64,000 nucleotides of DNA from Hyphomicrobiales bacterium (GCA_028285595.1 JANQOW010000016.1:4956-68955), one strand, 5' to 3'; positions 1-64,000 are shown, numbered from the stretch's first letter. Numbers and translations: made by a program. The notes: a model not told the origin generated them from the letters alone.

Positions 1-2
1 CT

Positions 3-47
3 GAGGACGTGGCATTCAAAGGCGATAAACCAGGAGGCGGCGTATGA
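3..47 (+). CDS. 3' end of an upstream gene (partial; possibly the catalytic subunit of the DmsB/DmsC-type oxidoreductase that follows)
   Basis: Frame 3 is open from the window edge and stops at TGA 45-47, overlapping the next start (ATGA, 44-47). Only 14 codons are visible, so the product is inferred from operon context alone. Confidence 0.25.
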   Translation, partial: EDVAFKGDKPGGGV

Positions 48-817
48 CATCCCTGCCCACGGCCGAGGAACGCTCGGGCAAGAAACTCGGTTTGGTAATC
101 GACCTTGATACCTGCGTAGGCTGTCACGCCTGCGCGGTGAGTTGCAAGGAATGGAACACCCAAGGCTACTCGGCGCCGCTCACCGACGTGGATGCCTACG
201 GCTCCGATCCTTTGGGAGCATGGCTGAACCGGATCCATACGTATGAAGTGGCGACGGTGGACGACATGCCCAATCGGACCGTGCATTTTCCGCGCTCCTG
301 CCTGCACTGTGAAGAGCCGGCCTGCGTGACGGTCTGTCCGACGGGGGCAAGCTACAAGCGCGCCGAAGACGGCATTGTGCTCGTCAACCCGGACACGTGC
401 ATCGGCTGCAAGCTGTGTTCGTGGGCGTGTCCGTATGGTGCGCGTGAATATGATCCAAGCCATGGCGTCATGAAGAAATGCACTCTATGCGTCGACCGGA
501 TCTACAACGAACATCTGGAGCCAGAAGCCCGACAACCGGCGTGTGTGCTGGCCTGCCCCGCCGGCGCGCGTCACTATGGCGACTTAGGCGATCCGGACAG
601 TGCGGTGTCAAAGCTTGTGGCACAGCGGGACGGCTATGACCTCTTGCCTCAGTCCGGCTACAAACCCGTCAATAAGTACCTGCCGCCACGGCCGCGGCGC
701 ACGGGGGTTGAAGACGGGGCGGCCGCAGAACCTAAGGTATTGGAACCGATCGCAAAGGGTGACGGAAGCTTGTCCGACAGGTTCTTTGCATGGGCCGATC
801 AAGTGTTGACCCGCTAG
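44..817 (+). CDS. 4Fe-4S ferredoxin-type electron-transfer subunit of a DMSO-reductase-family oxidoreductase (DmsB/NrfC-like)
   Basis: 257-aa ORF with AGGAGG 7 nt upstream. Cys clusters CVGCHACAVSC, CLHCEEPACVTVCP, CIGCKLCSWACP and CTLC...ACVLACP are typical of four-cluster DmsB-type subunits. Confidence 0.9.
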   Translation: MTSLPTAEERSGKKLGLVIDLDTCVGCHACAVSCKEWNTQGYSAPLTDVDAYGSDPLGAWLNRIHTYEVATVDDMPNRTVHFPRSCLHCEEPACVTVCPTGASYKRAEDGIVLVNPDTCIGCKLCSWACPYGAREYDPSHGVMKKCTLCVDRIYNEHLEPEARQPACVLACPAGARHYGDLGDPDSAVSKLVAQRDGYDLLPQSGYKPVNKYLPPRPRRTGVEDGAAAEPKVLEPIAKGDGSLSDRFFAWADQVLTR

Positions 818-823
818 TCCGTT

Positions 824-1774
824 ATGCATCCAGCCTACTCCGTCATATTGTTCACCACTGCATCCGGCGCCGGCTACGGCTTGCTTGCGCTGCTGGGATT
901 GGGGGCCGCGCTGGACGTTGAGTTTCCGCAGACCTACTGGTTCCCTTTGGTGGCCCTCGGGCTTGCGCTTGGCCTGATCACGGTGGGTCTTTTGTCGTCC
1001 ACATTTCATCTCGGGCATCCGGAGCGCGCTTGGCGGGCCTTCTCGCAATGGCGCTCCTCATGGCTGTCGCGCGAAGGGGTTGCGGCGGTGGCAACCTACA
1101 TACCGGCGGGTTTGTTTGGATTGATGTGGCTGGGAGATTGGGACGGTACGATGACCTGGCAATCGCTCGGCGTGCTGAGTGCAATCGGCGCGGCTGTGAC
1201 GGTGTGGTGCACCGGCATGATTTACGGCAGTCTGACGACGATCCGCCAATGGAACCATCCTCTGGTGACACCGGTCTATATGGTGTTGGCCGTCTCAACC
1301 GGCGCCAGCTTGTTTTGTCCTTTAATGGCAGCGTTTGGCGCTGTGCAGCCTTGGCATATTGTCATGGCTGCCGGCGCAATGGGCGGTGCCATTTTGATGA
1401 AGTGCGTCTACTGGTGGAGCATTGATCGCGAGCCGCGCGTTTTGACAATCGAGGCGGCGACAGGGCTCGGGCGCCGAGGCGTCGTCCGGCAACTGGAAGC
1501 GCCGCATACACAGGAAAACTTCGTGCAACGTGAGATGGGGTACAGCATCGGACGAAAGCATGCGAAGAAGCTGCGCGCGGTGTGCCTTGTGGGCGGCTTT
1601 GGGCTTGCTACAAGTCTTCAGGCTCTAGCCTTGCTCGCTCAAGGCCCCCTGCAGACCGGCCTGCTGGCTGCAAGTATCGCCCCTGCCGCCGTTGGAGTGA
1701 TTGTTGAACGCTGGCTGTTCTTTGCCCAAGCCCAGCACGTGGTCACGCTCTTCTACGGCAAGCACTTTGCCTGA
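824..1774 (+). CDS. Polytopic membrane anchor subunit (DmsC-like) of the same oxidoreductase
   Basis: 316-aa ORF starting 7 nt after the previous stop. It is very hydrophobic with multiple TM segments. The family call rests on composition and position after a DmsB-like gene. Confidence 0.7.
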   Translation: MHPAYSVILFTTASGAGYGLLALLGLGAALDVEFPQTYWFPLVALGLALGLITVGLLSSTFHLGHPERAWRAFSQWRSSWLSREGVAAVATYIPAGLFGLMWLGDWDGTMTWQSLGVLSAIGAAVTVWCTGMIYGSLTTIRQWNHPLVTPVYMVLAVSTGASLFCPLMAAFGAVQPWHIVMAAGAMGGAILMKCVYWWSIDREPRVLTIEAATGLGRRGVVRQLEAPHTQENFVQREMGYSIGRKHAKKLRAVCLVGGFGLATSLQALALLAQGPLQTGLLAASIAPAAVGVIVERWLFFAQAQHVVTLFYGKHFA

Positions 1775-1835
1775 TCCGAGGAGGGGTGTGTGGGGATCTC
1801 CGGAAGCGCAAACTGTTCGTGCGCCGGTCGGCCGC

Positions 1836-2537
1836 TCATCCCTCGAGCAATTGACTCAAACCGTCCGGGTCAATGATGTGAATGTGTCGATCAACCAAGT
1901 CCACCAGGCCGGCCCGCCGGAAACCGGCCAGGGTGGAGTTCACCGTTTGCCGTGTCGCGCCGATCAGGTTGCCCAGATCGGTATGGGTCAGATCGATGTT
2001 GACGCAGATTTCTTCGCTTGATTTGGGCATCATGCAAGGGGTCGGCAAACTGCCCGCAGCGAACCGAAGCAACAGTTTCACGAGCCGCGTTTCCACATCA
2101 TCGGCGGCAAGGTCCGCATAGGAGAACCCCACCGTCCGCAGGCGCGCCGACAAGATCCCGATGGCACGCATCGCAGCTTCGGGGTGGCTGCGCAGAAACT
2201 CAACGAAGTCACCCTCGCTTAAGACCAACACTTGGGAATCGATGTTTGCCGACGCAAAGATCTCCCGTTCAACGCCGCGCACGGTCTCCGCAATGCCAAA
2301 CAGCTCACCGGGAAAACTGAACCACAGGATGATTTCCTTGCCGCCTGGCGAAAGTTGATAGAGCTTGATACAGCCGCTTGCCACTATGTAGATGACTTTA
2401 GCGTTGTCGCCAGCCGAGAAGATCTGCTGATTCTTTTTGTAACTGTTGCGTTTTGCATGCCCAGTGAGCGCGTTGAGCTCCTCATCCGACAAACTGGACA
2501 AAAAATTTGCGTGCGCCATCGACCACGCATGGTCCAT
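1836..2537 (-). CDS. Crp/Fnr-family transcriptional regulator
   Basis: cNMP-binding-like N-domain and C-terminal HTH (DLGNLIGATRQTVNSTLAGFRRAGLV). I chose the start at ATG 2537 (MDHAWS...) because GGAGGAG lies 6 nt upstream. The track ORF extends to 2657. Confidence 0.85.
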   Translation of the reverse strand: MDHAWSMAHANFLSSLSDEELNALTGHAKRNSYKKNQQIFSAGDNAKVIYIVASGCIKLYQLSPGGKEIILWFSFPGELFGIAETVRGVEREIFASANIDSQVLVLSEGDFVEFLRSHPEAAMRAIGILSARLRTVGFSYADLAADDVETRLVKLLLRFAAGSLPTPCMMPKSSEEICVNIDLTHTDLGNLIGATRQTVNSTLAGFRRAGLVDLVDRHIHIIDPDGLSQLLEG

Positions 2538-2795
2538 TCTGTTCTCCTCCCACCCCGCAGAAAACGCCCCGACGCGGGGCGTAGTGTATAACATTTCCCA
2601 CCCATGCAAAACTGATTGCCGGTCAGATGATGTCGGCTGGGCGACAATTCTCAGCATTATCTTATGATTTCATCCCCTATCCGCCGATGACACTGAACAA
2701 TCAGGCTCGGCGGAAGCGATGGACGCCGGGACACTCGACGTGCGGGCTGGCGCAAATTCGGGACAGGGGCTTCAACGCCCGTGTGGGAGGAAATT

Positions 2796-4346
2796 ATGAG
2801 CGATGTTGCTGAAGGTCCGGAATCCCGGAACCTATGGGACGCTTTGCGTCACAATATCACAATTAGTGGCCGAGACCCCAACAAGGTCCTTGCAGGTTGG
2901 GTAATCGCCTGGGTCGTGTTTTTCACAATACTCTTTGTTCTGCCCAGACCGGAAGGGCTATCGGACAATGGCATGGCGGTGCTTGCGGTTGTCGTTTGGG
3001 CATCCATCATGTGGGTGTCCGAAGCCATGCCTGTGGGCATCACAGGGATCTCAATTCCCCTTCTTTTGATCATGACCGAAGGGATCCCGTGGGCCAATGG
3101 CAAGCCGCCGCTGGTAACCGTCTTCGCGGGCTTCACCAGGCATGTGGTTTGGCTTTGCCTTTTTGCGTTCCTGGTTGGCGCGATCATGCAACTCCTCAAG
3201 CTCGATCGCCGCATCGCGCTTGCGGTGCTCGACAAGATCAAGGCCTCGAATGTGGGACGCGCGATCTGGGGCATGTTCTTTGTGAACATCATCCTGGCGT
3301 TTCTGATCCCGGCAGCGAACGCCCGGGCTGCCACGCTGCTGCCTGTTGTCAAAGGCATCACCGCCCTTGTTGGTGAAACCAAAGAAGCGTTCGAGGCCCG
3401 CAAGGCGATCATCATCCAGTCGCTTGTTTATGGAACGATGATCTGCGGCGTGTTCATTATGACGGCCCACCTGCCGAACCTGATCATGGTCGACATTATG
3501 GCGCGCGATAACGCCTATCCGATCAACTATCTGCAATGGGCTCTGCTGCAGTTCCCCTATCTCGGCATGTTCGTCATCACCCAGTGGTGGGTTCGCTATT
3601 ACTTCAAGACCGGCGGGGTCAATATCGCCGGCGGTCATGAGAAGATCCATGCCATGCACCAGGAACTGGGCCCGATGACCAAGGCGGAATGGACCTTGCT
3701 CGGCGTGTTCGGATTTGTTGCGCTGTTGTTCATGATGGGCAAAGGAAGCCCGCTCTTCGAGCTGCACAAGTATCAACTGGGTATTATCGGCCTGATGGGC
3801 ATCTTGATCCTGTTCACGCCAGGCCTGTTCCCGTTCACCTGGAAGCAGGTGCAGGACCGCACCATCTGGGGCACCTTCCTGCTGCTTGGCGGCGCCATCA
3901 CCATGACGGCCGCAATGGCGAAGTCGGGTCTTGCCACCTTTTTGGCAGACCAGATCCACCATGTGGTGCATGGAATGACATGGTGGAGCGCTGTTCTCGT
4001 TATGATGATCGGCACGCACTTCATCCGTATTGGAATGCTGTCGAACGTGGCGGCGATCGCGATGCTGGCGCCCATCACATTTGAGCTGGGCAAGCAACTG
4101 GGATTCCATCCGGTCGCCTTCATGCTTCTGGTGTGCGACACCGACACGTTCGCCTATCTCCTGCCAACGCAGATTACGGCCGCGGTCATCGCTTATGGCT
4201 CTGATGAGTTTACGATGACGGATTACTTCCGGGTTGGCTGGGTCGCGGTGCTGATCGCGATCTTATACGGATTGCTCGTCATGGCCCCTTGGTATGCCTT
4301 CTTGGGCATCCCCGTCTGGGACCCGACAGCGCCCTGGCCGTTCTAG
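2796..4346 (+). CDS. DASS/SLC13-type (citrate-transporter-like, ArsB/NhaD superfamily) anion permease
   Basis: ~516-aa polytopic membrane protein. GGAGG (2786-2790) lies 5 nt upstream of ATG 2796. Family recognised by eye from overall architecture. Divergent from the Crp/Fnr gene. Confidence 0.75.
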   Translation: MSDVAEGPESRNLWDALRHNITISGRDPNKVLAGWVIAWVVFFTILFVLPRPEGLSDNGMAVLAVVVWASIMWVSEAMPVGITGISIPLLLIMTEGIPWANGKPPLVTVFAGFTRHVVWLCLFAFLVGAIMQLLKLDRRIALAVLDKIKASNVGRAIWGMFFVNIILAFLIPAANARAATLLPVVKGITALVGETKEAFEARKAIIIQSLVYGTMICGVFIMTAHLPNLIMVDIMARDNAYPINYLQWALLQFPYLGMFVITQWWVRYYFKTGGVNIAGGHEKIHAMHQELGPMTKAEWTLLGVFGFVALLFMMGKGSPLFELHKYQLGIIGLMGILILFTPGLFPFTWKQVQDRTIWGTFLLLGGAITMTAAMAKSGLATFLADQIHHVVHGMTWWSAVLVMMIGTHFIRIGMLSNVAAIAMLAPITFELGKQLGFHPVAFMLLVCDTDTFAYLLPTQITAAVIAYGSDEFTMTDYFRVGWVAVLIAILYGLLVMAPWYAFLGIPVWDPTAPWPF

Positions 4347-4361
4347 ACCTAAAACGAGATG

Positions 4362-4389
4362 GGGAACGCATGCACCAGCGTGCGTTCCC
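4362..4389 (+). terminator. Hairpin between transporter and hydrolase genes (possible attenuator or weak terminator)
   Basis: GGGAACGCA-N10-TGCGTTCCC, a 9-bp perfect stem, 16 nt after the transporter stop. There is no U-tract. Confidence 0.3.
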
Positions 4390-4439
4390 AAACCTGATCA
4401 AGTGTGAGTGTACAAAGACAAAATGCAGGAGACCCATCT

Positions 4440-6854
4440 ATGACTGACGGTACAGCCGACGGCTGGTTCAAGCCGCCCCTGAGCGAAGAAGAACTGAAAG
4501 ACAAGCTTGGCGACTATGTAGCGCCGAAAGGGCTGTACCAGAAAACCAAGGCGATGCCGTTTCTCGGGTCGGTCAAATGTAACACCGATCGGCTTGTGGC
4601 GGGTGAATGGACCGAGATTGTGCTTGACTATGAAGTGGGTGCGTCCGGGATCGCGGACGGGGCCTGGATCAAGGCAACCTTCAAATTCTACTCCGACTGG
4701 GCACTCTTTCAGACCACCGATCCTGCGGGCGCCAATTATGTGTCGGCGGAGTATCATGCCGGACCTTGTGTGGAAGGTCAGGTCCCTGCGACGGTTCAGT
4801 CCTTGAAAGTTCGATTTGACCAGAAGGGTCATGAACGGCCATTTCAAAAGGCCATAATTGTCGATACCGTCGATGGCTATGTGAAGCCCGGCGATCACAT
4901 CATCATCCGCATGGGCGACCGCCGCGGCGGCGGGCCCGGCACCCGTGTCCAGACCTTCGTTGAAAAAGGCTTCCGCTTCCGGTGCTACATTGATCCTCTG
5001 GGGACCTCGCGCTTTTGCGATATACCGGGCGATGTGGTGATCGATATTGTGCCCGGTCCGCCGGAAAAGATGGTGATTGCCGGCACGCGAATGGCGCGGC
5101 CCGGAGAAGACCTCAATTTGGGTGTGCGTGTTGAAGATGCCTGGGGCAACACGTGCTTCGACGAGCAGGATGCCAGCTTCAAAGTGACCGGCGAGTTGGA
5201 TGGAGCCTCCGTTTTCGAGGAGGTGCTGAGCGCCAATGCGGAGGGGTGGTGCTATGCGGATCTTGCGGATTTGCCGACGGACAAATCGGGCGAGCTTGCG
5301 CTCCACGCCGAGATGGTGGACCGTCCTGAAGTCGCGCCGACAACGTTCTATGTCACGCTCGATGAGAAGTGCCCGGCCCCGCGACTCTATTACGGAGACC
5401 TGCACGTTCATTCAGAGAACACGGTGGGCATCAACGACACAACCTACAACATCGCCTACGGCCGCGACATCGCGCGGCTCGACTATTTCGGCTACACGGC
5501 CAACGATTTCCAGATCACCAAGGACAACTGGGATAAGGATGTTGAGTTGATCAACAGCGTCAACGTGGACGGTAAGTTCGTCATTTATCCCGGCACCGAG
5601 TGGTGCGGAAACTCCTGCGCCGGCGGCGACCATAATGTGGTGTTCCTGCACGGCGGCATCCCGGAGTTTCCATTTGATGCCAAGGGCAATATCGCGCGTT
5701 CGTTTGAATGGAACGAGGATATGGAAGGCGACACCATCAGGCCCGGCGCCTGGCCGCTCGAAGAGTTGTGGGCCACCTACATTCACGATCCCGAAGGCCA
5801 TCTTATGATGCCGCATGTGGGCGGGCGCCGTTGCATCATGGATTGGTATCATCCGGTGATGGATCGCCTTGTAGAGATCGGTTCCGCGTGGGGCCATTTC
5901 CCCTGGCTCTATCAGGATGTCGCCGCGCGCGGCTACAAGCTGGGCGTGTCCATGAACGGCGACGAGCATCGCGGCCGCTGTGGAGGCGGCGTTCCGGGCA
6001 CCGCGGTCTTTGGCACAAAAGGCGGGGTGACGGGCGTTGTCTCAGAAAAGCTGGACCGGGCCACGATCGGCAAAGCGTTGCGGGCGCGCCAAACCTGGGC
6101 AACAACGGGCGAGCGTCTGGTTGCGCTGGCCTGGTGTGGCGAGCGACTGATGGGCGAAGAATTTTCACACTCCGGCGATGCTGAAATTGAGTATCGGTTT
6201 TTGGGTGATGCGGGCTGGGACGAGATCGCGATGTTCGATCACACCGGTCTGATCGCCAGCCGCAACCTGCAGGCCGAAGCGGGATACTCGGAAAGCAAGA
6301 TCCGCGTGCGGTTTGGTGGCGCGCGGATCAGAGACCGTTACCGCTGGGCCGATTGGCGCGGCCGCATCGACATCCGAAACGGCGTTATCCATCGCTTCGA
6401 TGCCCATGGTCTGGAGCATCGCGAGGAGACGGTTTGGCGCGCCTCTCCCACGGAAATCGGATTCCGATCAGACACATATGGCGACACGGACACGGTTGAG
6501 ATCGAGCTCTCCCACCTAAAAGACGCAACCATCAAGGTGTCCGGCGAGATTCATGGATATGTCAAGGTCGGCAATCCTCTGGATGGCAATCCCTTCGTTC
6601 ATTGCCCAACCTTTGAGCTGGAAGTTTCCGGAGCGGACCTGATCGCGGAAGGCGCCGTGCGCAAGGAACTTGGCGGGGTGGAGCTGTTTGTTTCGATTGA
6701 GCGGATAGCAGAGAGGGCGATGCCCCGCGATGTATCGGGGTCTTTCACAGTTGATGCCAGCAACGGACCACATGGCCATCGCCCGGTCTGGCTGCAGGGT
6801 CGTCAGATCGACGATGGCAAATCTTGGACATCTGCCATGTACATTACATTCTAA
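4440..6854 (+). CDS. Large cytoplasmic PHP/DUF3604-like metal-dependent hydrolase (function unknown)
   Basis: 804 aa counted from ATG 4440, with AGGAG 8 nt upstream (the track ORF starts at GTG 4404). No signal peptide. Motifs: HxH in YYGDLHVHSE, plus GGDHNVVF, NGDEHRG and RARQTWATTGERL, which resemble PHP/DUF3604-type metallohydrolases. The N-terminal ~330 aa are unassigned. Confidence 0.8.
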   Translation: MTDGTADGWFKPPLSEEELKDKLGDYVAPKGLYQKTKAMPFLGSVKCNTDRLVAGEWTEIVLDYEVGASGIADGAWIKATFKFYSDWALFQTTDPAGANYVSAEYHAGPCVEGQVPATVQSLKVRFDQKGHERPFQKAIIVDTVDGYVKPGDHIIIRMGDRRGGGPGTRVQTFVEKGFRFRCYIDPLGTSRFCDIPGDVVIDIVPGPPEKMVIAGTRMARPGEDLNLGVRVEDAWGNTCFDEQDASFKVTGELDGASVFEEVLSANAEGWCYADLADLPTDKSGELALHAEMVDRPEVAPTTFYVTLDEKCPAPRLYYGDLHVHSENTVGINDTTYNIAYGRDIARLDYFGYTANDFQITKDNWDKDVELINSVNVDGKFVIYPGTEWCGNSCAGGDHNVVFLHGGIPEFPFDAKGNIARSFEWNEDMEGDTIRPGAWPLEELWATYIHDPEGHLMMPHVGGRRCIMDWYHPVMDRLVEIGSAWGHFPWLYQDVAARGYKLGVSMNGDEHRGRCGGGVPGTAVFGTKGGVTGVVSEKLDRATIGKALRARQTWATTGERLVALAWCGERLMGEEFSHSGDAEIEYRFLGDAGWDEIAMFDHTGLIASRNLQAEAGYSESKIRVRFGGARIRDRYRWADWRGRIDIRNGVIHRFDAHGLEHREETVWRASPTEIGFRSDTYGDTDTVEIELSHLKDATIKVSGEIHGYVKVGNPLDGNPFVHCPTFELEVSGADLIAEGAVRKELGGVELFVSIERIAERAMPRDVSGSFTVDASNGPHGHRPVWLQGRQIDDGKSWTSAMYITF

Positions 6855-6924
6855 GTCTTGAGCCTTACGCCCCGCGGCAGGTTTGTCTCCTGACTGCGCC
6901 TTTAGAGAACCCCGGCTTATCTGG

Positions 6925-6966
6925 GAGCAGACGCGCATCGAAATGCGCATCTGCTCGGGTTTTTTC
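6925..6966 (+). terminator. Rho-independent terminator of the transporter/hydrolase unit
   Basis: GAGCAGACGCGCAT-CGAA-ATGCGCATCTGCTC stem-loop followed by GGGTTTTTTC. Confidence 0.7.
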
Positions 6967-7039
6967 TGGCGGCCATAATGGAAGCGCCAATCGTGATCCG
7001 CGGCTCATCCACAGAGCTCGGCGAGGCACACGTCAACCT

Positions 7040-7543
7040 TTAGCTTCCGAGACCGTTGACCTCGGCCACTGACACGTGGTGGAGGTCCGGCCAGTTCTTG
7101 GCCGCTTTGGCGAGAATGCCAGCCTTGTCTTTCTTGTACGCCTCGAAGACGGCGGCATTCAGGAAAACATAGAGCTTGCCGTCAACGATGTCGGCAAAGC
7201 GCGGGCTGCCGTCGAGCTTCTTGCCGAGCGCGACACCCAATGCGCAGTAGCCGCCGTACTGCGGCATATACTTCTCGGGTGCTGCAGCAAACTGGTTCAT
7301 CGCATCTTTTGAGACGAAGTAGTAAGCGACGCCATCATGGACATGCGTGTGCTTGGCACGCCCAGGCACAACACCCAGGCCATTGGCCATGGCGACGAGG
7401 TCGTTGCCGCGGAAGGCAATGCCTTCTCCGTTTACTGTTGTTCCCTTAGAAACGTTGTACTCGTCAACGGCGAACGCCGCCGGTACTGCTGAAAACACGC
7501 CGAAAAATGTGGCCGCAGCCAAGAGTGTGTTGATGGTCTTCAT
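7040..7543 (-). CDS. Secreted YHS-domain protein
   Basis: Start placed at MKTINTLLAAATFFGVFSAVPAAFA (signal peptide). The track ORF extends to 7666. The C-terminal region (YGGYCALGVALGKKLDGSP...GKLYVFLN) is recognised as YHS-type. Confidence 0.75.
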   Translation of the reverse strand: MKTINTLLAAATFFGVFSAVPAAFAVDEYNVSKGTTVNGEGIAFRGNDLVAMANGLGVVPGRAKHTHVHDGVAYYFVSKDAMNQFAAAPEKYMPQYGGYCALGVALGKKLDGSPRFADIVDGKLYVFLNAAVFEAYKKDKAGILAKAAKNWPDLHHVSVAEVNGLGS

Positions 7544-7662
7544 TTCAGTTCTCCTTTTGATTGCCGCTCCACGGAGCGGGCTGGGTGAACTCCGCTCGCC
7601 GTCTGGCCTGCGGAGGGGGGTGCCGGATTTCGGCAATCCTGGCGAACCCGGTGCAGCCGACC

Positions 7663-8127
7663 TCAAAGTCTGAGATCTGAAAGACCGGGATGATCGTCTG
7701 GCCTGAGCCCTTGCGGCCAGTGAAACTTGCGTTCTGAAGCTTTGATGCTGAGATCGTTGATGCTGGCAATCCGGCGTTGCATCAGACCGTCCGGAGCAAA
7801 CTCCCAGTTCTCGTTCCCGTAGGAGCGGAACCAGTCGCCCGTTGCGTCATGCCACTCGTAAGCGAAGCGCACCGCTATCCGGTTGTCCCGGAAAGCCCAG
7901 AGCTCCTTGATCAGCCGGTATTCGCGCTCCTGCTCCCACTTGGTTGTGAGAAAGCGCTCAATCTGTGCGCGGCCGGCTATGAACTCTGACCGGTTTCGCC
8001 ACTGACTGTCGACCGTGTATGCCAAAGCGACCTTCGCCGGATCGCGGGAGTTCCACCCATCTTCGGCAGCACGGACCTTCAGACGTGCAGTCTCCTCAGT
8101 AAAGGGGGGCAGGGGCGGGCGGGTCAT
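7663..8127 (-). CDS. NTF2/SnoaL-fold protein (DUF1348-like)
   Basis: 154-aa [25 protein letters not shown]...[25 protein letters not shown]...WEF matches my memory of DUF1348. Confidence 0.75.
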
Positions 8128-8250
8128 TGTTCATTTCCTTTTGGTTTTCCTGGTGAGGTGCATCTCCGGCCGCCAGGTGGGGAGGGAGGAGGGATGGGCT
8201 GGCGGCCGGAGGCTTTTTGCGCCGGAGGGGCAACGGCGCACGTTTGAAGC

Positions 8251-9108
8251 CTAAGCGGCCTGGGAGATGCGCTCGACGGCTTCGTCGGTCCACCAGAGGG
8301 CGTTGGCGATCATGCGGAAGTTAATCAGCGCCGCGAGATATCCATCACCTTCAGGCACTTTCGCGCCCGCCGTAGCATCACGCACAATTGCGACCTCAAA
8401 GCCGGTTTCCAGCAGCTCACGCATGTGGCTTTCGACACAGAGGTTGGCCGACATGCCTGCGAGGATCACCTTGTCGATGCCAATCTTGCGAAGCTGGAGA
8501 ACGAGGTCATTTTGCTCTGGGCCATAGACCTTGTGGGGCGAGCACACGATGGTCTTGCCGTCTTCAATGTACTTCTTGTACTGCGGCATCCAGTCGGCGC
8601 CGGAGCCTTCGAAGCCGTCAAGGTTGAGCGGATCTTTGCGGTTGAACATGCCGATCCCATGCATCACGCGCTCAAGCGTTCCTTCGAATTTCCACTTGTG
8701 GTCTTGCGGGTAATAGTAGTGAGGCGAGACGACGACCGGCATGTTGGAAGCCTTTGCGGCGATGAACAGACGCTCCAGGTTGTCGACGACGCCCTGTTCG
8801 CTGACGCTCTCGCCCACCACGCCCCAGGCCACGCCGCCTTCGTCGAGGAAATCAATTTGCGGATCGACGACAACCAGGGCGGTCCGGCCGGGATCAATCT
8901 GCATATCAACCTTGGGCAGGCCGGGTTTCGCCGGATCGGCATAGGTTGCTTTGGCCTCATCAGTGGCGGCCAGAACGTCGCGGCCAACCGCAGCGGCGGC
9001 TGCACCAGCAACGGCGGCTGTGGCGGCGCCGGTTAGCACCCTGCGCCGGGCTTGGCTGATGGTGTCTTTGGTGCTTTCGCATCCGGTTTTGAATTGGTCG
9101 TTGGTCAT
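8251..9108 (-). CDS. Isochorismatase-family (cysteine) hydrolase with twin-arginine signal peptide
   Basis: ATG 9108 has AAGGAAAGGAAG upstream. The N-terminus SQARRRVLTGAATAAVAGAAAAAV is Tat-like. Family motifs are ALVVVDPQIDF and ILAGMSANLCVES. Confidence 0.85.
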   Translation of the reverse strand: MTNDQFKTGCESTKDTISQARRRVLTGAATAAVAGAAAAAVGRDVLAATDEAKATYADPAKPGLPKVDMQIDPGRTALVVVDPQIDFLDEGGVAWGVVGESVSEQGVVDNLERLFIAAKASNMPVVVSPHYYYPQDHKWKFEGTLERVMHGIGMFNRKDPLNLDGFEGSGADWMPQYKKYIEDGKTIVCSPHKVYGPEQNDLVLQLRKIGIDKVILAGMSANLCVESHMRELLETGFEVAIVRDATAGAKVPEGDGYLAALINFRMIANALWWTDEAVERISQAA

Positions 9109-9173
9109 GGCGTCTTCCTTTCCTTCTTCAGAATTCAGCACGAAACCCCTTGTCTCGGCTGGGGATCAGTGTG

Positions 9174-9215
9174 GTGTACCGATCTGTTAACTTTAAAATG
9201 TACAGATCGGTACAC
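9174..9215. promoter_or_regulatory. 14-bp inverted repeat (probable TetR operator) in the divergent intergenic region
   Basis: GTGTACCGATCTGT-N14-ACAGATCGGTACAC, with perfect arms, between the isochorismatase-family gene and tetR. Confidence 0.5.
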
Positions 9216-9329
9216 TTTGTCAACACGATTCTTTGAAGATTGTGCGGAAAGATGTGTGGTTTTGTGAGTAAGCTAATGTTTTAATGTGAGAAAAAATTTT
9301 TCCCTTGAACGATCTAGATATTCAAAATA

Positions 9330-9342
9330 TGTACAGATCGGT
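9330..9342. promoter_or_regulatory. Third copy of the operator half-site, overlapping the tetR leader
   Basis: TGTACAGATCGGT is identical to 9199-9211. It lies 18 nt upstream of the tetR ATG. Confidence 0.45.
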
Positions 9343-9359
9343 TACTCAAAGGATTTGAA

Positions 9360-9923
9360 ATGCGACCAACAAAGCGAGATGAACTGGTTCAGAAGGCGCT
9401 GAAGGTGTTCTACCAGAACGGCTTTAACGCCACCGGCATGGACAAGCTCGTTGCCAAGACCGGCATTTCGAAAACGTCGATGTATAAGCACTTCCGAACC
9501 AAGGACGATCTCATCATTGCAGTGCTGCGCTTGCGGGACGAGCACTTTCGCAATTGGCTTTATCGGCGGATGGAAGAGCTGGGCGAAACGCCGGAAGAAC
9601 AGTTGATCGCGATGTTCGACGCGCTCGAAGAATGGTTCGCTGAGGCGGGCTACAAAGGCTGCATGTTCATCAAGGCCTCATCGGAGTTTCAGGACGCCAG
9701 TCATCCCATTCATAAGCAGTCGGCTGATCACAAACGTATGCTTGAGACTCATATGATCGGATTGGCTGAGAAGGCTGAACTTGCAAACCCTGAAGTCCTT
9801 GCTCGACAGCTGCTGTTGCTGAAAGAAGGCGCCATTGTCACAGCGCATTTGGGCCACACCGATAATCCTGCGCAGGATGCAAAGCTCGCTGCGGCACAAC
9901 TATTGGACATGCACCGGCAATAG
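9360..9923 (+). CDS. TetR/AcrR-family transcriptional regulator
   Basis: N-terminal HTH (ELVQKALKVFYQNGFNATGMDKLVAKTGISKTSMYKHFRTKDDL). AAGGA upstream. Confidence 0.9.
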   Translation: MRPTKRDELVQKALKVFYQNGFNATGMDKLVAKTGISKTSMYKHFRTKDDLIIAVLRLRDEHFRNWLYRRMEELGETPEEQLIAMFDALEEWFAEAGYKGCMFIKASSEFQDASHPIHKQSADHKRMLETHMIGLAEKAELANPEVLARQLLLLKEGAIVTAHLGHTDNPAQDAKLAAAQLLDMHRQ

Positions 9924-10140
9924 ATACTCTTGTGCACCGTGAAGTGTCGTTCCCATCTTGCTGCCCGCAATAGTGAGGCGCTGGCTGAGCGGGCGATTTC
10001 GCGGCAAGGCATATGGACCGCCAGAACGATGCCGAAGTCCAGGTCGTGCAACGGTTCCATAGTGACCCTTGACCTTAAGGCCGGGCCCCGATAGGCAAGG
10101 GGAGCTCAGCGTTGCGAACAACCGTTAGCCTCGATTTTCC

Positions 10141-11013
10141 ATGACTCTTACCCGCATGACACCGGCCTCAGAGCTGGCCGAGACCTACGCCGGTTGGCTC
10201 TGCGATGTGTGGGGCGTGCTGCACAATGGAGAGGCGGCGTTTCCAGCCGCCGTGGACGCTCTGTGTCGCTACAGGGCCGGCGGGGGGCGGGTGATCTTGA
10301 TCACCAACGCGCCACGCCAATCGTCTGAGGTGCTGCCCCAACTCGCTCAACTGGGCGTGCCGGACGACGCCTTCGACATGACCGTCACCTCCGGCGATGT
10401 CACCCGCAAGCTGGTGGAGGCGCGGCCCGACGCACCGCTCTATCATCTGGGCCCGGCCCGCGACTACGCCATGCTGCGCGGTCTGAGCAATCCCATTGTC
10501 GGGCTTGAAGACGCAGAGGTGTGCCTGCTCACCGGAGCGGTCCATGACGAGACCGAAACCGCTGAAGACTATGACGGCCAGCTTGCCACCATGCTCGCCA
10601 ACAAGGTCCCCATCATCTGCGCCAACCCTGATCTGGTGGTGCGCCGCGGCGACCGGCTGGTGATCTGCTCCGGCGCCATCGCCCAGCGCTATGACGAGAT
10701 GGGCGGTGAGGTGGTGATCGCCGGCAAGCCCCGCGCGCCCATTTACGAGGCGGCCATGACTGAGATGAGCCGCCTCCTGGGCCGCCCGGTCAACAAGAGC
10801 GAACTGCTGGCGGTGGGCGATGGCCTGCCCACAGACGTGCGCGGCGGGGCCGATAACGGCTTTGATGTTTACTTTCTCACCGCCGGCATCCATGAAAAAG
10901 AGCTCGGCCCCATGAGCGGGCCGGAGGGGCCGGCCAAAGTCTCCCAAAAGGTGGAAGAACAGTTTCCCGGCATCTCGCTGGCGGGTATATGTGACGAACT
11001 CAGATGGACCTGA
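10141..11013 (+). CDS. HAD-superfamily class IIA hydrolase (TIGR01459-like)
   Basis: 290-aa ORF. WLCDVWGVLHNG (DxWGV motif I), ITNAPR, and the late GDGLPTDVRG motif. Confidence 0.8.
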   Translation: MTLTRMTPASELAETYAGWLCDVWGVLHNGEAAFPAAVDALCRYRAGGGRVILITNAPRQSSEVLPQLAQLGVPDDAFDMTVTSGDVTRKLVEARPDAPLYHLGPARDYAMLRGLSNPIVGLEDAEVCLLTGAVHDETETAEDYDGQLATMLANKVPIICANPDLVVRRGDRLVICSGAIAQRYDEMGGEVVIAGKPRAPIYEAAMTEMSRLLGRPVNKSELLAVGDGLPTDVRGGADNGFDVYFLTAGIHEKELGPMSGPEGPAKVSQKVEEQFPGISLAGICDELRWT

Positions 11014-11041
11014 GGGGACGAAACAGAGGGCGACGACGGGC

Positions 11042-11476
11042 ATGAGTGCGCAGAGCTATTTTATCGAAGACCTTTCCACGGGCATGCAGGCCACCTCGTC
11101 ACGCGTGGCGAGCCGGAAAGATATCGACATTTTCGCCGAGGTGAGCGGCGACAGCAACCCGCTGCACCTGGACGAGGCCTATGCGGCCACCACCATGTTC
11201 AACGGTTGCATCGCGCACGGCATGCTGTCGGCCAGCTATATCTCCAAAGTTCTGGGCACGCAGCTCCCCGGTCCGGGCGCGATCTATTTATCCCAGAGCC
11301 TGAAGTTCAAGGCGCCCGTGCGCCCTGGCGATCAGGTGGATACCCAGGTTGAAGTCACCGGCCTGGATGAAGGCCGCCGGCGGGTCACGCTGCATTGCGA
11401 GTGCCGGGTGGGGGAAACCGTTGTCTTGTCCGGCGAAGCTCAGCTTCTGGTGCCGGCCCGACCGGCAGAAGGCTGA
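11042..11476 (+). CDS. MaoC-family (R)-specific enoyl-CoA hydratase/dehydratase
   Basis: Hot-dog fold signature FAEVSGDSNPLHLDEAYA...GCIAHGML. Start placed at MSAQSYF. Confidence 0.85.
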   Translation: MSAQSYFIEDLSTGMQATSSRVASRKDIDIFAEVSGDSNPLHLDEAYAATTMFNGCIAHGMLSASYISKVLGTQLPGPGAIYLSQSLKFKAPVRPGDQVDTQVEVTGLDEGRRRVTLHCECRVGETVVLSGEAQLLVPARPAEG

Positions 11477-11485
11477 ACGGCGCCC

Positions 11486-12484
11486 ATGCCCCTGATCGTC
11501 GGCAATGGCCCTGTGGCCGATGAGTTCCGCGGCGGCGTCATTGCCGTGGGCAATTTCGACGGCATGCATCGGGGCCATCAAAAGGTGCTCGAGCTGGCGG
11601 GGGCCAAAGCCAAGGCTCTTGGGGCGCCGCTCGGGGTGATGACGTTTGAGCCTCACCCCCGCACATTCTTCCGTCCGGACCAGCCGCTCTTCCGCCTCAC
11701 CCCCTTGGACTTGAAGGCGGACCTTATGCATGCGGCAGGCGCCGATTATGTGTTTGCGCTGGACTTCAACGCCGAGCTTGCCGGCCTGCCGGCCGAAGCA
11801 TTCATCAGCCGCGAGCTGCACGAGCGCCTGGGCGCGCGCCATGTGGTGACCGGGTATGACTTTCATTTCGGCAAAGGGCGCAAAGGCTCCCCCGACCTGA
11901 TTGCCGCCATGGGCGCCGATCTTGGGTTCAGCTCCACAGTCGTCGAACAGGTGACCGACGATGATGGACTGGCGCCCTTTTCCTCCTCCTCCATCCGCGA
12001 AGCCCTGCGCCGGGGCGAGGTGAGGGGGGCAGCAGAGCAGCTTGGCTACTGGTGGACGGTGCGCGGCAAGGTGGTCAAAGGCGATCAACGCGGCCGCACC
12101 ATCGGCTTTCCCACGGTGAACATTGAGATGGTGAACGACGGCCACCCGGCGCGCGGAATCTATGCCTGCCGTGTGCGCTGTGTGGAGACGGGCGAGAGCT
12201 GGCGCGGGGCGGGATATGTGGGCGAGCGGCCCACCTTCGACCGCAAGGGCGTGGTTTTGGAGGTCTACCTTCTGGACTTTGAGGGCGATCTTTATGGCCG
12301 CACCTTAAGCGTCCAGTTCAACAGCTATATCCGGCCTGACCACCGTTATGAGGGGGTCGATGCTCTGGTGGCGCAAATGACGGCCGATTGCGAGGACATT
12401 GCACGGCAACTTGCGGCGTTGGAGCGCGAAGATCCCATCGCCGCCCACCGGCTGGGCCAGGCCCAGCGGGCGGGGACTGTTTAG
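11486..12484 (+). CDS. ribF: Bifunctional riboflavin kinase / FAD synthetase
   Basis: 332 aa. GNFDGMHRGHQ nucleotidyltransferase motif and C-terminal kinase motifs (GRTIGFPTVN, GERPTF). Confidence 0.95.
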   Translation: MPLIVGNGPVADEFRGGVIAVGNFDGMHRGHQKVLELAGAKAKALGAPLGVMTFEPHPRTFFRPDQPLFRLTPLDLKADLMHAAGADYVFALDFNAELAGLPAEAFISRELHERLGARHVVTGYDFHFGKGRKGSPDLIAAMGADLGFSSTVVEQVTDDDGLAPFSSSSIREALRRGEVRGAAEQLGYWWTVRGKVVKGDQRGRTIGFPTVNIEMVNDGHPARGIYACRVRCVETGESWRGAGYVGERPTFDRKGVVLEVYLLDFEGDLYGRTLSVQFNSYIRPDHRYEGVDALVAQMTADCEDIARQLAALEREDPIAAHRLGQAQRAGTV

Positions 12485-12490
12485 CACGCC

Positions 12491-12571
12491 GTCATCCCGG
12501 AATTTGCGTGGAGGGCGACCTGATGGTTTGGTTTTTCGTCATCCCGGAATTTGCGCGAGCAAATATCCGGG
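12491..12571. repeat. Two copies of GTCATCCCGGAATTTGCG (REP-like intergenic element), the second forming a hairpin
   Basis: Identical 18-mers at 12491-12508 and 12538-12555. The second extends into CCCGGAATTTGCGCGAGCAAATATCCGGG. Confidence 0.6.
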
Positions 12572-12609
12572 ACCCATGGGCGGCAACCTTCAAAGCCAAT
12601 TGCTCTAGA

Positions 12610-12627
12610 TCCCCGCTTTCGCGGGGA
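12610..12627. repeat. REP-like palindrome TCCCCGCTTTCGCGGGGA
   Basis: 7-bp stem with a 4-nt loop. Same family as 15044-15061 and 20065-20092. Confidence 0.6.
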
Positions 12628-12631
12628 AGAC

Positions 12632-12696
12632 GGGGGGTGTGGGGATGACGGGGGGTGCGGGGATGACGGAGTGTGCGGAAATGAGTGTGTGGGAGG
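12632..12696. repeat. 18-bp tandem repeat, ~3.5 units
   Basis: Units are GGGGGGTGTGGGGATGAC, GGGGGGTGCGGGGATGAC, GGAGTGTGCGGAAATGAG and a partial TGTGTGGGAGG. They degenerate progressively toward the right. Confidence 0.7.
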
Positions 12697-12710
12697 CAAA
12701 CTCAACCACT

Positions 12711-12794
12711 AAGGCCAAATAGCCCGAATTTCGTTCTACAATCAGCGGTTTACGCGAAAATGGGTTCGTTCGGATACACCACCATTTTGTGGCG
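12711..12794. repeat. ~85-bp direct repeat, copy A
   Basis: AAGGCCAAATAGCCCGAAT...TTACGCGAAAATGGGTTCGTT...TTTTGTGGCG aligns without gaps to copy B. I estimate roughly three-quarters of positions are identical. Confidence 0.7.
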
Positions 12795-12836
12795 AAGATG
12801 ACAGCCGGAGGACGCCCGTAAGCAAAGTCACACATC

Positions 12837-12921
12837 AAGGCCAAATAGACCGAATCTCAACGGAGAATCAGGGGCTTACGCGAAATTGGGTTCGTTTCGC
12901 AGAGTTGCACTTTTGGTGGCG
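12837..12921. repeat. ~85-bp direct repeat, copy B
   Basis: AAGGCCAAATAGACCGAAT...TTACGCGAAATTGGGTTCGTTTCGC...TTTTGGTGGCG, 126 bp downstream of copy A. Contains the hairpin GCGAAA-N9-TTTCGC. Confidence 0.7.
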
Positions 12922-13019
12922 GTTGAGCGAACTGTGAATGAAATTCAGTAAACCATAAAGTGGCAGAACGATCAAAAAAACAAACGAGTTCAATTGTCTC
13001 CGAGGGATGTTGTAGCGAG

Positions 13020-13826
13020 TCACTCAGATGGTGATCCTGGTGCGATCCTGTAACCTTCAGCGTTTTCGCGCTCGGACCGTCTATAACTTGCTGGCCATTC
13101 ATCCCAAGTTCTCCCCTGGAGCAATCGACCAGTTTTCTTCTTGTTCTTACCGCCCCATTGTTTGAAATGAAACGCCACATTCGCAGAAACACATTGATCT
13201 CGGATGGACAACACCCAATCCTTTTCCATTGGCCGTGCTCCTGGACCGCTTTCTCCACCTGCAATCGCCCAATCGATGCCATCAAGGTTCAGATCTTCAA
13301 GGGGGCCAAGTAAGGGCTCCAAACTGAGAAACTTGGTCACTGCATTTGAGCGTCGCAGGTGATCAATGCGGTAGGCGTAATCTGCGTTTTCCACGCTCAC
13401 ACCCATCCAGATGTTGGGTTGCCAATTCAATAGCTTCGAGAGATCCTCCAGACGTTCGGCTCTTTTGGTAAGCACCTGATAGGTGTGCTGGGGTGTGTCC
13501 ACCATCGTGCTGAAAATGCGTTGTATGAATTCAAGCGGCACGTCCTCATGGAACAGATCAGACATACTGTTCACGAAGATAAGTCGACCGGACTTCCAAC
13601 TGTATGGCGACTGTAATGCGTGCTCATCGAGGTGTATTCGGCCACTCCATTTTGGCCGGCCTCCTGACTTCCTTGTCGTGCCACGATACTTTTTTGTTCC
13701 CATTGATGCCAATCGAGAGGCAAACCTCATTGCATAGCAGTTTGTGCAACCAGGCGACAAAACGGTACATCCTGCCACCGGGTTCCAAGTGGCCTCTGTC
13801 CACTCGATGTTTGAAGATCCCGCCAT
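13020..13826 (-). CDS. Three-Cys-motif protein of the phage Gp37/Gp68 family (PF07505 / DUF5131)
   Basis: 268 aa. C20-x6-C27-x2-C30 (NPVAGCTVLSPGCTNCYA). Conserved blocks FVNSMSDLFHE, LSLEPLLGPL, WAIAGGESGPGARP and FHFKQWGG. The ATG lies 1 nt after the stop of the upstream gene. Confidence 0.88.
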   Translation of the reverse strand: MAGSSNIEWTEATWNPVAGCTVLSPGCTNCYAMRFASRLASMGTKKYRGTTRKSGGRPKWSGRIHLDEHALQSPYSWKSGRLIFVNSMSDLFHEDVPLEFIQRIFSTMVDTPQHTYQVLTKRAERLEDLSKLLNWQPNIWMGVSVENADYAYRIDHLRRSNAVTKFLSLEPLLGPLEDLNLDGIDWAIAGGESGPGARPMEKDWVLSIRDQCVSANVAFHFKQWGGKNKKKTGRLLQGRTWDEWPASYRRSERENAEGYRIAPGSPSE

Positions 13827-13827
13827 T

Positions 13828-14727
13828 TTAGCTTCTTACCATCAAATGAGACGCTAGCTTTCTGGCGAGGGTTGATGCCGCTGGGCTAGGATTTCCACAC
13901 GCAAACAACAGTGAATACCAATGTCTACCCATCGGCCCAAGAGGTAGCCAAGAATCCAGAACGCCTCCTTGAAACTCGCTTTTCATCCGCGTGATCATAT
14001 ATCGAGTGATTTCGTCGATACTTACCTGTTTTGAGCTTTTTGGTGTGATCTCACCAAACAGATCTTCTTGTTGCTCCGTCGCAATCCACTCTGAACGCCA
14101 GTCTTTCGTACCCAATATCCGCTCTATCGAAGCCAACTGCTCTGGACGCATCTTGCCATCATCGCTGATTTGTCGATAGACGCACGGGAACGACGGGAAT
14201 AGGTACCATAAATCAATCGCTCTGGTTCGGGCGATTTCACACACAGTGCTCCACCCTGCTTGACTTCCATATGGATCAAGGAACACCACCGCCCTCGAGT
14301 TCCGCCAGTCAACACTTCTACAAAACTTCACGAGTTCGTCGTTGGCGTCGCCATGTCGAATCGAGATTCGGTCAGAAAGACCAGTGAAGTCATCCTTCAG
14401 CCTGCTCAAACTGTCCACTTTCCTCCGACTCGATTCGACAAATACATACTGATCAAAAGGACTCTGAATCTGAAGTGCACGTTTTGCCGACCCATCAATA
14501 ATTGGCTCCAGATCTTCAACGTCAGCAAGCAGATTATCTTGGTCAGATTCTCTGCCGGACGCTCCTATATCCACAGAGCCGGTTCCAGCAAACGCATCAA
14601 AGTAAACGAGCCTGAATTTCTGCCGTGACAATGCAGTCGTGTACATCCCCAGATAATCGACGATCAAGTCGAGTTTGGTCTTTGTGTGCACACTGCCGAA
14701 TTTTTGATCGGTCACAATTACCCCCAA
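13828..14727 (-). CDS. tcmP: Three-Cys-motif partner protein TcmP-like (TIGR04474-like; SAM-methyltransferase-like fold)
   Basis: 299-aa ORF from TTG 14727. GTG 14715 with GGGGGT upstream is an alternative start. N-terminal HTKTKLDLIVDYL, motif-I-like YFDAFAGTGS and motif-IV-like VFLDPYG. Family assignment is from memory. Confidence 0.8.
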   Translation of the reverse strand: MGVIVTDQKFGSVHTKTKLDLIVDYLGMYTTALSRQKFRLVYFDAFAGTGSVDIGASGRESDQDNLLADVEDLEPIIDGSAKRALQIQSPFDQYVFVESSRRKVDSLSRLKDDFTGLSDRISIRHGDANDELVKFCRSVDWRNSRAVVFLDPYGSQAGWSTVCEIARTRAIDLWYLFPSFPCVYRQISDDGKMRPEQLASIERILGTKDWRSEWIATEQQEDLFGEITPKSSKQVSIDEITRYMITRMKSEFQGGVLDSWLPLGPMGRHWYSLLFACGNPSPAASTLARKLASHLMVRS

Positions 14728-14742
14728 ACCTCACAAAGAACA

Positions 14743-14770
14743 AAATTAGAACGATTCTGCGAAAAGTCAA
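14743..14770 (-). promoter_or_regulatory. Candidate sigma70-type promoter of the tcmP-gp37/68 pair
   Basis: On the minus strand: TTGACT (14770-14765), a 16-nt spacer, then TAATTT (14748-14743). This lies about 16-28 nt upstream of the candidate start codons. Confidence 0.35.
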
Positions 14771-15043
14771 GGATTTTCTGAGTTTTCTATGGCTTGACGC
14801 AGCATAACAATCGACATTCAAGCATGAGCGCTATACGTCGATTTTGCTCCTTTTGAGCAATACGATAAGACTCAGACTTGCCCACAGATGCTGATAAAAC
14901 CGGTGGCTCCGCTTGGCTCGCCTGGGCTCAGGCGCCCATGCGCTCTTGGCCCCCCGGGAGCGCGGGGGAGCTGCCGGTCCGTTCAGCCGCGCCCCTGCGA
15001 CAGCAGGGGTCCATGGCTCACGCCTTTCATTTGGCTAAGAAGG

Positions 15044-15061
15044 TCCCTGCTTTCGCAGGGA
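15044..15061. repeat. REP-like palindrome TCCCTGCTTTCGCAGGGA (also a likely terminator hairpin for the araC-family gene)
   Basis: 7-bp stem with a 4-nt loop, 16 nt downstream of the minus-strand stop at 15077. Same family as 12610-12627. Confidence 0.5.
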
Positions 15062-15076
15062 TGCAGGAACGAACGG

Positions 15077-16102
15077 CTAAAGACGAGGTTCTTCAGCGCT
15101 CTTCCGGGAACACGGAAAGCGCAGCGTATCGGAGGGCTTCTCGTCGAAACGCTCCTGATAAAGCCGCGCAAAGCGGCCCACATTGGTGAAGCCCCATTTC
15201 AGGGCGCAGGCCGTTACCGATCCGGCCGCCTGTTGAAGATCCTGGCGCGCCCGTTCAAGACGGAGGTCGCGCAGAACCTCCATGGGCGTTGCCTGGCGAA
15301 ACTGGCGAAAGCCCGAATGCAAAGCGCGTTCGCTACATCGGGCCTCCTGCGCCAGCATCTTGACGGTGAGTGGCTGGTCCGCATGGGCCCGCATGAGCTC
15401 CTCGGCCCGTCTCACCTGCTTCGGGATAGCCGTGTCCACAGCTTTGGTGCCCTGCGGGCGATAGTTATGGGCCAAATCTCCGAGAATGATGGAAAGGGCA
15501 TGTTCGCGGATACTGGCCGCCACAACCGGGGAGCTCAGCACGTCAGGGGTCTCGGTGAACATCACCTTCAGATAGTTGATAAGGCACAAAAGGGGCGATG
15601 CCCCGGGGTTATTCAGATCAAGCAGCGGCTCAAACCGCAGCGGATCGTTCAGCTCCCGGCCATAGAAGGTTTGCGCGCGCGCCTGCAGAAGGGCGTGGGG
15701 CACAGAGAAGTTGAGCACCGTGTTGTGGTCGTTGCAGAGCGTCTGCGTGCCCGGCGACCAGCCAAACACCCGCGCCTGCGAAGGCCCCGGGCGGATGGGC
15801 CCGTAGAACGGATCAAGGGTTTCCGCATACCCTTCCAAAGAAACGCTGATGCAAAATCTGTTGTGATCTTCCAGGGCCGTGCCCACCATGGGCGCCCCCC
15901 AGTTCACCAGATTGAGCGTGAGATCCGCGCTTGCGCAGGTTGCGAACTCGGCTTGACTGCCGCGGCGGCGAGCCCCTTTGGCTTCTGCACGGTACGGCCC
16001 CAGCTTCTTTGAAATGCTGTCGCCCACCCTCTCAATCGAGCCGGCATGGCGCACGCCATAGCGCTGGCGAAAATCTTCATATGATTTCAAAGCAGGTATC
16101 AT
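15077..16102 (-). CDS. AraC-family transcriptional regulator
   Basis: 341 aa. C-terminal double HTH (LTVKMLAQEARCSERALHSGFRQFRQATPMEVLRDLRLERARQDL...ACALKWGFTNVGRFARLYQERF). The antisense 374-aa ORF is rejected. Confidence 0.9.
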   Translation of the reverse strand: MIPALKSYEDFRQRYGVRHAGSIERVGDSISKKLGPYRAEAKGARRRGSQAEFATCASADLTLNLVNWGAPMVGTALEDHNRFCISVSLEGYAETLDPFYGPIRPGPSQARVFGWSPGTQTLCNDHNTVLNFSVPHALLQARAQTFYGRELNDPLRFEPLLDLNNPGASPLLCLINYLKVMFTETPDVLSSPVVAASIREHALSIILGDLAHNYRPQGTKAVDTAIPKQVRRAEELMRAHADQPLTVKMLAQEARCSERALHSGFRQFRQATPMEVLRDLRLERARQDLQQAAGSVTACALKWGFTNVGRFARLYQERFDEKPSDTLRFPCSRKSAEEPRL

Positions 16103-16247
16103 TGGTTGAAGACCCGTCTTTTACACCAAAATGATAAATCCCATAATTGTGATTCGCGAAAAGTTAAGTTTTTGACAACCCGCCGCCCCCGCCACCCCGG
16201 CGCTGCTGCATTGCACGCGCCAGACCAGTTGCCTAAACTACCCCCAA

Positions 16248-16943
16248 ATGGGCAACATCACGGATATCCCCCTCTTCGCCGGGCTTGGCGAAGAGAGCTG
16301 CCGCCGCTACGCCGGGTCCCTCACCTGGCGCACCTATGGGGAGAACGAACTCGTCGTGGACATCGACGACCAATCCGACGACGTGCTCTTCGTCATCTCC
16401 GGCAAGGTGCGCATTGTCCACCGGGCCGAGATCGGCAAGGAGGTGATCATCGGCGACCGTGGCCCCGGCGGCTATTTCGGTGAGATGGCCGCCATAGACG
16501 GGCTCGCCCGCTCCGCTAACGTGACGGCCCTGCAAACCTCGCAAATCGCCACCATGCCCGCCGGTCCCTTCCTGGACCTGCTGACCCATGAGCCGGACGT
16601 GTGCAAAACCGTGCTGCGCGGTCTGGTGGGCGGCATGCGCTCGCTCACGCGCAAGCTCTCCGAACACGCCTACCTCACCGCTGTGGAGCGGCTCAACTGC
16701 GAGCTTCTGCGTCTCTCGCGCCCGCGTCCCGGCCATGAGATCCAGCGCAGTATATCGCCCCCGCCCACCCAGCAGGAGCTTGCCGAGCGCATCGGATCGC
16801 GCCGCGAGGTGGTCTCCCGCGCCATGGCGGCTCTGGAAAAAGACGGGCTGATTGAAAAGACCCGCGGCGCGCTTGTGCTGCCCGACCCGGGCGAGCTTAA
16901 CCGGCTGATCTCCGAAAAAGGATTGTCCGTCAATCTGGATTAG
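16248..16943 (+). CDS. CRP-like cyclic-nucleotide-binding transcriptional regulator
   Basis: 231 aa. cNMP pocket FGEMAAIDGLARSANV (RSA motif). The HTH TQQELAERIGSRREVVSRAMAALEKDGLI aligns without gaps to E. coli CRP [29 protein letters not shown], keeping R180/E181/R185. Confidence 0.9.
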   Translation: MGNITDIPLFAGLGEESCRRYAGSLTWRTYGENELVVDIDDQSDDVLFVISGKVRIVHRAEIGKEVIIGDRGPGGYFGEMAAIDGLARSANVTALQTSQIATMPAGPFLDLLTHEPDVCKTVLRGLVGGMRSLTRKLSEHAYLTAVERLNCELLRLSRPRPGHEIQRSISPPPTQQELAERIGSRREVVSRAMAALEKDGLIEKTRGALVLPDPGELNRLISEKGLSVNLD

Positions 16944-16995
16944 CCGGCGCCTCGGAAATAGATAACCTTCTGTTTTAATGAGATAATACACGCGG

Positions 16996-17011
16996 TGTGA
17001 CGGATTACACA
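16996..17011. promoter_or_regulatory. CRP-type box TGTGA-CGGATT-ACACA upstream of RTX gene 1
   Basis: 9/10 match to TGTGA-N6-TCACA. The centre is 29.5 nt from the first base of the -10-like TAGCTT (17033-17038), which is class-II geometry. It lies 84 nt upstream of the ATG. Confidence 0.5.
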
Positions 17012-17051
17012 TCGCCGTCCCGCCCCCGTCTCTAGCTTGCCCTCACAACAG

Positions 17052-17068
17052 CGGAGGGCGGTCCTCCG
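17052..17068 (+). promoter_or_regulatory. Conserved leader hairpin CGGAGG-GCGGT-CCTCCG (RTX gene 1)
   Basis: 6-bp GC-rich stem. The same 23-nt block (CGGAGGGCGGTCCTCCGGGGACA) is found at 18390-18412. Confidence 0.4.
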
Positions 17069-17094
17069 GGGACACGAAGAGAGGGATTGGGACA

Positions 17095-18207
17095 ATGGCG
17101 AGATCCAGTTACAGCATCGCACTGAGCTTCACCAAAGGCGTCAAAGGCATCAAAGGCACCGACAAATCCGATTGGCTGACGGGCTCTTACTTTCACGATG
17201 ATTACATCTATGCCGGCCAGGGCAACGACCACGTGTTCGGGTATAACGGCAACGACTATCTCTTCGGTGACGAGGGCAACGATGTGCTCTACGGCGGTGC
17301 CGGCAATGACGTGCTCGACGGAGGCGATGGCGCCGACACCCTGTTGGGCGGCCGCGGAAATGACACGTTCATCGGCGGCTGGGGCCATAATCACAACGAT
17401 GGAGGCAGTGGCATCGACACGATGACATATGCCGGATGGCACACCGGGGTTGTCGTCAATCTGGAGGTCGGCGAAGGGCTGGCGGGGGCTCTTGGCGACA
17501 CCTATGTCAACATTGAGAACGTGACGGGCACGGACCATACGGACGTCCTTTACGGCGACAGCGGTGCCAATGTGCTGAATTCGGGCGCGGGCAATGACAG
17601 CCTCTTCGACAGCGACGGCGACGACACGGTCTTTGCCGGCGCCGGCAATGACACCCTGTGGGCCGGCTCCGGCGCCGATGCCTATTATGGCGGGACGGGC
17701 ATCGACAGCATCTTTTTCGGCGCCAGCTTGGGCGGGGTCACGGTCGATCTGGAGAACGGCACCGGCTCGGGCGGACACGCAGAAGGCGACACCTACATGA
17801 GCGTGGAACGGGTTTACGGCAGCCTCAACGACGACGTTCTGATCGGCGATGACGGAGATAATGTGCTGCTCGGCGATGCGGGCTCCGACGTGATTTATGA
17901 CGGCGCCGGCAATGACGTGATGTCGGGCGACCAGGGCGAAGGCACGCCCTTCAATCATGCGGACACCTTCGTGTTCAGCGATGGCCAAGATCTCGAAGCC
18001 GACGTGATCACGGACTTTGCCGCGGGCATCGACACGATCGACTTCAGCCAGGCCGATGAGTTCTTCGGGTTTGACGACCTGTTCAATGGCGGCGACCGGT
18101 ACATGGAACAGGTGGGGGCGGACACGGTGATCCACTATTACGATCACACGCTTACGCTGCTGAACGTCAATATGAACGATCTGAGCTCAGACGACTTCAT
18201 CTTTTGA
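17095..18207 (+). CDS. RTX (hemolysin-type calcium-binding repeat) protein, paralog 1
   Basis: 370 aa. Many GGxGxD nonapeptides (GNDYLFGDEGNDVLYGGAGNDVLDGGDGADTLLGGRGND). Acidic C-terminal tail ...DLSSDDFIF. Confidence 0.9.
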   Translation: MARSSYSIALSFTKGVKGIKGTDKSDWLTGSYFHDDYIYAGQGNDHVFGYNGNDYLFGDEGNDVLYGGAGNDVLDGGDGADTLLGGRGNDTFIGGWGHNHNDGGSGIDTMTYAGWHTGVVVNLEVGEGLAGALGDTYVNIENVTGTDHTDVLYGDSGANVLNSGAGNDSLFDSDGDDTVFAGAGNDTLWAGSGADAYYGGTGIDSIFFGASLGGVTVDLENGTGSGGHAEGDTYMSVERVYGSLNDDVLIGDDGDNVLLGDAGSDVIYDGAGNDVMSGDQGEGTPFNHADTFVFSDGQDLEADVITDFAAGIDTIDFSQADEFFGFDDLFNGGDRYMEQVGADTVIHYYDHTLTLLNVNMNDLSSDDFIF

Positions 18208-18247
18208 TCCCGCGCCGCCCCAAGATCTCCCTTGCACGGTGCAGAAA

Positions 18248-18270
18248 CCGGCCAGCCCAGCGCTGGCCGG
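18248..18270 (+). terminator. Hairpin after RTX gene 1
   Basis: CCGGCCAGC-CCAGC-GCTGGCCGG, a 9-bp stem, with no U-tract. Confidence 0.35.
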
Positions 18271-18333
18271 AAGCGATTCAAGATAAACCCTTTAAGCCAT
18301 TGTTTTAAATAAATTTTCCGATCCTGTTTGCGG

Positions 18334-18349
18334 TGTGACGGATTACACA
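18334..18349. promoter_or_regulatory. CRP-type box TGTGA-CGGATT-ACACA upstream of RTX gene 2
   Basis: Identical 16-mer to 16996-17011. The centre is again 29.5 nt from the first base of a -10-like hexamer (TAGTGT, 18371-18376). Confidence 0.5.
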
Positions 18350-18389
18350 TCGCCGCCTCGACCCTTCGCCTAGTGTGTTCTCAGCAAAA

Positions 18390-18406
18390 CGGAGGGCGGT
18401 CCTCCG
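18390..18406 (+). promoter_or_regulatory. Conserved leader hairpin CGGAGG-GCGGT-CCTCCG (RTX gene 2)
   Basis: Identical to 17052-17068. Followed by the conserved AGAGAGGGATTGGGACAATGGCG. Confidence 0.4.
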
Positions 18407-18436
18407 GGGACATTTAAAAAGAGAGGGATTGGGACA

Positions 18437-19570
18437 ATGGCGAAGTACAGCCCCACCAAGACGATCATCACCAGCTCCAAAGGCATCAAAACCATCAAAG
18501 GCAGCTCCAAAACCGATTGGCTGACCGGATCATATCTGCACCACGACACCATTTATGCCGCAGGCGGAGACGATATCGTGTTCGGTTTCAGCGGCAACGA
18601 CATCCTGTTCGGTCAGGAGGGCCATGACACCCTGAACGGGGGCCATGGCAACGATATTCTGAACGGCGGCAACGGCAATGATGTGTTGAACGGCGGTGAC
18701 GGCAACGACACTCTGATCAGCGGTATCGGCAACGATATCCTGAACGGCGGCAAAGGCATCGACACGGTGTCCTATGCAGACCGCGATTCAGGCGTCCATG
18801 TGGACCTGGAGGAAGGTAAGGGCTTCTGGGACGCGTTTGGCGACACCTACAGCAGCATCGAGAATGTGATCGGCACAGATCATAACGATGTCATCACCGG
18901 CAACCATGCCGACAATGTCATCACCTCTGGTGCCGGACGGGACTCGATCCGGGACGGCGACGGCAGCGATGTTGTCCACGCCGGCGTCGGCAATGACGTC
19001 ATGTACGCCGGCGATGGGGCCGACAAGTACTTCGGCGGATCAGGGACCGACAGCCTGATCTTCACGGACAGCGACGCGGGTGTCACGGTCGACCTGGAGA
19101 ACGGCACCGGATCAGGCGGCTACGCGGAGGGCGACGTCTATGACAGCATCGAAAATGTCATCGGTTCCCAGTTTGACGACACGCTGATCGGCGATGACGG
19201 CGACAATCAACTGAACGGTAGCAACGGTTCGGACGTGATCGTTGATGGGGCCGGCGATGACTGGATGACCGGCGATTTTCATGGCTGCGGCTATTTTCCG
19301 GACGCCGGCGCTGCCTTCGCGGACACCTTCGTGTTCAGCGGCGGCGAAGAGGACGAGCACGACACGATCGGGGATTTCGCGCCCGGCGTGGATACGATCG
19401 ACTTCTCCCAAGCGGAAGACTTTTTCGGCTTCGACGATCTGACCAATGGCGGCGACCGCTTCATGGAACAGGTGGGCAGCAGCACGGTCATCCACTATTA
19501 TGATCACACCTTGACCCTGCTGGGCGTCAACATGGACGATCTGAGCTCTGACGATTTTATCTTCGCGTGA
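18437..19570 (+). CDS. RTX (hemolysin-type calcium-binding repeat) protein, paralog 2
   Basis: 377 aa, collinear with paralog 1. Shared blocks: DWLTGSY, GTDHx[57 protein letters not shown]. Confidence 0.9.
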
Positions 19571-19580
19571 TCAGGATTGT

Positions 19581-19617
19581 CCTCCCGCATCCCCGGTCCG
19601 TTGGGGATGCGGGGAGG
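19581..19617 (+). terminator. Strong hairpin after RTX gene 2
   Basis: CCTCCCGCATCCCC-GGTCCGTT-GGGGATGCGGGGAGG (about 14 bp with one bulge), with no clear U-tract. Confidence 0.45.
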
Positions 19618-19837
19618 CGAATCGGCGAATCAATATCCCGTGTTGTAGCTGGATTTTGCGCGCATTTTGGGGTATAGAGCCTCATCTCGAGCTGCATTTG
19701 TTCTAAAAGACCGAAGACGCCACTCCCTTGAGTGATCCGACGAACCTCTTGCCAACAATGTACCCCGAAGACACGCATGCCGCCTTTGCATGAGGCAAAC
19801 GGCGGCGAACATAGCCCATTGTTGGAGACAAACTACA

Positions 19838-20047
19838 ATGCCAGTTGGAACCGTGAAATTCTTTAATACCGTCAAAGGCTACGGCTTTATCGAGCCGGAA
19901 GGCGGCGGCAAGGATGCCTTTGTTCACATCTCCGCCGTCGAACGCGCCGGCCTCACCACGCTCAATGAAGGCCAAAAGGTCTCTTTCGAGCTGGAGGAAG
20001 GCCGCGGCGGCAAGATGGCCGCTGAACAGATCTCGATCGTGGAGTAG
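19838..20047 (+). CDS. cspA: Cold-shock protein (CspA family)
   Basis: 69 aa. [34 protein letters not shown] carries the RNP1/RNP2 motifs. The track ORF starts further upstream at 19790. Confidence 0.92.
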
Positions 20048-20064
20048 CCACGCACAGCTCTCTC

Positions 20065-20092
20065 CGTCATCCCCGCGAATGCGGGGATGACG
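20065..20092. repeat. REP-like perfect palindrome CGTCATCCCCGC-GAAT-GCGGGGATGACG
   Basis: 12-bp stem, 17 nt after the cspA stop. Related to the palindromes at 12610 and 15044. Confidence 0.7.
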
Positions 20093-20459
20093 TCAACCCA
20101 AACTCTCATGCCGGCCCTTGCCTTCACGGAGCGGTGTGAGCGCCCGGCACACGAAAATCTCATCGCGCTCAGGGTTTTCTTAAGCCCTCCCATGTGTTAC
20201 TCCCCCCGCGCCATGTGGATACGTAAAGACAGCCCCCAAGGGACCAGCGCCCGAATTATGGGCGCCGTGTGAGGAGCACGGCGGAGGGCCCTGCGTGCGC
20301 TTAGCGCGCACCGTCCCCTTTATCTTGATCCGATGAACTGATAGAGCGTTCAGCATTCAGTTCCAGTTTTACCAAATTCGAAGAGACCGACCGGGCGGAA
20401 GCCTCCTGCTGTTCCAGGAGCGCACAGCCCCCGCCCAAGCGATAAAGAGCGTAAGCGCC

Positions 20460-23393
20460 ATGACTGAGAAAGCCCCCGGCAGAGATTACCGCGAAACCCT
20501 GCTGCTGCCGCAAACCGAATTCCCCATGAAAGCCGGCCTGCCCAAAATGGAGCCGGCCATGCTGGAGCGCTGGTCGAACTTGCGCCTCTATGACCTGATG
20601 CGCAAAGAGGCCAAGGGCCGCGAAAAATATGTGCTCCACGATGGACCCCCTTACGCCAACGGCCACCTGCACATCGGCCACGCCCTCAACAAGATCCTGA
20701 AAGACGTGGTCACCCGCTCCATGCAGATGATGGGCTACGACAGCAACTACGTGCCCGGCTGGGACTGCCACGGCCTGCCCATCGAATGGAAGATCGAGGA
20801 GCAATACCGCGCCAAGGGCAAAGACAAGGACGAGGTGCCGGTGGTGGATTTCCGCCGCGAATGCCGCGAGTTCGCCGAACACTGGATCGACGTACAGCGC
20901 GAAGAGTTCAAGCGCTTAGGCGTTGAGGGCGACTGGGACAACCCCTACCTCACCATGGCCTATGAGGCCGAAGCCTTCATCGCCGCAGAGCTGATGAAGT
21001 TCGCCACCTCCGGCCAGCTCTACCGGGGCTCCAAGCCGGTCATGTGGTCGGTGGTGGAGAAGACCGCTCTGGCGGAAGCCGAGGTGGAGTATGCGGATTA
21101 TGAGTCCGACACCATCTGGGCAAAGTTCCCCGTGGCCTCCATCGGTGATGATGCGCATCCTGATCTCGCGAAGACCAATGTCCTCATCTGGACCACCACG
21201 CCGTGGACCATCCCGGGCAACCGGGCGATCTGTTTCTCGCCTAAGGTGGCCTATGGGCTCTACAAGGTGACCGCGGCAGAGAACGATTTCGGGCCGCAGC
21301 CCGGCGAGACCTTCGTGGTCGCCGATGCGTTGGCCGCCTCGTGCGCTGAAAAGGCCAAGCTGGAAGTGGAGCGCCTGCAAGGGGTTCCGGCCGCCGTGTT
21401 GGCCGACCCGGCCTTCACCTGCCACCACCCGCTGAAGGGCCATGGCGGCGGCTATGACTTCGCCGTGCCGTTCCTGCCGGGCGACCACGTGAACGATCAG
21501 GACGGCACCGGCTTTGTCCACACCGCTCCTGGCCACGGCCGCGAAGACTTTGAGGCGTGGATGGATGCCGCCGTGGACCTGCGCCAACGCGGCATCAACA
21601 CCGCCATCCCCTTCACCGTGGATGCAGACGGCGCCTTCACCGCCGAAGCCCCAGGCTTCACCGGCGCCCGGGTCATCACCGACAAAGGCAAGAAAGGCGA
21701 TGCCAACCAGGCGGTGATCACCGCGCTGATTGAGAAGGACGCCCTGTTTGCCCGCGGCCGGCTGAAGCACCAGTACCCCCATTCCTGGCGTTCCAAGAAG
21801 CCGGTGATCTTCCGCAACACGCCGCAATGGTTCGTCTACATGGACGAGGCCATCGAAGGCCGCCAGGGCGACACCCTGCGCGCCCGCTCGCTCAAGGCCA
21901 TCGATGAGACCCGGTTCGTGCCGGCGTCCGGCCAGGCGCGCCTGCGCGGCATGATCCAGGACAAGCCCGACTGGGTGCTCTCGCGCCAACGCGCCTGGGG
22001 CGTGCCCATCGCCGTGTTCGCCAAGGCCGACGGCGAAGTGCTGAGGGACGAAGCGGTCAACGCGCGCATCTTTGAGGCCTTCAAGGCGGAAGGCGCCGAT
22101 GCCTGGTTCGAAGAGGGTGCTGCCGCAAGGTTCCTGGGTCCGGACTATGACCCGAACGAATGGATGAAGGTGGAAGACATCCTGGATGTGTGGTTCGACA
22201 GCGGCTCCACCCACGCCTTCTGCCTGGAGCAGCGCGAGGACCTGAAATGGCCCGCCTCGCTCTACCTGGAAGGCTCCGACCAACACCGGGGCTGGTTCCA
22301 CTCCTCGCTGATTGAGAGCTGCGGCACCCGCGGCCGCGCACCTTATGAAGCGGTGCTGACCCACGGCTTCGTCATGGACGAAGAGGGCCGCAAGATGTCC
22401 AAGTCTCTGGGCAATATCGTGACCCCTCAGCAGGTGATGGAGCAGAACGGAGCCGATATCTTAAGGCTCTGGGTGATGAGCTCCGATTATGCGGAAGATC
22501 TGCGCATCGGTCCGGAGATCATCAAGACCAACGTGGACAGCTACCGCAAGCTGCGCAACACCATGCGCTTCCTCCTGGGCAATCTGGCCGGTTTCCATGA
22601 GGCGGAGCGGGTGGAGGTTTCTGAGATGCCCGAGCTGGAGCGCTACATGCTGCACCGGCTGGCCGAGCTCGATGAGATCGTGCGCCAGGGTTACAAGGAT
22701 TTCGACTACAAGCGCATCTTCGCCCGTCTCTTCAACTTCTGCACGGTGGAGCTGTCGGCGCTTTATTTTGATATCCGCAAAGATGCGCTCTATTGCGATC
22801 CGGCGTCGTCCCTGACGCGGCGGGCCTGCCGCACGGTGTTGGACGAGCTCTTCTCCTGCCTCACCGCGTGGCTGGCGCCCATGCTGGCGTTCACCATGGA
22901 GGAGGTGTGGCTTGCCCGCTTCCCGTCCGAGGATGGTTCGGTGCACCTGCGCCAGTTCCCCGATGTGCCCGAAAGCTGGCGCGATGACGCACTGGCCGCC
23001 AAGTGGGAAAAGGTGCGCCAGGTGCGCCGCGTGGTGACCGGGGCGCTTGAGATCGAGCGTCGCGAGAAACGCATCGGCTCCTCCCTGGAAGCCGCGCCGG
23101 AGGTCTATATCTCCGATGACGCTCTGATGAGCGCGCTGGATGGCCTGGATCTGGCAGAAATCTCCATCACCTCAGGGGCAACCCTAAGCCAAGGGGAGGG
23201 GCCCGAAGGGTCCTTCCGCATGGAGGAGGTGGCCGGCGTTGCGGTCGTGCCCGCTCTGGCGGAGGGCCAAAAATGCGCCCGCTCCTGGAAGGTGCTGGCC
23301 GATGTGGGCACAGATCCGGACTATCCGGAGCTATCGGCGCGCGATGCGGCGGCGGTGCGCGAATGGGATGCGCGCAAGGCAGCGGCTGAGTGA
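20460..23393 (+). CDS. ileS: Isoleucine--tRNA ligase
   Basis: 977 aa. HIGH ([12 protein letters not shown]) and KMSKS (RKMSKSLGN) motifs and typical IleS length. Confidence 0.97.
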
Positions 23394-23893
23394 GCATCTC
23401 CCCCTACACCAAGCTGGGGGCCGGTCTTGCGGCCATCACCTTTGCCGTTGATCAGGGGCATAAGTGGTGGATGCTCGGCCCCTTCAACATCGCCGAACGA
23501 CAGCCCGTGCGGGTGGCGCCCTTCTTCGATTTGGTTCTGGCCTGGAACCGGGGCGTATCGTACGGCTGGTTCGCCACGTCGAGCCAAACCGGCCGCTGGA
23601 TCCTGGTGGCTGTGATGGCCTCGATCGTTGCCATCCTCGGCGTCTGGCTTGTTAGGGCCACTGACCGGCTGACCGCTCTTTCTTTGGGATTTTTGATCGG
23701 CGGAGCGCTTGGAAATATGCTGGACCGCATCATTCACGGGGCGGTGGCCGACTTCTTCTTTTTCCACGTAGGCTCGTTCCACTGGTACATCTTTAACCTT
23801 GCTGACGTGGCCATAGTTGCGGGTGTGGCCGGCTTGTTGTATTCTTCCTGGAAAATTGGTGGGCATTCAGGGGAAGCGAGCGCGGCCGAATAG
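23390..23893 (+). CDS. lspA: Lipoprotein signal peptidase (signal peptidase II)
   Basis: 167 aa, 4 TM. GTGA overlap with the ileS stop. Motifs NRGVSYGW and [10 protein letters not shown]...VADFF. Confidence 0.9.
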
Positions 23894-23976
23894 CCACGGC
23901 GCTCCTGTCATCGTTCCGCCGTATTGGGACACTACCACGTGTCCCCCGTGATACCGATGGCTGGCACGGGCCAGTA

Positions 23977-24594
23977 GTGATGGGAAGTGGTGCTTTGACT
24001 AAGAAAGTTTCCAAAGGCGTTATTTGCGCGGCCGCACTCTTGCTCGCAGGCTGCAGCAATTCGCCAACTGAAATGTTGAATGACACGCTTGGCCTTAACA
24101 AAGAGGTGCCGGACGAGCGTTTGGTGCGGACCCATCAAACGCTTGCTGTTCCGCCGGATTTGCAGCTTCGGCCCCCGGCGCCGGGTGAAACGGTGACCGG
24201 AACGCTTAATCCGGCTGCCCGCGAGGCCGCCGCACGCGGAACCTACGCCACGCCGCCAAGCGCGATTGGGTCACAAGTGGTGCCCCCGGCTGGAACCCAG
24301 CAGGCCTATAATCAACAACCTCCGGCATATGGCCAACCGGCGACAGCCCCTCAAGCGGCTGTTCCCGCGCAACCGGCTGTTCCCGGTCAGCCGGCCGCTT
24401 ATCAACCCCCGGCCCAGCCGGCTGGTGACATTTTCGCCCAGCATGGCATCTCCAAAACCCACCCTGATGGGAAAGAGAAAAGCCATGAAGAGCTCATGAA
24501 AGAGCTCCGCCAGGTCCGGATCAAGAAGAAACAGGCGTCAAATCCCAATTACGGAACGATTTGGAACTTCCCGAACCTGTTTTCCGACGATTGA
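23977..24594 (+). CDS. Pro-rich lipoprotein (DUF3035-like)
   Basis: Lipobox AALLLAGCS. Position after lspA and before two M16 peptidase genes, as in other Rhizobiales (from memory). Confidence 0.7.
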   Translation: MMGSGALTKKVSKGVICAAALLLAGCSNSPTEMLNDTLGLNKEVPDERLVRTHQTLAVPPDLQLRPPAPGETVTGTLNPAAREAAARGTYATPPSAIGSQVVPPAGTQQAYNQQPPAYGQPATAPQAAVPAQPAVPGQPAAYQPPAQPAGDIFAQHGISKTHPDGKEKSHEELMKELRQVRIKKKQASNPNYGTIWNFPNLFSDD

Positions 24595-24735
24595 GTCAGC
24601 CTTGCAGACGTGAGGTCTTGAGCTGGCTTTCAGCCGCTCAACACTTACGTGTTACCAAGATTTAATTTGCGATTGACGCCGCGCTGGCACATGTTGGCGC
24701 GATTATACCGTCGGCTGAATCGAGAAAGCTCACCC

Positions 24736-26145
24736 ATGATTTCCAATATACGGTTTCGTTTCTGGGGTCTCGCCTTGGGGCTCCTCGCTCTGATTGGTGC
24801 AACCCAACATATTCACGCAGCTGGATCAAAGGTGGAAACCTTCACCATGGACAATGGCATGGAGGTGGTGGTGATCCCCGACCACCGTGCCCCCGTGGTC
24901 ACCCACATGGTTTGGTATCGGGTGGGTTCTGCCGATGAGCCGCCAGGTGAAAGCGGCGTAGCCCATTATCTTGAGCATCTCATGTTCAAAGGCACGAAAA
25001 CCGTCGCCCCCGGCGAGTTTTCCAGGACCGTCAAGCGTAACGGCGGCCAGGACAACGCCTTCACCTCCGCCGACTACACGGCCTATTTCCAGCGCATTGC
25101 GAAAGATCGGCTGGATCTGGTGATGAAGCTTGAAGCCGACCGGATGACGAACCTGCAGGTTGGCCAGAGAGATATTGAAACCGAGCGCGATGTGGTGACC
25201 GAAGAGCGCCGCACCCGGATCGACAACTCGCCCTCAGGCAGGCTCATGGAACAAGTGCGTGCCGCGCTTTACGTGAATCACCCCTATGGCGATCCGGTGA
25301 TCGGTTGGATGCATGAGATCAAGCAGCTTGATCTGGAGGCGGTTCAGGCCTTCTACAAACGGTTCTACGACCCGGCCAACGCCATTCTGATCGTTGCTGG
25401 GGACATCACGGCCAAGGAACTGCGGCCGTTGGCGGAAAAGCATTACGGCGTCATCCCGTCCAAAGGTCCCGCCAAACCCCGCGTGCGTCCCTTGGAGCCA
25501 GAGCCTCAGGCGGCCCGGCGGGTCACCCTGAGCGATCCCAACGTGCCCACACCCTCGTTCCGGCGGATCTACACCGCCGCGTCCTATTCCCGGGCCGAGC
25601 CCGGTGAAGCCGAGGCGTTGGATCTGCTCTCCCATATTCTGGGCACCGGCACCACATCCAGGCTCTATCAGAGCTTGGTGGTCGAGCAGAAGATCGCCTC
25701 CTACGCCGGGTCCTGGTACTCGGGCGATGCTTTGGACATTGGCGATTTGGGCGTTTACGCCGGACCGCAGCCAGGCAGCGGCAAGGCCGAGATCGCCAAG
25801 GTGGAAGCCGCCATTGACGCGGTGATCCAGGAGATCATCGAAAAGGGCGTGACCGCCGAAGAACTTGCCCGGGCCAAGAACAGCCTGCTGTCTGCGGTGG
25901 TGTACCTGAAAGACAATCAGATGCGCCGCGCCAGGATCTACGGTGTTGCCCTGACAACGGGGCAGACGGTGCGCGATATCGAAGAATGGCCAAGCCGAAT
26001 TGAAGCCATCACAGCAAAACAGGTCCAAGAGGCCGCCCAAAAGTTCCTTCAGATCCGCAGATCTGTCACCGGGCTTCTGCTGCCGGAGGCCCCCCAACAA
26101 AGAGCCAAAGCGCCGGGCGCATCTAAGGACGAGAATAAATCATGA
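24736..26145 (+). CDS. M16-family (pitrilysin/insulinase) zinc peptidase
   Basis: HxxEH zinc motif (GVAHYLEHLMFKGT). Signal peptide from MISNIRFRFWGLALGLLALIGA. The track ORF starts at 24649. Confidence 0.85.
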   Translation: MISNIRFRFWGLALGLLALIGATQHIHAAGSKVETFTMDNGMEVVVIPDHRAPVVTHMVWYRVGSADEPPGESGVAHYLEHLMFKGTKTVAPGEFSRTVKRNGGQDNAFTSADYTAYFQRIAKDRLDLVMKLEADRMTNLQVGQRDIETERDVVTEERRTRIDNSPSGRLMEQVRAALYVNHPYGDPVIGWMHEIKQLDLEAVQAFYKRFYDPANAILIVAGDITAKELRPLAEKHYGVIPSKGPAKPRVRPLEPEPQAARRVTLSDPNVPTPSFRRIYTAASYSRAEPGEAEALDLLSHILGTGTTSRLYQSLVVEQKIASYAGSWYSGDALDIGDLGVYAGPQPGSGKAEIAKVEAAIDAVIQEIIEKGVTAEELARAKNSLLSAVVYLKDNQMRRARIYGVALTTGQTVRDIEEWPSRIEAITAKQVQEAAQKFLQIRRSVTGLLLPEAPQQRAKAPGASKDENKS

Positions 26146-27506
26146 GACGTGTCATCCTCCTTCCCAAAACGCTCAGCGGCGTCCTCGCGTTCAGCTTGAT
26201 CGTGCTGGCCCAGCTCTCGCTGGCCTCCAAAGCTGATGCAATCGAAATCCAGGAAGTTAAAAGCCCCGGCGGCATCTCCGCCTGGCTCGTTGAAGACGAT
26301 TCCATCCCGCTGATTTCAATGCGCTTTGCGTTCCAAGGCGGCTGGGCCAATGAGCCGGAAGACAAACAAGGGGCAACCCACTTCCTGGCCGGTATGCTGG
26401 ACGAAGGCGCGGGCGACATGACGTCCAAGCAGTTTCAGACGCGCCAGGCCGAGCTTGCCATGAAGCTGTCCTTTCGCGCCCGGGCTGATCACTTCTACGG
26501 CTCATTCCAGGCTCTGACCCGTCATCTGGACGACTCGGTCGGCCTGTTCGCGGAAGCTTTGAACAAGCCGCGCTTTGATCAGGTGCCGTTCGAGCGCATT
26601 CGCAATCAGATCATCCTCAACATCAAGTCCAACGACCAGGATCCTGAGCGCATTGCCAGCAAGAACTGGCTGAAGCTCATGTTTGCCAACCACCCCTATG
26701 GCCGCACCCGGCGGGGCACGCAGGAAAGCTTGATGGCACTGGCCCCTCAGGACCTGCGCGACGTAAGCAAGAGCCTCTTTGCCAAGAAGGGCCTGAAGGT
26801 TGCGGTTGTGGGCGACATCAACGCTGAACAGTTGGGCAAGCTTTTGGACCGGGTGTTCGGTCAACTGCCGGAAGATGGCGGGGTTGTTCAACTGAAGGAA
26901 GCTGAGGTGATGGCCAAGCCGGCCGTCCAGATCATCGACCGCAACATTCCGCAATCGGTGATCCAGTTCGGTCATTCCGGCATCAAGCGTGACGATCCGG
27001 ATTTTATCCCGGCCTATGTGCTGAACTTCATCCTTGGCGGCGGCGGTTTCGGCTCGCGGCTCACCGAGGAAATCCGCGAAAAGCGCGGGCTCACCTACTC
27101 GGTCTACAGCTACCTGTCGCCTTACGATCATGGCGCCTTGTTCGTGGGTGCGGCATCGACCCAGAATGCGCGGGCCGGCGAGACGGTCAATCTCATCCGC
27201 AGCGAATTGGAGCGCATGGCCAATGAAGGGCCCACGGCCAAGGAGCTGAAAGATGCGAAGACCTACATGACCGGCTCTTATGCTCTCCGGTTCGACACCT
27301 CGCGCAAGATCGCCGGTCAACTCTTGGCGATCCAGGTTGATGAGCTGGGTATGGATTACGTGAAAAACCGCAACGACCTGATCAATGCCGTGACCTTGGA
27401 CGACCTGAAACGGCTGGCCAAACGCGTGTTGAAACCAGGCGAGTTGGTTATGATCATCGTTGGAAAGCCGGAAGGCGTGGAGGCCAAAGCGGCGACAGGG
27501 GGATAA
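26142..27506 (+). CDS. M16-family peptidase, non-catalytic-type partner subunit
   Basis: ATGA overlap with the previous gene. Signal peptide present. M16 fold recognised but HxxEH is degenerate (GATHFLAGMLDEG). Confidence 0.82.
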   Translation: MRRVILLPKTLSGVLAFSLIVLAQLSLASKADAIEIQEVKSPGGISAWLVEDDSIPLISMRFAFQGGWANEPEDKQGATHFLAGMLDEGAGDMTSKQFQTRQAELAMKLSFRARADHFYGSFQALTRHLDDSVGLFAEALNKPRFDQVPFERIRNQIILNIKSNDQDPERIASKNWLKLMFANHPYGRTRRGTQESLMALAPQDLRDVSKSLFAKKGLKVAVVGDINAEQLGKLLDRVFGQLPEDGGVVQLKEAEVMAKPAVQIIDRNIPQSVIQFGHSGIKRDDPDFIPAYVLNFILGGGGFGSRLTEEIREKRGLTYSVYSYLSPYDHGALFVGAASTQNARAGETVNLIRSELERMANEGPTAKELKDAKTYMTGSYALRFDTSRKIAGQLLAIQVDELGMDYVKNRNDLINAVTLDDLKRLAKRVLKPGELVMIIVGKPEGVEAKAATGG

Positions 27507-27515
27507 GCGGGACCC

Positions 27516-28841
27516 ATGCCATACACACAGGATGTCAGCCGGTCGCTTCAAGGAGCGATCGGCTCAACTGGCTTGTCTGAAGCCGATTTCCAAAGCTATC
27601 TCGACGCGTCCGCAGCAGCGCTTGAGACATTGCGCACGCAGCATGCTGACGCGTCGCTGCCGCTTCTGCGCCTGCCGGAGAAGCGCGATGACATCGCCGC
27701 CTGCCGCCAGGCTCTGGCGGGGTTTCAACGGGGCGCCGAAGATGTCCTGATTTTCGGCACAGGCGGATCTTCCTTAGGGGGCCAGGCCCTGACCCAGTTG
27801 GCCGGCTACCGCATTCCAGGACCCGGGCCCGATCAGGGCCGCGCCGCCAAGCCGCGGCTACATTTCTTCGACAATCTGGACGGCCATACGCTGAGCCTCG
27901 TCTTGCGCGATCTCGACATGAAGACCGCGCGCTTCCTGATGATCTCCAAATCCGGAGGAACGCCTGAGACCATCACCCAGTGCCTGGCCACGGTTGAAGC
28001 CCTTAAAGCGGCGGGGCTTGAGTGGAACATGGCCCAGCATGTGCTCGCGCTCACCGAACCTGGAGACGGCGAGAAGAACACCTTGCGCCGTCTGGCTCAG
28101 TTTCACGACATTCCGGTTCTGGATCATGATCCGGGCATTGGCGGGCGATACTCGGTGCTCTCCAATGTGGGGCTCTTGCCTGCGCTGCTGTTGGATTTGG
28201 ACGTGGAGGCCTTGCGCGACGGGGCCGCACAGGCCCTGGCGCCGGTGCTCTCAGGCGCGGCACCTGAGGACTGTCCGCCCGCTGTCGGAGCCGCGCTCAA
28301 TGTGGCACTTGCGGAAAAGTGCGGCCACACCGCCGCGGTGATGATGCCCTATTCCGACAGGCTTCGCCTGTTTTCAAACTGGTTTGCACAGCTTTGGGCG
28401 GAAAGCCTCGGCAAGGACGGCAAGGGCACAAGCCCCATCGCCGCGGCCGGGCCGGTGGATCAGCATTCCCAGTTTCAGCTTTTCAATGGCGGGCCCAAGG
28501 ACAAGCTGGTCACCATCATCATGACCAACAGTGCCGGTGCGGGCCCGCGCATTCCCGAAAGCTATGCCACCGACCCGCTGGTGGGCTACCTGGCCGGCCG
28601 CACCATCGGCGATCTCACCGATGCCCAGCAACGGGCAACCGCCGAAACCCTGGCCCGCAACGGACGTCCCGTCCGCACGATCTCGGTGGAAGAGGTCAAC
28701 GAACGCACACTGGGCGCCTTGCTGATGCATTTCATGTTGGAAACCATCATCGCCGGCCACCTGATGGGTGTGAACCCGTTCGACCAGCCTTCTGTGGAAG
28801 AAAGCAAGGTTTTGACCCGGGATTACCTGAAGACCATGTAG
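27516..28841 (+). CDS. pgi: Glucose-6-phosphate isomerase (short bacterial PGI type)
   Basis: 441 aa. SIS/PGI motifs FGTGGSSLGGQAL and GIGGRYSVLSNVGLLPALL. Confidence 0.8.
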   Translation: MPYTQDVSRSLQGAIGSTGLSEADFQSYLDASAAALETLRTQHADASLPLLRLPEKRDDIAACRQALAGFQRGAEDVLIFGTGGSSLGGQALTQLAGYRIPGPGPDQGRAAKPRLHFFDNLDGHTLSLVLRDLDMKTARFLMISKSGGTPETITQCLATVEALKAAGLEWNMAQHVLALTEPGDGEKNTLRRLAQFHDIPVLDHDPGIGGRYSVLSNVGLLPALLLDLDVEALRDGAAQALAPVLSGAAPEDCPPAVGAALNVALAEKCGHTAAVMMPYSDRLRLFSNWFAQLWAESLGKDGKGTSPIAAAGPVDQHSQFQLFNGGPKDKLVTIIMTNSAGAGPRIPESYATDPLVGYLAGRTIGDLTDAQQRATAETLARNGRPVRTISVEEVNERTLGALLMHFMLETIIAGHLMGVNPFDQPSVEESKVLTRDYLKTM

Positions 28842-28904
28842 AAGCGGTTGGGGAAACTCTTCGACTCATGGCATCATGAGCGCCAATTGACAGGGCGCGA
28901 AAGC

Positions 28905-30728
28905 ATGAAGATCAGGCGATTATCTGACGGATTGATCAATCGCATCGCCGCCGGCGAGGTCATTGAGCGTCCGTCCAGTGCGCTGAAAGAGCTGGTGGAG
29001 AACGCGGTCGATGCCGGCGCCGGCGCCGTGGATGTGACCATGCAGGGCGGCGGGCGCAGCCTCATTCGCGTGGTGGACGATGGCTGCGGCATGTCGCCGG
29101 ACGAGCTTGCCCTGGCGGTGGAGCGGCATGCCACCTCCAAATTGGACAGCGACGATCTGCTCAACATCAAAACCATGGGCTTCCGGGGCGAAGCACTGCC
29201 GTCCATCGGCGCGGTCAGTCGTCTCACCATCCTCTCCCGGCTCCATGACGGCTCGGATGGGGCGCAGATTGAGGTGGATGCAGGCACCAGGAGCGAGGTG
29301 CGCCCGGCCGCGCTCAGCCCAGGCGCACAGGTTGAGGTGCGCGATATCTTCTATGCGGTGCCCGCCCGGCTGAAGTTCCTCAAATCCGAGCGCTCAGAAA
29401 ACAACGAAGCCATCGATGTTATGCGCCGCATTGCCATGGCCAATCCTGGGCTGGCCTTCTCCCTCACGCTGGAAGGGCGTCAGGTGCTCAATTTCTCCTC
29501 CGCGGGCCTTGATCTGGATGGCCAGTTGAAGCGGGTCGGGGAGGTGATGGGCCAGGAGTTTGCCCGCAACTCTCTGCCCCTCGACACCCAGCGCGAGGGT
29601 ATCCATCTGAGCGGGTTCGCAGGCCTGCCCACCCTGAACCGCTCTCAGGGCAATATGCAGTTTCTCTTCGTGAACGGGCGTCCGGTGAAGGACAAGCTGC
29701 TGGCGGGCGCCGTGCGCGGCGCCTACATGGATTTCCTGGCCAGGGGGCGCCATCCGATGCTGGCGCTGTTTATTACGCTCGACCCTCACCAGGTGGACGT
29801 GAACGTGCATCCGGCGAAAGCCGAGGTGCGGTTCCGCGAGCCGGGCACCGTGCGCGGCTTGATCGTGAGTGCGCTGAAGACGGCTTTGGCGGCTGCCGGG
29901 CACCGGGCGTCCACCAGCGTAGGCAGCGCAACACTCGGCGCGTTTCGGCCCGACGGTGCGTCCGGCGGAGCGCGCCAAGGCACATATGCCTACAGCGCCC
30001 CGCGCTATCCCAGCCCGGGCTTGGCGGAGGCGGCCCAGGCCTATCAGGCGCCGTTGCCGCAGGACGCGCAGGCCGGTCTTGAGGGCATGGATCTGCCGTC
30101 TGCCGATCACCGCGCCACCGAGGCCGCGCCGGAACCGGAGCTCACCGGCCGGCCGCTCGGTGCCGCCCGCGCACAGGTGCATGAAAACTATATCATCGCT
30201 CAAACCGAGGACGGCATGGTGATTGTAGATCAGCATGCCGCCCATGAGCGCTTGGTCTATGAGCGCTTCAAGGCCGATCTCGCCAAATCCGGTGTGGCCC
30301 GCCAACCGCTCTTGGTGCCTGAAGTGGTTGAGCTTGATCCGGTCGCCGCCGATGGGCTGGCGGCGGAAGCTGAGCGGCTAAGCGAGCTTGGTCTCACTCT
30401 TGAAGCCTTTGGCCCGGGTTCCGTTGTGGTGCGCGAGGTCCCGGCGATTTTGGGGGACACGGACATTCAGGGCCTGGTGAAGGATCTGGCCGCCGATGTG
30501 GGCGAGTTGGGCGAGGGGCTGGGTCTGGCAGAGCGCATTGATCATGTGCTGGCGACCATGGCGTGTCATGGCTCCGTGCGCTCAGGCCGCCGGCTGAGAG
30601 GCGAGGAGATGAACGCGCTTTTGCGCGAGATGGAGGCCACGCCCCATTCCGGCCAGTGCAACCATGGCCGGCCCACATATGTGGAATTGAAACTATCGGA
30701 CATTGAGCGCCTGTTCGGGCGCCGTTAG
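28905..30728 (+). CDS. mutL: DNA mismatch repair protein MutL
   Basis: N-terminal GHKL ATPase ([37 protein letters not shown]) and C-terminal endonuclease region ([12 protein letters not shown]). Start placed at MKIRRL. Confidence 0.95.
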
Positions 30729-30758
30729 AGCGTGTTTGAGAAACGGGGAACGAACCTC

Positions 30759-31898
30759 ATGACATCACTGCTTCAGCTCTTTGTGGGCATCTTGGTCCTG
30801 CTCACCTTCTCACAAAGCCCGGCCGTTGCCGAAGAGGAAATCGGCCCTGAGAAGTGGCGCATCTCCTGCTTTGCCTACCGCGACGATAACCGCAACGGCA
30901 TCTACGACATGGCCGATCGCCCCTATGGCGGTCTGGTCATAGAGTTTGAGCGGCCGGATGGGCTAACGGTGCAGGGCAGATCCAACATCTCGGGCTTTGC
31001 AAACTTCGACATGGCCTTTGGCAACGAAGAGAAGGGTCAGATCACTGAGGAAGGCGTACACATCGCCCACGCCCTGCCGCCGAACGGCTACAAAATGACG
31101 TCCGACGCCGGACGTCAGGAAATCACCTTCAAGGCCCAGAAGAATGCCGGCGGGCGCATGGTGGCCGTCAACAACTGCGTGCCCATGGGGGTTGCGCCGG
31201 TCTTGTTCATCGGAGGCTCGGTCCAACGCTCAGGAAAGACCACGGCGACCATTAAGCGCGAAGGCGGCGCTGAAGAAGAGTTGGCGCTGGATGAACAGGG
31301 GACGTTCTACAAGGTGGTGGAGCCGGGCCAGTGGACCTTGCGCTTTGCCGATGCAGCGTCCGGCAAAACTCTGACGCGCCAGGTGGAGGTCAAGAGCCAC
31401 CCTGTGACCCTGTCAACTCTCACCGATCTTGAAGAGGTTGCACCTGCGCCCCAACCGGTGACCACAGTTTCCTTTGATGATCTGACGGTCTCCGACACCC
31501 TCTACGAAATACCCTCAGGCTATGGCGGTTTGTACTGGTGGAACTGGATTGCCACACACCACAAGTTCTATCGAGGAAACGGCTATGTGAACGCCACGGT
31601 GTCCTCAGAGTACATCGCGTACAACAGCTCCGGCCACCCCGGCACCATGTGGAGCGAGGAGGGCACCACGTTTGACTTTGTGGGCACCTACATTTCCGTG
31701 GCCTGGCCGCGGGCAGAGAAAGACTTCATCTATCTGAAGGCCTGGAAGGGCGACAAGCTTGCGCACAGCGACAAGCTTCGCCTGGAAACATCAGGGTCCA
31801 TCTACTTCCAGGCGAATTATCGCGGCATCTCCAAATTGGAGCTTACCTCAGGCAATTACGAGCGGATCGTGCTCGACGATTTCAGCATCCGCAGATGA
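30759..31898 (+). CDS. Secreted protein of unknown function
   Basis: Signal peptide MTSLLQLFVGILVLLTFSQSPAVA. One DxNxNGxxD-like Ca-binding motif (YRDDNRNGIYD). The C-terminal 150 aa are aromatic-rich with no family recognised. Confidence 0.7.
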   Translation: MTSLLQLFVGILVLLTFSQSPAVAEEEIGPEKWRISCFAYRDDNRNGIYDMADRPYGGLVIEFERPDGLTVQGRSNISGFANFDMAFGNEEKGQITEEGVHIAHALPPNGYKMTSDAGRQEITFKAQKNAGGRMVAVNNCVPMGVAPVLFIGGSVQRSGKTTATIKREGGAEEELALDEQGTFYKVVEPGQWTLRFADAASGKTLTRQVEVKSHPVTLSTLTDLEEVAPAPQPVTTVSFDDLTVSDTLYEIPSGYGGLYWWNWIATHHKFYRGNGYVNATVSSEYIAYNSSGHPGTMWSEEGTTFDFVGTYISVAWPRAEKDFIYLKAWKGDKLAHSDKLRLETSGSIYFQANYRGISKLELTSGNYERIVLDDFSIRR

Positions 31899-31918
31899 CC
31901 GCGCGCAAGGCGGGGTGT

Positions 31919-32386
31919 CTACTCGTCGCCGCCGCCGCCGTTCTCGCCGCCGAAGTTGCCGCCCATGTTGCCACCGTTGTTGCCGCCTTCATTGCCCATA
32001 TTGCCGCCCATGTTTGCGGCACCGGCATCGCCGTCGTTGCCGCCATTATTGGCGCCGAGGCCTCGGCCGGGCGCTTCGGTGTTGCCGTTCACAAACACTG
32101 AACTGATACCTTGGCTGCCGATATCCTCATTGTCGCGGGCTTCGGCCATCTTCAAAGGGAAGCTCTGCCGGACGGCCTTCGAGCCGGCGGCCGGGCAGGT
32201 GGACTCAAGCCGAAGTTTGCAACAGTAACCATAGGTATCCACGGTCACTTTCGAGCACATCTCGGCTACTTTTTCTGGTTTGGAAACCGGAACCGCCTCA
32301 ACGGGGTTCCATTCAACGTTTGCCCCTAAAATCACAAACGCCGCTGTAAGAGCGGCGGCATCGCGAAGATCGATTTTAAAACGCAT
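31919..32386 (-). CDS. Small secreted protein with four Cys and a Gly/Asn/Met-rich C-terminal tail
   Basis: 155 aa. N-terminal hydrophobic segment AAALTAAFVILGA. The tail GANNGGNDGDAGAANMGGNMGNEGGNNGGNMGGNFGGENGGGGDE is encoded by imperfect GGCGGCAACATG-type repeats. AT-rich promoter region upstream. Confidence 0.6.
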   Translation of the reverse strand: MRFKIDLRDAAALTAAFVILGANVEWNPVEAVPVSKPEKVAEMCSKVTVDTYGYCCKLRLESTCPAAGSKAVRQSFPLKMAEARDNEDIGSQGISSVFVNGNTEAPGRGLGANNGGNDGDAGAANMGGNMGNEGGNNGGNMGGNFGGENGGGGDE

Positions 32387-32667
32387 GCTTTTACTCCGTA
32401 CTAGGGTTACATGCCGCCCTTCGAATAACTAAAGCTTTCAACAATTTAAATGTCAAGCTTTCACCATTTATTAAGCATTTCGTTTTCCAGATTTTGGTTA
32501 ACTTCCTTAAGTGCTCGTCTTCGATTTACTTAGGCCTCTTGAAGGGTCTGACTTCGCATATCCAATGATGGACACCTGACTTCGCCAGCTTTAGCGGCAG
32601 ATTTAAGCCGGTGGTGGGGCGCCGCATGTGATGGTTCTGGCGATCAGATGTTCAGCGGAGGCCCTTT

Positions 32668-33033
32668 ATGATCACGCTCGTGGTTGAAGACCGGTGCGGC
32701 GCTCAGCCGGCGCTCGGTGTCCATTGTCTCAATTGGCGCGAAGGGGTGCCATGCAGCGCCCGGGAACTCATTCTTGAGCGCGTCAGCCTGGAGTTCAGAA
32801 CCTTGAAACATGCGCGCGGGGCGCGGGCCCTGAGCCATCATCTGGTGCAGTACCCGCGCACGGCCGATTGCGGTCTGAGAGAGGCTGTATCACTGGCGCT
32901 CAGAGGCTTTGAAACGGAGGCCTTCTTCTTGGTTGTGGACGGGTGTCACATTCGCGATGTGGATCAGAAGTTCCCGCTCACAGCGCTCAGCAAGGTCACC
33001 TATCAGCGCCTCCTGCCCAAGATGGCAGCTTAG
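32668..33033 (+). CDS. Hypothetical protein
   Basis: 121-aa ORF with GGAGG (32657-32661) 6 nt upstream of the ATG. No family recognised. Confidence 0.45.
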   Translation: MITLVVEDRCGAQPALGVHCLNWREGVPCSARELILERVSLEFRTLKHARGARALSHHLVQYPRTADCGLREAVSLALRGFETEAFFLVVDGCHIRDVDQKFPLTALSKVTYQRLLPKMAA

Positions 33034-33848
33034 CGTCGGCGGCCCGCCTGATAGGTCAGGCTGGCCCACAGCGTTTCCCAGACCGGATCTGAACGGGGGT
33101 CGTTTGCCTCAAGCGGGCGGATGAGCACGGCGTCCAACAGATATTCGTATCCGGTTTGGACCGGTATCCTGACACGGCCCTCGTGATCGGTCTTCAGGAG
33201 GCTGACCGTCACCTTGCCCAAAGGGCTCTTCTCAAAAACCTCAACTTGTGCCCCGGCGCGCGGCGCGTCGTCAGAGAACAACCGCACCGGCAGGCCGTTG
33301 CTGAGGTCGTCTGTGTAAGGGTTGGCTTCGGCAATGAATTCGGTTTCCAGACCCACGCGGCTGTCGCGGCCCTTGCCGTGGCCCACGGCGATCAGGCTCT
33401 TGGCGAAGCGCCGGTAGCGCTCCAAGAAATCTGTCTCCGGCAGCCCGCGGCTCTTGTGCCGTGCGAGCGCGTCGGCAAACCCCTTGTGCCGGGAAAATTT
33501 GGCAAACCTCTGCCAGTCGGTGTAGCGCAATTGGCTGTCGGTGGTTTGGTGCACGATCACCGCAAGTCCGCTCTGAGGCGCCTGCATGTTTAAGGCGGGG
33601 TCATCGCCCAGCCGGCCTGTAACCTTGGTGACCTGGCCGTTCATGACCATGTCGAACCGGGAGAAGTTTCCCGGCAGAAATCCGCTGGTGGGGCCGTTGA
33701 AACCTTCACCTACTCTCAGGCTTGCAATTATGTCAGCACCTGGGTCAAGTATGTAACGGTGGGGCGATATCCAAAACTCATGTGCCGCAACCGGGCCCGG
33801 TAGTGTGGCCAGTAGAACAAGAATGAACACAGACTGCAAAGCACGCAT
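33030..33848 (-). CDS. Periplasmic DUF4198-family protein (Ni/Co uptake-associated)
   Basis: Start placed at MRALQSVFILVLLATLPGPVAA followed by HEFWISP, typical of mature DUF4198 N-termini. The track ORF extends to 34112. Confidence 0.8.
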   Translation of the reverse strand: MRALQSVFILVLLATLPGPVAAHEFWISPHRYILDPGADIIASLRVGEGFNGPTSGFLPGNFSRFDMVMNGQVTKVTGRLGDDPALNMQAPQSGLAVIVHQTTDSQLRYTDWQRFAKFSRHKGFADALARHKSRGLPETDFLERYRRFAKSLIAVGHGKGRDSRVGLETEFIAEANPYTDDLSNGLPVRLFSDDAPRAGAQVEVFEKSPLGKVTVSLLKTDHEGRVRIPVQTGYEYLLDAVLIRPLEANDPRSDPVWETLWASLTYQAGRRR

Positions 33849-33909
33849 GTTTGAGCTCGCCGGGCTTTTCGGAGCTGGCAAACTGGCATATGCCCGGGCC
33901 AAGTCAACC

Positions 33910-35028
33910 GTGTTGCTGCTTGCCATGATCCTTATGGGGCTCTGTATGCTTGCAAGCCCCTCCGGCGCACACGAGGTAAGACCGGCGGTTGCGGATGTCA
34001 CGGTCGGGGGCGAGGCCGTCCACATAGATCTTCGCCTGGCGCTTGAGGCTCTGGTGGGCCGGGTGGATATGCGGGGGCTCACCGATACGGACAACTCGCC
34101 GCGCGCAGCCACCTATGACGCCTTGCGCAAGCTCGCCCCGCCCGCCCTTGAGACCGCGCTGAGGGCGGCGTGGCCGGAACTCAGCAAGAGCTTCCATATT
34201 TCCGCTGACGGCCAGCTTTTGGTGCCGGTTTTGATCGAAGCCACAATCCCCGATGTGGGCAATGAGGCTCTGCCGCGTGACAGCCGGATCAAGCTGCGCG
34301 CCTCCTTGGCCGATCATGCCGGCAAACCCGTCGTGTTTGGGTGGAATGCTGAGAACGGTCCGCTGATTGTGCGCCAGGCCGGCGTCAAGGACGGCGCCTA
34401 TACCGGCTATCTGAAGGACGGCCAGCTCAGCGCCCCCATGCGCCGGGAAGGCACTCCGGCGCAAGGGGCTGGGCAAACCTTCCTCACTTACATCGTTATC
34501 GGCTTTGAACACATCATTCCCAAGGGCTTGGATCACATCCTGTTCGTGCTCGGACTGTTCTTCTTTGCCCTGCGTCTGCGTCCGCTGCTGATCCAGATTA
34601 CGGCATTCACGTTTGCCCACACCATCACACTGGCGATGGCGACGTTGGGTGTGGTCACCGTGCCACCCAGCGTTGTGGAACCGTTGATTGCCGCGTCCAT
34701 TGTCTATGTGGGCGTGGAGAACACCATTGCCCGGAAAATCGGGATTTGGCGCACAGCGCTTGTCTTCGGGTTTGGCCTCCTCCACGGCCTTGGCTTTGCC
34801 TCGGTGCTCGGGGAGGTGGGGTTGCAAACCACCCAGTTCATCACGGGGCTCATCGCTTTCAACGTGGGCGTGGAGTTGGGGCAGATTGCGGTGATTGTTG
34901 TGGCATTCTTCCTGATTGGCCTGCCGTTCGGCAAGAAGCCTTGGTACCGCAAGCGCATTGCAATTCCCTGCTCGGTACTCATCGCTCTGGTTGGGGCCTA
35001 CTGGTTCTTCGAGCGGGTTTCGGCTTAG
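33910..35028 (+). CDS. HupE/UreJ-family membrane protein (Ni/Co transporter-like)
   Basis: Signal-like LLLAMILMGLCMLASPSGA-HEV. C-terminal TM bundle with GFEHIIPKGLDHILFVLGL and HGLGFA. The start is uncertain (GTG 33910, ATG 33924 or ATG 33847). Confidence 0.78.
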   Translation: MLLLAMILMGLCMLASPSGAHEVRPAVADVTVGGEAVHIDLRLALEALVGRVDMRGLTDTDNSPRAATYDALRKLAPPALETALRAAWPELSKSFHISADGQLLVPVLIEATIPDVGNEALPRDSRIKLRASLADHAGKPVVFGWNAENGPLIVRQAGVKDGAYTGYLKDGQLSAPMRREGTPAQGAGQTFLTYIVIGFEHIIPKGLDHILFVLGLFFFALRLRPLLIQITAFTFAHTITLAMATLGVVTVPPSVVEPLIAASIVYVGVENTIARKIGIWRTALVFGFGLLHGLGFASVLGEVGLQTTQFITGLIAFNVGVELGQIAVIVVAFFLIGLPFGKKPWYRKRIAIPCSVLIALVGAYWFFERVSA

Positions 35029-35035
35029 AACTGCT

Positions 35036-35593
35036 CTAGGCGCGTCTTAAGAACACCACTTGCGTATCGCCATAGGCGCGCCTGTCGATCTCCAGAAAAT
35101 CGGCTGGCACCTCAATGTCCGCCTTGGCCGCCTCTTCCAGCACGCAGAGCGCAGACGGGCTGAGCCAGCCCTGTGTGGCGGCCGATCTTAAAGCCTTCTC
35201 CCCCAGGCCCTTCCCGTAAGGAGGATCGGCGAACACCAGATCAAACGGCGCCATGTTCTGCACCTCGCCCAGACGCGTGGCATCGCGGCGCCAGATTTTG
35301 CTGACCCCCATGGCGCCCATGGCTTCCACGTTCTGGCGGATCAGGGCTCTGGCGCTTGCGGCTTCTTCGATGAAGAGGCAATAGCGTGCCCCGCGTGACA
35401 AGGCTTCCAGACCGAGCGCCCCGGTGCCGGCGAACAGGTCCAGCACCCGTGCGCCCTCAAGGTCAAACCCGTCTATCCCGTGCGCCAGGATGTTGAAGAG
35501 CGCTTCGCGGGTGCGGTCTGAGGTGGGGCGGGTGGCGTGCGACTTTGGCCCGGCCAGGGCCAGCCCTTTATGATTTCCGCCGACGATGCGCAT
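35036..35593 (-). CDS. rsmD: 16S rRNA (guanine966-N2)-methyltransferase
   Basis: MRIVGGNHKG..., LDLFAGTGALGLEALSRGA and VFADPPYG motifs. The start overlaps the upstream gene by 26 nt. Confidence 0.9.
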   Translation of the reverse strand: MRIVGGNHKGLALAGPKSHATRPTSDRTREALFNILAHGIDGFDLEGARVLDLFAGTGALGLEALSRGARYCLFIEEAASARALIRQNVEAMGAMGVSKIWRRDATRLGEVQNMAPFDLVFADPPYGKGLGEKALRSAATQGWLSPSALCVLEEAAKADIEVPADFLEIDRRAYGDTQVVFLRRA

Positions 35594-36374
35594 GGGGCTT
35601 TCCGGATTTTGCCGGCCGCGCGGCACCAGGCGTCTCAAGGCGCGAGCCAAGCTGTTCGCGCAAGGTGCGCCGGGGCACTTCCTTCACCTCCCCGCGCTGA
35701 AGGTCGCCCAACTGAAACGGTCCGTACGACAGCCGAATAAGCCGGTTCACCTGGAGGCCGAGATGTTCCAGCACTCGTTTGACTTCCCGGTTCTTGCCTT
35801 CGCGCAATGACATGGAAATCCACACATTGCCGCCCTGCACCTTGTCGAGCCGGGCATCTATGTTCCCGTAGCGAACCCCGTCAATCTCGATGCCCTTTTT
35901 CAACTGGTCGAGAGCGGGTTGCTCAATCTTCCCATGGGCGCGCACCTTGTAGCGGCGGACCCATCCGGTTGCCGGCAGCTCCAACTCCCTGGCCAGGGCG
36001 CCGTCATTGGTGAGGAGCAGCAAGCCTTCCGTGTTTAAGTCAAGCCGGCCGATGGAAATGAGACGCGGCAGCTCCGGCGGCAGCTTCTGGAATACCGTGG
36101 GGCGGCCCTCGGGATCTTTGTGGCTCGTGACCAGGCCGGAGGGCTTATGATAGCGCCAGAGCCGGGTGGTGTCCGCGTCGGGCAGGGGGGTGCCGTCCAC
36201 CTGGATTTTGTCTTTAGCGGTGACCACAACGGCCGGCGTGTCCAGGACCTTGCCGTTGAGTTTGACCCGGCCGGCCTCGATCATGCGCTCCGCATCGCGG
36301 CGCGAGCAGATCCCGGCCCGCGCGATACGCTTGGCGATGCGCTCGCCTTTTGTTTCTGTGGCATCCTCTGTCAT
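35568..36374 (-). CDS. rluB: rRNA pseudouridine synthase (RsuA/RluB family)
   Basis: S4 domain (RIAKRIARAGICSRRDAERMI), catalytic GRLDLNTEGLLLLTNDG and a basic C-terminal tail. The exact specificity (RluB) is inferred. Confidence 0.88.
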   Translation of the reverse strand: MTEDATETKGERIAKRIARAGICSRRDAERMIEAGRVKLNGKVLDTPAVVVTAKDKIQVDGTPLPDADTTRLWRYHKPSGLVTSHKDPEGRPTVFQKLPPELPRLISIGRLDLNTEGLLLLTNDGALARELELPATGWVRRYKVRAHGKIEQPALDQLKKGIEIDGVRYGNIDARLDKVQGGNVWISMSLREGKNREVKRVLEHLGLQVNRLIRLSYGPFQLGDLQRGEVKEVPRRTLREQLGSRLETPGAARPAKSGKPHAHRRRKS

Positions 36375-36419
36375 GCCCTCTCATAGCAAAGCCCTTGACC
36401 TTGTCCACTGCTTAAGCGC

Positions 36420-36875
36420 ATGAGGCGGGCCATGTCTGAGTTTATGGATATGGCACTGGGAGAAGCAAAGGCCGCCGGCGCACGCGGTGAGGTGCCTGTG
36501 GGCGCGGTGCTGGTGGGCCCGGACGGGGCAGTGCTGGCGCGCGACGGGAACCGCGTTGTGGAGCTGGCCGATCCAAGCGCCCATGCGGAAATGCTGGTGA
36601 TCCGCCAGGCGGCCCGGCAGCTCGGTTCTGAGCGGTTGATCGGCTGTGATCTCTATGTGACGCTTGAGCCGTGTCCCATGTGCGCCGGAGCAATCTCTCT
36701 TGCGCGCATCCGGCGGCTTTACTACGGCGCAGAAGACCCCAAGGCGGGCGGTGTGGATCATGGTCCCCGGGTGTTCAGCCACCCGACCTGTCATCATGTG
36801 CCTGAGGTCTATGGCGGGTTGCAGGAAACAGCGTCTTCAGAGCTGTTGCGTGCTTTTTTTAAAACGCGGCGCTAA
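36420..36875 (+). CDS. tadA: tRNA adenosine(34) deaminase
   Basis: HAEM...LEPCPMCAGA zinc deaminase motifs. About 150 aa. The start may be one of the nearby in-frame ATGs. Confidence 0.9.
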   Translation: MRRAMSEFMDMALGEAKAAGARGEVPVGAVLVGPDGAVLARDGNRVVELADPSAHAEMLVIRQAARQLGSERLIGCDLYVTLEPCPMCAGAISLARIRRLYYGAEDPKAGGVDHGPRVFSHPTCHHVPEVYGGLQETASSELLRAFFKTRR

Positions 36876-37714
36876 CCCCGAAGCGCTCTCACGGCGCCCT
36901 CCAGCGCACGCTTCAATTCATCCTTGGCCGGGCGCGCTGCCGCCATGATGTCGCGGGCCTTGAAGAACTCGCCGGCCCGGAACTGGTCAACCGGCGGATA
37001 GATGTAGATCTCCGGGTCCACCTTCTCGCGGCGCAGGCGGGTGATATGGTGCTGCATCACATAGATCGAGCGGAACGCGCGCTGCAGGTTTGAGGCGGTT
37101 TCATGTTCCTCTTCGCTCAAGCGCCCGCCGGTCACATCAATCGCAACAATGAAATCCGTGTCCTCGCTCACGCGCTCAAACGGCACCGGGTTGCTCATCA
37201 CGCCGTCCACCAGCATGCGCCCTTCATGTTTGGGGGCTTGAATGAGCCCGGGGATCGCCATGCTGGCGGCCACCGCGGCGCGCATGTCTCCGCTGGTGAT
37301 CACCACTTCTTCCTGGGTCGTCAGATCGGTTGCGATGATGGAAAGGGGGATGTTCGTCTGGTCCACACGACCGACCGTCTTCTTGGGCAACACAAGATCG
37401 GCCAGCTTGGACCCTTCGATCATCACGTTGCCAAAGGACTTCACGTCGAACAAATCCCACACGTTCACATCTTTGCTGGCAAAGAGCCGCCGGGCCGTTT
37501 CCATCCGGTTGCCCAGGACAGCTATGGTATGCTCGCGGATATCCTGGCCTGTCAGTCCTGACGCGTACGCGGCTCCAACCAAGGCGCCGAAGCTGGTGCC
37601 GGCAATGCGCGCCGGTTTCAGGCCCAGCTCGTCAAAGGCCTCCACCATGGGGATGTGGGCAATGCCGCGAGCTGATCCGCCGCCAAGCGCAAGCCCGATG
37701 CGCGGTGTGCTCAT
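36872..37714 (-). CDS. Patatin-like phospholipase family protein
   Basis: [14 protein letters not shown] oxyanion motif, GTSFGA nucleophile elbow and DGV catalytic Asp motif. ATGA overlap with the upstream gene. Confidence 0.85.
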
Positions 37715-38793
37715 GCACCGGCCCTCTTTGCGTAATCCCACGCCACCTTGGAGATCGGCCCCACAAGCGCCTCCATGGCGGCGGCATTGGGATTGGCGGC
37801 GGTGCCGTCACGCACGCGGCCCACAATGCCCTGATAGATTGCCGCCAGGCGGAAGAAGTTGTAGGCGAAGTAGAAATCGAAATTGGGGATGTGGTCGCGT
37901 CCGGTGCGCTCGCAGTAACGGGCGGCATAGTCCTCAATGTCCGGAATGCCCAGGGCCTTCAGATCATGCCCCATCAAAGATCCCACGCCCGCCACCCCAT
38001 CGCTCTGGGGCATGCGCCATTGCATCATGTGGTAGGTGAAGTCGGCGATCGGATCTCCCCTGGTGCACAGCTCCCAATCCAAGACAGCCAGGATCCGCGG
38101 CTCCGTGGGGTGCAGGATGGCATTGTCCAGCCGGAAATCTCCATGCACGATGGTCGGCGGGTTGTCCGGCGGACAGGCGCCCGGCAGCCAGGCGATGAGA
38201 TTGTTCATCTCCTCAATCTCGCTGTCGATCGAGGCCACATATTGCTCTGACCAGCGCTTGATCTGGCGCGCCACATAGCCTTCCGGGCGGCCGAAATCCG
38301 ACAATCCGGACGCCTCCACATCAATGCTGTGCAGCCGGGCGATGGTGGCGTTGAGCTCATCGAAGATCGCCGCCCGCTCTTCAGGCGACACGTTCGGCAC
38401 ATGCGGGTTCCAGATGACGCGGCCAGCCACGAAGTCCATCACGTAGAACATGGTGCCGACCACATCGTCGTCATCGCACAGCAGATGAGGCCTCGCCACG
38501 GGAAAGTCTTGGCCATAGAGGGCGGAGATGACTTTGAACTCCCGGTCCACCGCATGGGCCGATGGCAACAGTTTGCCCGGCGGCTTGCGGCGCAGCACAT
38601 AGGCCCCTGAGGCCGCAGTGATCTTGTAGGTGGGATTGGACTGGCCGCCCTTGAACTGCTCCACCTGGATGGGTCCGGCAAAGCCTTCGATCTTGTCTGA
38701 AAGATAGGCTTCCAGTTTGCGCTCATCGAAGCTCAAGGCTTCGGCGACCGGTTTGGTGCCCTCGTAGGCGGTTTGGCGGCTGTCCTGGGTCAT
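37711..38793 (-). CDS. Phosphotransferase (APH/choline-kinase-like) family protein
   Basis: 360 aa. Brenner motif [13 protein letters not shown] and DWE (LAVLDWELC). Confidence 0.85.
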
Positions 38794-38851
38794 GCTGGGG
38801 GAGACCTTACCCTTTCAACGCCGGATCGCAAACGACTTTAATGAGCAATGT

Positions 38852-40132
38852 TCAAGACGCTTCACGCGCAACGGCCCGCCAGCCGATATCGCGGCGGCAA
38901 AAGCCCCCGGGCCAGTCAACCTTGTCCACCGCCCCGTAGGCCTTTGCCTGGGCATCGGCGACATTTGCGCCGATCCCGGTGACGTTGAGCACGCGGCCGC
39001 CAGTGGCCAGACACGCACCGCTTGGCGAACGCGCCGTGCCCGCGTGGAAGATCTCCACAGTGTCGCCCGCACCGGCCTCTGCCAGGTTGCCGATTTCCGT
39101 GTTCTTCTCATAGGAGCCCGGATAGCCCTCGGCGGCCATAACCACGGTCAGCGCCACATCATCGATCCATCGGGCGGAAACATGGTCCAACTGGCCGTCG
39201 GCCGCGGCCAGCAGCAAGGTCACCAGATCATCCTTCAGGCGCACCATGAGCACCTGACACTCCGGATCACCGAAGCGCACATTGTATTCGATCAGTTGCG
39301 GGCCTGTGTCTGTGATCATCAGACCGGCAAACAGGACCCCGCGGAAGGGTGTGCCGGCCGCCGCCATAGCAGCGACGGTGGGCGAAATGATTTCATCCAG
39401 GGTGCGCTGGCAGAGCGCATCGCTCATCACCGGGGCAGGGGAATAGGCGCCCATGCCACCCGTATTGGGTCCGGTGTCGCCATCGCCCACCTGTTTGTGG
39501 TCTTGCGCGGTGGCCAGGGGCAGGACGGTCTTGCCGTCGACGAGCGCAAAGAAACTAGCCTCTTCGCCCACCAAAAACGCTTCCACCACCACCTCAGCAC
39601 CTGCGTTGCCAAATGCGCCGGCGAAAATCTCGTCAATCGTCTCGCAGGCTTCTTCCAGGCTTTGGGCGATCACCACCCCCTTGCCGGCGGCCAGCCCATC
39701 CGCCTTGATCACCAGGGGCGCCGACTGTGTGCGTGCGTAGGCCTTGGCCGCCTCGGCCTCGGAAAAACGGGCATAGGCGGCGGTGGGGATGTTGTGTTTG
39801 GCGCAGAGGTCCTTGGTGAAGCCCTTTGAGCCTTCAAGCTGCGCAGCAGCGGCGGACGGGCCGAAGGTCTTGAACCCTGCGGCGGTCAGATCATCAGCAA
39901 TCCCGGCCACCAGGGGCACTTCCGGACCCACCACCACAAAGTCGATCGCGTTGGCTCGGCACAGCGCGATCACCGCCTCATGATCGGAAATGTCCAGCGC
40001 CATGCATTCGGCCACATCCGCAATGCCGCCATTGCCGGGTGCGCAAATCAGCCGGTCGCACAGCGGGCTCTTGGCGATGGCCCAACACAAGGCATGTTCC
40101 CGGCCGCCGGAGCCGATCACCAGGATATTCAT
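38852..40132 (-). CDS. purD: Phosphoribosylamine--glycine ligase
   Basis: [23 protein letters not shown]..., ATP-grasp core, 426 aa. Confidence 0.97.
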
Positions 40133-40318
40133 ACTTGGGCCTCCCGTTGTTCACACGCTGCTCATAAATCATCCCGACAGGGGCGATGCAACGGGATATG
40201 CACAACCTGTTGCCGGTGCAAAAAGTGGTATGGCTGTGTTTGACCGTTTTGGATATTTTTCAAAGGCCAAATCTGGCCTAAGGCCTCGCAGCTTGAGCTG
40301 ACGTGTCTGGAGAATGAG

Positions 40319-41029
40319 ATGCCCCGTCAAAACGAACTTGGCCAACCCATTGGTGACGCTCTGCCGCAAGGCTGGCAAAGCCCGCCCTATCCGCCGCGCG
40401 AGCCTATGGAAGGTGTGCGGGTGCGCGTGGAGCCGCTGGACCCGGCGCGCCATGCCGCAGACCTGCATGAGGCAAATCTGTTGGACGAGACCGGCGCCGG
40501 CTGGACCTATCTGCCTTACGGTCCGTTTGACACGCTTGAGGCTTACCGCACCTGGCTGGAGACCACGTGCACGAAAGACGACCCTCAGTTTTGGGCCTAT
40601 GTGGACAAGCAGGCGGGCAAAACAATTGGGCTTGGCTCCTATCTGCGCATCAAGCCTGTTGAGGCCTCCATTGAAGTGGGTCACATTCGCCTCTCCCCGC
40701 TGCTGCAACGCACGCCCATGGCCACCGAAGTGATGCACCTGAAAATGAAAAACGCCTTTGATCTCGGTTACCGGCGCTATGAATGGAAGTGCGACGCGCT
40801 CAATGCCCCGTCCCGGCGGGCAGCGGAGCGGCTGGGCTTCACCTATGAAGGCATTTTCCGCCAGGCCACCCATTATAACGGGCGCAACCGGGACACGGCC
40901 TGGTACGCGGTCATCGACAAGGACTGGCCCGCAGTGAAGGCAGCGCACGAGGCCTGGCTTGACCCTTCCAACTTCGATGAGGCCGGCCGGCAGCGCCAGG
41001 CTCTCTCATCACTCTACGGCAAGGTTTAG
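40319..41029 (+). CDS. GNAT-family N-acetyltransferase (RimJ/RimL-like)
   Basis: 236 aa. The acetyltransferase core (IEVGHIRLSPLLQRTPMATEVMHLKM...GYRRYEWKCDALNAPSRRAAERLGFTYEGIFR) is recognised as Acetyltransf_3-like. Confidence 0.82.
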   Translation: MPRQNELGQPIGDALPQGWQSPPYPPREPMEGVRVRVEPLDPARHAADLHEANLLDETGAGWTYLPYGPFDTLEAYRTWLETTCTKDDPQFWAYVDKQAGKTIGLGSYLRIKPVEASIEVGHIRLSPLLQRTPMATEVMHLKMKNAFDLGYRRYEWKCDALNAPSRRAAERLGFTYEGIFRQATHYNGRNRDTAWYAVIDKDWPAVKAAHEAWLDPSNFDEAGRQRQALSSLYGKV

Positions 41030-41033
41030 GCGT

Positions 41034-41921
41034 TTGGAGCAGCAGGCCAAAGGCACGCCCCTTCTCACGGTGGTGCTGATTGGCCTCTTGTGGGGCCTGA
41101 ACTGGCCGGCGGTGAAATACATGCTCACCGAAATGCCGCCCATGACCATCCGGGCGGTGGCTTTTCCCGTGGCGGCTGTCTGCCTGGCACTGATCGCCTG
41201 GGGCCGGGGGGAGCGCCTGAAGCCCGTGGCGGGCGAATTCATCCCCATGATCTTCACCGGTCTTCTGGTGATCTGCGGCTTCAACGTGCTTACCGCTTTG
41301 GGCCAGATGCTCACTGAAACCTCAAAGGCGGCCATCATCGCCTACACCATGCCGGCCATGACGGCAGGCTTCGCGGCCGTCTTTCTGGGCGAGCGCTTGG
41401 GGCGCGCGCGCCTCATTGCGCTGGCCGTGGGCATGGGCGGGCTCGTGGTCTTGGCCTCTGAAGACTTTGGCGCGCTGATCTCCGATCCTGTCGGCCCGGC
41501 CGTCATGTTGGTCGCCGCGCTTTCCTGGGCGCTCGGCAACGTGGCCCTGAAGGCGCGCGAATGGCAGCTCACCTCGCTTTCGCTCACGGTCTGGTTCTTT
41601 GTGGCCTCCAGCGTCTTTATCTGGCCTCTGGTCTTGATCTTTGAGCCGCCCTGGCAGCAGACCTTGCCGAGCGTGCCGGTGCTCGCCACGCTGCTCTATC
41701 ATGCTCTTGGCCCTATGGTGATCTGCTATGCCCTGTGGACGGCCCTGGTGGGCCGCTTGTCGGCCTCGGTGGCCGCGATCACCTCGCTTCTGGCGCCTGT
41801 TGTGGGGGTTTTGTCGGCCGTGGTGCTGTTGGGAGATCCGGTGACCTGGCAGAAGATCGTGGCGCTGGGGATGATCCTCATCTCCATCAAGCTGGCGATC
41901 ACGCCCCAGGCAGAAGTGTAA
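41034..41921 (+). CDS. DMT-superfamily (EamA-like) transporter
   Basis: 10-TM-like hydrophobic profile and duplicated EamA pattern. Start tentatively at in-frame TTG 41034, just after the GNAT stop. The track ORF starts at 40959. Confidence 0.78.
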   Translation: MEQQAKGTPLLTVVLIGLLWGLNWPAVKYMLTEMPPMTIRAVAFPVAAVCLALIAWGRGERLKPVAGEFIPMIFTGLLVICGFNVLTALGQMLTETSKAAIIAYTMPAMTAGFAAVFLGERLGRARLIALAVGMGGLVVLASEDFGALISDPVGPAVMLVAALSWALGNVALKAREWQLTSLSLTVWFFVASSVFIWPLVLIFEPPWQQTLPSVPVLATLLYHALGPMVICYALWTALVGRLSASVAAITSLLAPVVGVLSAVVLLGDPVTWQKIVALGMILISIKLAITPQAEV

Positions 41922-42014
41922 GGCCAGGGCATAAGCTCTGGAACCGGGTGGACAGCCGGCGGGGCTCTCCGCTACACGGGGAAGAAGGACACACCAAAAG
42001 AGCAACCGAGCAAA

Positions 42015-43490
42015 ATGGTGGCAAGCGACGACACCTTAGGCTGGCCCTTCGACGAGGCGGAGGAGGAGGCCCCTGCGCGGCCCAATGTGGTGGAGTACTC
42101 CGTCAGCGAGATCTCCTTTGCCTTAAAACGCACGGTCGAGGATACCTTCGGCTATGTGCGCATCCGCGGTGAACTGGGCCGCGTGTCACGCCCGGCTTCA
42201 GGCCATGTCTATCTCGATCTGAAGGATGAAAAGGCCGTGCTCTCCGGCGTGGTCTGGAAAGGCGTTGCCCAGCGTCTCAAGGTGCAGCCCGAACAGGGAC
42301 TTGAGGTGATCATCACCGGTAAGATCACCACCTTCCCGGGTCAGTCCAAATATCAGGTGGTGATCGACAGCATGGAGCCGGCAGGCGCCGGCGCCCTGAT
42401 GGCGCTTTTGGAGGAGCGGCGCAAGAAACTGGCCGCCGAAGGCCTGTTCGATGAAGAGCGCAAGAAAGAGCTGCCTTATCTGCCCGAGGTGATCGGTGTT
42501 GTAACTTCGCCCTCAGGCGCGGTGATCCGCGATATTCTGCACCGGTTGGCCGACCGGTTCCCGCGCCATGTGGTGGTCTGGCCAGTGCGCGTGCAGGGCG
42601 AGACCTCAGGTGATGAAGTGGCCCGGGCCATCGCCGGCTTCAATGCCCTTGAGGCGGGCGGCCCCATCGCGCGGCCTGATGTGATTATCGTGGCTCGTGG
42701 CGGCGGCTCGTTGGAGGATCTGTGGGGCTTCAACGAAGAGGCTGTGGTGCGCGCAGCGGCCGACAGTGCCATTCCGATCATTTCAGCGGTGGGCCACGAG
42801 ACCGACTGGACCTTGGTGGACCACGCAGCCGATCATCGCGCGCCGACCCCCACCGGCGCGGCGGAACGGGTTGTCCCCGTACGTATGGAACTGGCGGCAA
42901 CGGTGGACGATTACAGCGCGCGTTTGCAGCGCGGTCTGGCGCGGGCGCTTTCAGACCGCAAACAAGCGCTGAGGGCCGCCAGCCGCGGTCTGCCCAAGCT
43001 GGACGAAGCGCTCTCCCTGCCGCGCCAGCGTCTCGATGCGGCAGCCGGGCGCCTGGGCCAGGCGCTGCGCACCAGCACGCAGGCGCAACACAGCCGCTAT
43101 GCCGCCACGGCTGCCCGCTTAACCCGCCGCCCGCTTGAACAGGGCCTGGTGCAAAAGTCCGATGCCGTCGGCGCCTTGTTTGAGCGCAGCCGCCGGGCGT
43201 TTCAGCGCACCACGGAGATCAGGCGCCAGAGCTTGGACACTCAGGCCAAACTGCTGGCGAGCCTTGGTTACCAGTCTGTGCTGGAGCGTGGGTTCGCCCT
43301 GGTGCGGGACGGAAACGGCAAGCCCATCCGAACGGCAAAAGCCGCAAAACCTGAGCAACGCGCCGAGATCCAGTTCCAGGACGGCCGGCTGGCCGCCACC
43401 TTGCACGGGACCCTGTCAGGCAAGGCGCCGCGCCCGCCCAGCCCCAAGAAGAAACAGGGCCCAGAGGAAGGCCAAGGCAGCTTGTTCTAA
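42015..43490 (+). CDS. xseA: Exodeoxyribonuclease VII large subunit
   Basis: OB-fold N-terminus (VSEISFALKRTVEDTFGYVRIRGELGRVSRPASGHVYLDLKDE), GVVTSPSGAVIRDI, ARGGGSLEDLW and GHETD motifs. Confidence 0.93.
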   Translation: MVASDDTLGWPFDEAEEEAPARPNVVEYSVSEISFALKRTVEDTFGYVRIRGELGRVSRPASGHVYLDLKDEKAVLSGVVWKGVAQRLKVQPEQGLEVIITGKITTFPGQSKYQVVIDSMEPAGAGALMALLEERRKKLAAEGLFDEERKKELPYLPEVIGVVTSPSGAVIRDILHRLADRFPRHVVVWPVRVQGETSGDEVARAIAGFNALEAGGPIARPDVIIVARGGGSLEDLWGFNEEAVVRAAADSAIPIISAVGHETDWTLVDHAADHRAPTPTGAAERVVPVRMELAATVDDYSARLQRGLARALSDRKQALRAASRGLPKLDEALSLPRQRLDAAAGRLGQALRTSTQAQHSRYAATAARLTRRPLEQGLVQKSDAVGALFERSRRAFQRTTEIRRQSLDTQAKLLASLGYQSVLERGFALVRDGNGKPIRTAKAAKPEQRAEIQFQDGRLAATLHGTLSGKAPRPPSPKKKQGPEEGQGSLF

Positions 43491-43537
43491 AAAAGGTATG
43501 GTAATTTTCGAGACAACCGCCTAGGTACACAGGTGTT

Positions 43538-43759
43538 ATGAACAGGTTCCAGCCAAACTTCATCGGAGGCCGCGAGGCGCGCGTGCGCTATCTGGATTCC
43601 GATTTTCAGATCATGGTGCAAGGCGATTTCGTGCGCTGCGCCGTGACCGGCAAGCCCATCCCGCTTGATCAACTGAAATACTGGGACGTTGAGCTGCAGG
43701 AAGCCTATGCCACGGCCGAGGTGTCCATGCAGCGCTACCTTGAGAAGACCAAAGCTTAG
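43538..43759 (+). CDS. Small conserved protein (DUF2093-like)
   Basis: 73-aa ORF directly after xseA. The family name is from memory of alphaproteobacterial synteny. Confidence 0.65.
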   Translation: MNRFQPNFIGGREARVRYLDSDFQIMVQGDFVRCAVTGKPIPLDQLKYWDVELQEAYATAEVSMQRYLEKTKA

Positions 43760-43768
43760 GCTTTACCT

Positions 43769-44650
43769 CTACTCGGCAGCCACAAGGGTGTGGCCCACGT
43801 TCGAAACCGATCCGATAATTTGAGACCGCAGAGCCTCAGCGGCGCTGGAGAGCTCACCCGGTTTGGTGATCAGCTCGATGTTGAACTCGCCCAGGGCTGG
43901 AAAGCCGTCCGCTTCGCCCAATATGCGCATGCCGGGTCTCAGGCTGAGTGCCGGCAGTGCCCCGACCGCCAAGCCGGCCATGATCGCTGCGTTCACCGCG
44001 ACGCTGTTGGAGCTGGCGTAGGCGATCCGGTAGGACTTACCCGCCCCTTCCAGCGCGTCAATCGCCATTTGCCGCCAATCGCAGCTGGGGTGTGAAACGG
44101 CGATGGGCAGGAGCTCTTTCTCATGCGCGCAATGGCGCGGCGAGGTGACCCATAAGAGCCTCTCCTGGCGGACCACCTCGCCATACACCAACCCACCTTG
44201 GCAGGTGTGCAGACACAGGTCCAAATCGCCCGCCTGGGTTCTCTCGCGCAAAACCCGGCTGGGCAGGCACTCCACATCAACTTCCACCATGGGATGGGTG
44301 CGTGAGAACGTGGCCAGCACTTCAGGCAAGAGCCGCTCCGCATAATCATCCGGCGTGCCCAAACGCACCACGCCGGCGCAATCGGGCTCGGTGAAGGCCT
44401 GCATGGCCTCGTCAGACAGGCGCACAATGCGCCGGGCGTAATCGAGCAGATGTTCCCCATCGGCCGTCAGCCGGTTGATGCGCCCATCGCGCACAAATAA
44501 AGACTTGGAGACGATCTCTTCCAAGCGCTTCATCTGCATGGAGACCGCTGACTGGCTCTTGAACACCTCCTGGCCGGCTCTTGAAAAGCTGCCCGTGTCG
44601 GCGATGGCGATGAAGGTGCGTAACAAATCCACGTCGAGATTGAGCGCCAT
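43769..44650 (-). CDS. LysR-family transcriptional regulator
   Basis: N-terminal HTH (LDVDLLRTFIAIADTGSFSRAGQEVFKSQSAVSMQMKRLE). 293 aa. Confidence 0.9.
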   Translation of the reverse strand: MALNLDVDLLRTFIAIADTGSFSRAGQEVFKSQSAVSMQMKRLEEIVSKSLFVRDGRINRLTADGEHLLDYARRIVRLSDEAMQAFTEPDCAGVVRLGTPDDYAERLLPEVLATFSRTHPMVEVDVECLPSRVLRERTQAGDLDLCLHTCQGGLVYGEVVRQERLLWVTSPRHCAHEKELLPIAVSHPSCDWRQMAIDALEGAGKSYRIAYASSNSVAVNAAIMAGLAVGALPALSLRPGMRILGEADGFPALGEFNIELITKPGELSSAAEALRSQIIGSVSNVGHTLVAAE

Positions 44651-44827
44651 AAGGGTTCTCGCAATTCATCAAGAATGTTGATTGGTAATATTTAAAACAT
44701 TCGTTTGATAAATCAATAGCCAAAGCTCACATATCAGGCACACCACACGCCGACAGGCATCCGGCCCCGGGACCCGTGGGGCAAACGTGGAAGCAAGAGC
44801 GCTTCCGGCGAACAGGAGAACTGTGCC

Positions 44828-45100
44828 ATGACGACACTAGAAGACGTAAGACTGCACTCCAGCGATTACCCGCAGTGGATCCGCACCGCCGTGCGGCTCT
44901 ATCACAACTGGAAAACCCGCAATCAGGTCCGCCAATTGGAGACCTATGACGCCCGAATGCTGGATGACATGGGCGTTACCCGAGATGAGGTGATGTGGGC
45001 CGCACGCCTGCCGCTCACCTTGAACGCAGCCTGGGAACTGCGCCACCGCTCGCGCACCAGGCGCCTGGCAGACCGGGCCATTGGCTCAGCCCGCCGCTAG
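44828..45100 (+). CDS. DUF1127-domain protein
   Basis: WKTRNQVRQLETYDARMLDDMGVTRDEV matches the DUF1127 signature (R-x-L-x-x-L-D-x-R-x-L-x-D-I-G). Divergent from the LysR gene. Confidence 0.75.
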   Translation: MTTLEDVRLHSSDYPQWIRTAVRLYHNWKTRNQVRQLETYDARMLDDMGVTRDEVMWAARLPLTLNAAWELRHRSRTRRLADRAIGSARR

Positions 45101-45110
45101 GAGCTGGAGC

Positions 45111-45863
45111 TCAGTACCCACCACGACGGATGGCCTGCTCAACTGAACTGAGCAGGTCATCTGCAATATCCCCACCGGGGCTGCCCCTCCCGAGCATGTC
45201 CTCCAGCCGCTCCCGGCCCTGGTGGGGATCACGCCGAAAAACACTGTCATCAAAAGAGGTATCAGGCTCTTCCTGCCGGTAGGTGGGCCGGCCTTGCGGC
45301 ATACCGCCGCCGAGCGATCCCCCCAGAATGTCTTTCAAAAGGTCTCCGAGGCCGCCCCCGCCGCCTCCCGGCATTTGCCGCGGTTGGGGTTGGCGCTGGG
45401 GCGCGCGCTGTTCGGGTAGGGGGAAGGGAAGCCCGCCGCCTGACCCCGCACCCATGCCTTTGGTGATGGAGCCCAAGACCATGGACGCGATGACCGGCAG
45501 CAACTGCTTCAAGATGGCGCTGCCGATGCCAGACGAGCCGGCCAACTGCTGCGCCACGCCGCGGCTGACATCCTTGGAGCCGAAAATGTGGCCCAAGATC
45601 TTGTTGCCATCGGCGGCCACGTTACCGAACTGGGTGGCATCCGGATTGTCGAAATACTGTTCATGGCGCCCGCCCGACACCGCGTTGATCAGGCTGTCAT
45701 ATCCTCCGTCTTGCGCCATATTGCGGCGCACGCCCGAGGCGATCACGGGAGCCAGCATTTCGAACGCGAGTTGTGACTGCTCCTGGGAGAGCCCGAACTG
45801 CCGGCCAACATTTCTGACGGCCTGGCCGCCTTGAGCTTGGGCAAGTATGTCGAATAGTTCCAC
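45111..45863 (-). CDS. DUF937-domain protein
   Basis: 250 aa. The N-terminus (FDILAQAQGGQAVRNVGRQFGLSQEQSQ) and repeated helical modules are recognised from memory as DUF937. Gly/Pro-rich C-terminal half. Confidence 0.7.
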   Translation of the reverse strand: MELFDILAQAQGGQAVRNVGRQFGLSQEQSQLAFEMLAPVIASGVRRNMAQDGGYDSLINAVSGGRHEQYFDNPDATQFGNVAADGNKILGHIFGSKDVSRGVAQQLAGSSGIGSAILKQLLPVIASMVLGSITKGMGAGSGGGLPFPLPEQRAPQRQPQPRQMPGGGGGGLGDLLKDILGGSLGGGMPQGRPTYRQEEPDTSFDDSVFRRDPHQGRERLEDMLGRGSPGGDIADDLLSSVEQAIRRGGY

Positions 45864-46035
45864 CTGTCATCCTCCCTGTGCCACGCTATGGCTGATTGTG
45901 TCTCACGTAGGGCGATTACGCCGCAAAACCAGGGTCCAATCAACCAAATAGGTCGAATTAATTTCATCGGCTTTGCAGTTTGTTAAGCGTAAGTGGGCAT
46001 GATTGGCGTGAGTTTGTGTGTAGGAGTGAGTACCC

Positions 46036-48018
46036 ATGACAACGGCCGCGGCCCCTAATCAGCTGCCTGAGAGTCTGTTTAACCAAGACCAAGACGGGCA
46101 GGCGTCAGCGCCAGCAAATCCTGACAGTGCACCGGACGGCGCGCCCCAGGGCGCTGTGATGACCGAGGACGCGTTGCCTCAGATGCCTCCCGAGCAGCTT
46201 CAGCAAGCTCTGGCCGCACAGTTCCAGCAAGCTCCCGCAGAACCGGCCGCCGCGCCAGAAGCGCCGGCAGAGCCGGTTGCCGAGGCACCGGCTGAAGTGC
46301 CGGTCCAGGCCCCGGCCGAGCCGGTGGCCCAGATGCCCGCAGAACAACCCGCGCCGGTCGCAACCGAACCTGCTGCGCAGATGCCGGCCGAGCCTGTTGC
46401 TCAGGCGCCGGCCGCTCCAGTGGCTGAGGCTCCCGCCGCTCCGGTGGCCCCAGAGCAAGCAGCTCCCGTGCAGCCGGCCTATGCGCCGCAGGCGTTGGAT
46501 GCAGATTTTCCAGGTGCGCCCGTTGCCCAGCCCGCGCAAGAGCCTGCCCCAGTGGCCGCAGCTCAGCCGGAGGCAACACCGGTCCCTGCCGATGTGAACG
46601 GCCATGCGGTCGCGATGCCCGAAGCCGTGGTGCAGCAAGCCGCGCCGCAGGCGGCAGATTACGCTCAGGCGGCTGCCGAAATGCCCACGGCGGCCCCGGC
46701 AGCACCGGAGGCCCCTGAGACGGTGCTTGCAGCCATGCCGCACCCGGACACCTATCAGCAGATGCCGCCGGCGACCGCGAACGCGCAGCAGGTGGTGGCA
46801 GGGCTCGCTCCTGAAGCGCAGTCGCAGCTTGCGCCTGCCGCGCGCTATGTGCCGAGCGAAGCCGCCGTGCCCGCCCCTGAAGTGGCTGAACCGGCTCCCG
46901 TGGCCGCTCCAGAGCCGCCCGCTGCTGAACAGATGCAGCCCGTAGACGCCGCTTCGTCGATTCCGGACGCCCTGGAAGCACTGTCGCAACCGGGAACCGA
47001 TCCGGCGTTCGAGCCTGCCGCTGCACCGGAGACGCTTGAGCCATCCATGGCGCCGGAAGATGCAAACGCCGCACTCGCTGCACCAAATGTGGCGCTGGCG
47101 ACCGATATGCCGGCCATCACGGAGCTGCCACCCGTCGGCGGCGCGGCTGAGCCGGCTGATGGTGCAGAGAAGCCTTTGGTATTGGGCAGCGATTTGCGCC
47201 AGCTCTCCACCGTGTCCGCGGAGGAGCAAAAGAAGGGCGGTCTCTCCAGCCTGTTTTCCAAGAAACAAGGCGAGGAAGCAGCCGCACCGGCGGCGGCCGC
47301 AGCGGCAATGCCGCAACCTGAAACCGCGCGTGTGTCGGTGCTCGGCGCCGACCCGGAACCTGAGAAGAAGAAGGGTTTCAGCCTTTTTGGCCTGTTCTCT
47401 CGCAAGAAGAAGGACGAGAGCTCAACGGTGGCCAGGGCGGTGGTTGCGGATCAGCCCGCTGCGCCAGAGCTCGCAACGCCTGCCGACCTGCAACAGGTTC
47501 CCGCTCCCGCCCCGGCTCCCGCGCCGGCTGTTGGTGCGGCGGCGCCCATGGCGAATGAAGACAGTGGGCCGGTGCGTGAAGAGATCATGCTGTTTGCCGG
47601 CAAGAATGCTGAGGTTTTTGCAGAAAGCTGGGACGCCTACCGCGATGCCGGCAACAAGCTGCAGATCTCGTGGTCGACGCCGGCTTTCCTCCTGTCGTTC
47701 GTTTGGATGGCCTACCGCAAGCTGCACAAGTTCGCCTTGGTCGGCTTTGCCTTCGTGGCTGGGATGACCTTGTTGAACGGTTTTGCGGCTTTTGCGGCCC
47801 TCTTGATCGTGATGGTGGCCTCAGGCCTCTACGGCAAGTCTCTGTATGCTCAGATGATGGGCAAGAAGATTGTGGAGATCATGCAGGCTGCCGGCGATCC
47901 CAACAACTATGTGAACAATCTTCGCGTCCAGGGCGGCGTGTCGCTGCCGGCGGCCGTGTGTCTCGGCGCGCTGAGCGTGGTTGTTGTGGCCACGCGGGTG
48001 CTGCCGACACTGCTCTAG
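46036..48018 (+). CDS. Pro/Ala-rich repetitive protein with C-terminal DUF2628-like membrane domain
   Basis: 660 aa. About 500 aa of low-complexity APAEPVAQMPAE-type repeats, then WSTPAFLLSFVWMAYRKLHKFALVGFAFVAG and further TM segments. Confidence 0.75.
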   Translation: MTTAAAPNQLPESLFNQDQDGQASAPANPDSAPDGAPQGAVMTEDALPQMPPEQLQQALAAQFQQAPAEPAAAPEAPAEPVAEAPAEVPVQAPAEPVAQMPAEQPAPVATEPAAQMPAEPVAQAPAAPVAEAPAAPVAPEQAAPVQPAYAPQALDADFPGAPVAQPAQEPAPVAAAQPEATPVPADVNGHAVAMPEAVVQQAAPQAADYAQAAAEMPTAAPAAPEAPETVLAAMPHPDTYQQMPPATANAQQVVAGLAPEAQSQLAPAARYVPSEAAVPAPEVAEPAPVAAPEPPAAEQMQPVDAASSIPDALEALSQPGTDPAFEPAAAPETLEPSMAPEDANAALAAPNVALATDMPAITELPPVGGAAEPADGAEKPLVLGSDLRQLSTVSAEEQKKGGLSSLFSKKQGEEAAAPAAAAAAMPQPETARVSVLGADPEPEKKKGFSLFGLFSRKKKDESSTVARAVVADQPAAPELATPADLQQVPAPAPAPAPAVGAAAPMANEDSGPVREEIMLFAGKNAEVFAESWDAYRDAGNKLQISWSTPAFLLSFVWMAYRKLHKFALVGFAFVAGMTLLNGFAAFAALLIVMVASGLYGKSLYAQMMGKKIVEIMQAAGDPNNYVNNLRVQGGVSLPAAVCLGALSVVVVATRVLPTLL

Positions 48019-49397
48019 ACACTCTGACGGGCGGAGCGTTTCATCAGGCTCAGGGCGGCGAGCGTCGCCAGAATGCCGAACAGCACATTGGCGGCGGCCA
48101 TGCCGGCCAGCCCGCCTTTTGCGGCGCCAAGCCAGGTCCCCAAGGTGACAAGCGGCACCAGCCCCAGCACGGATTTCCCCCAGTTGAACACTGTGGAATA
48201 GGTTGGCTTGCCCAGATTGTTGAATGAGGCATTGGCCACATATTGAAAGCCGGCGAACAGCCAGGTGGGTCCAATCCAGGTGCAGAAGAAGGCGATCAGC
48301 ACAGTGGCCTCGGCGCTGGCGTTAAAGGCGGCGGCGATCGGCGCGCGCGCCAAGTACAAGATCACCGACGTGACCAGCACGTAGGCGGCGGCAAAGAGCA
48401 ACGCATTGTTGAAGCTCGATTGCACCCGGTCCGGCCGCCCGGCTCCGAAGTTCTGTCCAATAATCGGCCCAATAGCGCCGGAGAGGGAAAACACAACCCC
48501 AAAAGCCACTGGAACAATGCGCGTGACCACAGCTAAGGCCGATACCGCGCTGTCCCCAAACGGGGCAATGGCATATGTCACATACGCATTGCCCACAGGC
48601 GTGGCCAGTTGGGTCGCCATGGCGGGGGCCGAGATCGCCAGAATGTCAGACAGGTTCTTTTTGAGCAGGGCAAAACTGGGGGGCGTGAGGAAGCGGTGTG
48701 CATGGGCAGCGCCATAGAACCCCACCAGCACCATGACGCAACGCGCTATGGCTGAGGCCGCTGCCGCGCCTTCAACCCCCATGGCCAGACCGAAGATCAA
48801 GATTGGGTCAAGAATGGCGTTCGTCAAAGCGCCGGCCAGAGTGACATACATGGCCCGCTTGGCATCGCCAATGCCGCGCAGAATGCCCGACAGGCAAAGC
48901 CCGATGCACAGGACCGGGAAGGAGGGTATGACAATCCGCAGATAGGCCTCGGCCTTCTCAAGTGCTGCGCCTTCAGCCCCCAGGAGCTTCAGGATGCTGC
49001 TCGTTCCAAGCCAGAGACAGACCGCAACCACAAGCGAAAACAAGAATGAAAACAACAGTGTACTGGCAGCATACTGTTTGGCGCGATCCTGGTGGCCAGC
49101 CCCCAGACTGCGTGAGACAAGCGCGGACGAGGTGATCGCAATGCCAATGCCGATGGACAGGTTGATAAACACCACCGCCCCGGCAAAGCCGATGGCCCCG
49201 GCCACTTCGGCTTCGCCCAGAAGGCTGAGGAAATACATGTCCGCCAAGTCGACAAAGAAGACCGCCATCAGGCCCAGCGCACCTGTCAGGGTCATCACCA
49301 CCACATGGTGCATGGTGGAGCCTTGAACGAATTTTGCTGGCTGGTCTGGGGCAGGCGGCAGGGAGGCTTCGGACGGCGCGTCGTTGGGCGAACTCAT
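48015..49397 (-). CDS. MATE-family efflux transporter
   Basis: 12-TM profile and typical length. Start placed at MSSPNDAP (ATG 49397), 7 nt after the tldD stop. The track ORF extends to 49421. Confidence 0.87.
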   Translation of the reverse strand: MSSPNDAPSEASLPPAPDQPAKFVQGSTMHHVVVMTLTGALGLMAVFFVDLADMYFLSLLGEAEVAGAIGFAGAVVFINLSIGIGIAITSSALVSRSLGAGHQDRAKQYAASTLLFSFLFSLVVAVCLWLGTSSILKLLGAEGAALEKAEAYLRIVIPSFPVLCIGLCLSGILRGIGDAKRAMYVTLAGALTNAILDPILIFGLAMGVEGAAAASAIARCVMVLVGFYGAAHAHRFLTPPSFALLKKNLSDILAISAPAMATQLATPVGNAYVTYAIAPFGDSAVSALAVVTRIVPVAFGVVFSLSGAIGPIIGQNFGAGRPDRVQSSFNNALLFAAAYVLVTSVILYLARAPIAAAFNASAEATVLIAFFCTWIGPTWLFAGFQYVANASFNNLGKPTYSTVFNWGKSVLGLVPLVTLGTWLGAAKGGLAGMAAANVLFGILATLAALSLMKRSARQSV

Positions 49398-49404
49398 GGG
49401 CGGG

Positions 49405-50832
49405 TCAGGCCGCGGTGCCACCGACGGTTACCTGGTCAATGCGCAGAGTTGGCTGGCCCACACCCACGGGCACGCCCTGGCCGTTCTTGCCGCATGTGCC
49501 CATGCCGCTGTCCAGTGCCATGTCGTTGCCGATGAGGGAGACCCTGGTGAGGGCATCCGGCCCGTTGCCGATCAGCGTGGCGCCTTTGAGGGGCGCACCG
49601 ATTTTGCCGTTTTCGACCTTGTAGGCTTCCGTGCAGCTGAAGACGAACTTGCCCGATGTGATGTCCACCGAACCGCCGCCAAAGGACACTGCATAGATGC
49701 CGTCCTTCACGGAGGAAATGATCTCCTCAGGCTCTTTGTCACCGCTCAGCATGTAGGTGTTGGTCATGCGGGGCATGGGCTGATGCGCATAGGATTGGCG
49801 CCGTCCGTTGCCGGTGGGCGCCACATTCATGAGGCGTGCATTGGTGCGGTCCTGCATGTAACCCTTCAAGATGCCGTCTTCGATCAGCGTGGTGTTGGAT
49901 GTGGGCGTGCCCTCGTCATCGACGGTGAGCGAGCCGCGGCGCTCTTCAATCGTGCCGTCATCGACCACCGTCACCCCGGGTGCGGCGACCCGTTCACCCA
50001 GAAGGCCGGCAAAGGCGGAGGTCTTCTTGCGGTTGAAATCGCCTTCCAGACCGTGGCCAACAGCCTCGTGCAGCAGAATACCCGGCCACCCCGGGCCCAG
50101 AACCACATCCATCTCGCCGGCCGGAGCCGGCTCGGAGCGTAGATTCACCTTGGCTTGCCGCAGGGCTTCCTTGACGCTCGTGGTCCAGTTTTCCTCTGAA
50201 AGATAGTTGGAGTAGCCGGCGCGTCCGCCCCGGCTGTGGCTGCCGCTCTCCAGGCGGCTTCCGTCAGCCGCCACGATAGACACGGTGAACCTGATCAACG
50301 GTCTGCGATCAGTGATGGTGGACCCGTCCGGGCGCATGATCTCTACAATTTGCCATTCACCGCCCAGCGATACGGACACCTGGCGGACGGCGTCGTCCAG
50401 GTCGCGGGCATACTTGTCCACGGCCTCCAGAAGGGCAACCTTGCTGTCGAAGGTCAGATCATCCAGCGGCGTTTCGGCCGAATAGAGCAGCCGGTTCGTG
50501 CCGGGCGGGGCGGCGCTCAAGGTGCCGGAGTGGCCGGACTTTACCGCTGACACCGCCTGGGCCGCGCGGTCCAGGGCCGCCAAAGACAATTCAGAGGCAT
50601 GGGCGTAACCGGTGGCCTCTCCGCACACGGCGCGCAGACCAAAGCCCTGCGATGTGTTGCTGGCCGCCGATTTAAGCTTGCCATCGTCGAAGGTCAGGCT
50701 TTCAGAGCGCCTGAACTCCAAGAACAACTCCCCGTCGTCGCAACCGGCCAAGGTCTCGCCGATCACACGCTCAGTGGCGCGTGGGTCAAGGTCGGTGTGG
50801 GAGAAGAAGTAGCTTTGATCAGCCACCGTCAC
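49405..50832 (-). CDS. tldD: Metalloprotease TldD
   Basis: 475 aa. HEAVGHGLEGD zinc motif and C-terminal GxC...GKNGQ region. Confidence 0.93.
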   Translation of the reverse strand: MTVADQSYFFSHTDLDPRATERVIGETLAGCDDGELFLEFRRSESLTFDDGKLKSAASNTSQGFGLRAVCGEATGYAHASELSLAALDRAAQAVSAVKSGHSGTLSAAPPGTNRLLYSAETPLDDLTFDSKVALLEAVDKYARDLDDAVRQVSVSLGGEWQIVEIMRPDGSTITDRRPLIRFTVSIVAADGSRLESGSHSRGGRAGYSNYLSEENWTTSVKEALRQAKVNLRSEPAPAGEMDVVLGPGWPGILLHEAVGHGLEGDFNRKKTSAFAGLLGERVAAPGVTVVDDGTIEERRGSLTVDDEGTPTSNTTLIEDGILKGYMQDRTNARLMNVAPTGNGRRQSYAHQPMPRMTNTYMLSGDKEPEEIISSVKDGIYAVSFGGGSVDITSGKFVFSCTEAYKVENGKIGAPLKGATLIGNGPDALTRVSLIGNDMALDSGMGTCGKNGQGVPVGVGQPTLRIDQVTVGGTAA

Positions 50833-50833
50833 C

Positions 50834-51505
50834 TCATAGTTTCTTAAGGTCGTTATAGGCCGCGGTGAAGCCCTGCAGCGAGATGGGCAATGTCAGACCC
50901 ACGCCCGGGGCTTCGTAAATGATGAAGTTGGCATTGGCGCCTTTGCGCATTTTGCCCAAGGTTTCGTCCGTGGTCTCCGCAAACGCCGTACAGATCTGCG
51001 GCAAGCAGCGGATGAACGGAACCCGGCCCACGGGCGAGCCGTCGATCTCCAACGCGATGCCGAGCGGCAGATAAACGCCGATGGGCACCAGAATACGCAT
51101 CATGGTGACCGTTTTGTCCTTCTGTTTGGACGTGCCCATCACCAGGGTCAGTGCAATGTTTTTGCGCTCAGAGCTGGCCGTGCTCTGCAGCATGCCGCAT
51201 TGGCGCACGGTTTTCGGCTGGCCTCCGGCAGCGGCGGTCTTATCGCCTTTGCCGCCGGACCCGGCCGCTGCCGCACCGGCTTGTCCGCCCTGGGGCGGTC
51301 CCACGGGGATATCTGTGCACTGGACCTGCCATTTTCCGTGGGTTGCAATAACTTGAGCGGGCGGGGTCTTAGGGCCGCCTGCGCCGGGCTGGGCATTGAC
51401 GCGCGGGCCGGGAAGTTTGTTTGTCTGGGCGAGCGCCGCCTGCTGGAACGCCACCAGCACCACGCTCAAAAATAACCCTTTAATCAGTGAACTCTTCAGT
51501 GTCAT
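50834..51505 (-). CDS. Invasion-associated locus B (IalB)-family periplasmic protein
   Basis: Signal peptide present. W-x-V-x-C and C-x-P-x-x-C pattern (GKWQVQC..., FIRCLPQICTA). Position next to tldD and cox genes as in Rhizobiales. Confidence 0.78.
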   Translation of the reverse strand: MTLKSSLIKGLFLSVVLVAFQQAALAQTNKLPGPRVNAQPGAGGPKTPPAQVIATHGKWQVQCTDIPVGPPQGGQAGAAAAGSGGKGDKTAAAGGQPKTVRQCGMLQSTASSERKNIALTLVMGTSKQKDKTVTMMRILVPIGVYLPLGIALEIDGSPVGRVPFIRCLPQICTAFAETTDETLGKMRKGANANFIIYEAPGVGLTLPISLQGFTAAYNDLKKL

Positions 51506-51964
51506 TGCAAATCCTCAGCGCCGTGCGACGACAGTATTCTACCCCAACAGACGCGTTCTAGCTCCTGCGGCGGCCGATTGCCAGCCCCCGGGTTCGGGCA
51601 TCGGTCACATTGGAGTGGAAATTCCCTTGCTTTGCGGCTTGTGTCAATCTGTCGCTAAATCTGCGACGTCCCGGGTCCGATGTTTTGCGATGCTCCCTAG
51701 TCATCGGGCCGGTCCGCCGAATGTCGCGTTAAATCCCTGCCAAATAAGGCGAAAATGAGAGCCGGGCCTGGAAAGCTCAAGAGCATTTGAACGGATCGGC
51801 TCCTGGCGTGCCATCTTTTTGATATGGCGTGCGATTTTGACGCGGAGCCGATGCGTTGCAGCCTGCCCTGGTTTGTGATTGTTCAATGACTTAGACAAGG
51901 TGGATGTGGGAAGAGGCCGGGTGACCGTGCCGTGGTCGTATAGACAGCCACCTTTTGGTGATGG

Positions 51965-52879
51965 ATGAAGAGGGAGCTTGCGGGCATGCGGTTACTGACT
52001 GGTGTTGCTGCGCTTATGGGCATTGTGGTTTTGGCGGGGTCTGCCGCCGCAGCGGGGATCGGTCAGCCCGACCCGTGGCAGATGGGCCTGCAACAGGCCG
52101 TGACGCCGATCATGGAAAAGATCGAAAGCTTCCACACGGGGTTGCTCTGGCTCATCACGATTATCAGTGTTTTCGTGCTGATTTTGCTGGCTTATGTGGC
52201 GCTGAAGTTTAACGCGAAGGCCAATCCTGTACCGTCCAAGACCACCCACAACACCTTCATTGAAGTGGTGTGGACCGTGGTTCCGGTGCTGATCCTGCTC
52301 GCGGTCGCCATCCCGTCCTTCCGCCTGCTCTACTTCCAGCGGGACATTCCCGAGGCCGACATGACCATCAAGGCCACCGGCCACCAATGGTACTGGTCTT
52401 ATGAATATCCCGACCACAATGATGTGTCCTTTGATTCGCTGATGCTGGAAGATGAGGACCTTGCAGAGCGCAGGAAGATCGATCCCGGCGCACCGCGGCT
52501 TCTGGCTGTGGATAACGAGGTGGTGGTTCCGGCCGGCAAGACGGTTCGGGTGATCGTGACCGCAGCGGATGTGATCCACAACTTTGCGATGCCCTCTTTC
52601 GGCACCAAAATGGACGGAATTCCAGGCCGCCTCAACGAGACCTGGTTCAAAGTAGACAGAGAGGGTGTCTACTATGGCCAGTGCTCCGAGCTGTGCGGCA
52701 TCAAGCACGCATACATGCCCATTGCCGTGCGTGTCGTCTCCCAGGAAAAGTTTGACGCCTGGGTGAAAGCAGCCGAGGACGATGTGGAGAAGGCCCAGAT
52801 GGACCTTTTGGCCGCGGTGGCTGACGACAAGAAGAAGCTCGCCACCTCAGGCAAGTTCAAGCTGGTCTCCAAGCAGTGA
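51965..52879 (+). CDS. ctaC: Cytochrome c oxidase subunit II
   Basis: CuA site HNFAMP...CSELCGIKHAYM. Two N-terminal TM helices. The start could be the internal M at 51986. Confidence 0.93.
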   Translation: MKRELAGMRLLTGVAALMGIVVLAGSAAAAGIGQPDPWQMGLQQAVTPIMEKIESFHTGLLWLITIISVFVLILLAYVALKFNAKANPVPSKTTHNTFIEVVWTVVPVLILLAVAIPSFRLLYFQRDIPEADMTIKATGHQWYWSYEYPDHNDVSFDSLMLEDEDLAERRKIDPGAPRLLAVDNEVVVPAGKTVRVIVTAADVIHNFAMPSFGTKMDGIPGRLNETWFKVDREGVYYGQCSELCGIKHAYMPIAVRVVSQEKFDAWVKAAEDDVEKAQMDLLAAVADDKKKLATSGKFKLVSKQ

Positions 52880-52923
52880 CCATCAAAGTTTCAAACAAGA
52901 CAAATAGTTAAATAGAGGGATGA

Positions 52924-54570
<1,647 letters not shown>

Positions 54571-54602
54571 CACGCCATTGGGCTGCAAGCGGATAACCCG
54601 AG

Positions 54603-55580
54603 ATGAGTGACGTCACCGTCGATATTGCCTCTGAGGCACAGCAAGGCTGGCAAACGCCAGCCGACGCTGCGCATCTGGGCGGCCGAGGTTCGGTGGACGA
54701 TTACTGGAAGCTCATGAAGCCGCGGGTGATGTCCTTGGCGATCTTCACCGCAGCCGTCGGGTTGATGGTGGCTCCAGGGTCCATTCACCCGGTGCTCGGG
54801 GTGGTGGCCATCTTGTGCATCGCGGTTGGGGCCGGCGCAGCCGGTGCCCTGAACATGTGGTACGACGCCGACATCGACGCCGTCATGCAGCGCACGGCCA
54901 AGCGGCCGATCCCGCGCGGCAACCTCATCGCAGGCGAAGCGTTGGGGTTTGGCAGCATGTTGGCCTTTGGTTCGGTGATTGTGATGGGTCTTGCGGTCGG
55001 CTGGGGCGCAGCCGCGCTGCTCGCGGGGTCCATCGCGTTCTACCTTTTCATCTACACCATGTGGCTTAAGCGCTCCACGCCGCAGAATATCGTGATTGGC
55101 GGTGCGGCCGGTGCGTTCCCTCCCGTGATCGGATGGGTGGCGGTTACAGGGTCGGTGGACTGGGCGAGCATTGCCCTCTTTGCCATAATCTTTTTGTGGA
55201 CCCCGCCGCATTTTTGGTCGCTGGCGCTGTACAAAACCGGTGACTATGAGCGGGTGCGCATTCCCATGTTGCCCGTTGTGGCGGGCGCCGACGAAACCCG
55301 GCGGCAGATCTGGTTCTATTCACTGGCGCTGGTTCCCGTGACCCTTTTGCCGTGGATGTTGGGCGCTGCCGGAATTGTCTATGCGGTCAGCGCGGTTGCC
55401 TTGGGTGCGGTGTTCCTGGGCGGTGCCTGGACTGTTTACACGCAGCGTGAAGGCGCTGCCGCCGAGCGGGCGAGCCGCAAGCTGTTCAAGTATTCCATCT
55501 GGTATTTGTTTTTGCTGTTTGCCGTGCTCCTGGTGGAGCAGGGGATTTGGCCCGTGGTTGCCCGGGGGCTGGGACTTTAA
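54603..55580 (+). CDS. ctaB: Protoheme IX farnesyltransferase (heme O synthase)
   Basis: UbiA-family motifs ([21 protein letters not shown]). Position after ctaD. Confidence 0.93.
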
Positions 55581-55610
55581 ATGGCAGCCGGCATATCTGA
55601 GAGCACTGTG

Positions 55611-55745
55611 ATGAACGAAGAGGATCTGGCCCGCCGACGCAAACGCAATATTGCGCTCGCCCTCGTTTTGGGCGCTCTCGTGGTGCTGTTTTACGTTATC
55701 ACCGTTGTCCATATGGGACCCGGTGTCATGAACCGTCCGCTCTAG
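55611..55745 (+). CDS. 44-aa single-TM protein in the cta cluster (CoxF-like small assembly protein)
   Basis: Not in the ORF track because it is under 60 aa. I translated it as MNEEDLARRRKRNIALALVLGALVVLFYVITVVHMGPGVMNRPL. It fills the ctaB-ctaG gap where small membrane ORFs occur in related clusters. Confidence 0.5.
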   Translation: MNEEDLARRRKRNIALALVLGALVVLFYVITVVHMGPGVMNRPL

Positions 55746-55763
55746 AGGTGTGAACGACAAACC

Positions 55764-56366
55764 ATGACGCACGAACCGATCAAAAAACCCTCCCCGCGCA
55801 GCAATGGTGTCCTGGCCGGCGCGTGCGTGGCCGTGGTGGCGGGGATGATCGGGCTGTCCTATGCCGCGGTTCCGCTCTATCAGCTCTTCTGTCAGGTGAC
55901 CGGCTTTGGCGGCACCACCCAGAGGGCCGAGGCGCCCGATGGCACGATTGGCGAGCGTCAGTTCACCATACGCTTCGATTCAAACGTCAATCCGGCGCTC
56001 GCGTGGCGGTTCAAACCGACCCAAAAGGCGGTTGAGGTCAAAAGCGGCCAGCAGGCTCTAGCGTTTTATGAAGCCGAGAACATCTCAGACGGCGTGACCA
56101 TGGGCACAGCCACGTTCAATGTCACGCCTCAAGAAGCCGGGGCCTATTTCAACAAAGTGGAGTGCTTCTGCTTCACAGAACAAGCGCTGAAACCCGGCGA
56201 ATCTGTTTCAATGCCCGTCTCCTTCTTCGTGGATCCGGACATCGAAAAAGACGAGAACATGAAATCCATTCGCACGATCACCCTGTCCTACACCTTCTTT
56301 CCGATCAAATCGGAGAAGACCGCGGACGCAGGCGATGGCGAAAGCAAAACCAAATCCGTCAACTGA
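55764..56366 (+). CDS. ctaG: Cytochrome c oxidase assembly protein CtaG/Cox11
   Basis: N-terminal TM and the copper-binding CFCF motif (KVECFCFTEQ). Confidence 0.92.
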   Translation: MTHEPIKKPSPRSNGVLAGACVAVVAGMIGLSYAAVPLYQLFCQVTGFGGTTQRAEAPDGTIGERQFTIRFDSNVNPALAWRFKPTQKAVEVKSGQQALAFYEAENISDGVTMGTATFNVTPQEAGAYFNKVECFCFTEQALKPGESVSMPVSFFVDPDIEKDENMKSIRTITLSYTFFPIKSEKTADAGDGESKTKSVN

Positions 56367-56429
56367 CGGAAAGAGAGGATGAAGAGCCGGCTGGTGGGGC
56401 CGGATCTTTTAAAAGCGGAGTGAAACACC

Positions 56430-57305
56430 ATGGCTGACAGTCACGCCCCGAACCATCAATATCATCTGGTAGACCCCAGCCCATGGCCGATTGTCGGGTC
56501 CCTTGGTGCATTCATCATGGCCATCGGCGGCATCGGGTTCATGCGCTACCTGAAGGACGAAGACCTCTCCGTTCTCGGCATTCCGATCAGCGGCTGGTGG
56601 ATCTTCGCCATCGGCACCCTGGTGGTGCTCTACACCTTCTACATGTGGTGGCGTGACGTGACCAATGAAGCTGAGCATGGCGGCCACCATACGCCGATTG
56701 TTCAGTTGCACATGCGCTACGGCATGATCTTGTTCATCGCCTCTGAGGTCATGTTCTTTGTGGCTTGGTTCTGGGCGTTCTTCGATGCCAGCCTGTACGC
56801 CGATGAGGCCATTCAGGCGGCCCGTGTGGAGCACACCGGCGGCGAGTGGCCGCCTCAAGGCATCAAAGTGTTCGACCCCTGGCACCTGCCGCTGCTCAAC
56901 ACGGTGATCCTGCTCACGTCGGGCACGACCGTAACCTGGGCGCACCATGCGCTGTTGCACAATGACCGTCAGGGCCTGAAATGGGGCTTGATCTGCACGA
57001 TCGCTCTGGGTGCCCTGTTCACCGCGGTGCAGGCTTACGAATACGGCCATGCGTCCTTCGCATTCGCAGGCAGCATCTATGGCTCCACCTTCTACATGGC
57101 CACCGGGTTCCATGGCTTCCACGTTCTGGTGGGCACGCTGTTCCTGATTGTGTGTCTGTTCCGGGCTCTGGCCGGTCACTTCACGCCGAAGCAACATTTC
57201 GGCTTCGAGGCCGCCGCCTGGTATTGGCACTTTGTTGACGTGGTGTGGCTGTTCCTCTTTGCAGCGATCTACGTCTGGGCCTCTGTGGGGGCCGTCTACC
57301 AATAA
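56430..57305 (+). CDS. ctaE: Cytochrome c oxidase subunit III
   Basis: 291 aa. [13 protein letters not shown]-terminus, 7-[18 protein letters not shown]. Confidence 0.95.
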
Positions 57306-57313
57306 CCGATCAG

Positions 57314-57344
57314 CCGGCCGCCCACGAGGCGGCCGGTTTGTTTT
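57314..57344 (+). terminator. Rho-independent terminator after ctaE
   Basis: CCGGCCGCC-CACGA-GGCGGCCGG followed by TTTGTTTT. Confidence 0.7.
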
Positions 57345-57355
57345 AGGACCCGAGG

Positions 57356-57730
57356 ATGGACCAGAAAGTCTATTACCCTCCGCTTTCCCCGGCATCGACC
57401 GGCATGCGGGGCAGGTGTCCGCGCTGTGGTCAGGGCAAACTGTTCACCGGCTTCCTGACCCCGGCCAAATCCTGCGGCGTGTGCGGATTGGAGTTTGAGT
57501 TTGCCGATGCGGGCGATGGCCCTGCCTGGTTTATCATGACCGGCATCGGCTTCGTTGTCGCTGCGGCCGCGTTGATCGTGGAAGTGTCCTATCAACCCCC
57601 ATATTGGGTGCATGCAGCCCTATGGGTGCCGCTCACTCTGGCGCTGGGTCTGTTGCCGCTGCGGCCCTTGAAGGGTTTGATGATCGCCCGGCAATATCAG
57701 ACCGACGCCCGGGAAGGCCGCATCTCCTGA
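57356..57730 (+). CDS. DUF983-domain membrane protein
   Basis: Zinc-ribbon-like CPRCGQGKLF...CGVCGL followed by two TM segments. Conserved position between ctaE and surf1. Confidence 0.8.
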   Translation: MDQKVYYPPLSPASTGMRGRCPRCGQGKLFTGFLTPAKSCGVCGLEFEFADAGDGPAWFIMTGIGFVVAAAALIVEVSYQPPYWVHAALWVPLTLALGLLPLRPLKGLMIARQYQTDAREGRIS

Positions 57731-57732
57731 CG

Positions 57733-58443
57733 ATGGTCGCCGCGCGCTCCAGCCTGGCATTGATGTCATGTGTGGTGCTGGCGGCGCTGGCCATCTTGGT
57801 TGGGCTGGGCACCTGGCAGCTGCAAAGGTTGGCGTGGAAAGAAGGACTGATTGCGCGCATCGAGACCCGCCTGGCCGAGGCCCCTGTCCCGCTGCCGGCC
57901 ACGTTAACGGACGAGAGCAACTTTCTGAGGGTCAAGATCAGCGGCACCTATGATCATGCCAAGGCGCAATATTTCTACACCTTGAACAAGGGCGAAATCG
58001 GCTGGCGCGTGCTGACGCCGTTCCAGCCTCAGGCGGCCGCCCCGTTCATGGTGGATCGGGGCTATGTGCCTGATGCGCAAAAGCCGCTTGCAGCGGCCGG
58101 CCAGAGCGGGCCGGTGGAGATCATTGGCGCAGTGCGCCTGGACTATCTGGAAAAAGTGCTGTTCACGCCGGACAATGATCCCGGCGCCAACAGTTGGTAC
58201 TGGTTCGATCTGCCGGCCATCGGTAAGACCACCGGGGTTTCAGGCTTAAGGCCGATGGTCCTGCAACTCGACACATCGGATCATTCCGGGGCGTGGCCCG
58301 CGGCCACGGCTCTTTCGCCCAAACTGTCCAACAAGCATTTTGGCTACGCGCTTACGTGGTTTGGGCTCGCAATCACGCTTCTGGGTGTCTATATCGCCCT
58401 GATCATACAAGAACGTCGCAAGAGAACCGCCAAGCATGACTGA
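57733..58443 (+). CDS. SURF1-family cytochrome oxidase biogenesis protein
   Basis: Start placed at MVAARSS (ATG 57733), 3 nt after the previous stop. GTWQLQRLAWKEGL motif and a C-terminal TM with HFGYALTWFGLA. Confidence 0.85.
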   Translation: MVAARSSLALMSCVVLAALAILVGLGTWQLQRLAWKEGLIARIETRLAEAPVPLPATLTDESNFLRVKISGTYDHAKAQYFYTLNKGEIGWRVLTPFQPQAAAPFMVDRGYVPDAQKPLAAAGQSGPVEIIGAVRLDYLEKVLFTPDNDPGANSWYWFDLPAIGKTTGVSGLRPMVLQLDTSDHSGAWPAATALSPKLSNKHFGYALTWFGLAITLLGVYIALIIQERRKRTAKHD

Positions 58444-59926
58444 TTACCAAGAACTTGAGGCCCGCCATAAGCGCATGTCGGCGATTGGCGGCGCCCTTGC
58501 CATTTTGGGCTGGGACCAGTCTGTTATCATGCCCGAAGGGGCCTCCCAGTCGCGGGCCGAGCAAGTGTCGGCCCTCTCGTTGATCATTCACGAAATGCAG
58601 ACCGCGCCTGACATGGGAGATCTGATCGCCGCGGCCGAGAGCGACACCGCGCTTGACGACTGGCAGCGGGCAAACGTCCGCGAGATCCGTCACGACTGGC
58701 TTCATGCCACAGCCGTGCCTGCGGACCTGGTGGATCGCAAGATCAAAGCCCGCTCCGCGTCCGAACTCACCTGGCGGTCGGTCCGGGCGGAAGACGATTT
58801 CGCGAAACTGGAGCCTCAGCTCAGCGAGCTGCTCACCATCACCCAGGACGTTGCGGCAGTGAAGGCGGAGGCCTTTGGCTGCGGGCTCTATGATGCCTTG
58901 CTGGATGGTTTTGATCCCGGCCGCAAATCCGCCGAAATCGACGTGCTGTTCGATGAGCTCATGAGTTTTCTGCCCGGCGTGCTGGACGAGGTCCTGGCGG
59001 CGCAGGAGGCGGCCCCGGCCATTGTGTTGCCGGAAGGCCCCTTCAGCACCCAGGCCCAGGAGGCGCTTGGCCGCAAGGTGATGGAGCTCTTCCAGTTCGA
59101 CTTCAACCATGGCCGGCTTGACGTGAGCCTGCACCCGTTCTCCGGCGGCACACCGGACGACAGCCGCATCACCACCCGCTATGCAGAAGATGATTTCACC
59201 CAAAGCCTCATGGCGGTGATCCATGAGACCGGCCACGCCCAATATGAGCGCGGCCTGCCGAAAGCGTGGCGCGGCCAGCCGGTGGGCCAATCGCGCGGCA
59301 TGACCGTGCATGAGAGCCAATCATTGCTGTTTGAGATGCTGGCAGCGCGCAGCCCGGAATTCATCAGCTACATCGCGCCCCAATTGCGCGAAGCCTTTGG
59401 CGGCTCGGGGCCGGCCTGGGAGGACGAGAACCTGGTGCGGCTCTATCACAAAGTGGAACGCGGGCTGATCCGCGTGGATGCGGACGAGGTCACGTATCCT
59501 CTCCATGTGATTTTGAGATACCGGCTGGAAAAACAGATGATCGAAGGCGATCTCGCCGTCCGCGATCTGCCTGAAGCGTTCCGGGCCGGGATGCGCGAGC
59601 TGGTGGGGGTTGCGCCGGAAACAGACCGAGACGGCTGCCTGCAGGACATTCATTGGCCAAGTGGCGCCTTCGGCTATTTTCCCACATACACCCTGGGGGC
59701 CCTTGGTGCTTCGCAGATCTTCCAGACCGCTACGAAGGCCGATGACGCCATCATGCCCGGCATTGCCAAGGGCGATTTCTCAGCCCTTCTCACCTGGCTC
59801 AGAGCCAATATCCACGGCCAGGCCTCAAAGCTCATGCCGGGCGCGCTGATTGAGCAGGCAACAGGCGAGCCGCTGGGCACTAAAGCGTTTAGAGGCCACC
59901 TTGAAGCCCGATATTTACGGGGCTGA
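58436..59926 (+). CDS. Carboxypeptidase M32 (Taq-type metallocarboxypeptidase)
   Basis: HETGHAQYE zinc motif, HESQS, DRxY-type motifs. 496 aa. Overlaps the surf1 stop by 8 nt. Confidence 0.9.
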   Translation: MTDYQELEARHKRMSAIGGALAILGWDQSVIMPEGASQSRAEQVSALSLIIHEMQTAPDMGDLIAAAESDTALDDWQRANVREIRHDWLHATAVPADLVDRKIKARSASELTWRSVRAEDDFAKLEPQLSELLTITQDVAAVKAEAFGCGLYDALLDGFDPGRKSAEIDVLFDELMSFLPGVLDEVLAAQEAAPAIVLPEGPFSTQAQEALGRKVMELFQFDFNHGRLDVSLHPFSGGTPDDSRITTRYAEDDFTQSLMAVIHETGHAQYERGLPKAWRGQPVGQSRGMTVHESQSLLFEMLAARSPEFISYIAPQLREAFGGSGPAWEDENLVRLYHKVERGLIRVDADEVTYPLHVILRYRLEKQMIEGDLAVRDLPEAFRAGMRELVGVAPETDRDGCLQDIHWPSGAFGYFPTYTLGALGASQIFQTATKADDAIMPGIAKGDFSALLTWLRANIHGQASKLMPGALIEQATGEPLGTKAFRGHLEARYLRG

Positions 59927-59975
59927 GCCGGCGCATTAAGGTGCGCTCGCCAATTTTGATCGGAAGGACATTTCG

Positions 59976-61388
59976 GTGAAATATGTAAGCACCCGCGGCC
60001 AGGCTCCCGTGCTGGAGTTTGAAGACGTGCTCTTGACCGGTCTTGCCAGCGACGGCGGTCTGTATCTCCCAGATACCTGGCCGGTTCTGTCTCTGGACGA
60101 GATCAGAGCGTTGCGCGGCCGGCCCTATGCCGATGTGGCCGAGGCCGTCTTGGCGCCTTTGGTGGGCGATGCCTTTGCCCCCGATGAGTTGCGCCAAATG
60201 ATCGATGAGGCCTACGCCAGCTTCTCGCATCAGGCGGTTGTGCCCTTAAAGCAGCTCTCTGAGGATCTCTGGCTGCTGGAACTGTTCCATGGGCCGACGC
60301 TCGCCTTCAAGGATGTGGCCATGCAGCTCCTGGGCCGCATGATGGATGCGGCCCTGACCCGGCGCGGCGAGCGGGCCACGGTGATCGGGGCCACCTCCGG
60401 GGACACAGGGGGCGCGGCCATCGAGGCGTTTCGCGGGCGTCAGGCGGTGGATATCTTCATCCTTCACCCCCACGGGCGGGTGAGCGAAGTGCAACGCCGC
60501 CAGATGACCACCGTGGCGGAAAGCAACGTGCACAACATCGCCGTTGAGGGCACGTTCGATGATTGCCAAAACATGGTGAAGGCCATGTTCGGCGATACCC
60601 AATTCCGCATCAACATGGCTCTGGCAGGCGTTAACTCCATCAATTGGGCGCGCATCATGGCCCAGGCGGTGTACTATTTCACGTCCGCGCTCGCCCTCGG
60701 CGGACCAGACCGGGCCGTGCGCTACGTGGTGCCGTCCGGTAATTTCGGCGACATCTTTGCAGGCTACGTGGCCAAGCGCATGGGGCTGCCGGTGGATCAA
60801 CTGGTGATCGCCACCAATGTGAACGACATCTTGGCGAGAACCGTTGACAGTGGACGCTATGAGATCTCCGGGGTGGTGGAAACCACCAGCCCCTCCATGG
60901 ACATCCAGATCTCGTCTAACTTTGAGCGCCTGTTGTTTGAGATCTATGGCCGCAATGCCGACGATGTGGGCCGCCTCATGTCCAGCCTGAAACAGTCCGG
61001 CGCCTTCACCATCGAGGGGCCTGAGCTTGCCAAACTGCGCTCAGAGTGCGCCGCGGGCAAGGCCAGCGAGGCTCAAGTGGCGGCTGCGATCAGCTCCACA
61101 TTGAAGGCCACCGGCGAGCTGCTCGACCCGCACACGGCGGTGGGCGTGCATGTGGCGCGCCAGGTGGAAAACCCCACCGACGCTGCCACCGTGTGCCTCG
61201 CCACGGCCCATGCCGCCAAGTTTCCTGAAGCGGTCAAGACCCTCACCGGCCTGGAGGTGCCGCAGCCGGCCAAGGTTGTGGAGCTCTATGACAAACCTGA
61301 ACGCCTGAACGTCCTGCCCAATGATTTGGCAGCCGTTCAGTCTTTCATTTCAGATCACACCAGTGTTGCGGCAGGAGCGGCGGCATGA
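59976..61388 (+). CDS. thrC: Threonine synthase
   Basis: GTG start. MKYVSTRGQAP N-terminus, PLP lysine context (HGPTLAFKDVAM). 470 aa. Confidence 0.95.
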   Translation: MKYVSTRGQAPVLEFEDVLLTGLASDGGLYLPDTWPVLSLDEIRALRGRPYADVAEAVLAPLVGDAFAPDELRQMIDEAYASFSHQAVVPLKQLSEDLWLLELFHGPTLAFKDVAMQLLGRMMDAALTRRGERATVIGATSGDTGGAAIEAFRGRQAVDIFILHPHGRVSEVQRRQMTTVAESNVHNIAVEGTFDDCQNMVKAMFGDTQFRINMALAGVNSINWARIMAQAVYYFTSALALGGPDRAVRYVVPSGNFGDIFAGYVAKRMGLPVDQLVIATNVNDILARTVDSGRYEISGVVETTSPSMDIQISSNFERLLFEIYGRNADDVGRLMSSLKQSGAFTIEGPELAKLRSECAAGKASEAQVAAAISSTLKATGELLDPHTAVGVHVARQVENPTDAATVCLATAHAAKFPEAVKTLTGLEVPQPAKVVELYDKPERLNVLPNDLAAVQSFISDHTSVAAGAAA

Positions 61389-62644
61389 CCCCAAAACTCA
61401 CGACCCTCGACAGCGGCCTGCGCGTCGTCAGCTATCAGATGCCTCAGTTGCAGACCACATCGCTCGGCATCTGGGTCAAGGCCGGCGCGCGCAACGAGAG
61501 CGCCGCCCAGAACGGCATTGCCCACTATCTGGAGCATATGGCGTTCAAAGGCACGAGCAAGCGCAACGCCTTGCAGATTGCCGAAGAGATCGAAGATGTG
61601 GGCGGCGAGATCAATGCCGCCACCTCCATGGAGATGACGGCCTACTATGCCCGCGTGCTCAAAGACGATGCACCGCTCGCCATCGACATTCTTTCCGACA
61701 TCATCCTGGATCCCAAGTTCGACAGCAGCGAGCTGGAGCGTGAGCGCGGGGTGATCTTGCAGGAGATCGCAGCGTCCATCGACACGCCCGACGATCTGGT
61801 ATTCGACCTGGCCCAAAAGGCCGCTTATCCCGACCATCCGCTGGGGCGGCCGATCCTGGGGTCTGCTGAGGCGGTGAGCCAGTATGACGGGGCCGCCATC
61901 GCCGCCTACCGCGATCAGCATTACGCCGCACCGTCCATCCTCGTCTCCGCCGCCGGCGCGGTTGAGCACGATGAATTGGTGGATCTCGCCCAGTCTGCGC
62001 TGGCGGCGCTCCCCACGGTCGCCGGGCCCAAATGGGACGATGCGCAATATGGCGGCGGCGTGCATCTGGTGGAGAAGCCGCTGGAGCAGACCCATGTGGT
62101 GCTGAGTTTTATGGGCCCCGGCTATCACAGCAAGGACATTTACGCGCTCCAGGTGCTCTCCGGTATTCTGGGCGGGGGCATGTCGTCTCGTCTCTTCCAG
62201 GAAGTGCGCGAGAAGCGCGGCCTGTGCTACTCGATCTTCGCCTATGCCTCCGCTTACGAGGACACAGGGCTCCTCAACGTCTATGCGGCAACCGGACCGC
62301 AGGAGACCGGCGAGCTGGTGGATGTGGTTTCAGAGCAGCTGCGCACCATCGCGCAAACGGTGAGCGAGGCAGAGGTCAAACGGGCCAGGACCCAGCTAAA
62401 AGCCGGCCTCATGATGAGCCTTGAAAGCTCCTCGGCCCGGGCCAACCAGATTGCCCGCCAATTGCTGCTCTACAACCGGGTTGTCTCGCCGGAAGAAATC
62501 ATCGAAAAGATAGATGCGGTCGATGTTGCGGCCATTTCGGACCTGGCCTCAAGATTGTTTGAACGCGCGCGGCCCTCTTTAGGGGCGGTTGGGGACCTTT
62601 CGGGGCTTGCGCCCTATGACCAGATCGCGGCACAATTCGCTTAA
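61385..62644 (+). CDS. M16-family processing peptidase (mitochondrial-processing-peptidase-like)
   Basis: ATGA overlap with thrC. HxxEH motif (GIAHYLEHMAFKGT). 419 aa. Confidence 0.9.
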   Translation: MTPKLTTLDSGLRVVSYQMPQLQTTSLGIWVKAGARNESAAQNGIAHYLEHMAFKGTSKRNALQIAEEIEDVGGEINAATSMEMTAYYARVLKDDAPLAIDILSDIILDPKFDSSELERERGVILQEIAASIDTPDDLVFDLAQKAAYPDHPLGRPILGSAEAVSQYDGAAIAAYRDQHYAAPSILVSAAGAVEHDELVDLAQSALAALPTVAGPKWDDAQYGGGVHLVEKPLEQTHVVLSFMGPGYHSKDIYALQVLSGILGGGMSSRLFQEVREKRGLCYSIFAYASAYEDTGLLNVYAATGPQETGELVDVVSEQLRTIAQTVSEAEVKRARTQLKAGLMMSLESSSARANQIARQLLLYNRVVSPEEIIEKIDAVDVAAISDLASRLFERARPSLGAVGDLSGLAPYDQIAAQFA

Positions 62645-62675
62645 CAAACCGAAAGGGACCGAGGGATAGGCACAC

Positions 62676-63257
62676 ATGGCGTTTCTGAGATCCGTCACAT
62701 CATTTGATACAGGGCCAGTGGTCTATGGCGATCAGGTGGTCTTGCGCATCCCGCAAATGTCTGACTTTGCCGCCTGGTCGGATCTGCGCGCCGCCTCGCG
62801 CAACTTCCTGGTGCCCTGGGAGCCCACGTGGCCGGCCGACGATCTGACCCGCGCTTCGTTCCGCCGCCGCATCCGGCGCTATCAGCGCGATGTGCATGAG
62901 GGGCTCACCTACCCGTTCTTTGTTTATCTGCGTGAGGACGACGTATTGGCCGGCGGCCTCACCTTGTCCAACATTCGCAGGGGCGTGGCCCAATGCTGTT
63001 CGGTGGGTTACTGGATTGGCGAGCCGTTCCAACGCTGCGGGCTCATGAGCGATGCGGTCCGGGCGGTGTTGCCCTTTGCCTTCGATGTTCTCAATCTCCA
63101 CAGGGTTGAGGCCGCTTGCCTGCCGACCAATGATGCGTCGATCAATCTGCTCAGAAGCTGTCAGTTCACAGAAGAGGGCTATGCGCGACGCTATCTGAAG
63201 ATCAACGGTGTCTGGCAGGATCACCTCTTGTTTGCGATCGTTGCCGGCGACATTTAG
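62676..63257 (+). CDS. GNAT-family N-acetyltransferase (RimJ-like)
   Basis: 193 aa. Acetyl-CoA-binding core (GYWIGEPFQRCGLMSDAVRAVLPFAFDVLNLHRVEAACLPTNDASINLLRSCQF). Confidence 0.85.
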   Translation: MAFLRSVTSFDTGPVVYGDQVVLRIPQMSDFAAWSDLRAASRNFLVPWEPTWPADDLTRASFRRRIRRYQRDVHEGLTYPFFVYLREDDVLAGGLTLSNIRRGVAQCCSVGYWIGEPFQRCGLMSDAVRAVLPFAFDVLNLHRVEAACLPTNDASINLLRSCQFTEEGYARRYLKINGVWQDHLLFAIVAGDI

Positions 63258-63411
63258 CCGGCGAACTCCGTCCTTTTGCGGCGCCGGAAGGCGTGCGCGG
63301 TACTTGTGTTGAATCGCGGTGAACGTTAGGAGGAACAACGAGGCAATCTGTTAAAGTCGCGATGAACAAACAGGACTCACTGACGTGATTGGCGCTGGTT
63401 GGCTATCAGAA

Positions 63412-64000
63412 ATGCGCCGTTACGGACATATCACACTGTGTATGCTGGTCTGGGTCTTACTGTGGGCAGGCCAGACCGTGCACGCGCGTGATGTGGTCTC
63501 CACCAATTTCACAACCTCCAGCGTGGATCTCACCGCCGTGTTGGAGCGGTTCGAAACGGAAAAGCCGCAGTTTTCAATCCAGTTGCCGCCCGATGCCTCC
63601 GGCACCATCTCCAACATGACGGCGGTGGCCCGCAACTTTGCTCTGCGCCACCGCTGGGCGGTCTTCTCCCTGCGCAATCAGGATTCCGTGCCCCAGGATC
63701 TGGTGATTTCCACCAACTGGCAGGCCATGGTGGGCTCGGGGCTCTATTGGCCCAAATTCAGCCGCCAGCGCATTTTGAGCGTGCAATCCTCGCCGGGCCT
63801 TCAGCCCACCCGGCTCGATCAGGCACGCGAGGATGCTTATGCGTTCCGCATCAATCCGGGTGAAACGGTGACCTACGCCATTGAGGTGAGCGGGGAGGGG
63901 CTGAGCCAGCTTGTCTTGTGGAAGCGTTCCGCCTACGCCGTCCAGCGCCAGGAAGTGGCGACGTTCCAAGGGCTGCTGCTCGGTTTTGCGCTGCTGATTT
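63412..64000 (+). CDS. Partial (5' part) gene for a secreted/membrane protein, possibly a 7TM-DISM-type sensor
   Basis: Absent from the track because there is no stop inside the window. I read an open frame from ATG 63412 to the window end (196 codons, no stop). It starts MRRYGHITLCMLVWVLLWAGQTVHA (signal peptide) and ends entering a hydrophobic segment FQGLLLGFALLI. The domain call is tentative. Confidence 0.6.
   Translation, partial: MRRYGHITLCMLVWVLLWAGQTVHARDVVSTNFTTSSVDLTAVLERFETEKPQFSIQLPPDASGTISNMTAVARNFALRHRWAVFSLRNQDSVPQDLVISTNWQAMVGSGLYWPKFSRQRILSVQSSPGLQPTRLDQAREDAYAFRINPGETVTYAIEVSGEGLSQLVLWKRSAYAVQRQEVATFQGLLLGFALLI

Follow-up and report, generated by a model that had tools for sequence, protein, structure and literature searches.

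A TcmP–DUF5131 gene pair of the catalogued PDC-M41 type in a Hyphomicrobiales genome: a candidate SAM-dependent module for nucleic-acid modification

The two-gene cassette located at 13020–14770 of the window, the whole stretch of 64,000 nt analysed here (Hyphomicrobiales bacterium, GCA_028285595.1 JANQOW010000016.1:4956-68955), is a real member of the gene pair catalogued as PDC-M41 in PADLOC and as TcmP (TIGR04474) with its three-Cys partner. The explanation that seems best, with a rough probability of 45%, is that the cassette represents a SAM-dependent, two-enzyme module of nucleic-acid modification, probably acting on DNA and used in phage–host conflict. A modification or defence module had been proposed in an earlier sequence-only reading, and this proposal fits the assignment to PDC-M41, the predicted folds, the swap to a canonical radical-SAM partner in some genomes and the BREX, Abi, Hna, Dpd and type IIG R-M contexts described below.

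The two genes and their protein families

Both genes are located on the minus strand. The distal gene (13020–13826) encodes a protein of the DUF5131, or phage Gp37/Gp68, family (PDC-M41B; 268 aa, pI 9.0), and the proximal gene (13828–14715) encodes TcmP (PDC-M41A; 295 aa). Open reading frames of 268 and 299 aa are indeed listed at 13020–13826 and 13828–14727, as had been described. The reading frame of the proximal gene stands, but its length of 299 aa, which supposes the TTG start at 14727, gives way to a more likely start at GTG 14715: the public gene call (P0001) begins there, and a GGGGG Shine-Dalgarno-like run, read by eye, lies 5 nt upstream of this codon. The 5′ leader of TcmP (14716–14770, minus strand) comprises this run and a weak promoter candidate. 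At the junction (13824–13830, minus strand), the stop codon TAA (13830–13828), one base (13827) and the start codon ATG (13826–13824) follow each other directly in the sequence, an arrangement of translational coupling that had been recognised correctly.

The HMM comparison with PF07505 and TIGR04474 confirmed both family calls. The DUF5131 protein matches PF07505 with E 1e-97 and 326.9 bits, against a gathering threshold of 28.9, its residues 5–245 corresponding to positions 2–243 of the 243 in the profile. TcmP scores 162.5 bits with TIGR04474, where the curated cut-off is 53. The PADLOC models are matched over the full length, PDC-M41B by DUF5131 (E 3.6e-112) and PDC-M41A by TcmP (E 1.7e-83), and the DUF5131 protein also matches phrog_2045.

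The motif C20-x6-C27-x2-C30 of DUF5131 (codons at 13737–13769, minus strand) and the blocks FVNSMSD.FH, LSLEPL.GPL, GGESGP..R and FHFKQWGG, to which the sequence-only reading had drawn attention, are all invariant in 37 of 37 homologues. The protein is 70–81% identical across distant bacteria and phyla. The spacing of its cysteines differs from the canonical radical-SAM CxxxCxxC, no match to PF04055 (Radical_SAM) was obtained at E ≤ 0.01, and a comparison with the profile of the canonical radical-SAM partners that replace DUF5131 in some genomes was not significant, with just nine residues around GC..CY being aligned. Sequence and profile searches against PDB chains gave chance-level matches only. 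For the predicted model (pLDDT 82), Foldseek returned spore photoproduct lyase (SPL) with a probability of 0.99, but this match is weak (E 3.6e-3, TMq 0.38–0.41) and generic TIM barrels score similarly; MgmA, MiaB and LipA were also matched. The absence of CxxxCxxC, of a PF04055 match and of significant profile similarity to the canonical partners, and the weakness of the fold matches, count against the best explanation. In the RadicalSAM.org/SFLD table, DUF5131 is a radical-SAM subgroup, Megacluster-5-2, placed next to SPL in 5-3 (PMC9477430). The model weakly suggests that DUF5131 is a basic three-Cys TIM-barrel protein of the radical-SAM superfamily with SPL as its nearest structural relative.

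The SAM-methyltransferase-like motif I noticed earlier in TcmP (D40-A-F-A-G-T-G46; codons at 14578–14598, minus strand) holds well, as none of the 42 aligned homologues departs from D40, F42, A43, G44 and G46. It comes after a predicted strand (E35–40); judged by the pattern D/E-x-G-x-G-x-G, motif I is present after strand 1, and acidic residues end strands 2 and 3. D123 and N125, too, never vary in these 42 homologues, and E94 almost never does. The motif IV-like D147-P-Y-G150 (codons at 14266–14277, minus strand) follows the predicted strand E140–146; all 42 homologues have D147, P148 and G150, and position 149 is occupied by F, Y or C. The word "degenerate" previously applied to this motif was misplaced, since D-P-x-G is a family-invariant form, one residue shorter than the amino-methyltransferase consensus D/N-P/L-P-Y/F/H (PMC3367198) and devoid of its second Pro, with the aromatic residue changed to Cys in some members. 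The comparison made with RsmD of the same window is sound: LDLFAGTGALG is found near 35443 and VFADPPYG near 35236, both on the minus strand. In Trm1, motif IV may read DPFG; a literature search on Trm1 DPFG and GMT-wHTH gave nothing relevant.

The predicted model of TcmP (pLDDT 86) has a class I SAM methyltransferase (Rossmann-like) fold. The structure search against the PDB yielded 130 matches at E ≤ 1e-3, the best 50 of which are all class I SAM-dependent methyltransferase-fold enzymes; the matches include Trm1 (3axs; E 2.6e-7, TMq 0.50), RlmJ (TMq 0.43) and the RsmD-like 2fhp and 2fpo, and those in a viral library are mostly RNA cap or RNA methyltransferases. In Pfam, no methyltransferase family was matched, nor any other family at E ≤ 1, and sequence and profile searches against PDB chains remained at chance level. 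The model places TcmP among the proteins with the class I SAM-dependent methyltransferase fold; motifs I to III, which bind SAM, are retained, and the amino-methyltransferase motif IV is shortened (D-P-[F/Y]-G). Several features of TcmP count against the best explanation: its best structural matches are RNA, not DNA, methyltransferases, a Pfam methyltransferase match and the second Pro of motif IV are lacking, and the aromatic residue is not invariant. At 50% identity, the TcmP superfamily falls into about 4,000 representative clusters. No TcmP–DUF5131 fusion was found among its 150 top representatives; a 552-aa candidate (P0242) consists of TcmP duplicated in tandem and is probably an artefact of assembly. 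The earlier statement that no role has been demonstrated for either partner agrees with a full-text literature search, which found no paper showing a function of TcmP or DUF5131; a search on PF07505 produced nothing relevant and no published DUF5131 activity.

Pairing, genomic context and history of the locus

The adjacency of PF07505 and TcmP genes, taken before as a recognised pairing, is near-obligate. In 79 of 80 TcmP loci (80 genomes), a three-Cys or radical-SAM gene is adjacent: DUF5131 in 72 loci and a canonical PF04055 radical-SAM gene in seven cyanobacterial ones. The gap does not exceed 5 nt in 54 of 60 co-directional pairs elsewhere (median −1), and the two genes co-diverge (Mantel r 0.59, p 0.001). 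In 62 of 64 loci the G+C content of the pair lies below that of the flanks (median difference −9.3 points; Wilcoxon p 6.5e-12), and no recurrent third gene was found beside the pair.

The contexts of the pair are variable. It is located inside a Dpd cluster in B. elkanii, adjoins BREX-1 on a Nostoc plasmid and two Abi genes on a Leisingera plasmid, lies downstream of hna on pSymA, and has a type IIG/PglX-like methyltransferase gene beside it in three loci. In a temperate Gordonia phage it belongs to the lysogeny module, being placed between the integrase and the immunity repressor. The closest chromosomal relatives are found among housekeeping genes. For 33 chromosomal loci, PADLOC reported 81 models in near and 33 in far neighbours, the excess consisting mostly of UvrA matching mad3 and mad8 in five loci and of redundant models for single proteins. 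With these discounted, the suggested enrichment beside defence genes is not clear. The housekeeping surroundings of the closest relatives, the absence of clear PADLOC enrichment and the lack of a partner for most phage DUF5131 proteins count against the best explanation.

In the window, the composition profile delimits a G+C-poor islet at about 12650–14900 (0.43–0.51 against 0.62–0.67 in the flanks), in agreement with what had been noticed; the pair itself has a G+C content of 0.498 and its flanks 0.599. The claim of an own sigma70-like promoter was not upheld. The scan found no promoter upstream of TcmP, its sites elsewhere being no more frequent than by chance, and the candidate seen by eye (TTGACT at 14770–14765, 16 nt, TAATTT at 14748–14743) has 8 of 12 matches and is below the scan threshold. 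Nor did the scan find a terminator downstream of DUF5131, and overall its terminators do not exceed chance. The islet is not bounded by repeats in the sense proposed, as the direct repeats are confined to the ribF side (12490–12896), though a GC-rich hairpin motif occurs on both sides. The islet is not flanked by direct or inverted repeats of the kind that insertion leaves, and no target-site duplication was found. The hairpin, CCCGC-TTTC-GCGGG, is located at 12612–12625 (plus strand) on the ribF side and in two copies, 14994–15007 (minus strand) and 15046–15059 (plus strand), between the islet and an araC-like gene; the window contains four occurrences, with 0.22 expected, and the hairpin at 12612 has about 27 nt in common with an inverted copy at 20072. 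In appearance it resembles a REP element or a terminator; the Rfam search of 12300–15200 gave no match.

The neighbours of the pair encode isochorismatase, TetR, HAD, MaoC, RibF, AraC, Crp, two RTX proteins, CSD and IleS. All are cellular, and no integrase, transposase or phage gene is present within about 6 kb, so the earlier observation that no mobility or phage structural gene accompanies the cassette is correct. In the nearest relative, MAG Vin_25, the pair occupies the same ribF–ileS region, inside an inverted block, and homology begins at 14752. This indicates that the acquisition here was not recent. The earlier idea of a horizontally acquired, self-contained unit thus survives in part: the low G+C content, the absence of a recurrent third gene and the varied contexts speak for it, but a recent arrival at this locus does not follow. 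The pN/pS values against Vin_25 are 0.26 for TcmP, 0.15 for DUF5131 and 0.17 for RibF; both genes of the pair are under purifying selection and are not decaying. Synonymous divergence cannot date the acquisition, because pS is saturated for the pair (0.82–0.84); for RibF pS is 0.54, a value probably depressed by third-position G+C bias.

Proposed mechanism and alternative explanations

According to the best explanation, TcmP and DUF5131 would form a complex whose substrate is nucleic acid, DNA being the most probable one. TcmP would bind SAM, present the target base and perhaps N-methylate it. DUF5131 would coordinate a [4Fe-4S] cluster through C20, C27 and C30, use it to cleave SAM and perform a radical step at this same position. 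The base thus modified would serve in phage–host or mobile-element conflict, as a self-mark or through action on foreign DNA, with a putative defence phenotype.

The substrate is probably DNA, as suggested by the wHTH domain PF22560 in M30A-type partners, the neighbours of mycobacteriophage copies and the precedent of phage M6 gp53 (PMC8989533). The DUF5131 genes of mycobacteriophages are located among genes of DNA metabolism, namely DNA methyltransferases, helicase, HNH endonucleases and replication initiator. In total, DUF5131 is present in 180 sequenced phage genomes, often near DNA methyltransferases, and about 165 of these 180 records have no detectable TcmP-like partner. This indicates that DUF5131 can act without one. 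TcmP was detected in 2 of 50,697 phage records, and an IMG/VR scan by pattern revealed no TcmP relative.

A broader proposal, which we consider rather unlikely, is that DUF5131 and a TcmP-family partner constitute a novel type of immunity or epigenetic system directed at DNA, a radical-SAM analogue of R-M. SPL-like radical chemistry on DNA would produce a hypermodified base or damage unmarked foreign DNA, and an exchangeable partner (M41A or M30A) would provide target recognition or a protective mark.

The strict form of the R-M analogy, where DUF5131 damages DNA lacking the TcmP methyl mark, TcmP protects, and the two genes make up a selfish, addictive element, appears unlikely. In forming small islets that are G+C-poor and devoid of mobility genes, the pair recalls many type II R-M systems; the methyltransferase-fold partner has intact SAM motifs, the coupling is tight, the SPL-like fold acts on DNA, and DUF5131 can have either M41A or M30A as its partner, in the manner of exchangeable specificity modules. 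However, a toxic effector is hard to square with the phage genomes where DUF5131 is partnerless, and no nuclease motif is evident. Besides, DUF5131 is far better conserved than TcmP (57% against 42% mean identity), the opposite of the usual R-M pattern.

An accessory RNA-modification pair, with TcmP methylating a tRNA or rRNA base and DUF5131 elaborating it by radical chemistry, is improbable too. Such a sequence of steps has precedents in wybutosine synthesis, where Trm5 is followed by TYW1, and in RlmN/Cfr, and both the nearest structural neighbours of TcmP (Trm1, RlmJ and RsmD-like RNA methyltransferases) and the viral-library matches agree with it. Similarity among amino-methyltransferase folds cannot tell DNA from RNA targets, however, and the sporadic distribution, low G+C content, plasmid location, phage lysogeny module and defence neighbourhoods argue against accessory RNA modification, as do the wHTH domain of M30A-type partners and the phage copies in DNA-metabolism modules.

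Chemistry on a nucleotide or other small molecule, by analogy with viperin, would leave polymers unmodified and block phage replication by a modified nucleotide or metabolite; we assign it a low probability. Viperin-type radical-SAM enzymes are an established defence mechanism, mentioned in PMC12988326, the two-enzyme SAM-dependent layout is compatible with such chemistry, and PADLOC counts the pair among its defence candidates. On the other hand, the fold comes closest to SPL rather than to viperin, a partner of the nucleotide-kinase or NTP-binding kind is absent, TcmP resembles in fold the amino-methyltransferases acting on polymers, and the wHTH domain of M30A-type partners points to nucleic acid.

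There is an equally small chance that the pair is a captured counter-defence module of phages, in which DUF5131 and the methylase modified the element's own DNA to escape host restriction, the chromosomal copy being left over from this role. The wide presence of DUF5131 in phages, often near DNA methyltransferases, and the known hypermodification of phage DNA by an SPL-like radical-SAM enzyme (PMC8989533) favour this origin, but TcmP is nearly absent from phages, and the chromosomal pair is under purifying selection in the same place of two diverged genomes with no phage genes nearby. Finally, a decaying prophage remnant without current function is very improbable: DUF5131 takes its name from phage proteins and has a match in phrog_2045, but the reading frames are intact, the conserved motifs complete and the coupling conserved, the 80 loci have varied non-phage contexts, and the pN/pS values of 0.15–0.26 and the absence of integrase, transposase and phage genes nearby contradict decay.

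If the pair modifies DNA, as the best explanation supposes, it would bring new chemistry to bacterial epigenetics and anti-phage immunity, and DUF5131 would join SPL and phage M6 gp53 as only the third case known of a radical-SAM enzyme with DNA as its substrate. Since the pair is already catalogued, the copy in the window adds no unique handle. The comparative hypotheses concern the near-obligate radical-SAM-type neighbour, the cyanobacterial swap to a canonical radical-SAM protein, the conserved coupling and the family-wide low G+C content.

Comparison with known systems

The pair resembles type II R-M systems as a small, G+C-poor, mobile two-gene islet with a SAM methyltransferase-fold protein. 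It differs from them in having a radical-SAM-like protein as the other component and no recognisable endonuclease; neither TcmP nor DUF5131 matched a nuclease family in Pfam, NCBIfam or PADLOC. With Trm1, RlmJ and RsmD, which N-methylate exocyclic amines, TcmP shares the predicted class I fold, motifs I to III and, in a shortened form, an acidic-Pro-aromatic motif after strand 4. Unlike these enzymes, it has no methyltransferase HMM match, no sequence match among PDB chains and no second Pro in motif IV; it is extended by a C-terminal domain of about 100 aa and relies on a neighbour of radical-SAM type.

The likeness of DUF5131 to SPL and to phage M6 gp53, an SPL-like radical-SAM enzyme that modifies DNA (PMC8989533), consists in SPL being the fold of best probability (0.99), in the three cysteines and basic character of DUF5131, and in its neighbouring position at RadicalSAM.org. 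Against this, DUF5131 has CX6CX2C instead of CX3CX2C, no PF04055 match, a TM-score of about 0.4 and a smaller size. There is also a likeness to the "radical SAM mobile pair", DUF5131 resembling its protein A (TIGR04471; 71 bits, E 9e-20) and the cyanobacterial partner of TcmP its protein B (TIGR04470; 59 bits), but the family cut-offs, 355 and 410, are far above these scores, and both proteins therefore fall outside the families.

PDC-M30 of PADLOC combines DUF5131 with a TcmP-like protein of about 370 aa carrying a GMT-like wHTH, PF22560. Its DUF5131 proteins are 72–73% identical to that of the window, and the N-terminal domain of its partner is homologous to TcmP (hhalign probabilities 97.6 and 95.3), with motif I and DPFG in common. 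The TcmP of the window is shorter, has another C-terminal domain and does not match PF22560. PDC-M41 and PDC-M30 may be two subtypes of one kind of system.

The closest correspondence is with the catalogued pair itself. PDC systems are predictions made by "guilt-by-embedding", and validation is pending for most of them (PMC12988326); the literature search found no paper mentioning PDC-M41. With regard to the NCBIfam/TIGRFAMs definition of TIGR04474 TcmP with PF07505, both HMM cut-offs are passed here and the genes are adjacent; a departure from this definition is seen in the seven cyanobacterial loci, where the partner is a canonical radical-SAM protein and not PF07505. With regard to the two genes, A and B, of PDC-M41, both components match over the full length, adjacent and co-directional, and there is no difference at the sequence level.

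The TcmP-DUF5131 cassette and its surroundings

The distal protein of the pair is a member of PF07505/DUF5131, matched in Pfam over its full length (E 1e-97), and also matches phrog_2045; the proximal protein scores 162.5 bits against TIGR04474 (TcmP, cut-off 53), so that the sequence-only reading named both families correctly. TcmP matched no Pfam family even at E 1. PADLOC assigns the two proteins to components A (proximal, 1.7e-83) and B (distal, 3.6e-112) of the phage defence candidate PDC-M41. The PDC entries are 'guilt-by-embedding' predictions, most of which await validation, and no mention of PDC-M41 was found in the literature searched. As the sequence-only reading stated, no function is known to have been demonstrated for either partner; in the literature found, TcmP and DUF5131 are named in tables only. 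The cassette is a genuine, intact member of a pair already catalogued.

The DUF5131 gene lies at 13020-13826 (minus strand, 268 aa). The TcmP ORF, read as 299 aa from a TTG, spans 13828-14727 on the same strand, and the public gene call (P0001) is a 295-aa protein starting at GTG 14715. Because the public call, a GGGGG run 5 nt ahead of this GTG and the aligned N-terminus of the homologues agree, the gene is taken here as 13828-14715(-). At the junction, read on the minus strand, TAA (13830-13828) is followed after one base by ATG (13826-13824), which is the coupling originally described. An independent public sequencing run (Logan SRR20820731; L081, a short contig of 2183 bp) contains an identically encoded TcmP and, again after a spacer of 1 nt, a DUF5131 gene of 268 aa.

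The flanking genes, in order, encode an isochorismatase, TetR, a HAD hydrolase, MaoC and RibF on one side and AraC-type and Crp-type regulators, two RTX proteins, a cold-shock protein and IleS on the other, all of them cellular. No integrase, transposase or phage gene was found within ~6 kb of the cassette, in line with the earlier observation. The G+C content is 0.43-0.51 from ~12650 to 14900 and 0.62-0.67 on either side, so the G+C-poor islet is real; it is moreover a family trait: in 62 of 64 loci the pair has a lower G+C content than the DNA flanking it (median -9.3 points, Wilcoxon p 6.5e-12). The nearest relative, the Vin_25 MAG (L001), carries the pair in the same ribF-ileS variable region (TcmP 65%, DUF5131 81% identical), and for this reason its acquisition in this lineage is not recent.

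Two other claims did not hold. The cassette was said to have its own promoter candidate, but a promoter scan upstream of TcmP found none, and the site picked by eye (TTGACT, 16 nt, TAATTT) reaches only 8 matches out of 12. It was also said to be bounded by repeats, but all the direct repeats are on the ribF side, clustered in the interval that separates ribF from the DUF5131 3' end (12490-12896). They comprise a 19-nt repeat present twice (12490 and 12537), a G-rich 18-nt unit in three tandem copies (12623-12676) and a 75-nt repeat present twice (12696-12770 and 12822-12896; 126-nt spacing, 79% identical). The 19-nt and 75-nt repeats have no further copies in the window, and this region gave no match in Rfam.

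A GC-rich hairpin motif, CCYGC-TTTC-GCRGG, has four copies in the window, where 0.22 would be expected, always within the ribF-ileS variable region: at 12612-12625(+), 14994-15007(-), 15046-15059(+) and 20072-20085(-). The copies bracket both the islet and a block at 13083-20047 that is inverted relative to Vin_25 (5371-11536). The first and last copies, at the two ends of this block, have ~27 nt in common in inverted orientation and may have mediated the inversion. The hairpins resemble REP elements or terminators and are not insertion scars. The block also holds two tandem paralogues of RTX calcium-binding repeat proteins adjoining the Crp-type regulator (17095-18207 and 18437-19570; 370 and 377 aa), similar to each other at their N- and C-termini; the stretch of Vin_25 that was read has a single copy.

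Pairing across genomes and exchange of partners

A scan of species-representative genomes for TcmP relatives gave 80 loci. DUF5131 adjoins TcmP in 72 of them (two truncated by contig ends), co-directional and downstream in 60 and on the opposite strand in 7, and this bears out the conserved adjacency named in the sequence-only reading. The distance from the TcmP stop to the DUF5131 start is at most 5 nt in 54 of the 60 loci (median -1), and the proteins have diverged in step with each other (Mantel r 0.59, p 0.001). The loci share no recurrent third gene: none of the next commonest neighbours is present in more than 7 loci, and most of the annotated ones are housekeeping genes (UvrA, a hybrid kinase, acyl-CoA dehydrogenase, LepA).

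The seven cyanobacterial loci that lack DUF5131 all have, next to TcmP and divergent from it, a gene for a canonical radical-SAM protein (PF04055, with CxxxCxxC) that most resembles the PA0069/Rv2578c families; a Nostoc plasmid has the same arrangement, and only one of the 80 loci has neither partner type. As evidence from context, this replacement speaks for a radical-SAM-type role of DUF5131. Profile comparison detected no direct homology between the two kinds of partner, and they need not be equivalent, because the names of TIGR04470 and TIGR04471 themselves denote two such proteins that form a pair. In both Lyngbya genomes (L052 7897-9849 and L057 7230-9182) the radical-SAM gene appears in two tblastn pieces ~865 nt apart, which could reflect an insertion, an intron or a disruption.

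The window DUF5131 is unusually conserved, being 70-81% identical to proteins labelled Bradyrhizobium, Devosia, Thalassospira, Rhodocyclaceae and Leptospira. The 37-sequence alignment has 98 invariant columns, including C20, C27, C30 and C212, and both the three-Cys motif and the sequence blocks quoted in the sequence-only reading are invariant in it. TcmP evolves faster (~50% identity). The copy labelled Leptospira interrogans (GCA_050283925.1, L090, 540-kb contig; 71% identical) follows a 285-aa ORF with no Pfam domain, and the two adjoin an HSDR_N_2 protein; the strikingly high identity to alphaproteobacterial copies may stem from transfer, or else from mislabelling or contamination.

In B. 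elkanii and Thalassospira, where DUF5131 is 72-73% identical to that of the window, its partner is a 370-380-aa protein with a C-terminal 'GMT-like wHTH' (PF22560). This partner matches component A of another candidate, PDC-M30, as does gp42 ('methyltransferase') of Gordonia phage ThankyouJordi. The N-terminal halves of the M30A-type proteins are homologous to TcmP (hhalign probabilities 97.6 and 95.3), with motif I and DPFG in common, and this homology makes PDC-M41 and PDC-M30 subtypes of a single kind of system. The window DUF5131 is closer to these M30-paired copies than to those accompanying the TcmPs most like its own (~55%), which suggests that DUF5131 and TcmP-type partners have been exchanged.

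Defence neighbours and a proposed function

The reading with the most support takes the pair as a SAM-dependent module of two enzymes that modifies nucleic acid, probably DNA, in phage-host conflict; we put the probability of this at roughly 0.45. TcmP would bind SAM and present, possibly also N-methylate, the base, and DUF5131 would be a radical enzyme binding a [4Fe-4S] cluster and cleaving SAM; a complex of the two, a nucleic-acid substrate and a resulting phenotype would be expected.

Defence neighbours include a Dpd 7-deazaguanine cluster, BREX-1, two Abi genes and hna on pSymA. In Bradyrhizobium elkanii (GCA_041260425.1, L083, 587-20792), a DUF5131 73% identical to that of the window and its PDC-M30A-type partner are embedded in a Dpd-like DNA-modification cluster with DndB-like, TGT-like, QueC, QueD, QueE and DpdG proteins and SNF2 or DEAD helicases. 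On S. meliloti 1021 pSymA (L087, 4334-9995), an 845-aa ORF taken to be hna (4334-6871) is followed by tcmP (6950-7876), then by a 415-aa ORF in convergent orientation and by DUF5131 (9177-9995); in a published table, hna and tcmP stand side by side among the genes up-regulated in a nolR+ strain. At the 33 chromosomal loci whose flanks were complete, the first two genes on either side are mostly housekeeping. The association with defence genes is therefore real in some contexts but statistically undemonstrated in the near-versus-far comparison, where the excess of PADLOC model hits (81 near, 33 far) is largely due to UvrA and redundant models. Another defence neighbour, in 3 loci, is a type IIG/PglX-like methylase. 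A restriction-modification-like pair of effector and antidote is an unlikely reading.

Predicted folds, phage relatives and comparison with known systems

With E 1e-3 as the limit, the TcmP model (pLDDT 86) has 130 matching PDB chains; each of the 50 listed is an enzyme of the class I SAM-dependent methyltransferase fold. The best matches are Trm1 (E 2.6e-7, TMq 0.50), RlmJ (TMq 0.43) and RsmD-like proteins; a viral structure library gave generic methyltransferases only. Modification of RNA by the pair is about as improbable as the effector-antidote scheme.

The DUF5131 model (pLDDT 82) has weak fold matches (E ~3e-3), of which the most probable is spore photoproduct lyase (0.99, TMq ~0.4), followed by MgmA, MiaB and lipoyl synthase. 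These weak matches agree with the placement of DUF5131 by RadicalSAM.org as a radical-SAM subgroup in Megacluster-5-2, beside spore photoproduct lyase (5-3), and with a hit to TIGR04471 ('radical SAM mobile pair protein A') that stays below its threshold. The CX6CX2C motif and the lack of a PF04055 match in the Pfam search count against strict radical-SAM membership. Small-molecule chemistry like that of viperin is less likely than either the effector-antidote scheme or RNA modification.

Among 50,697 phage records, DUF5131 occurs in 180, the M30A type in 13 and TcmP in two, both Synechococcus phages with DUF5131 adjacent; in IMG/VR, scanned by pattern, no relative of TcmP was found. In mycobacteriophages, DUF5131 lies within the DNA replication and metabolism module, surrounded by DNA methyltransferases, a helicase and HNH endonucleases, and the M30 pair of a temperate Gordonia phage is located between the integrase and the immunity repressor. 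Captured phage counter-defence is as unlikely as the viperin-like chemistry. A decaying remnant is very improbable, both genes being under purifying selection (pN/pS against Vin_25: TcmP 0.26, DUF5131 0.15, RibF 0.17 for comparison).

For the proposed modification module, the conserved TcmP residues D40-x-F-A-G-x-G46, E94, D123-A-N125 and D147-P-x-G150 fall after predicted strands 1, 2, 3 and 4, the sites of class I methyltransferase motifs I to IV. Catalytic competence is plausible but not assured, because the aromatic position of motif IV is Cys in some members. In P0242 (552 aa), probably an assembly or gene-call artefact, two near-identical TcmP copies stand in tandem with DPCA at this position. 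The TcmP motif IV, D-P-[F/Y]-G, is one residue shorter than the D/N-P/L-P-Y/F/H consensus of amino-methyltransferases (PMC3367198). DNA is favoured as the substrate because of the fold similar to spore photoproduct lyase, the wHTH of M30A, the phage DNA-metabolism contexts and the precedent of phage M6 gp53 (PMC8989533).
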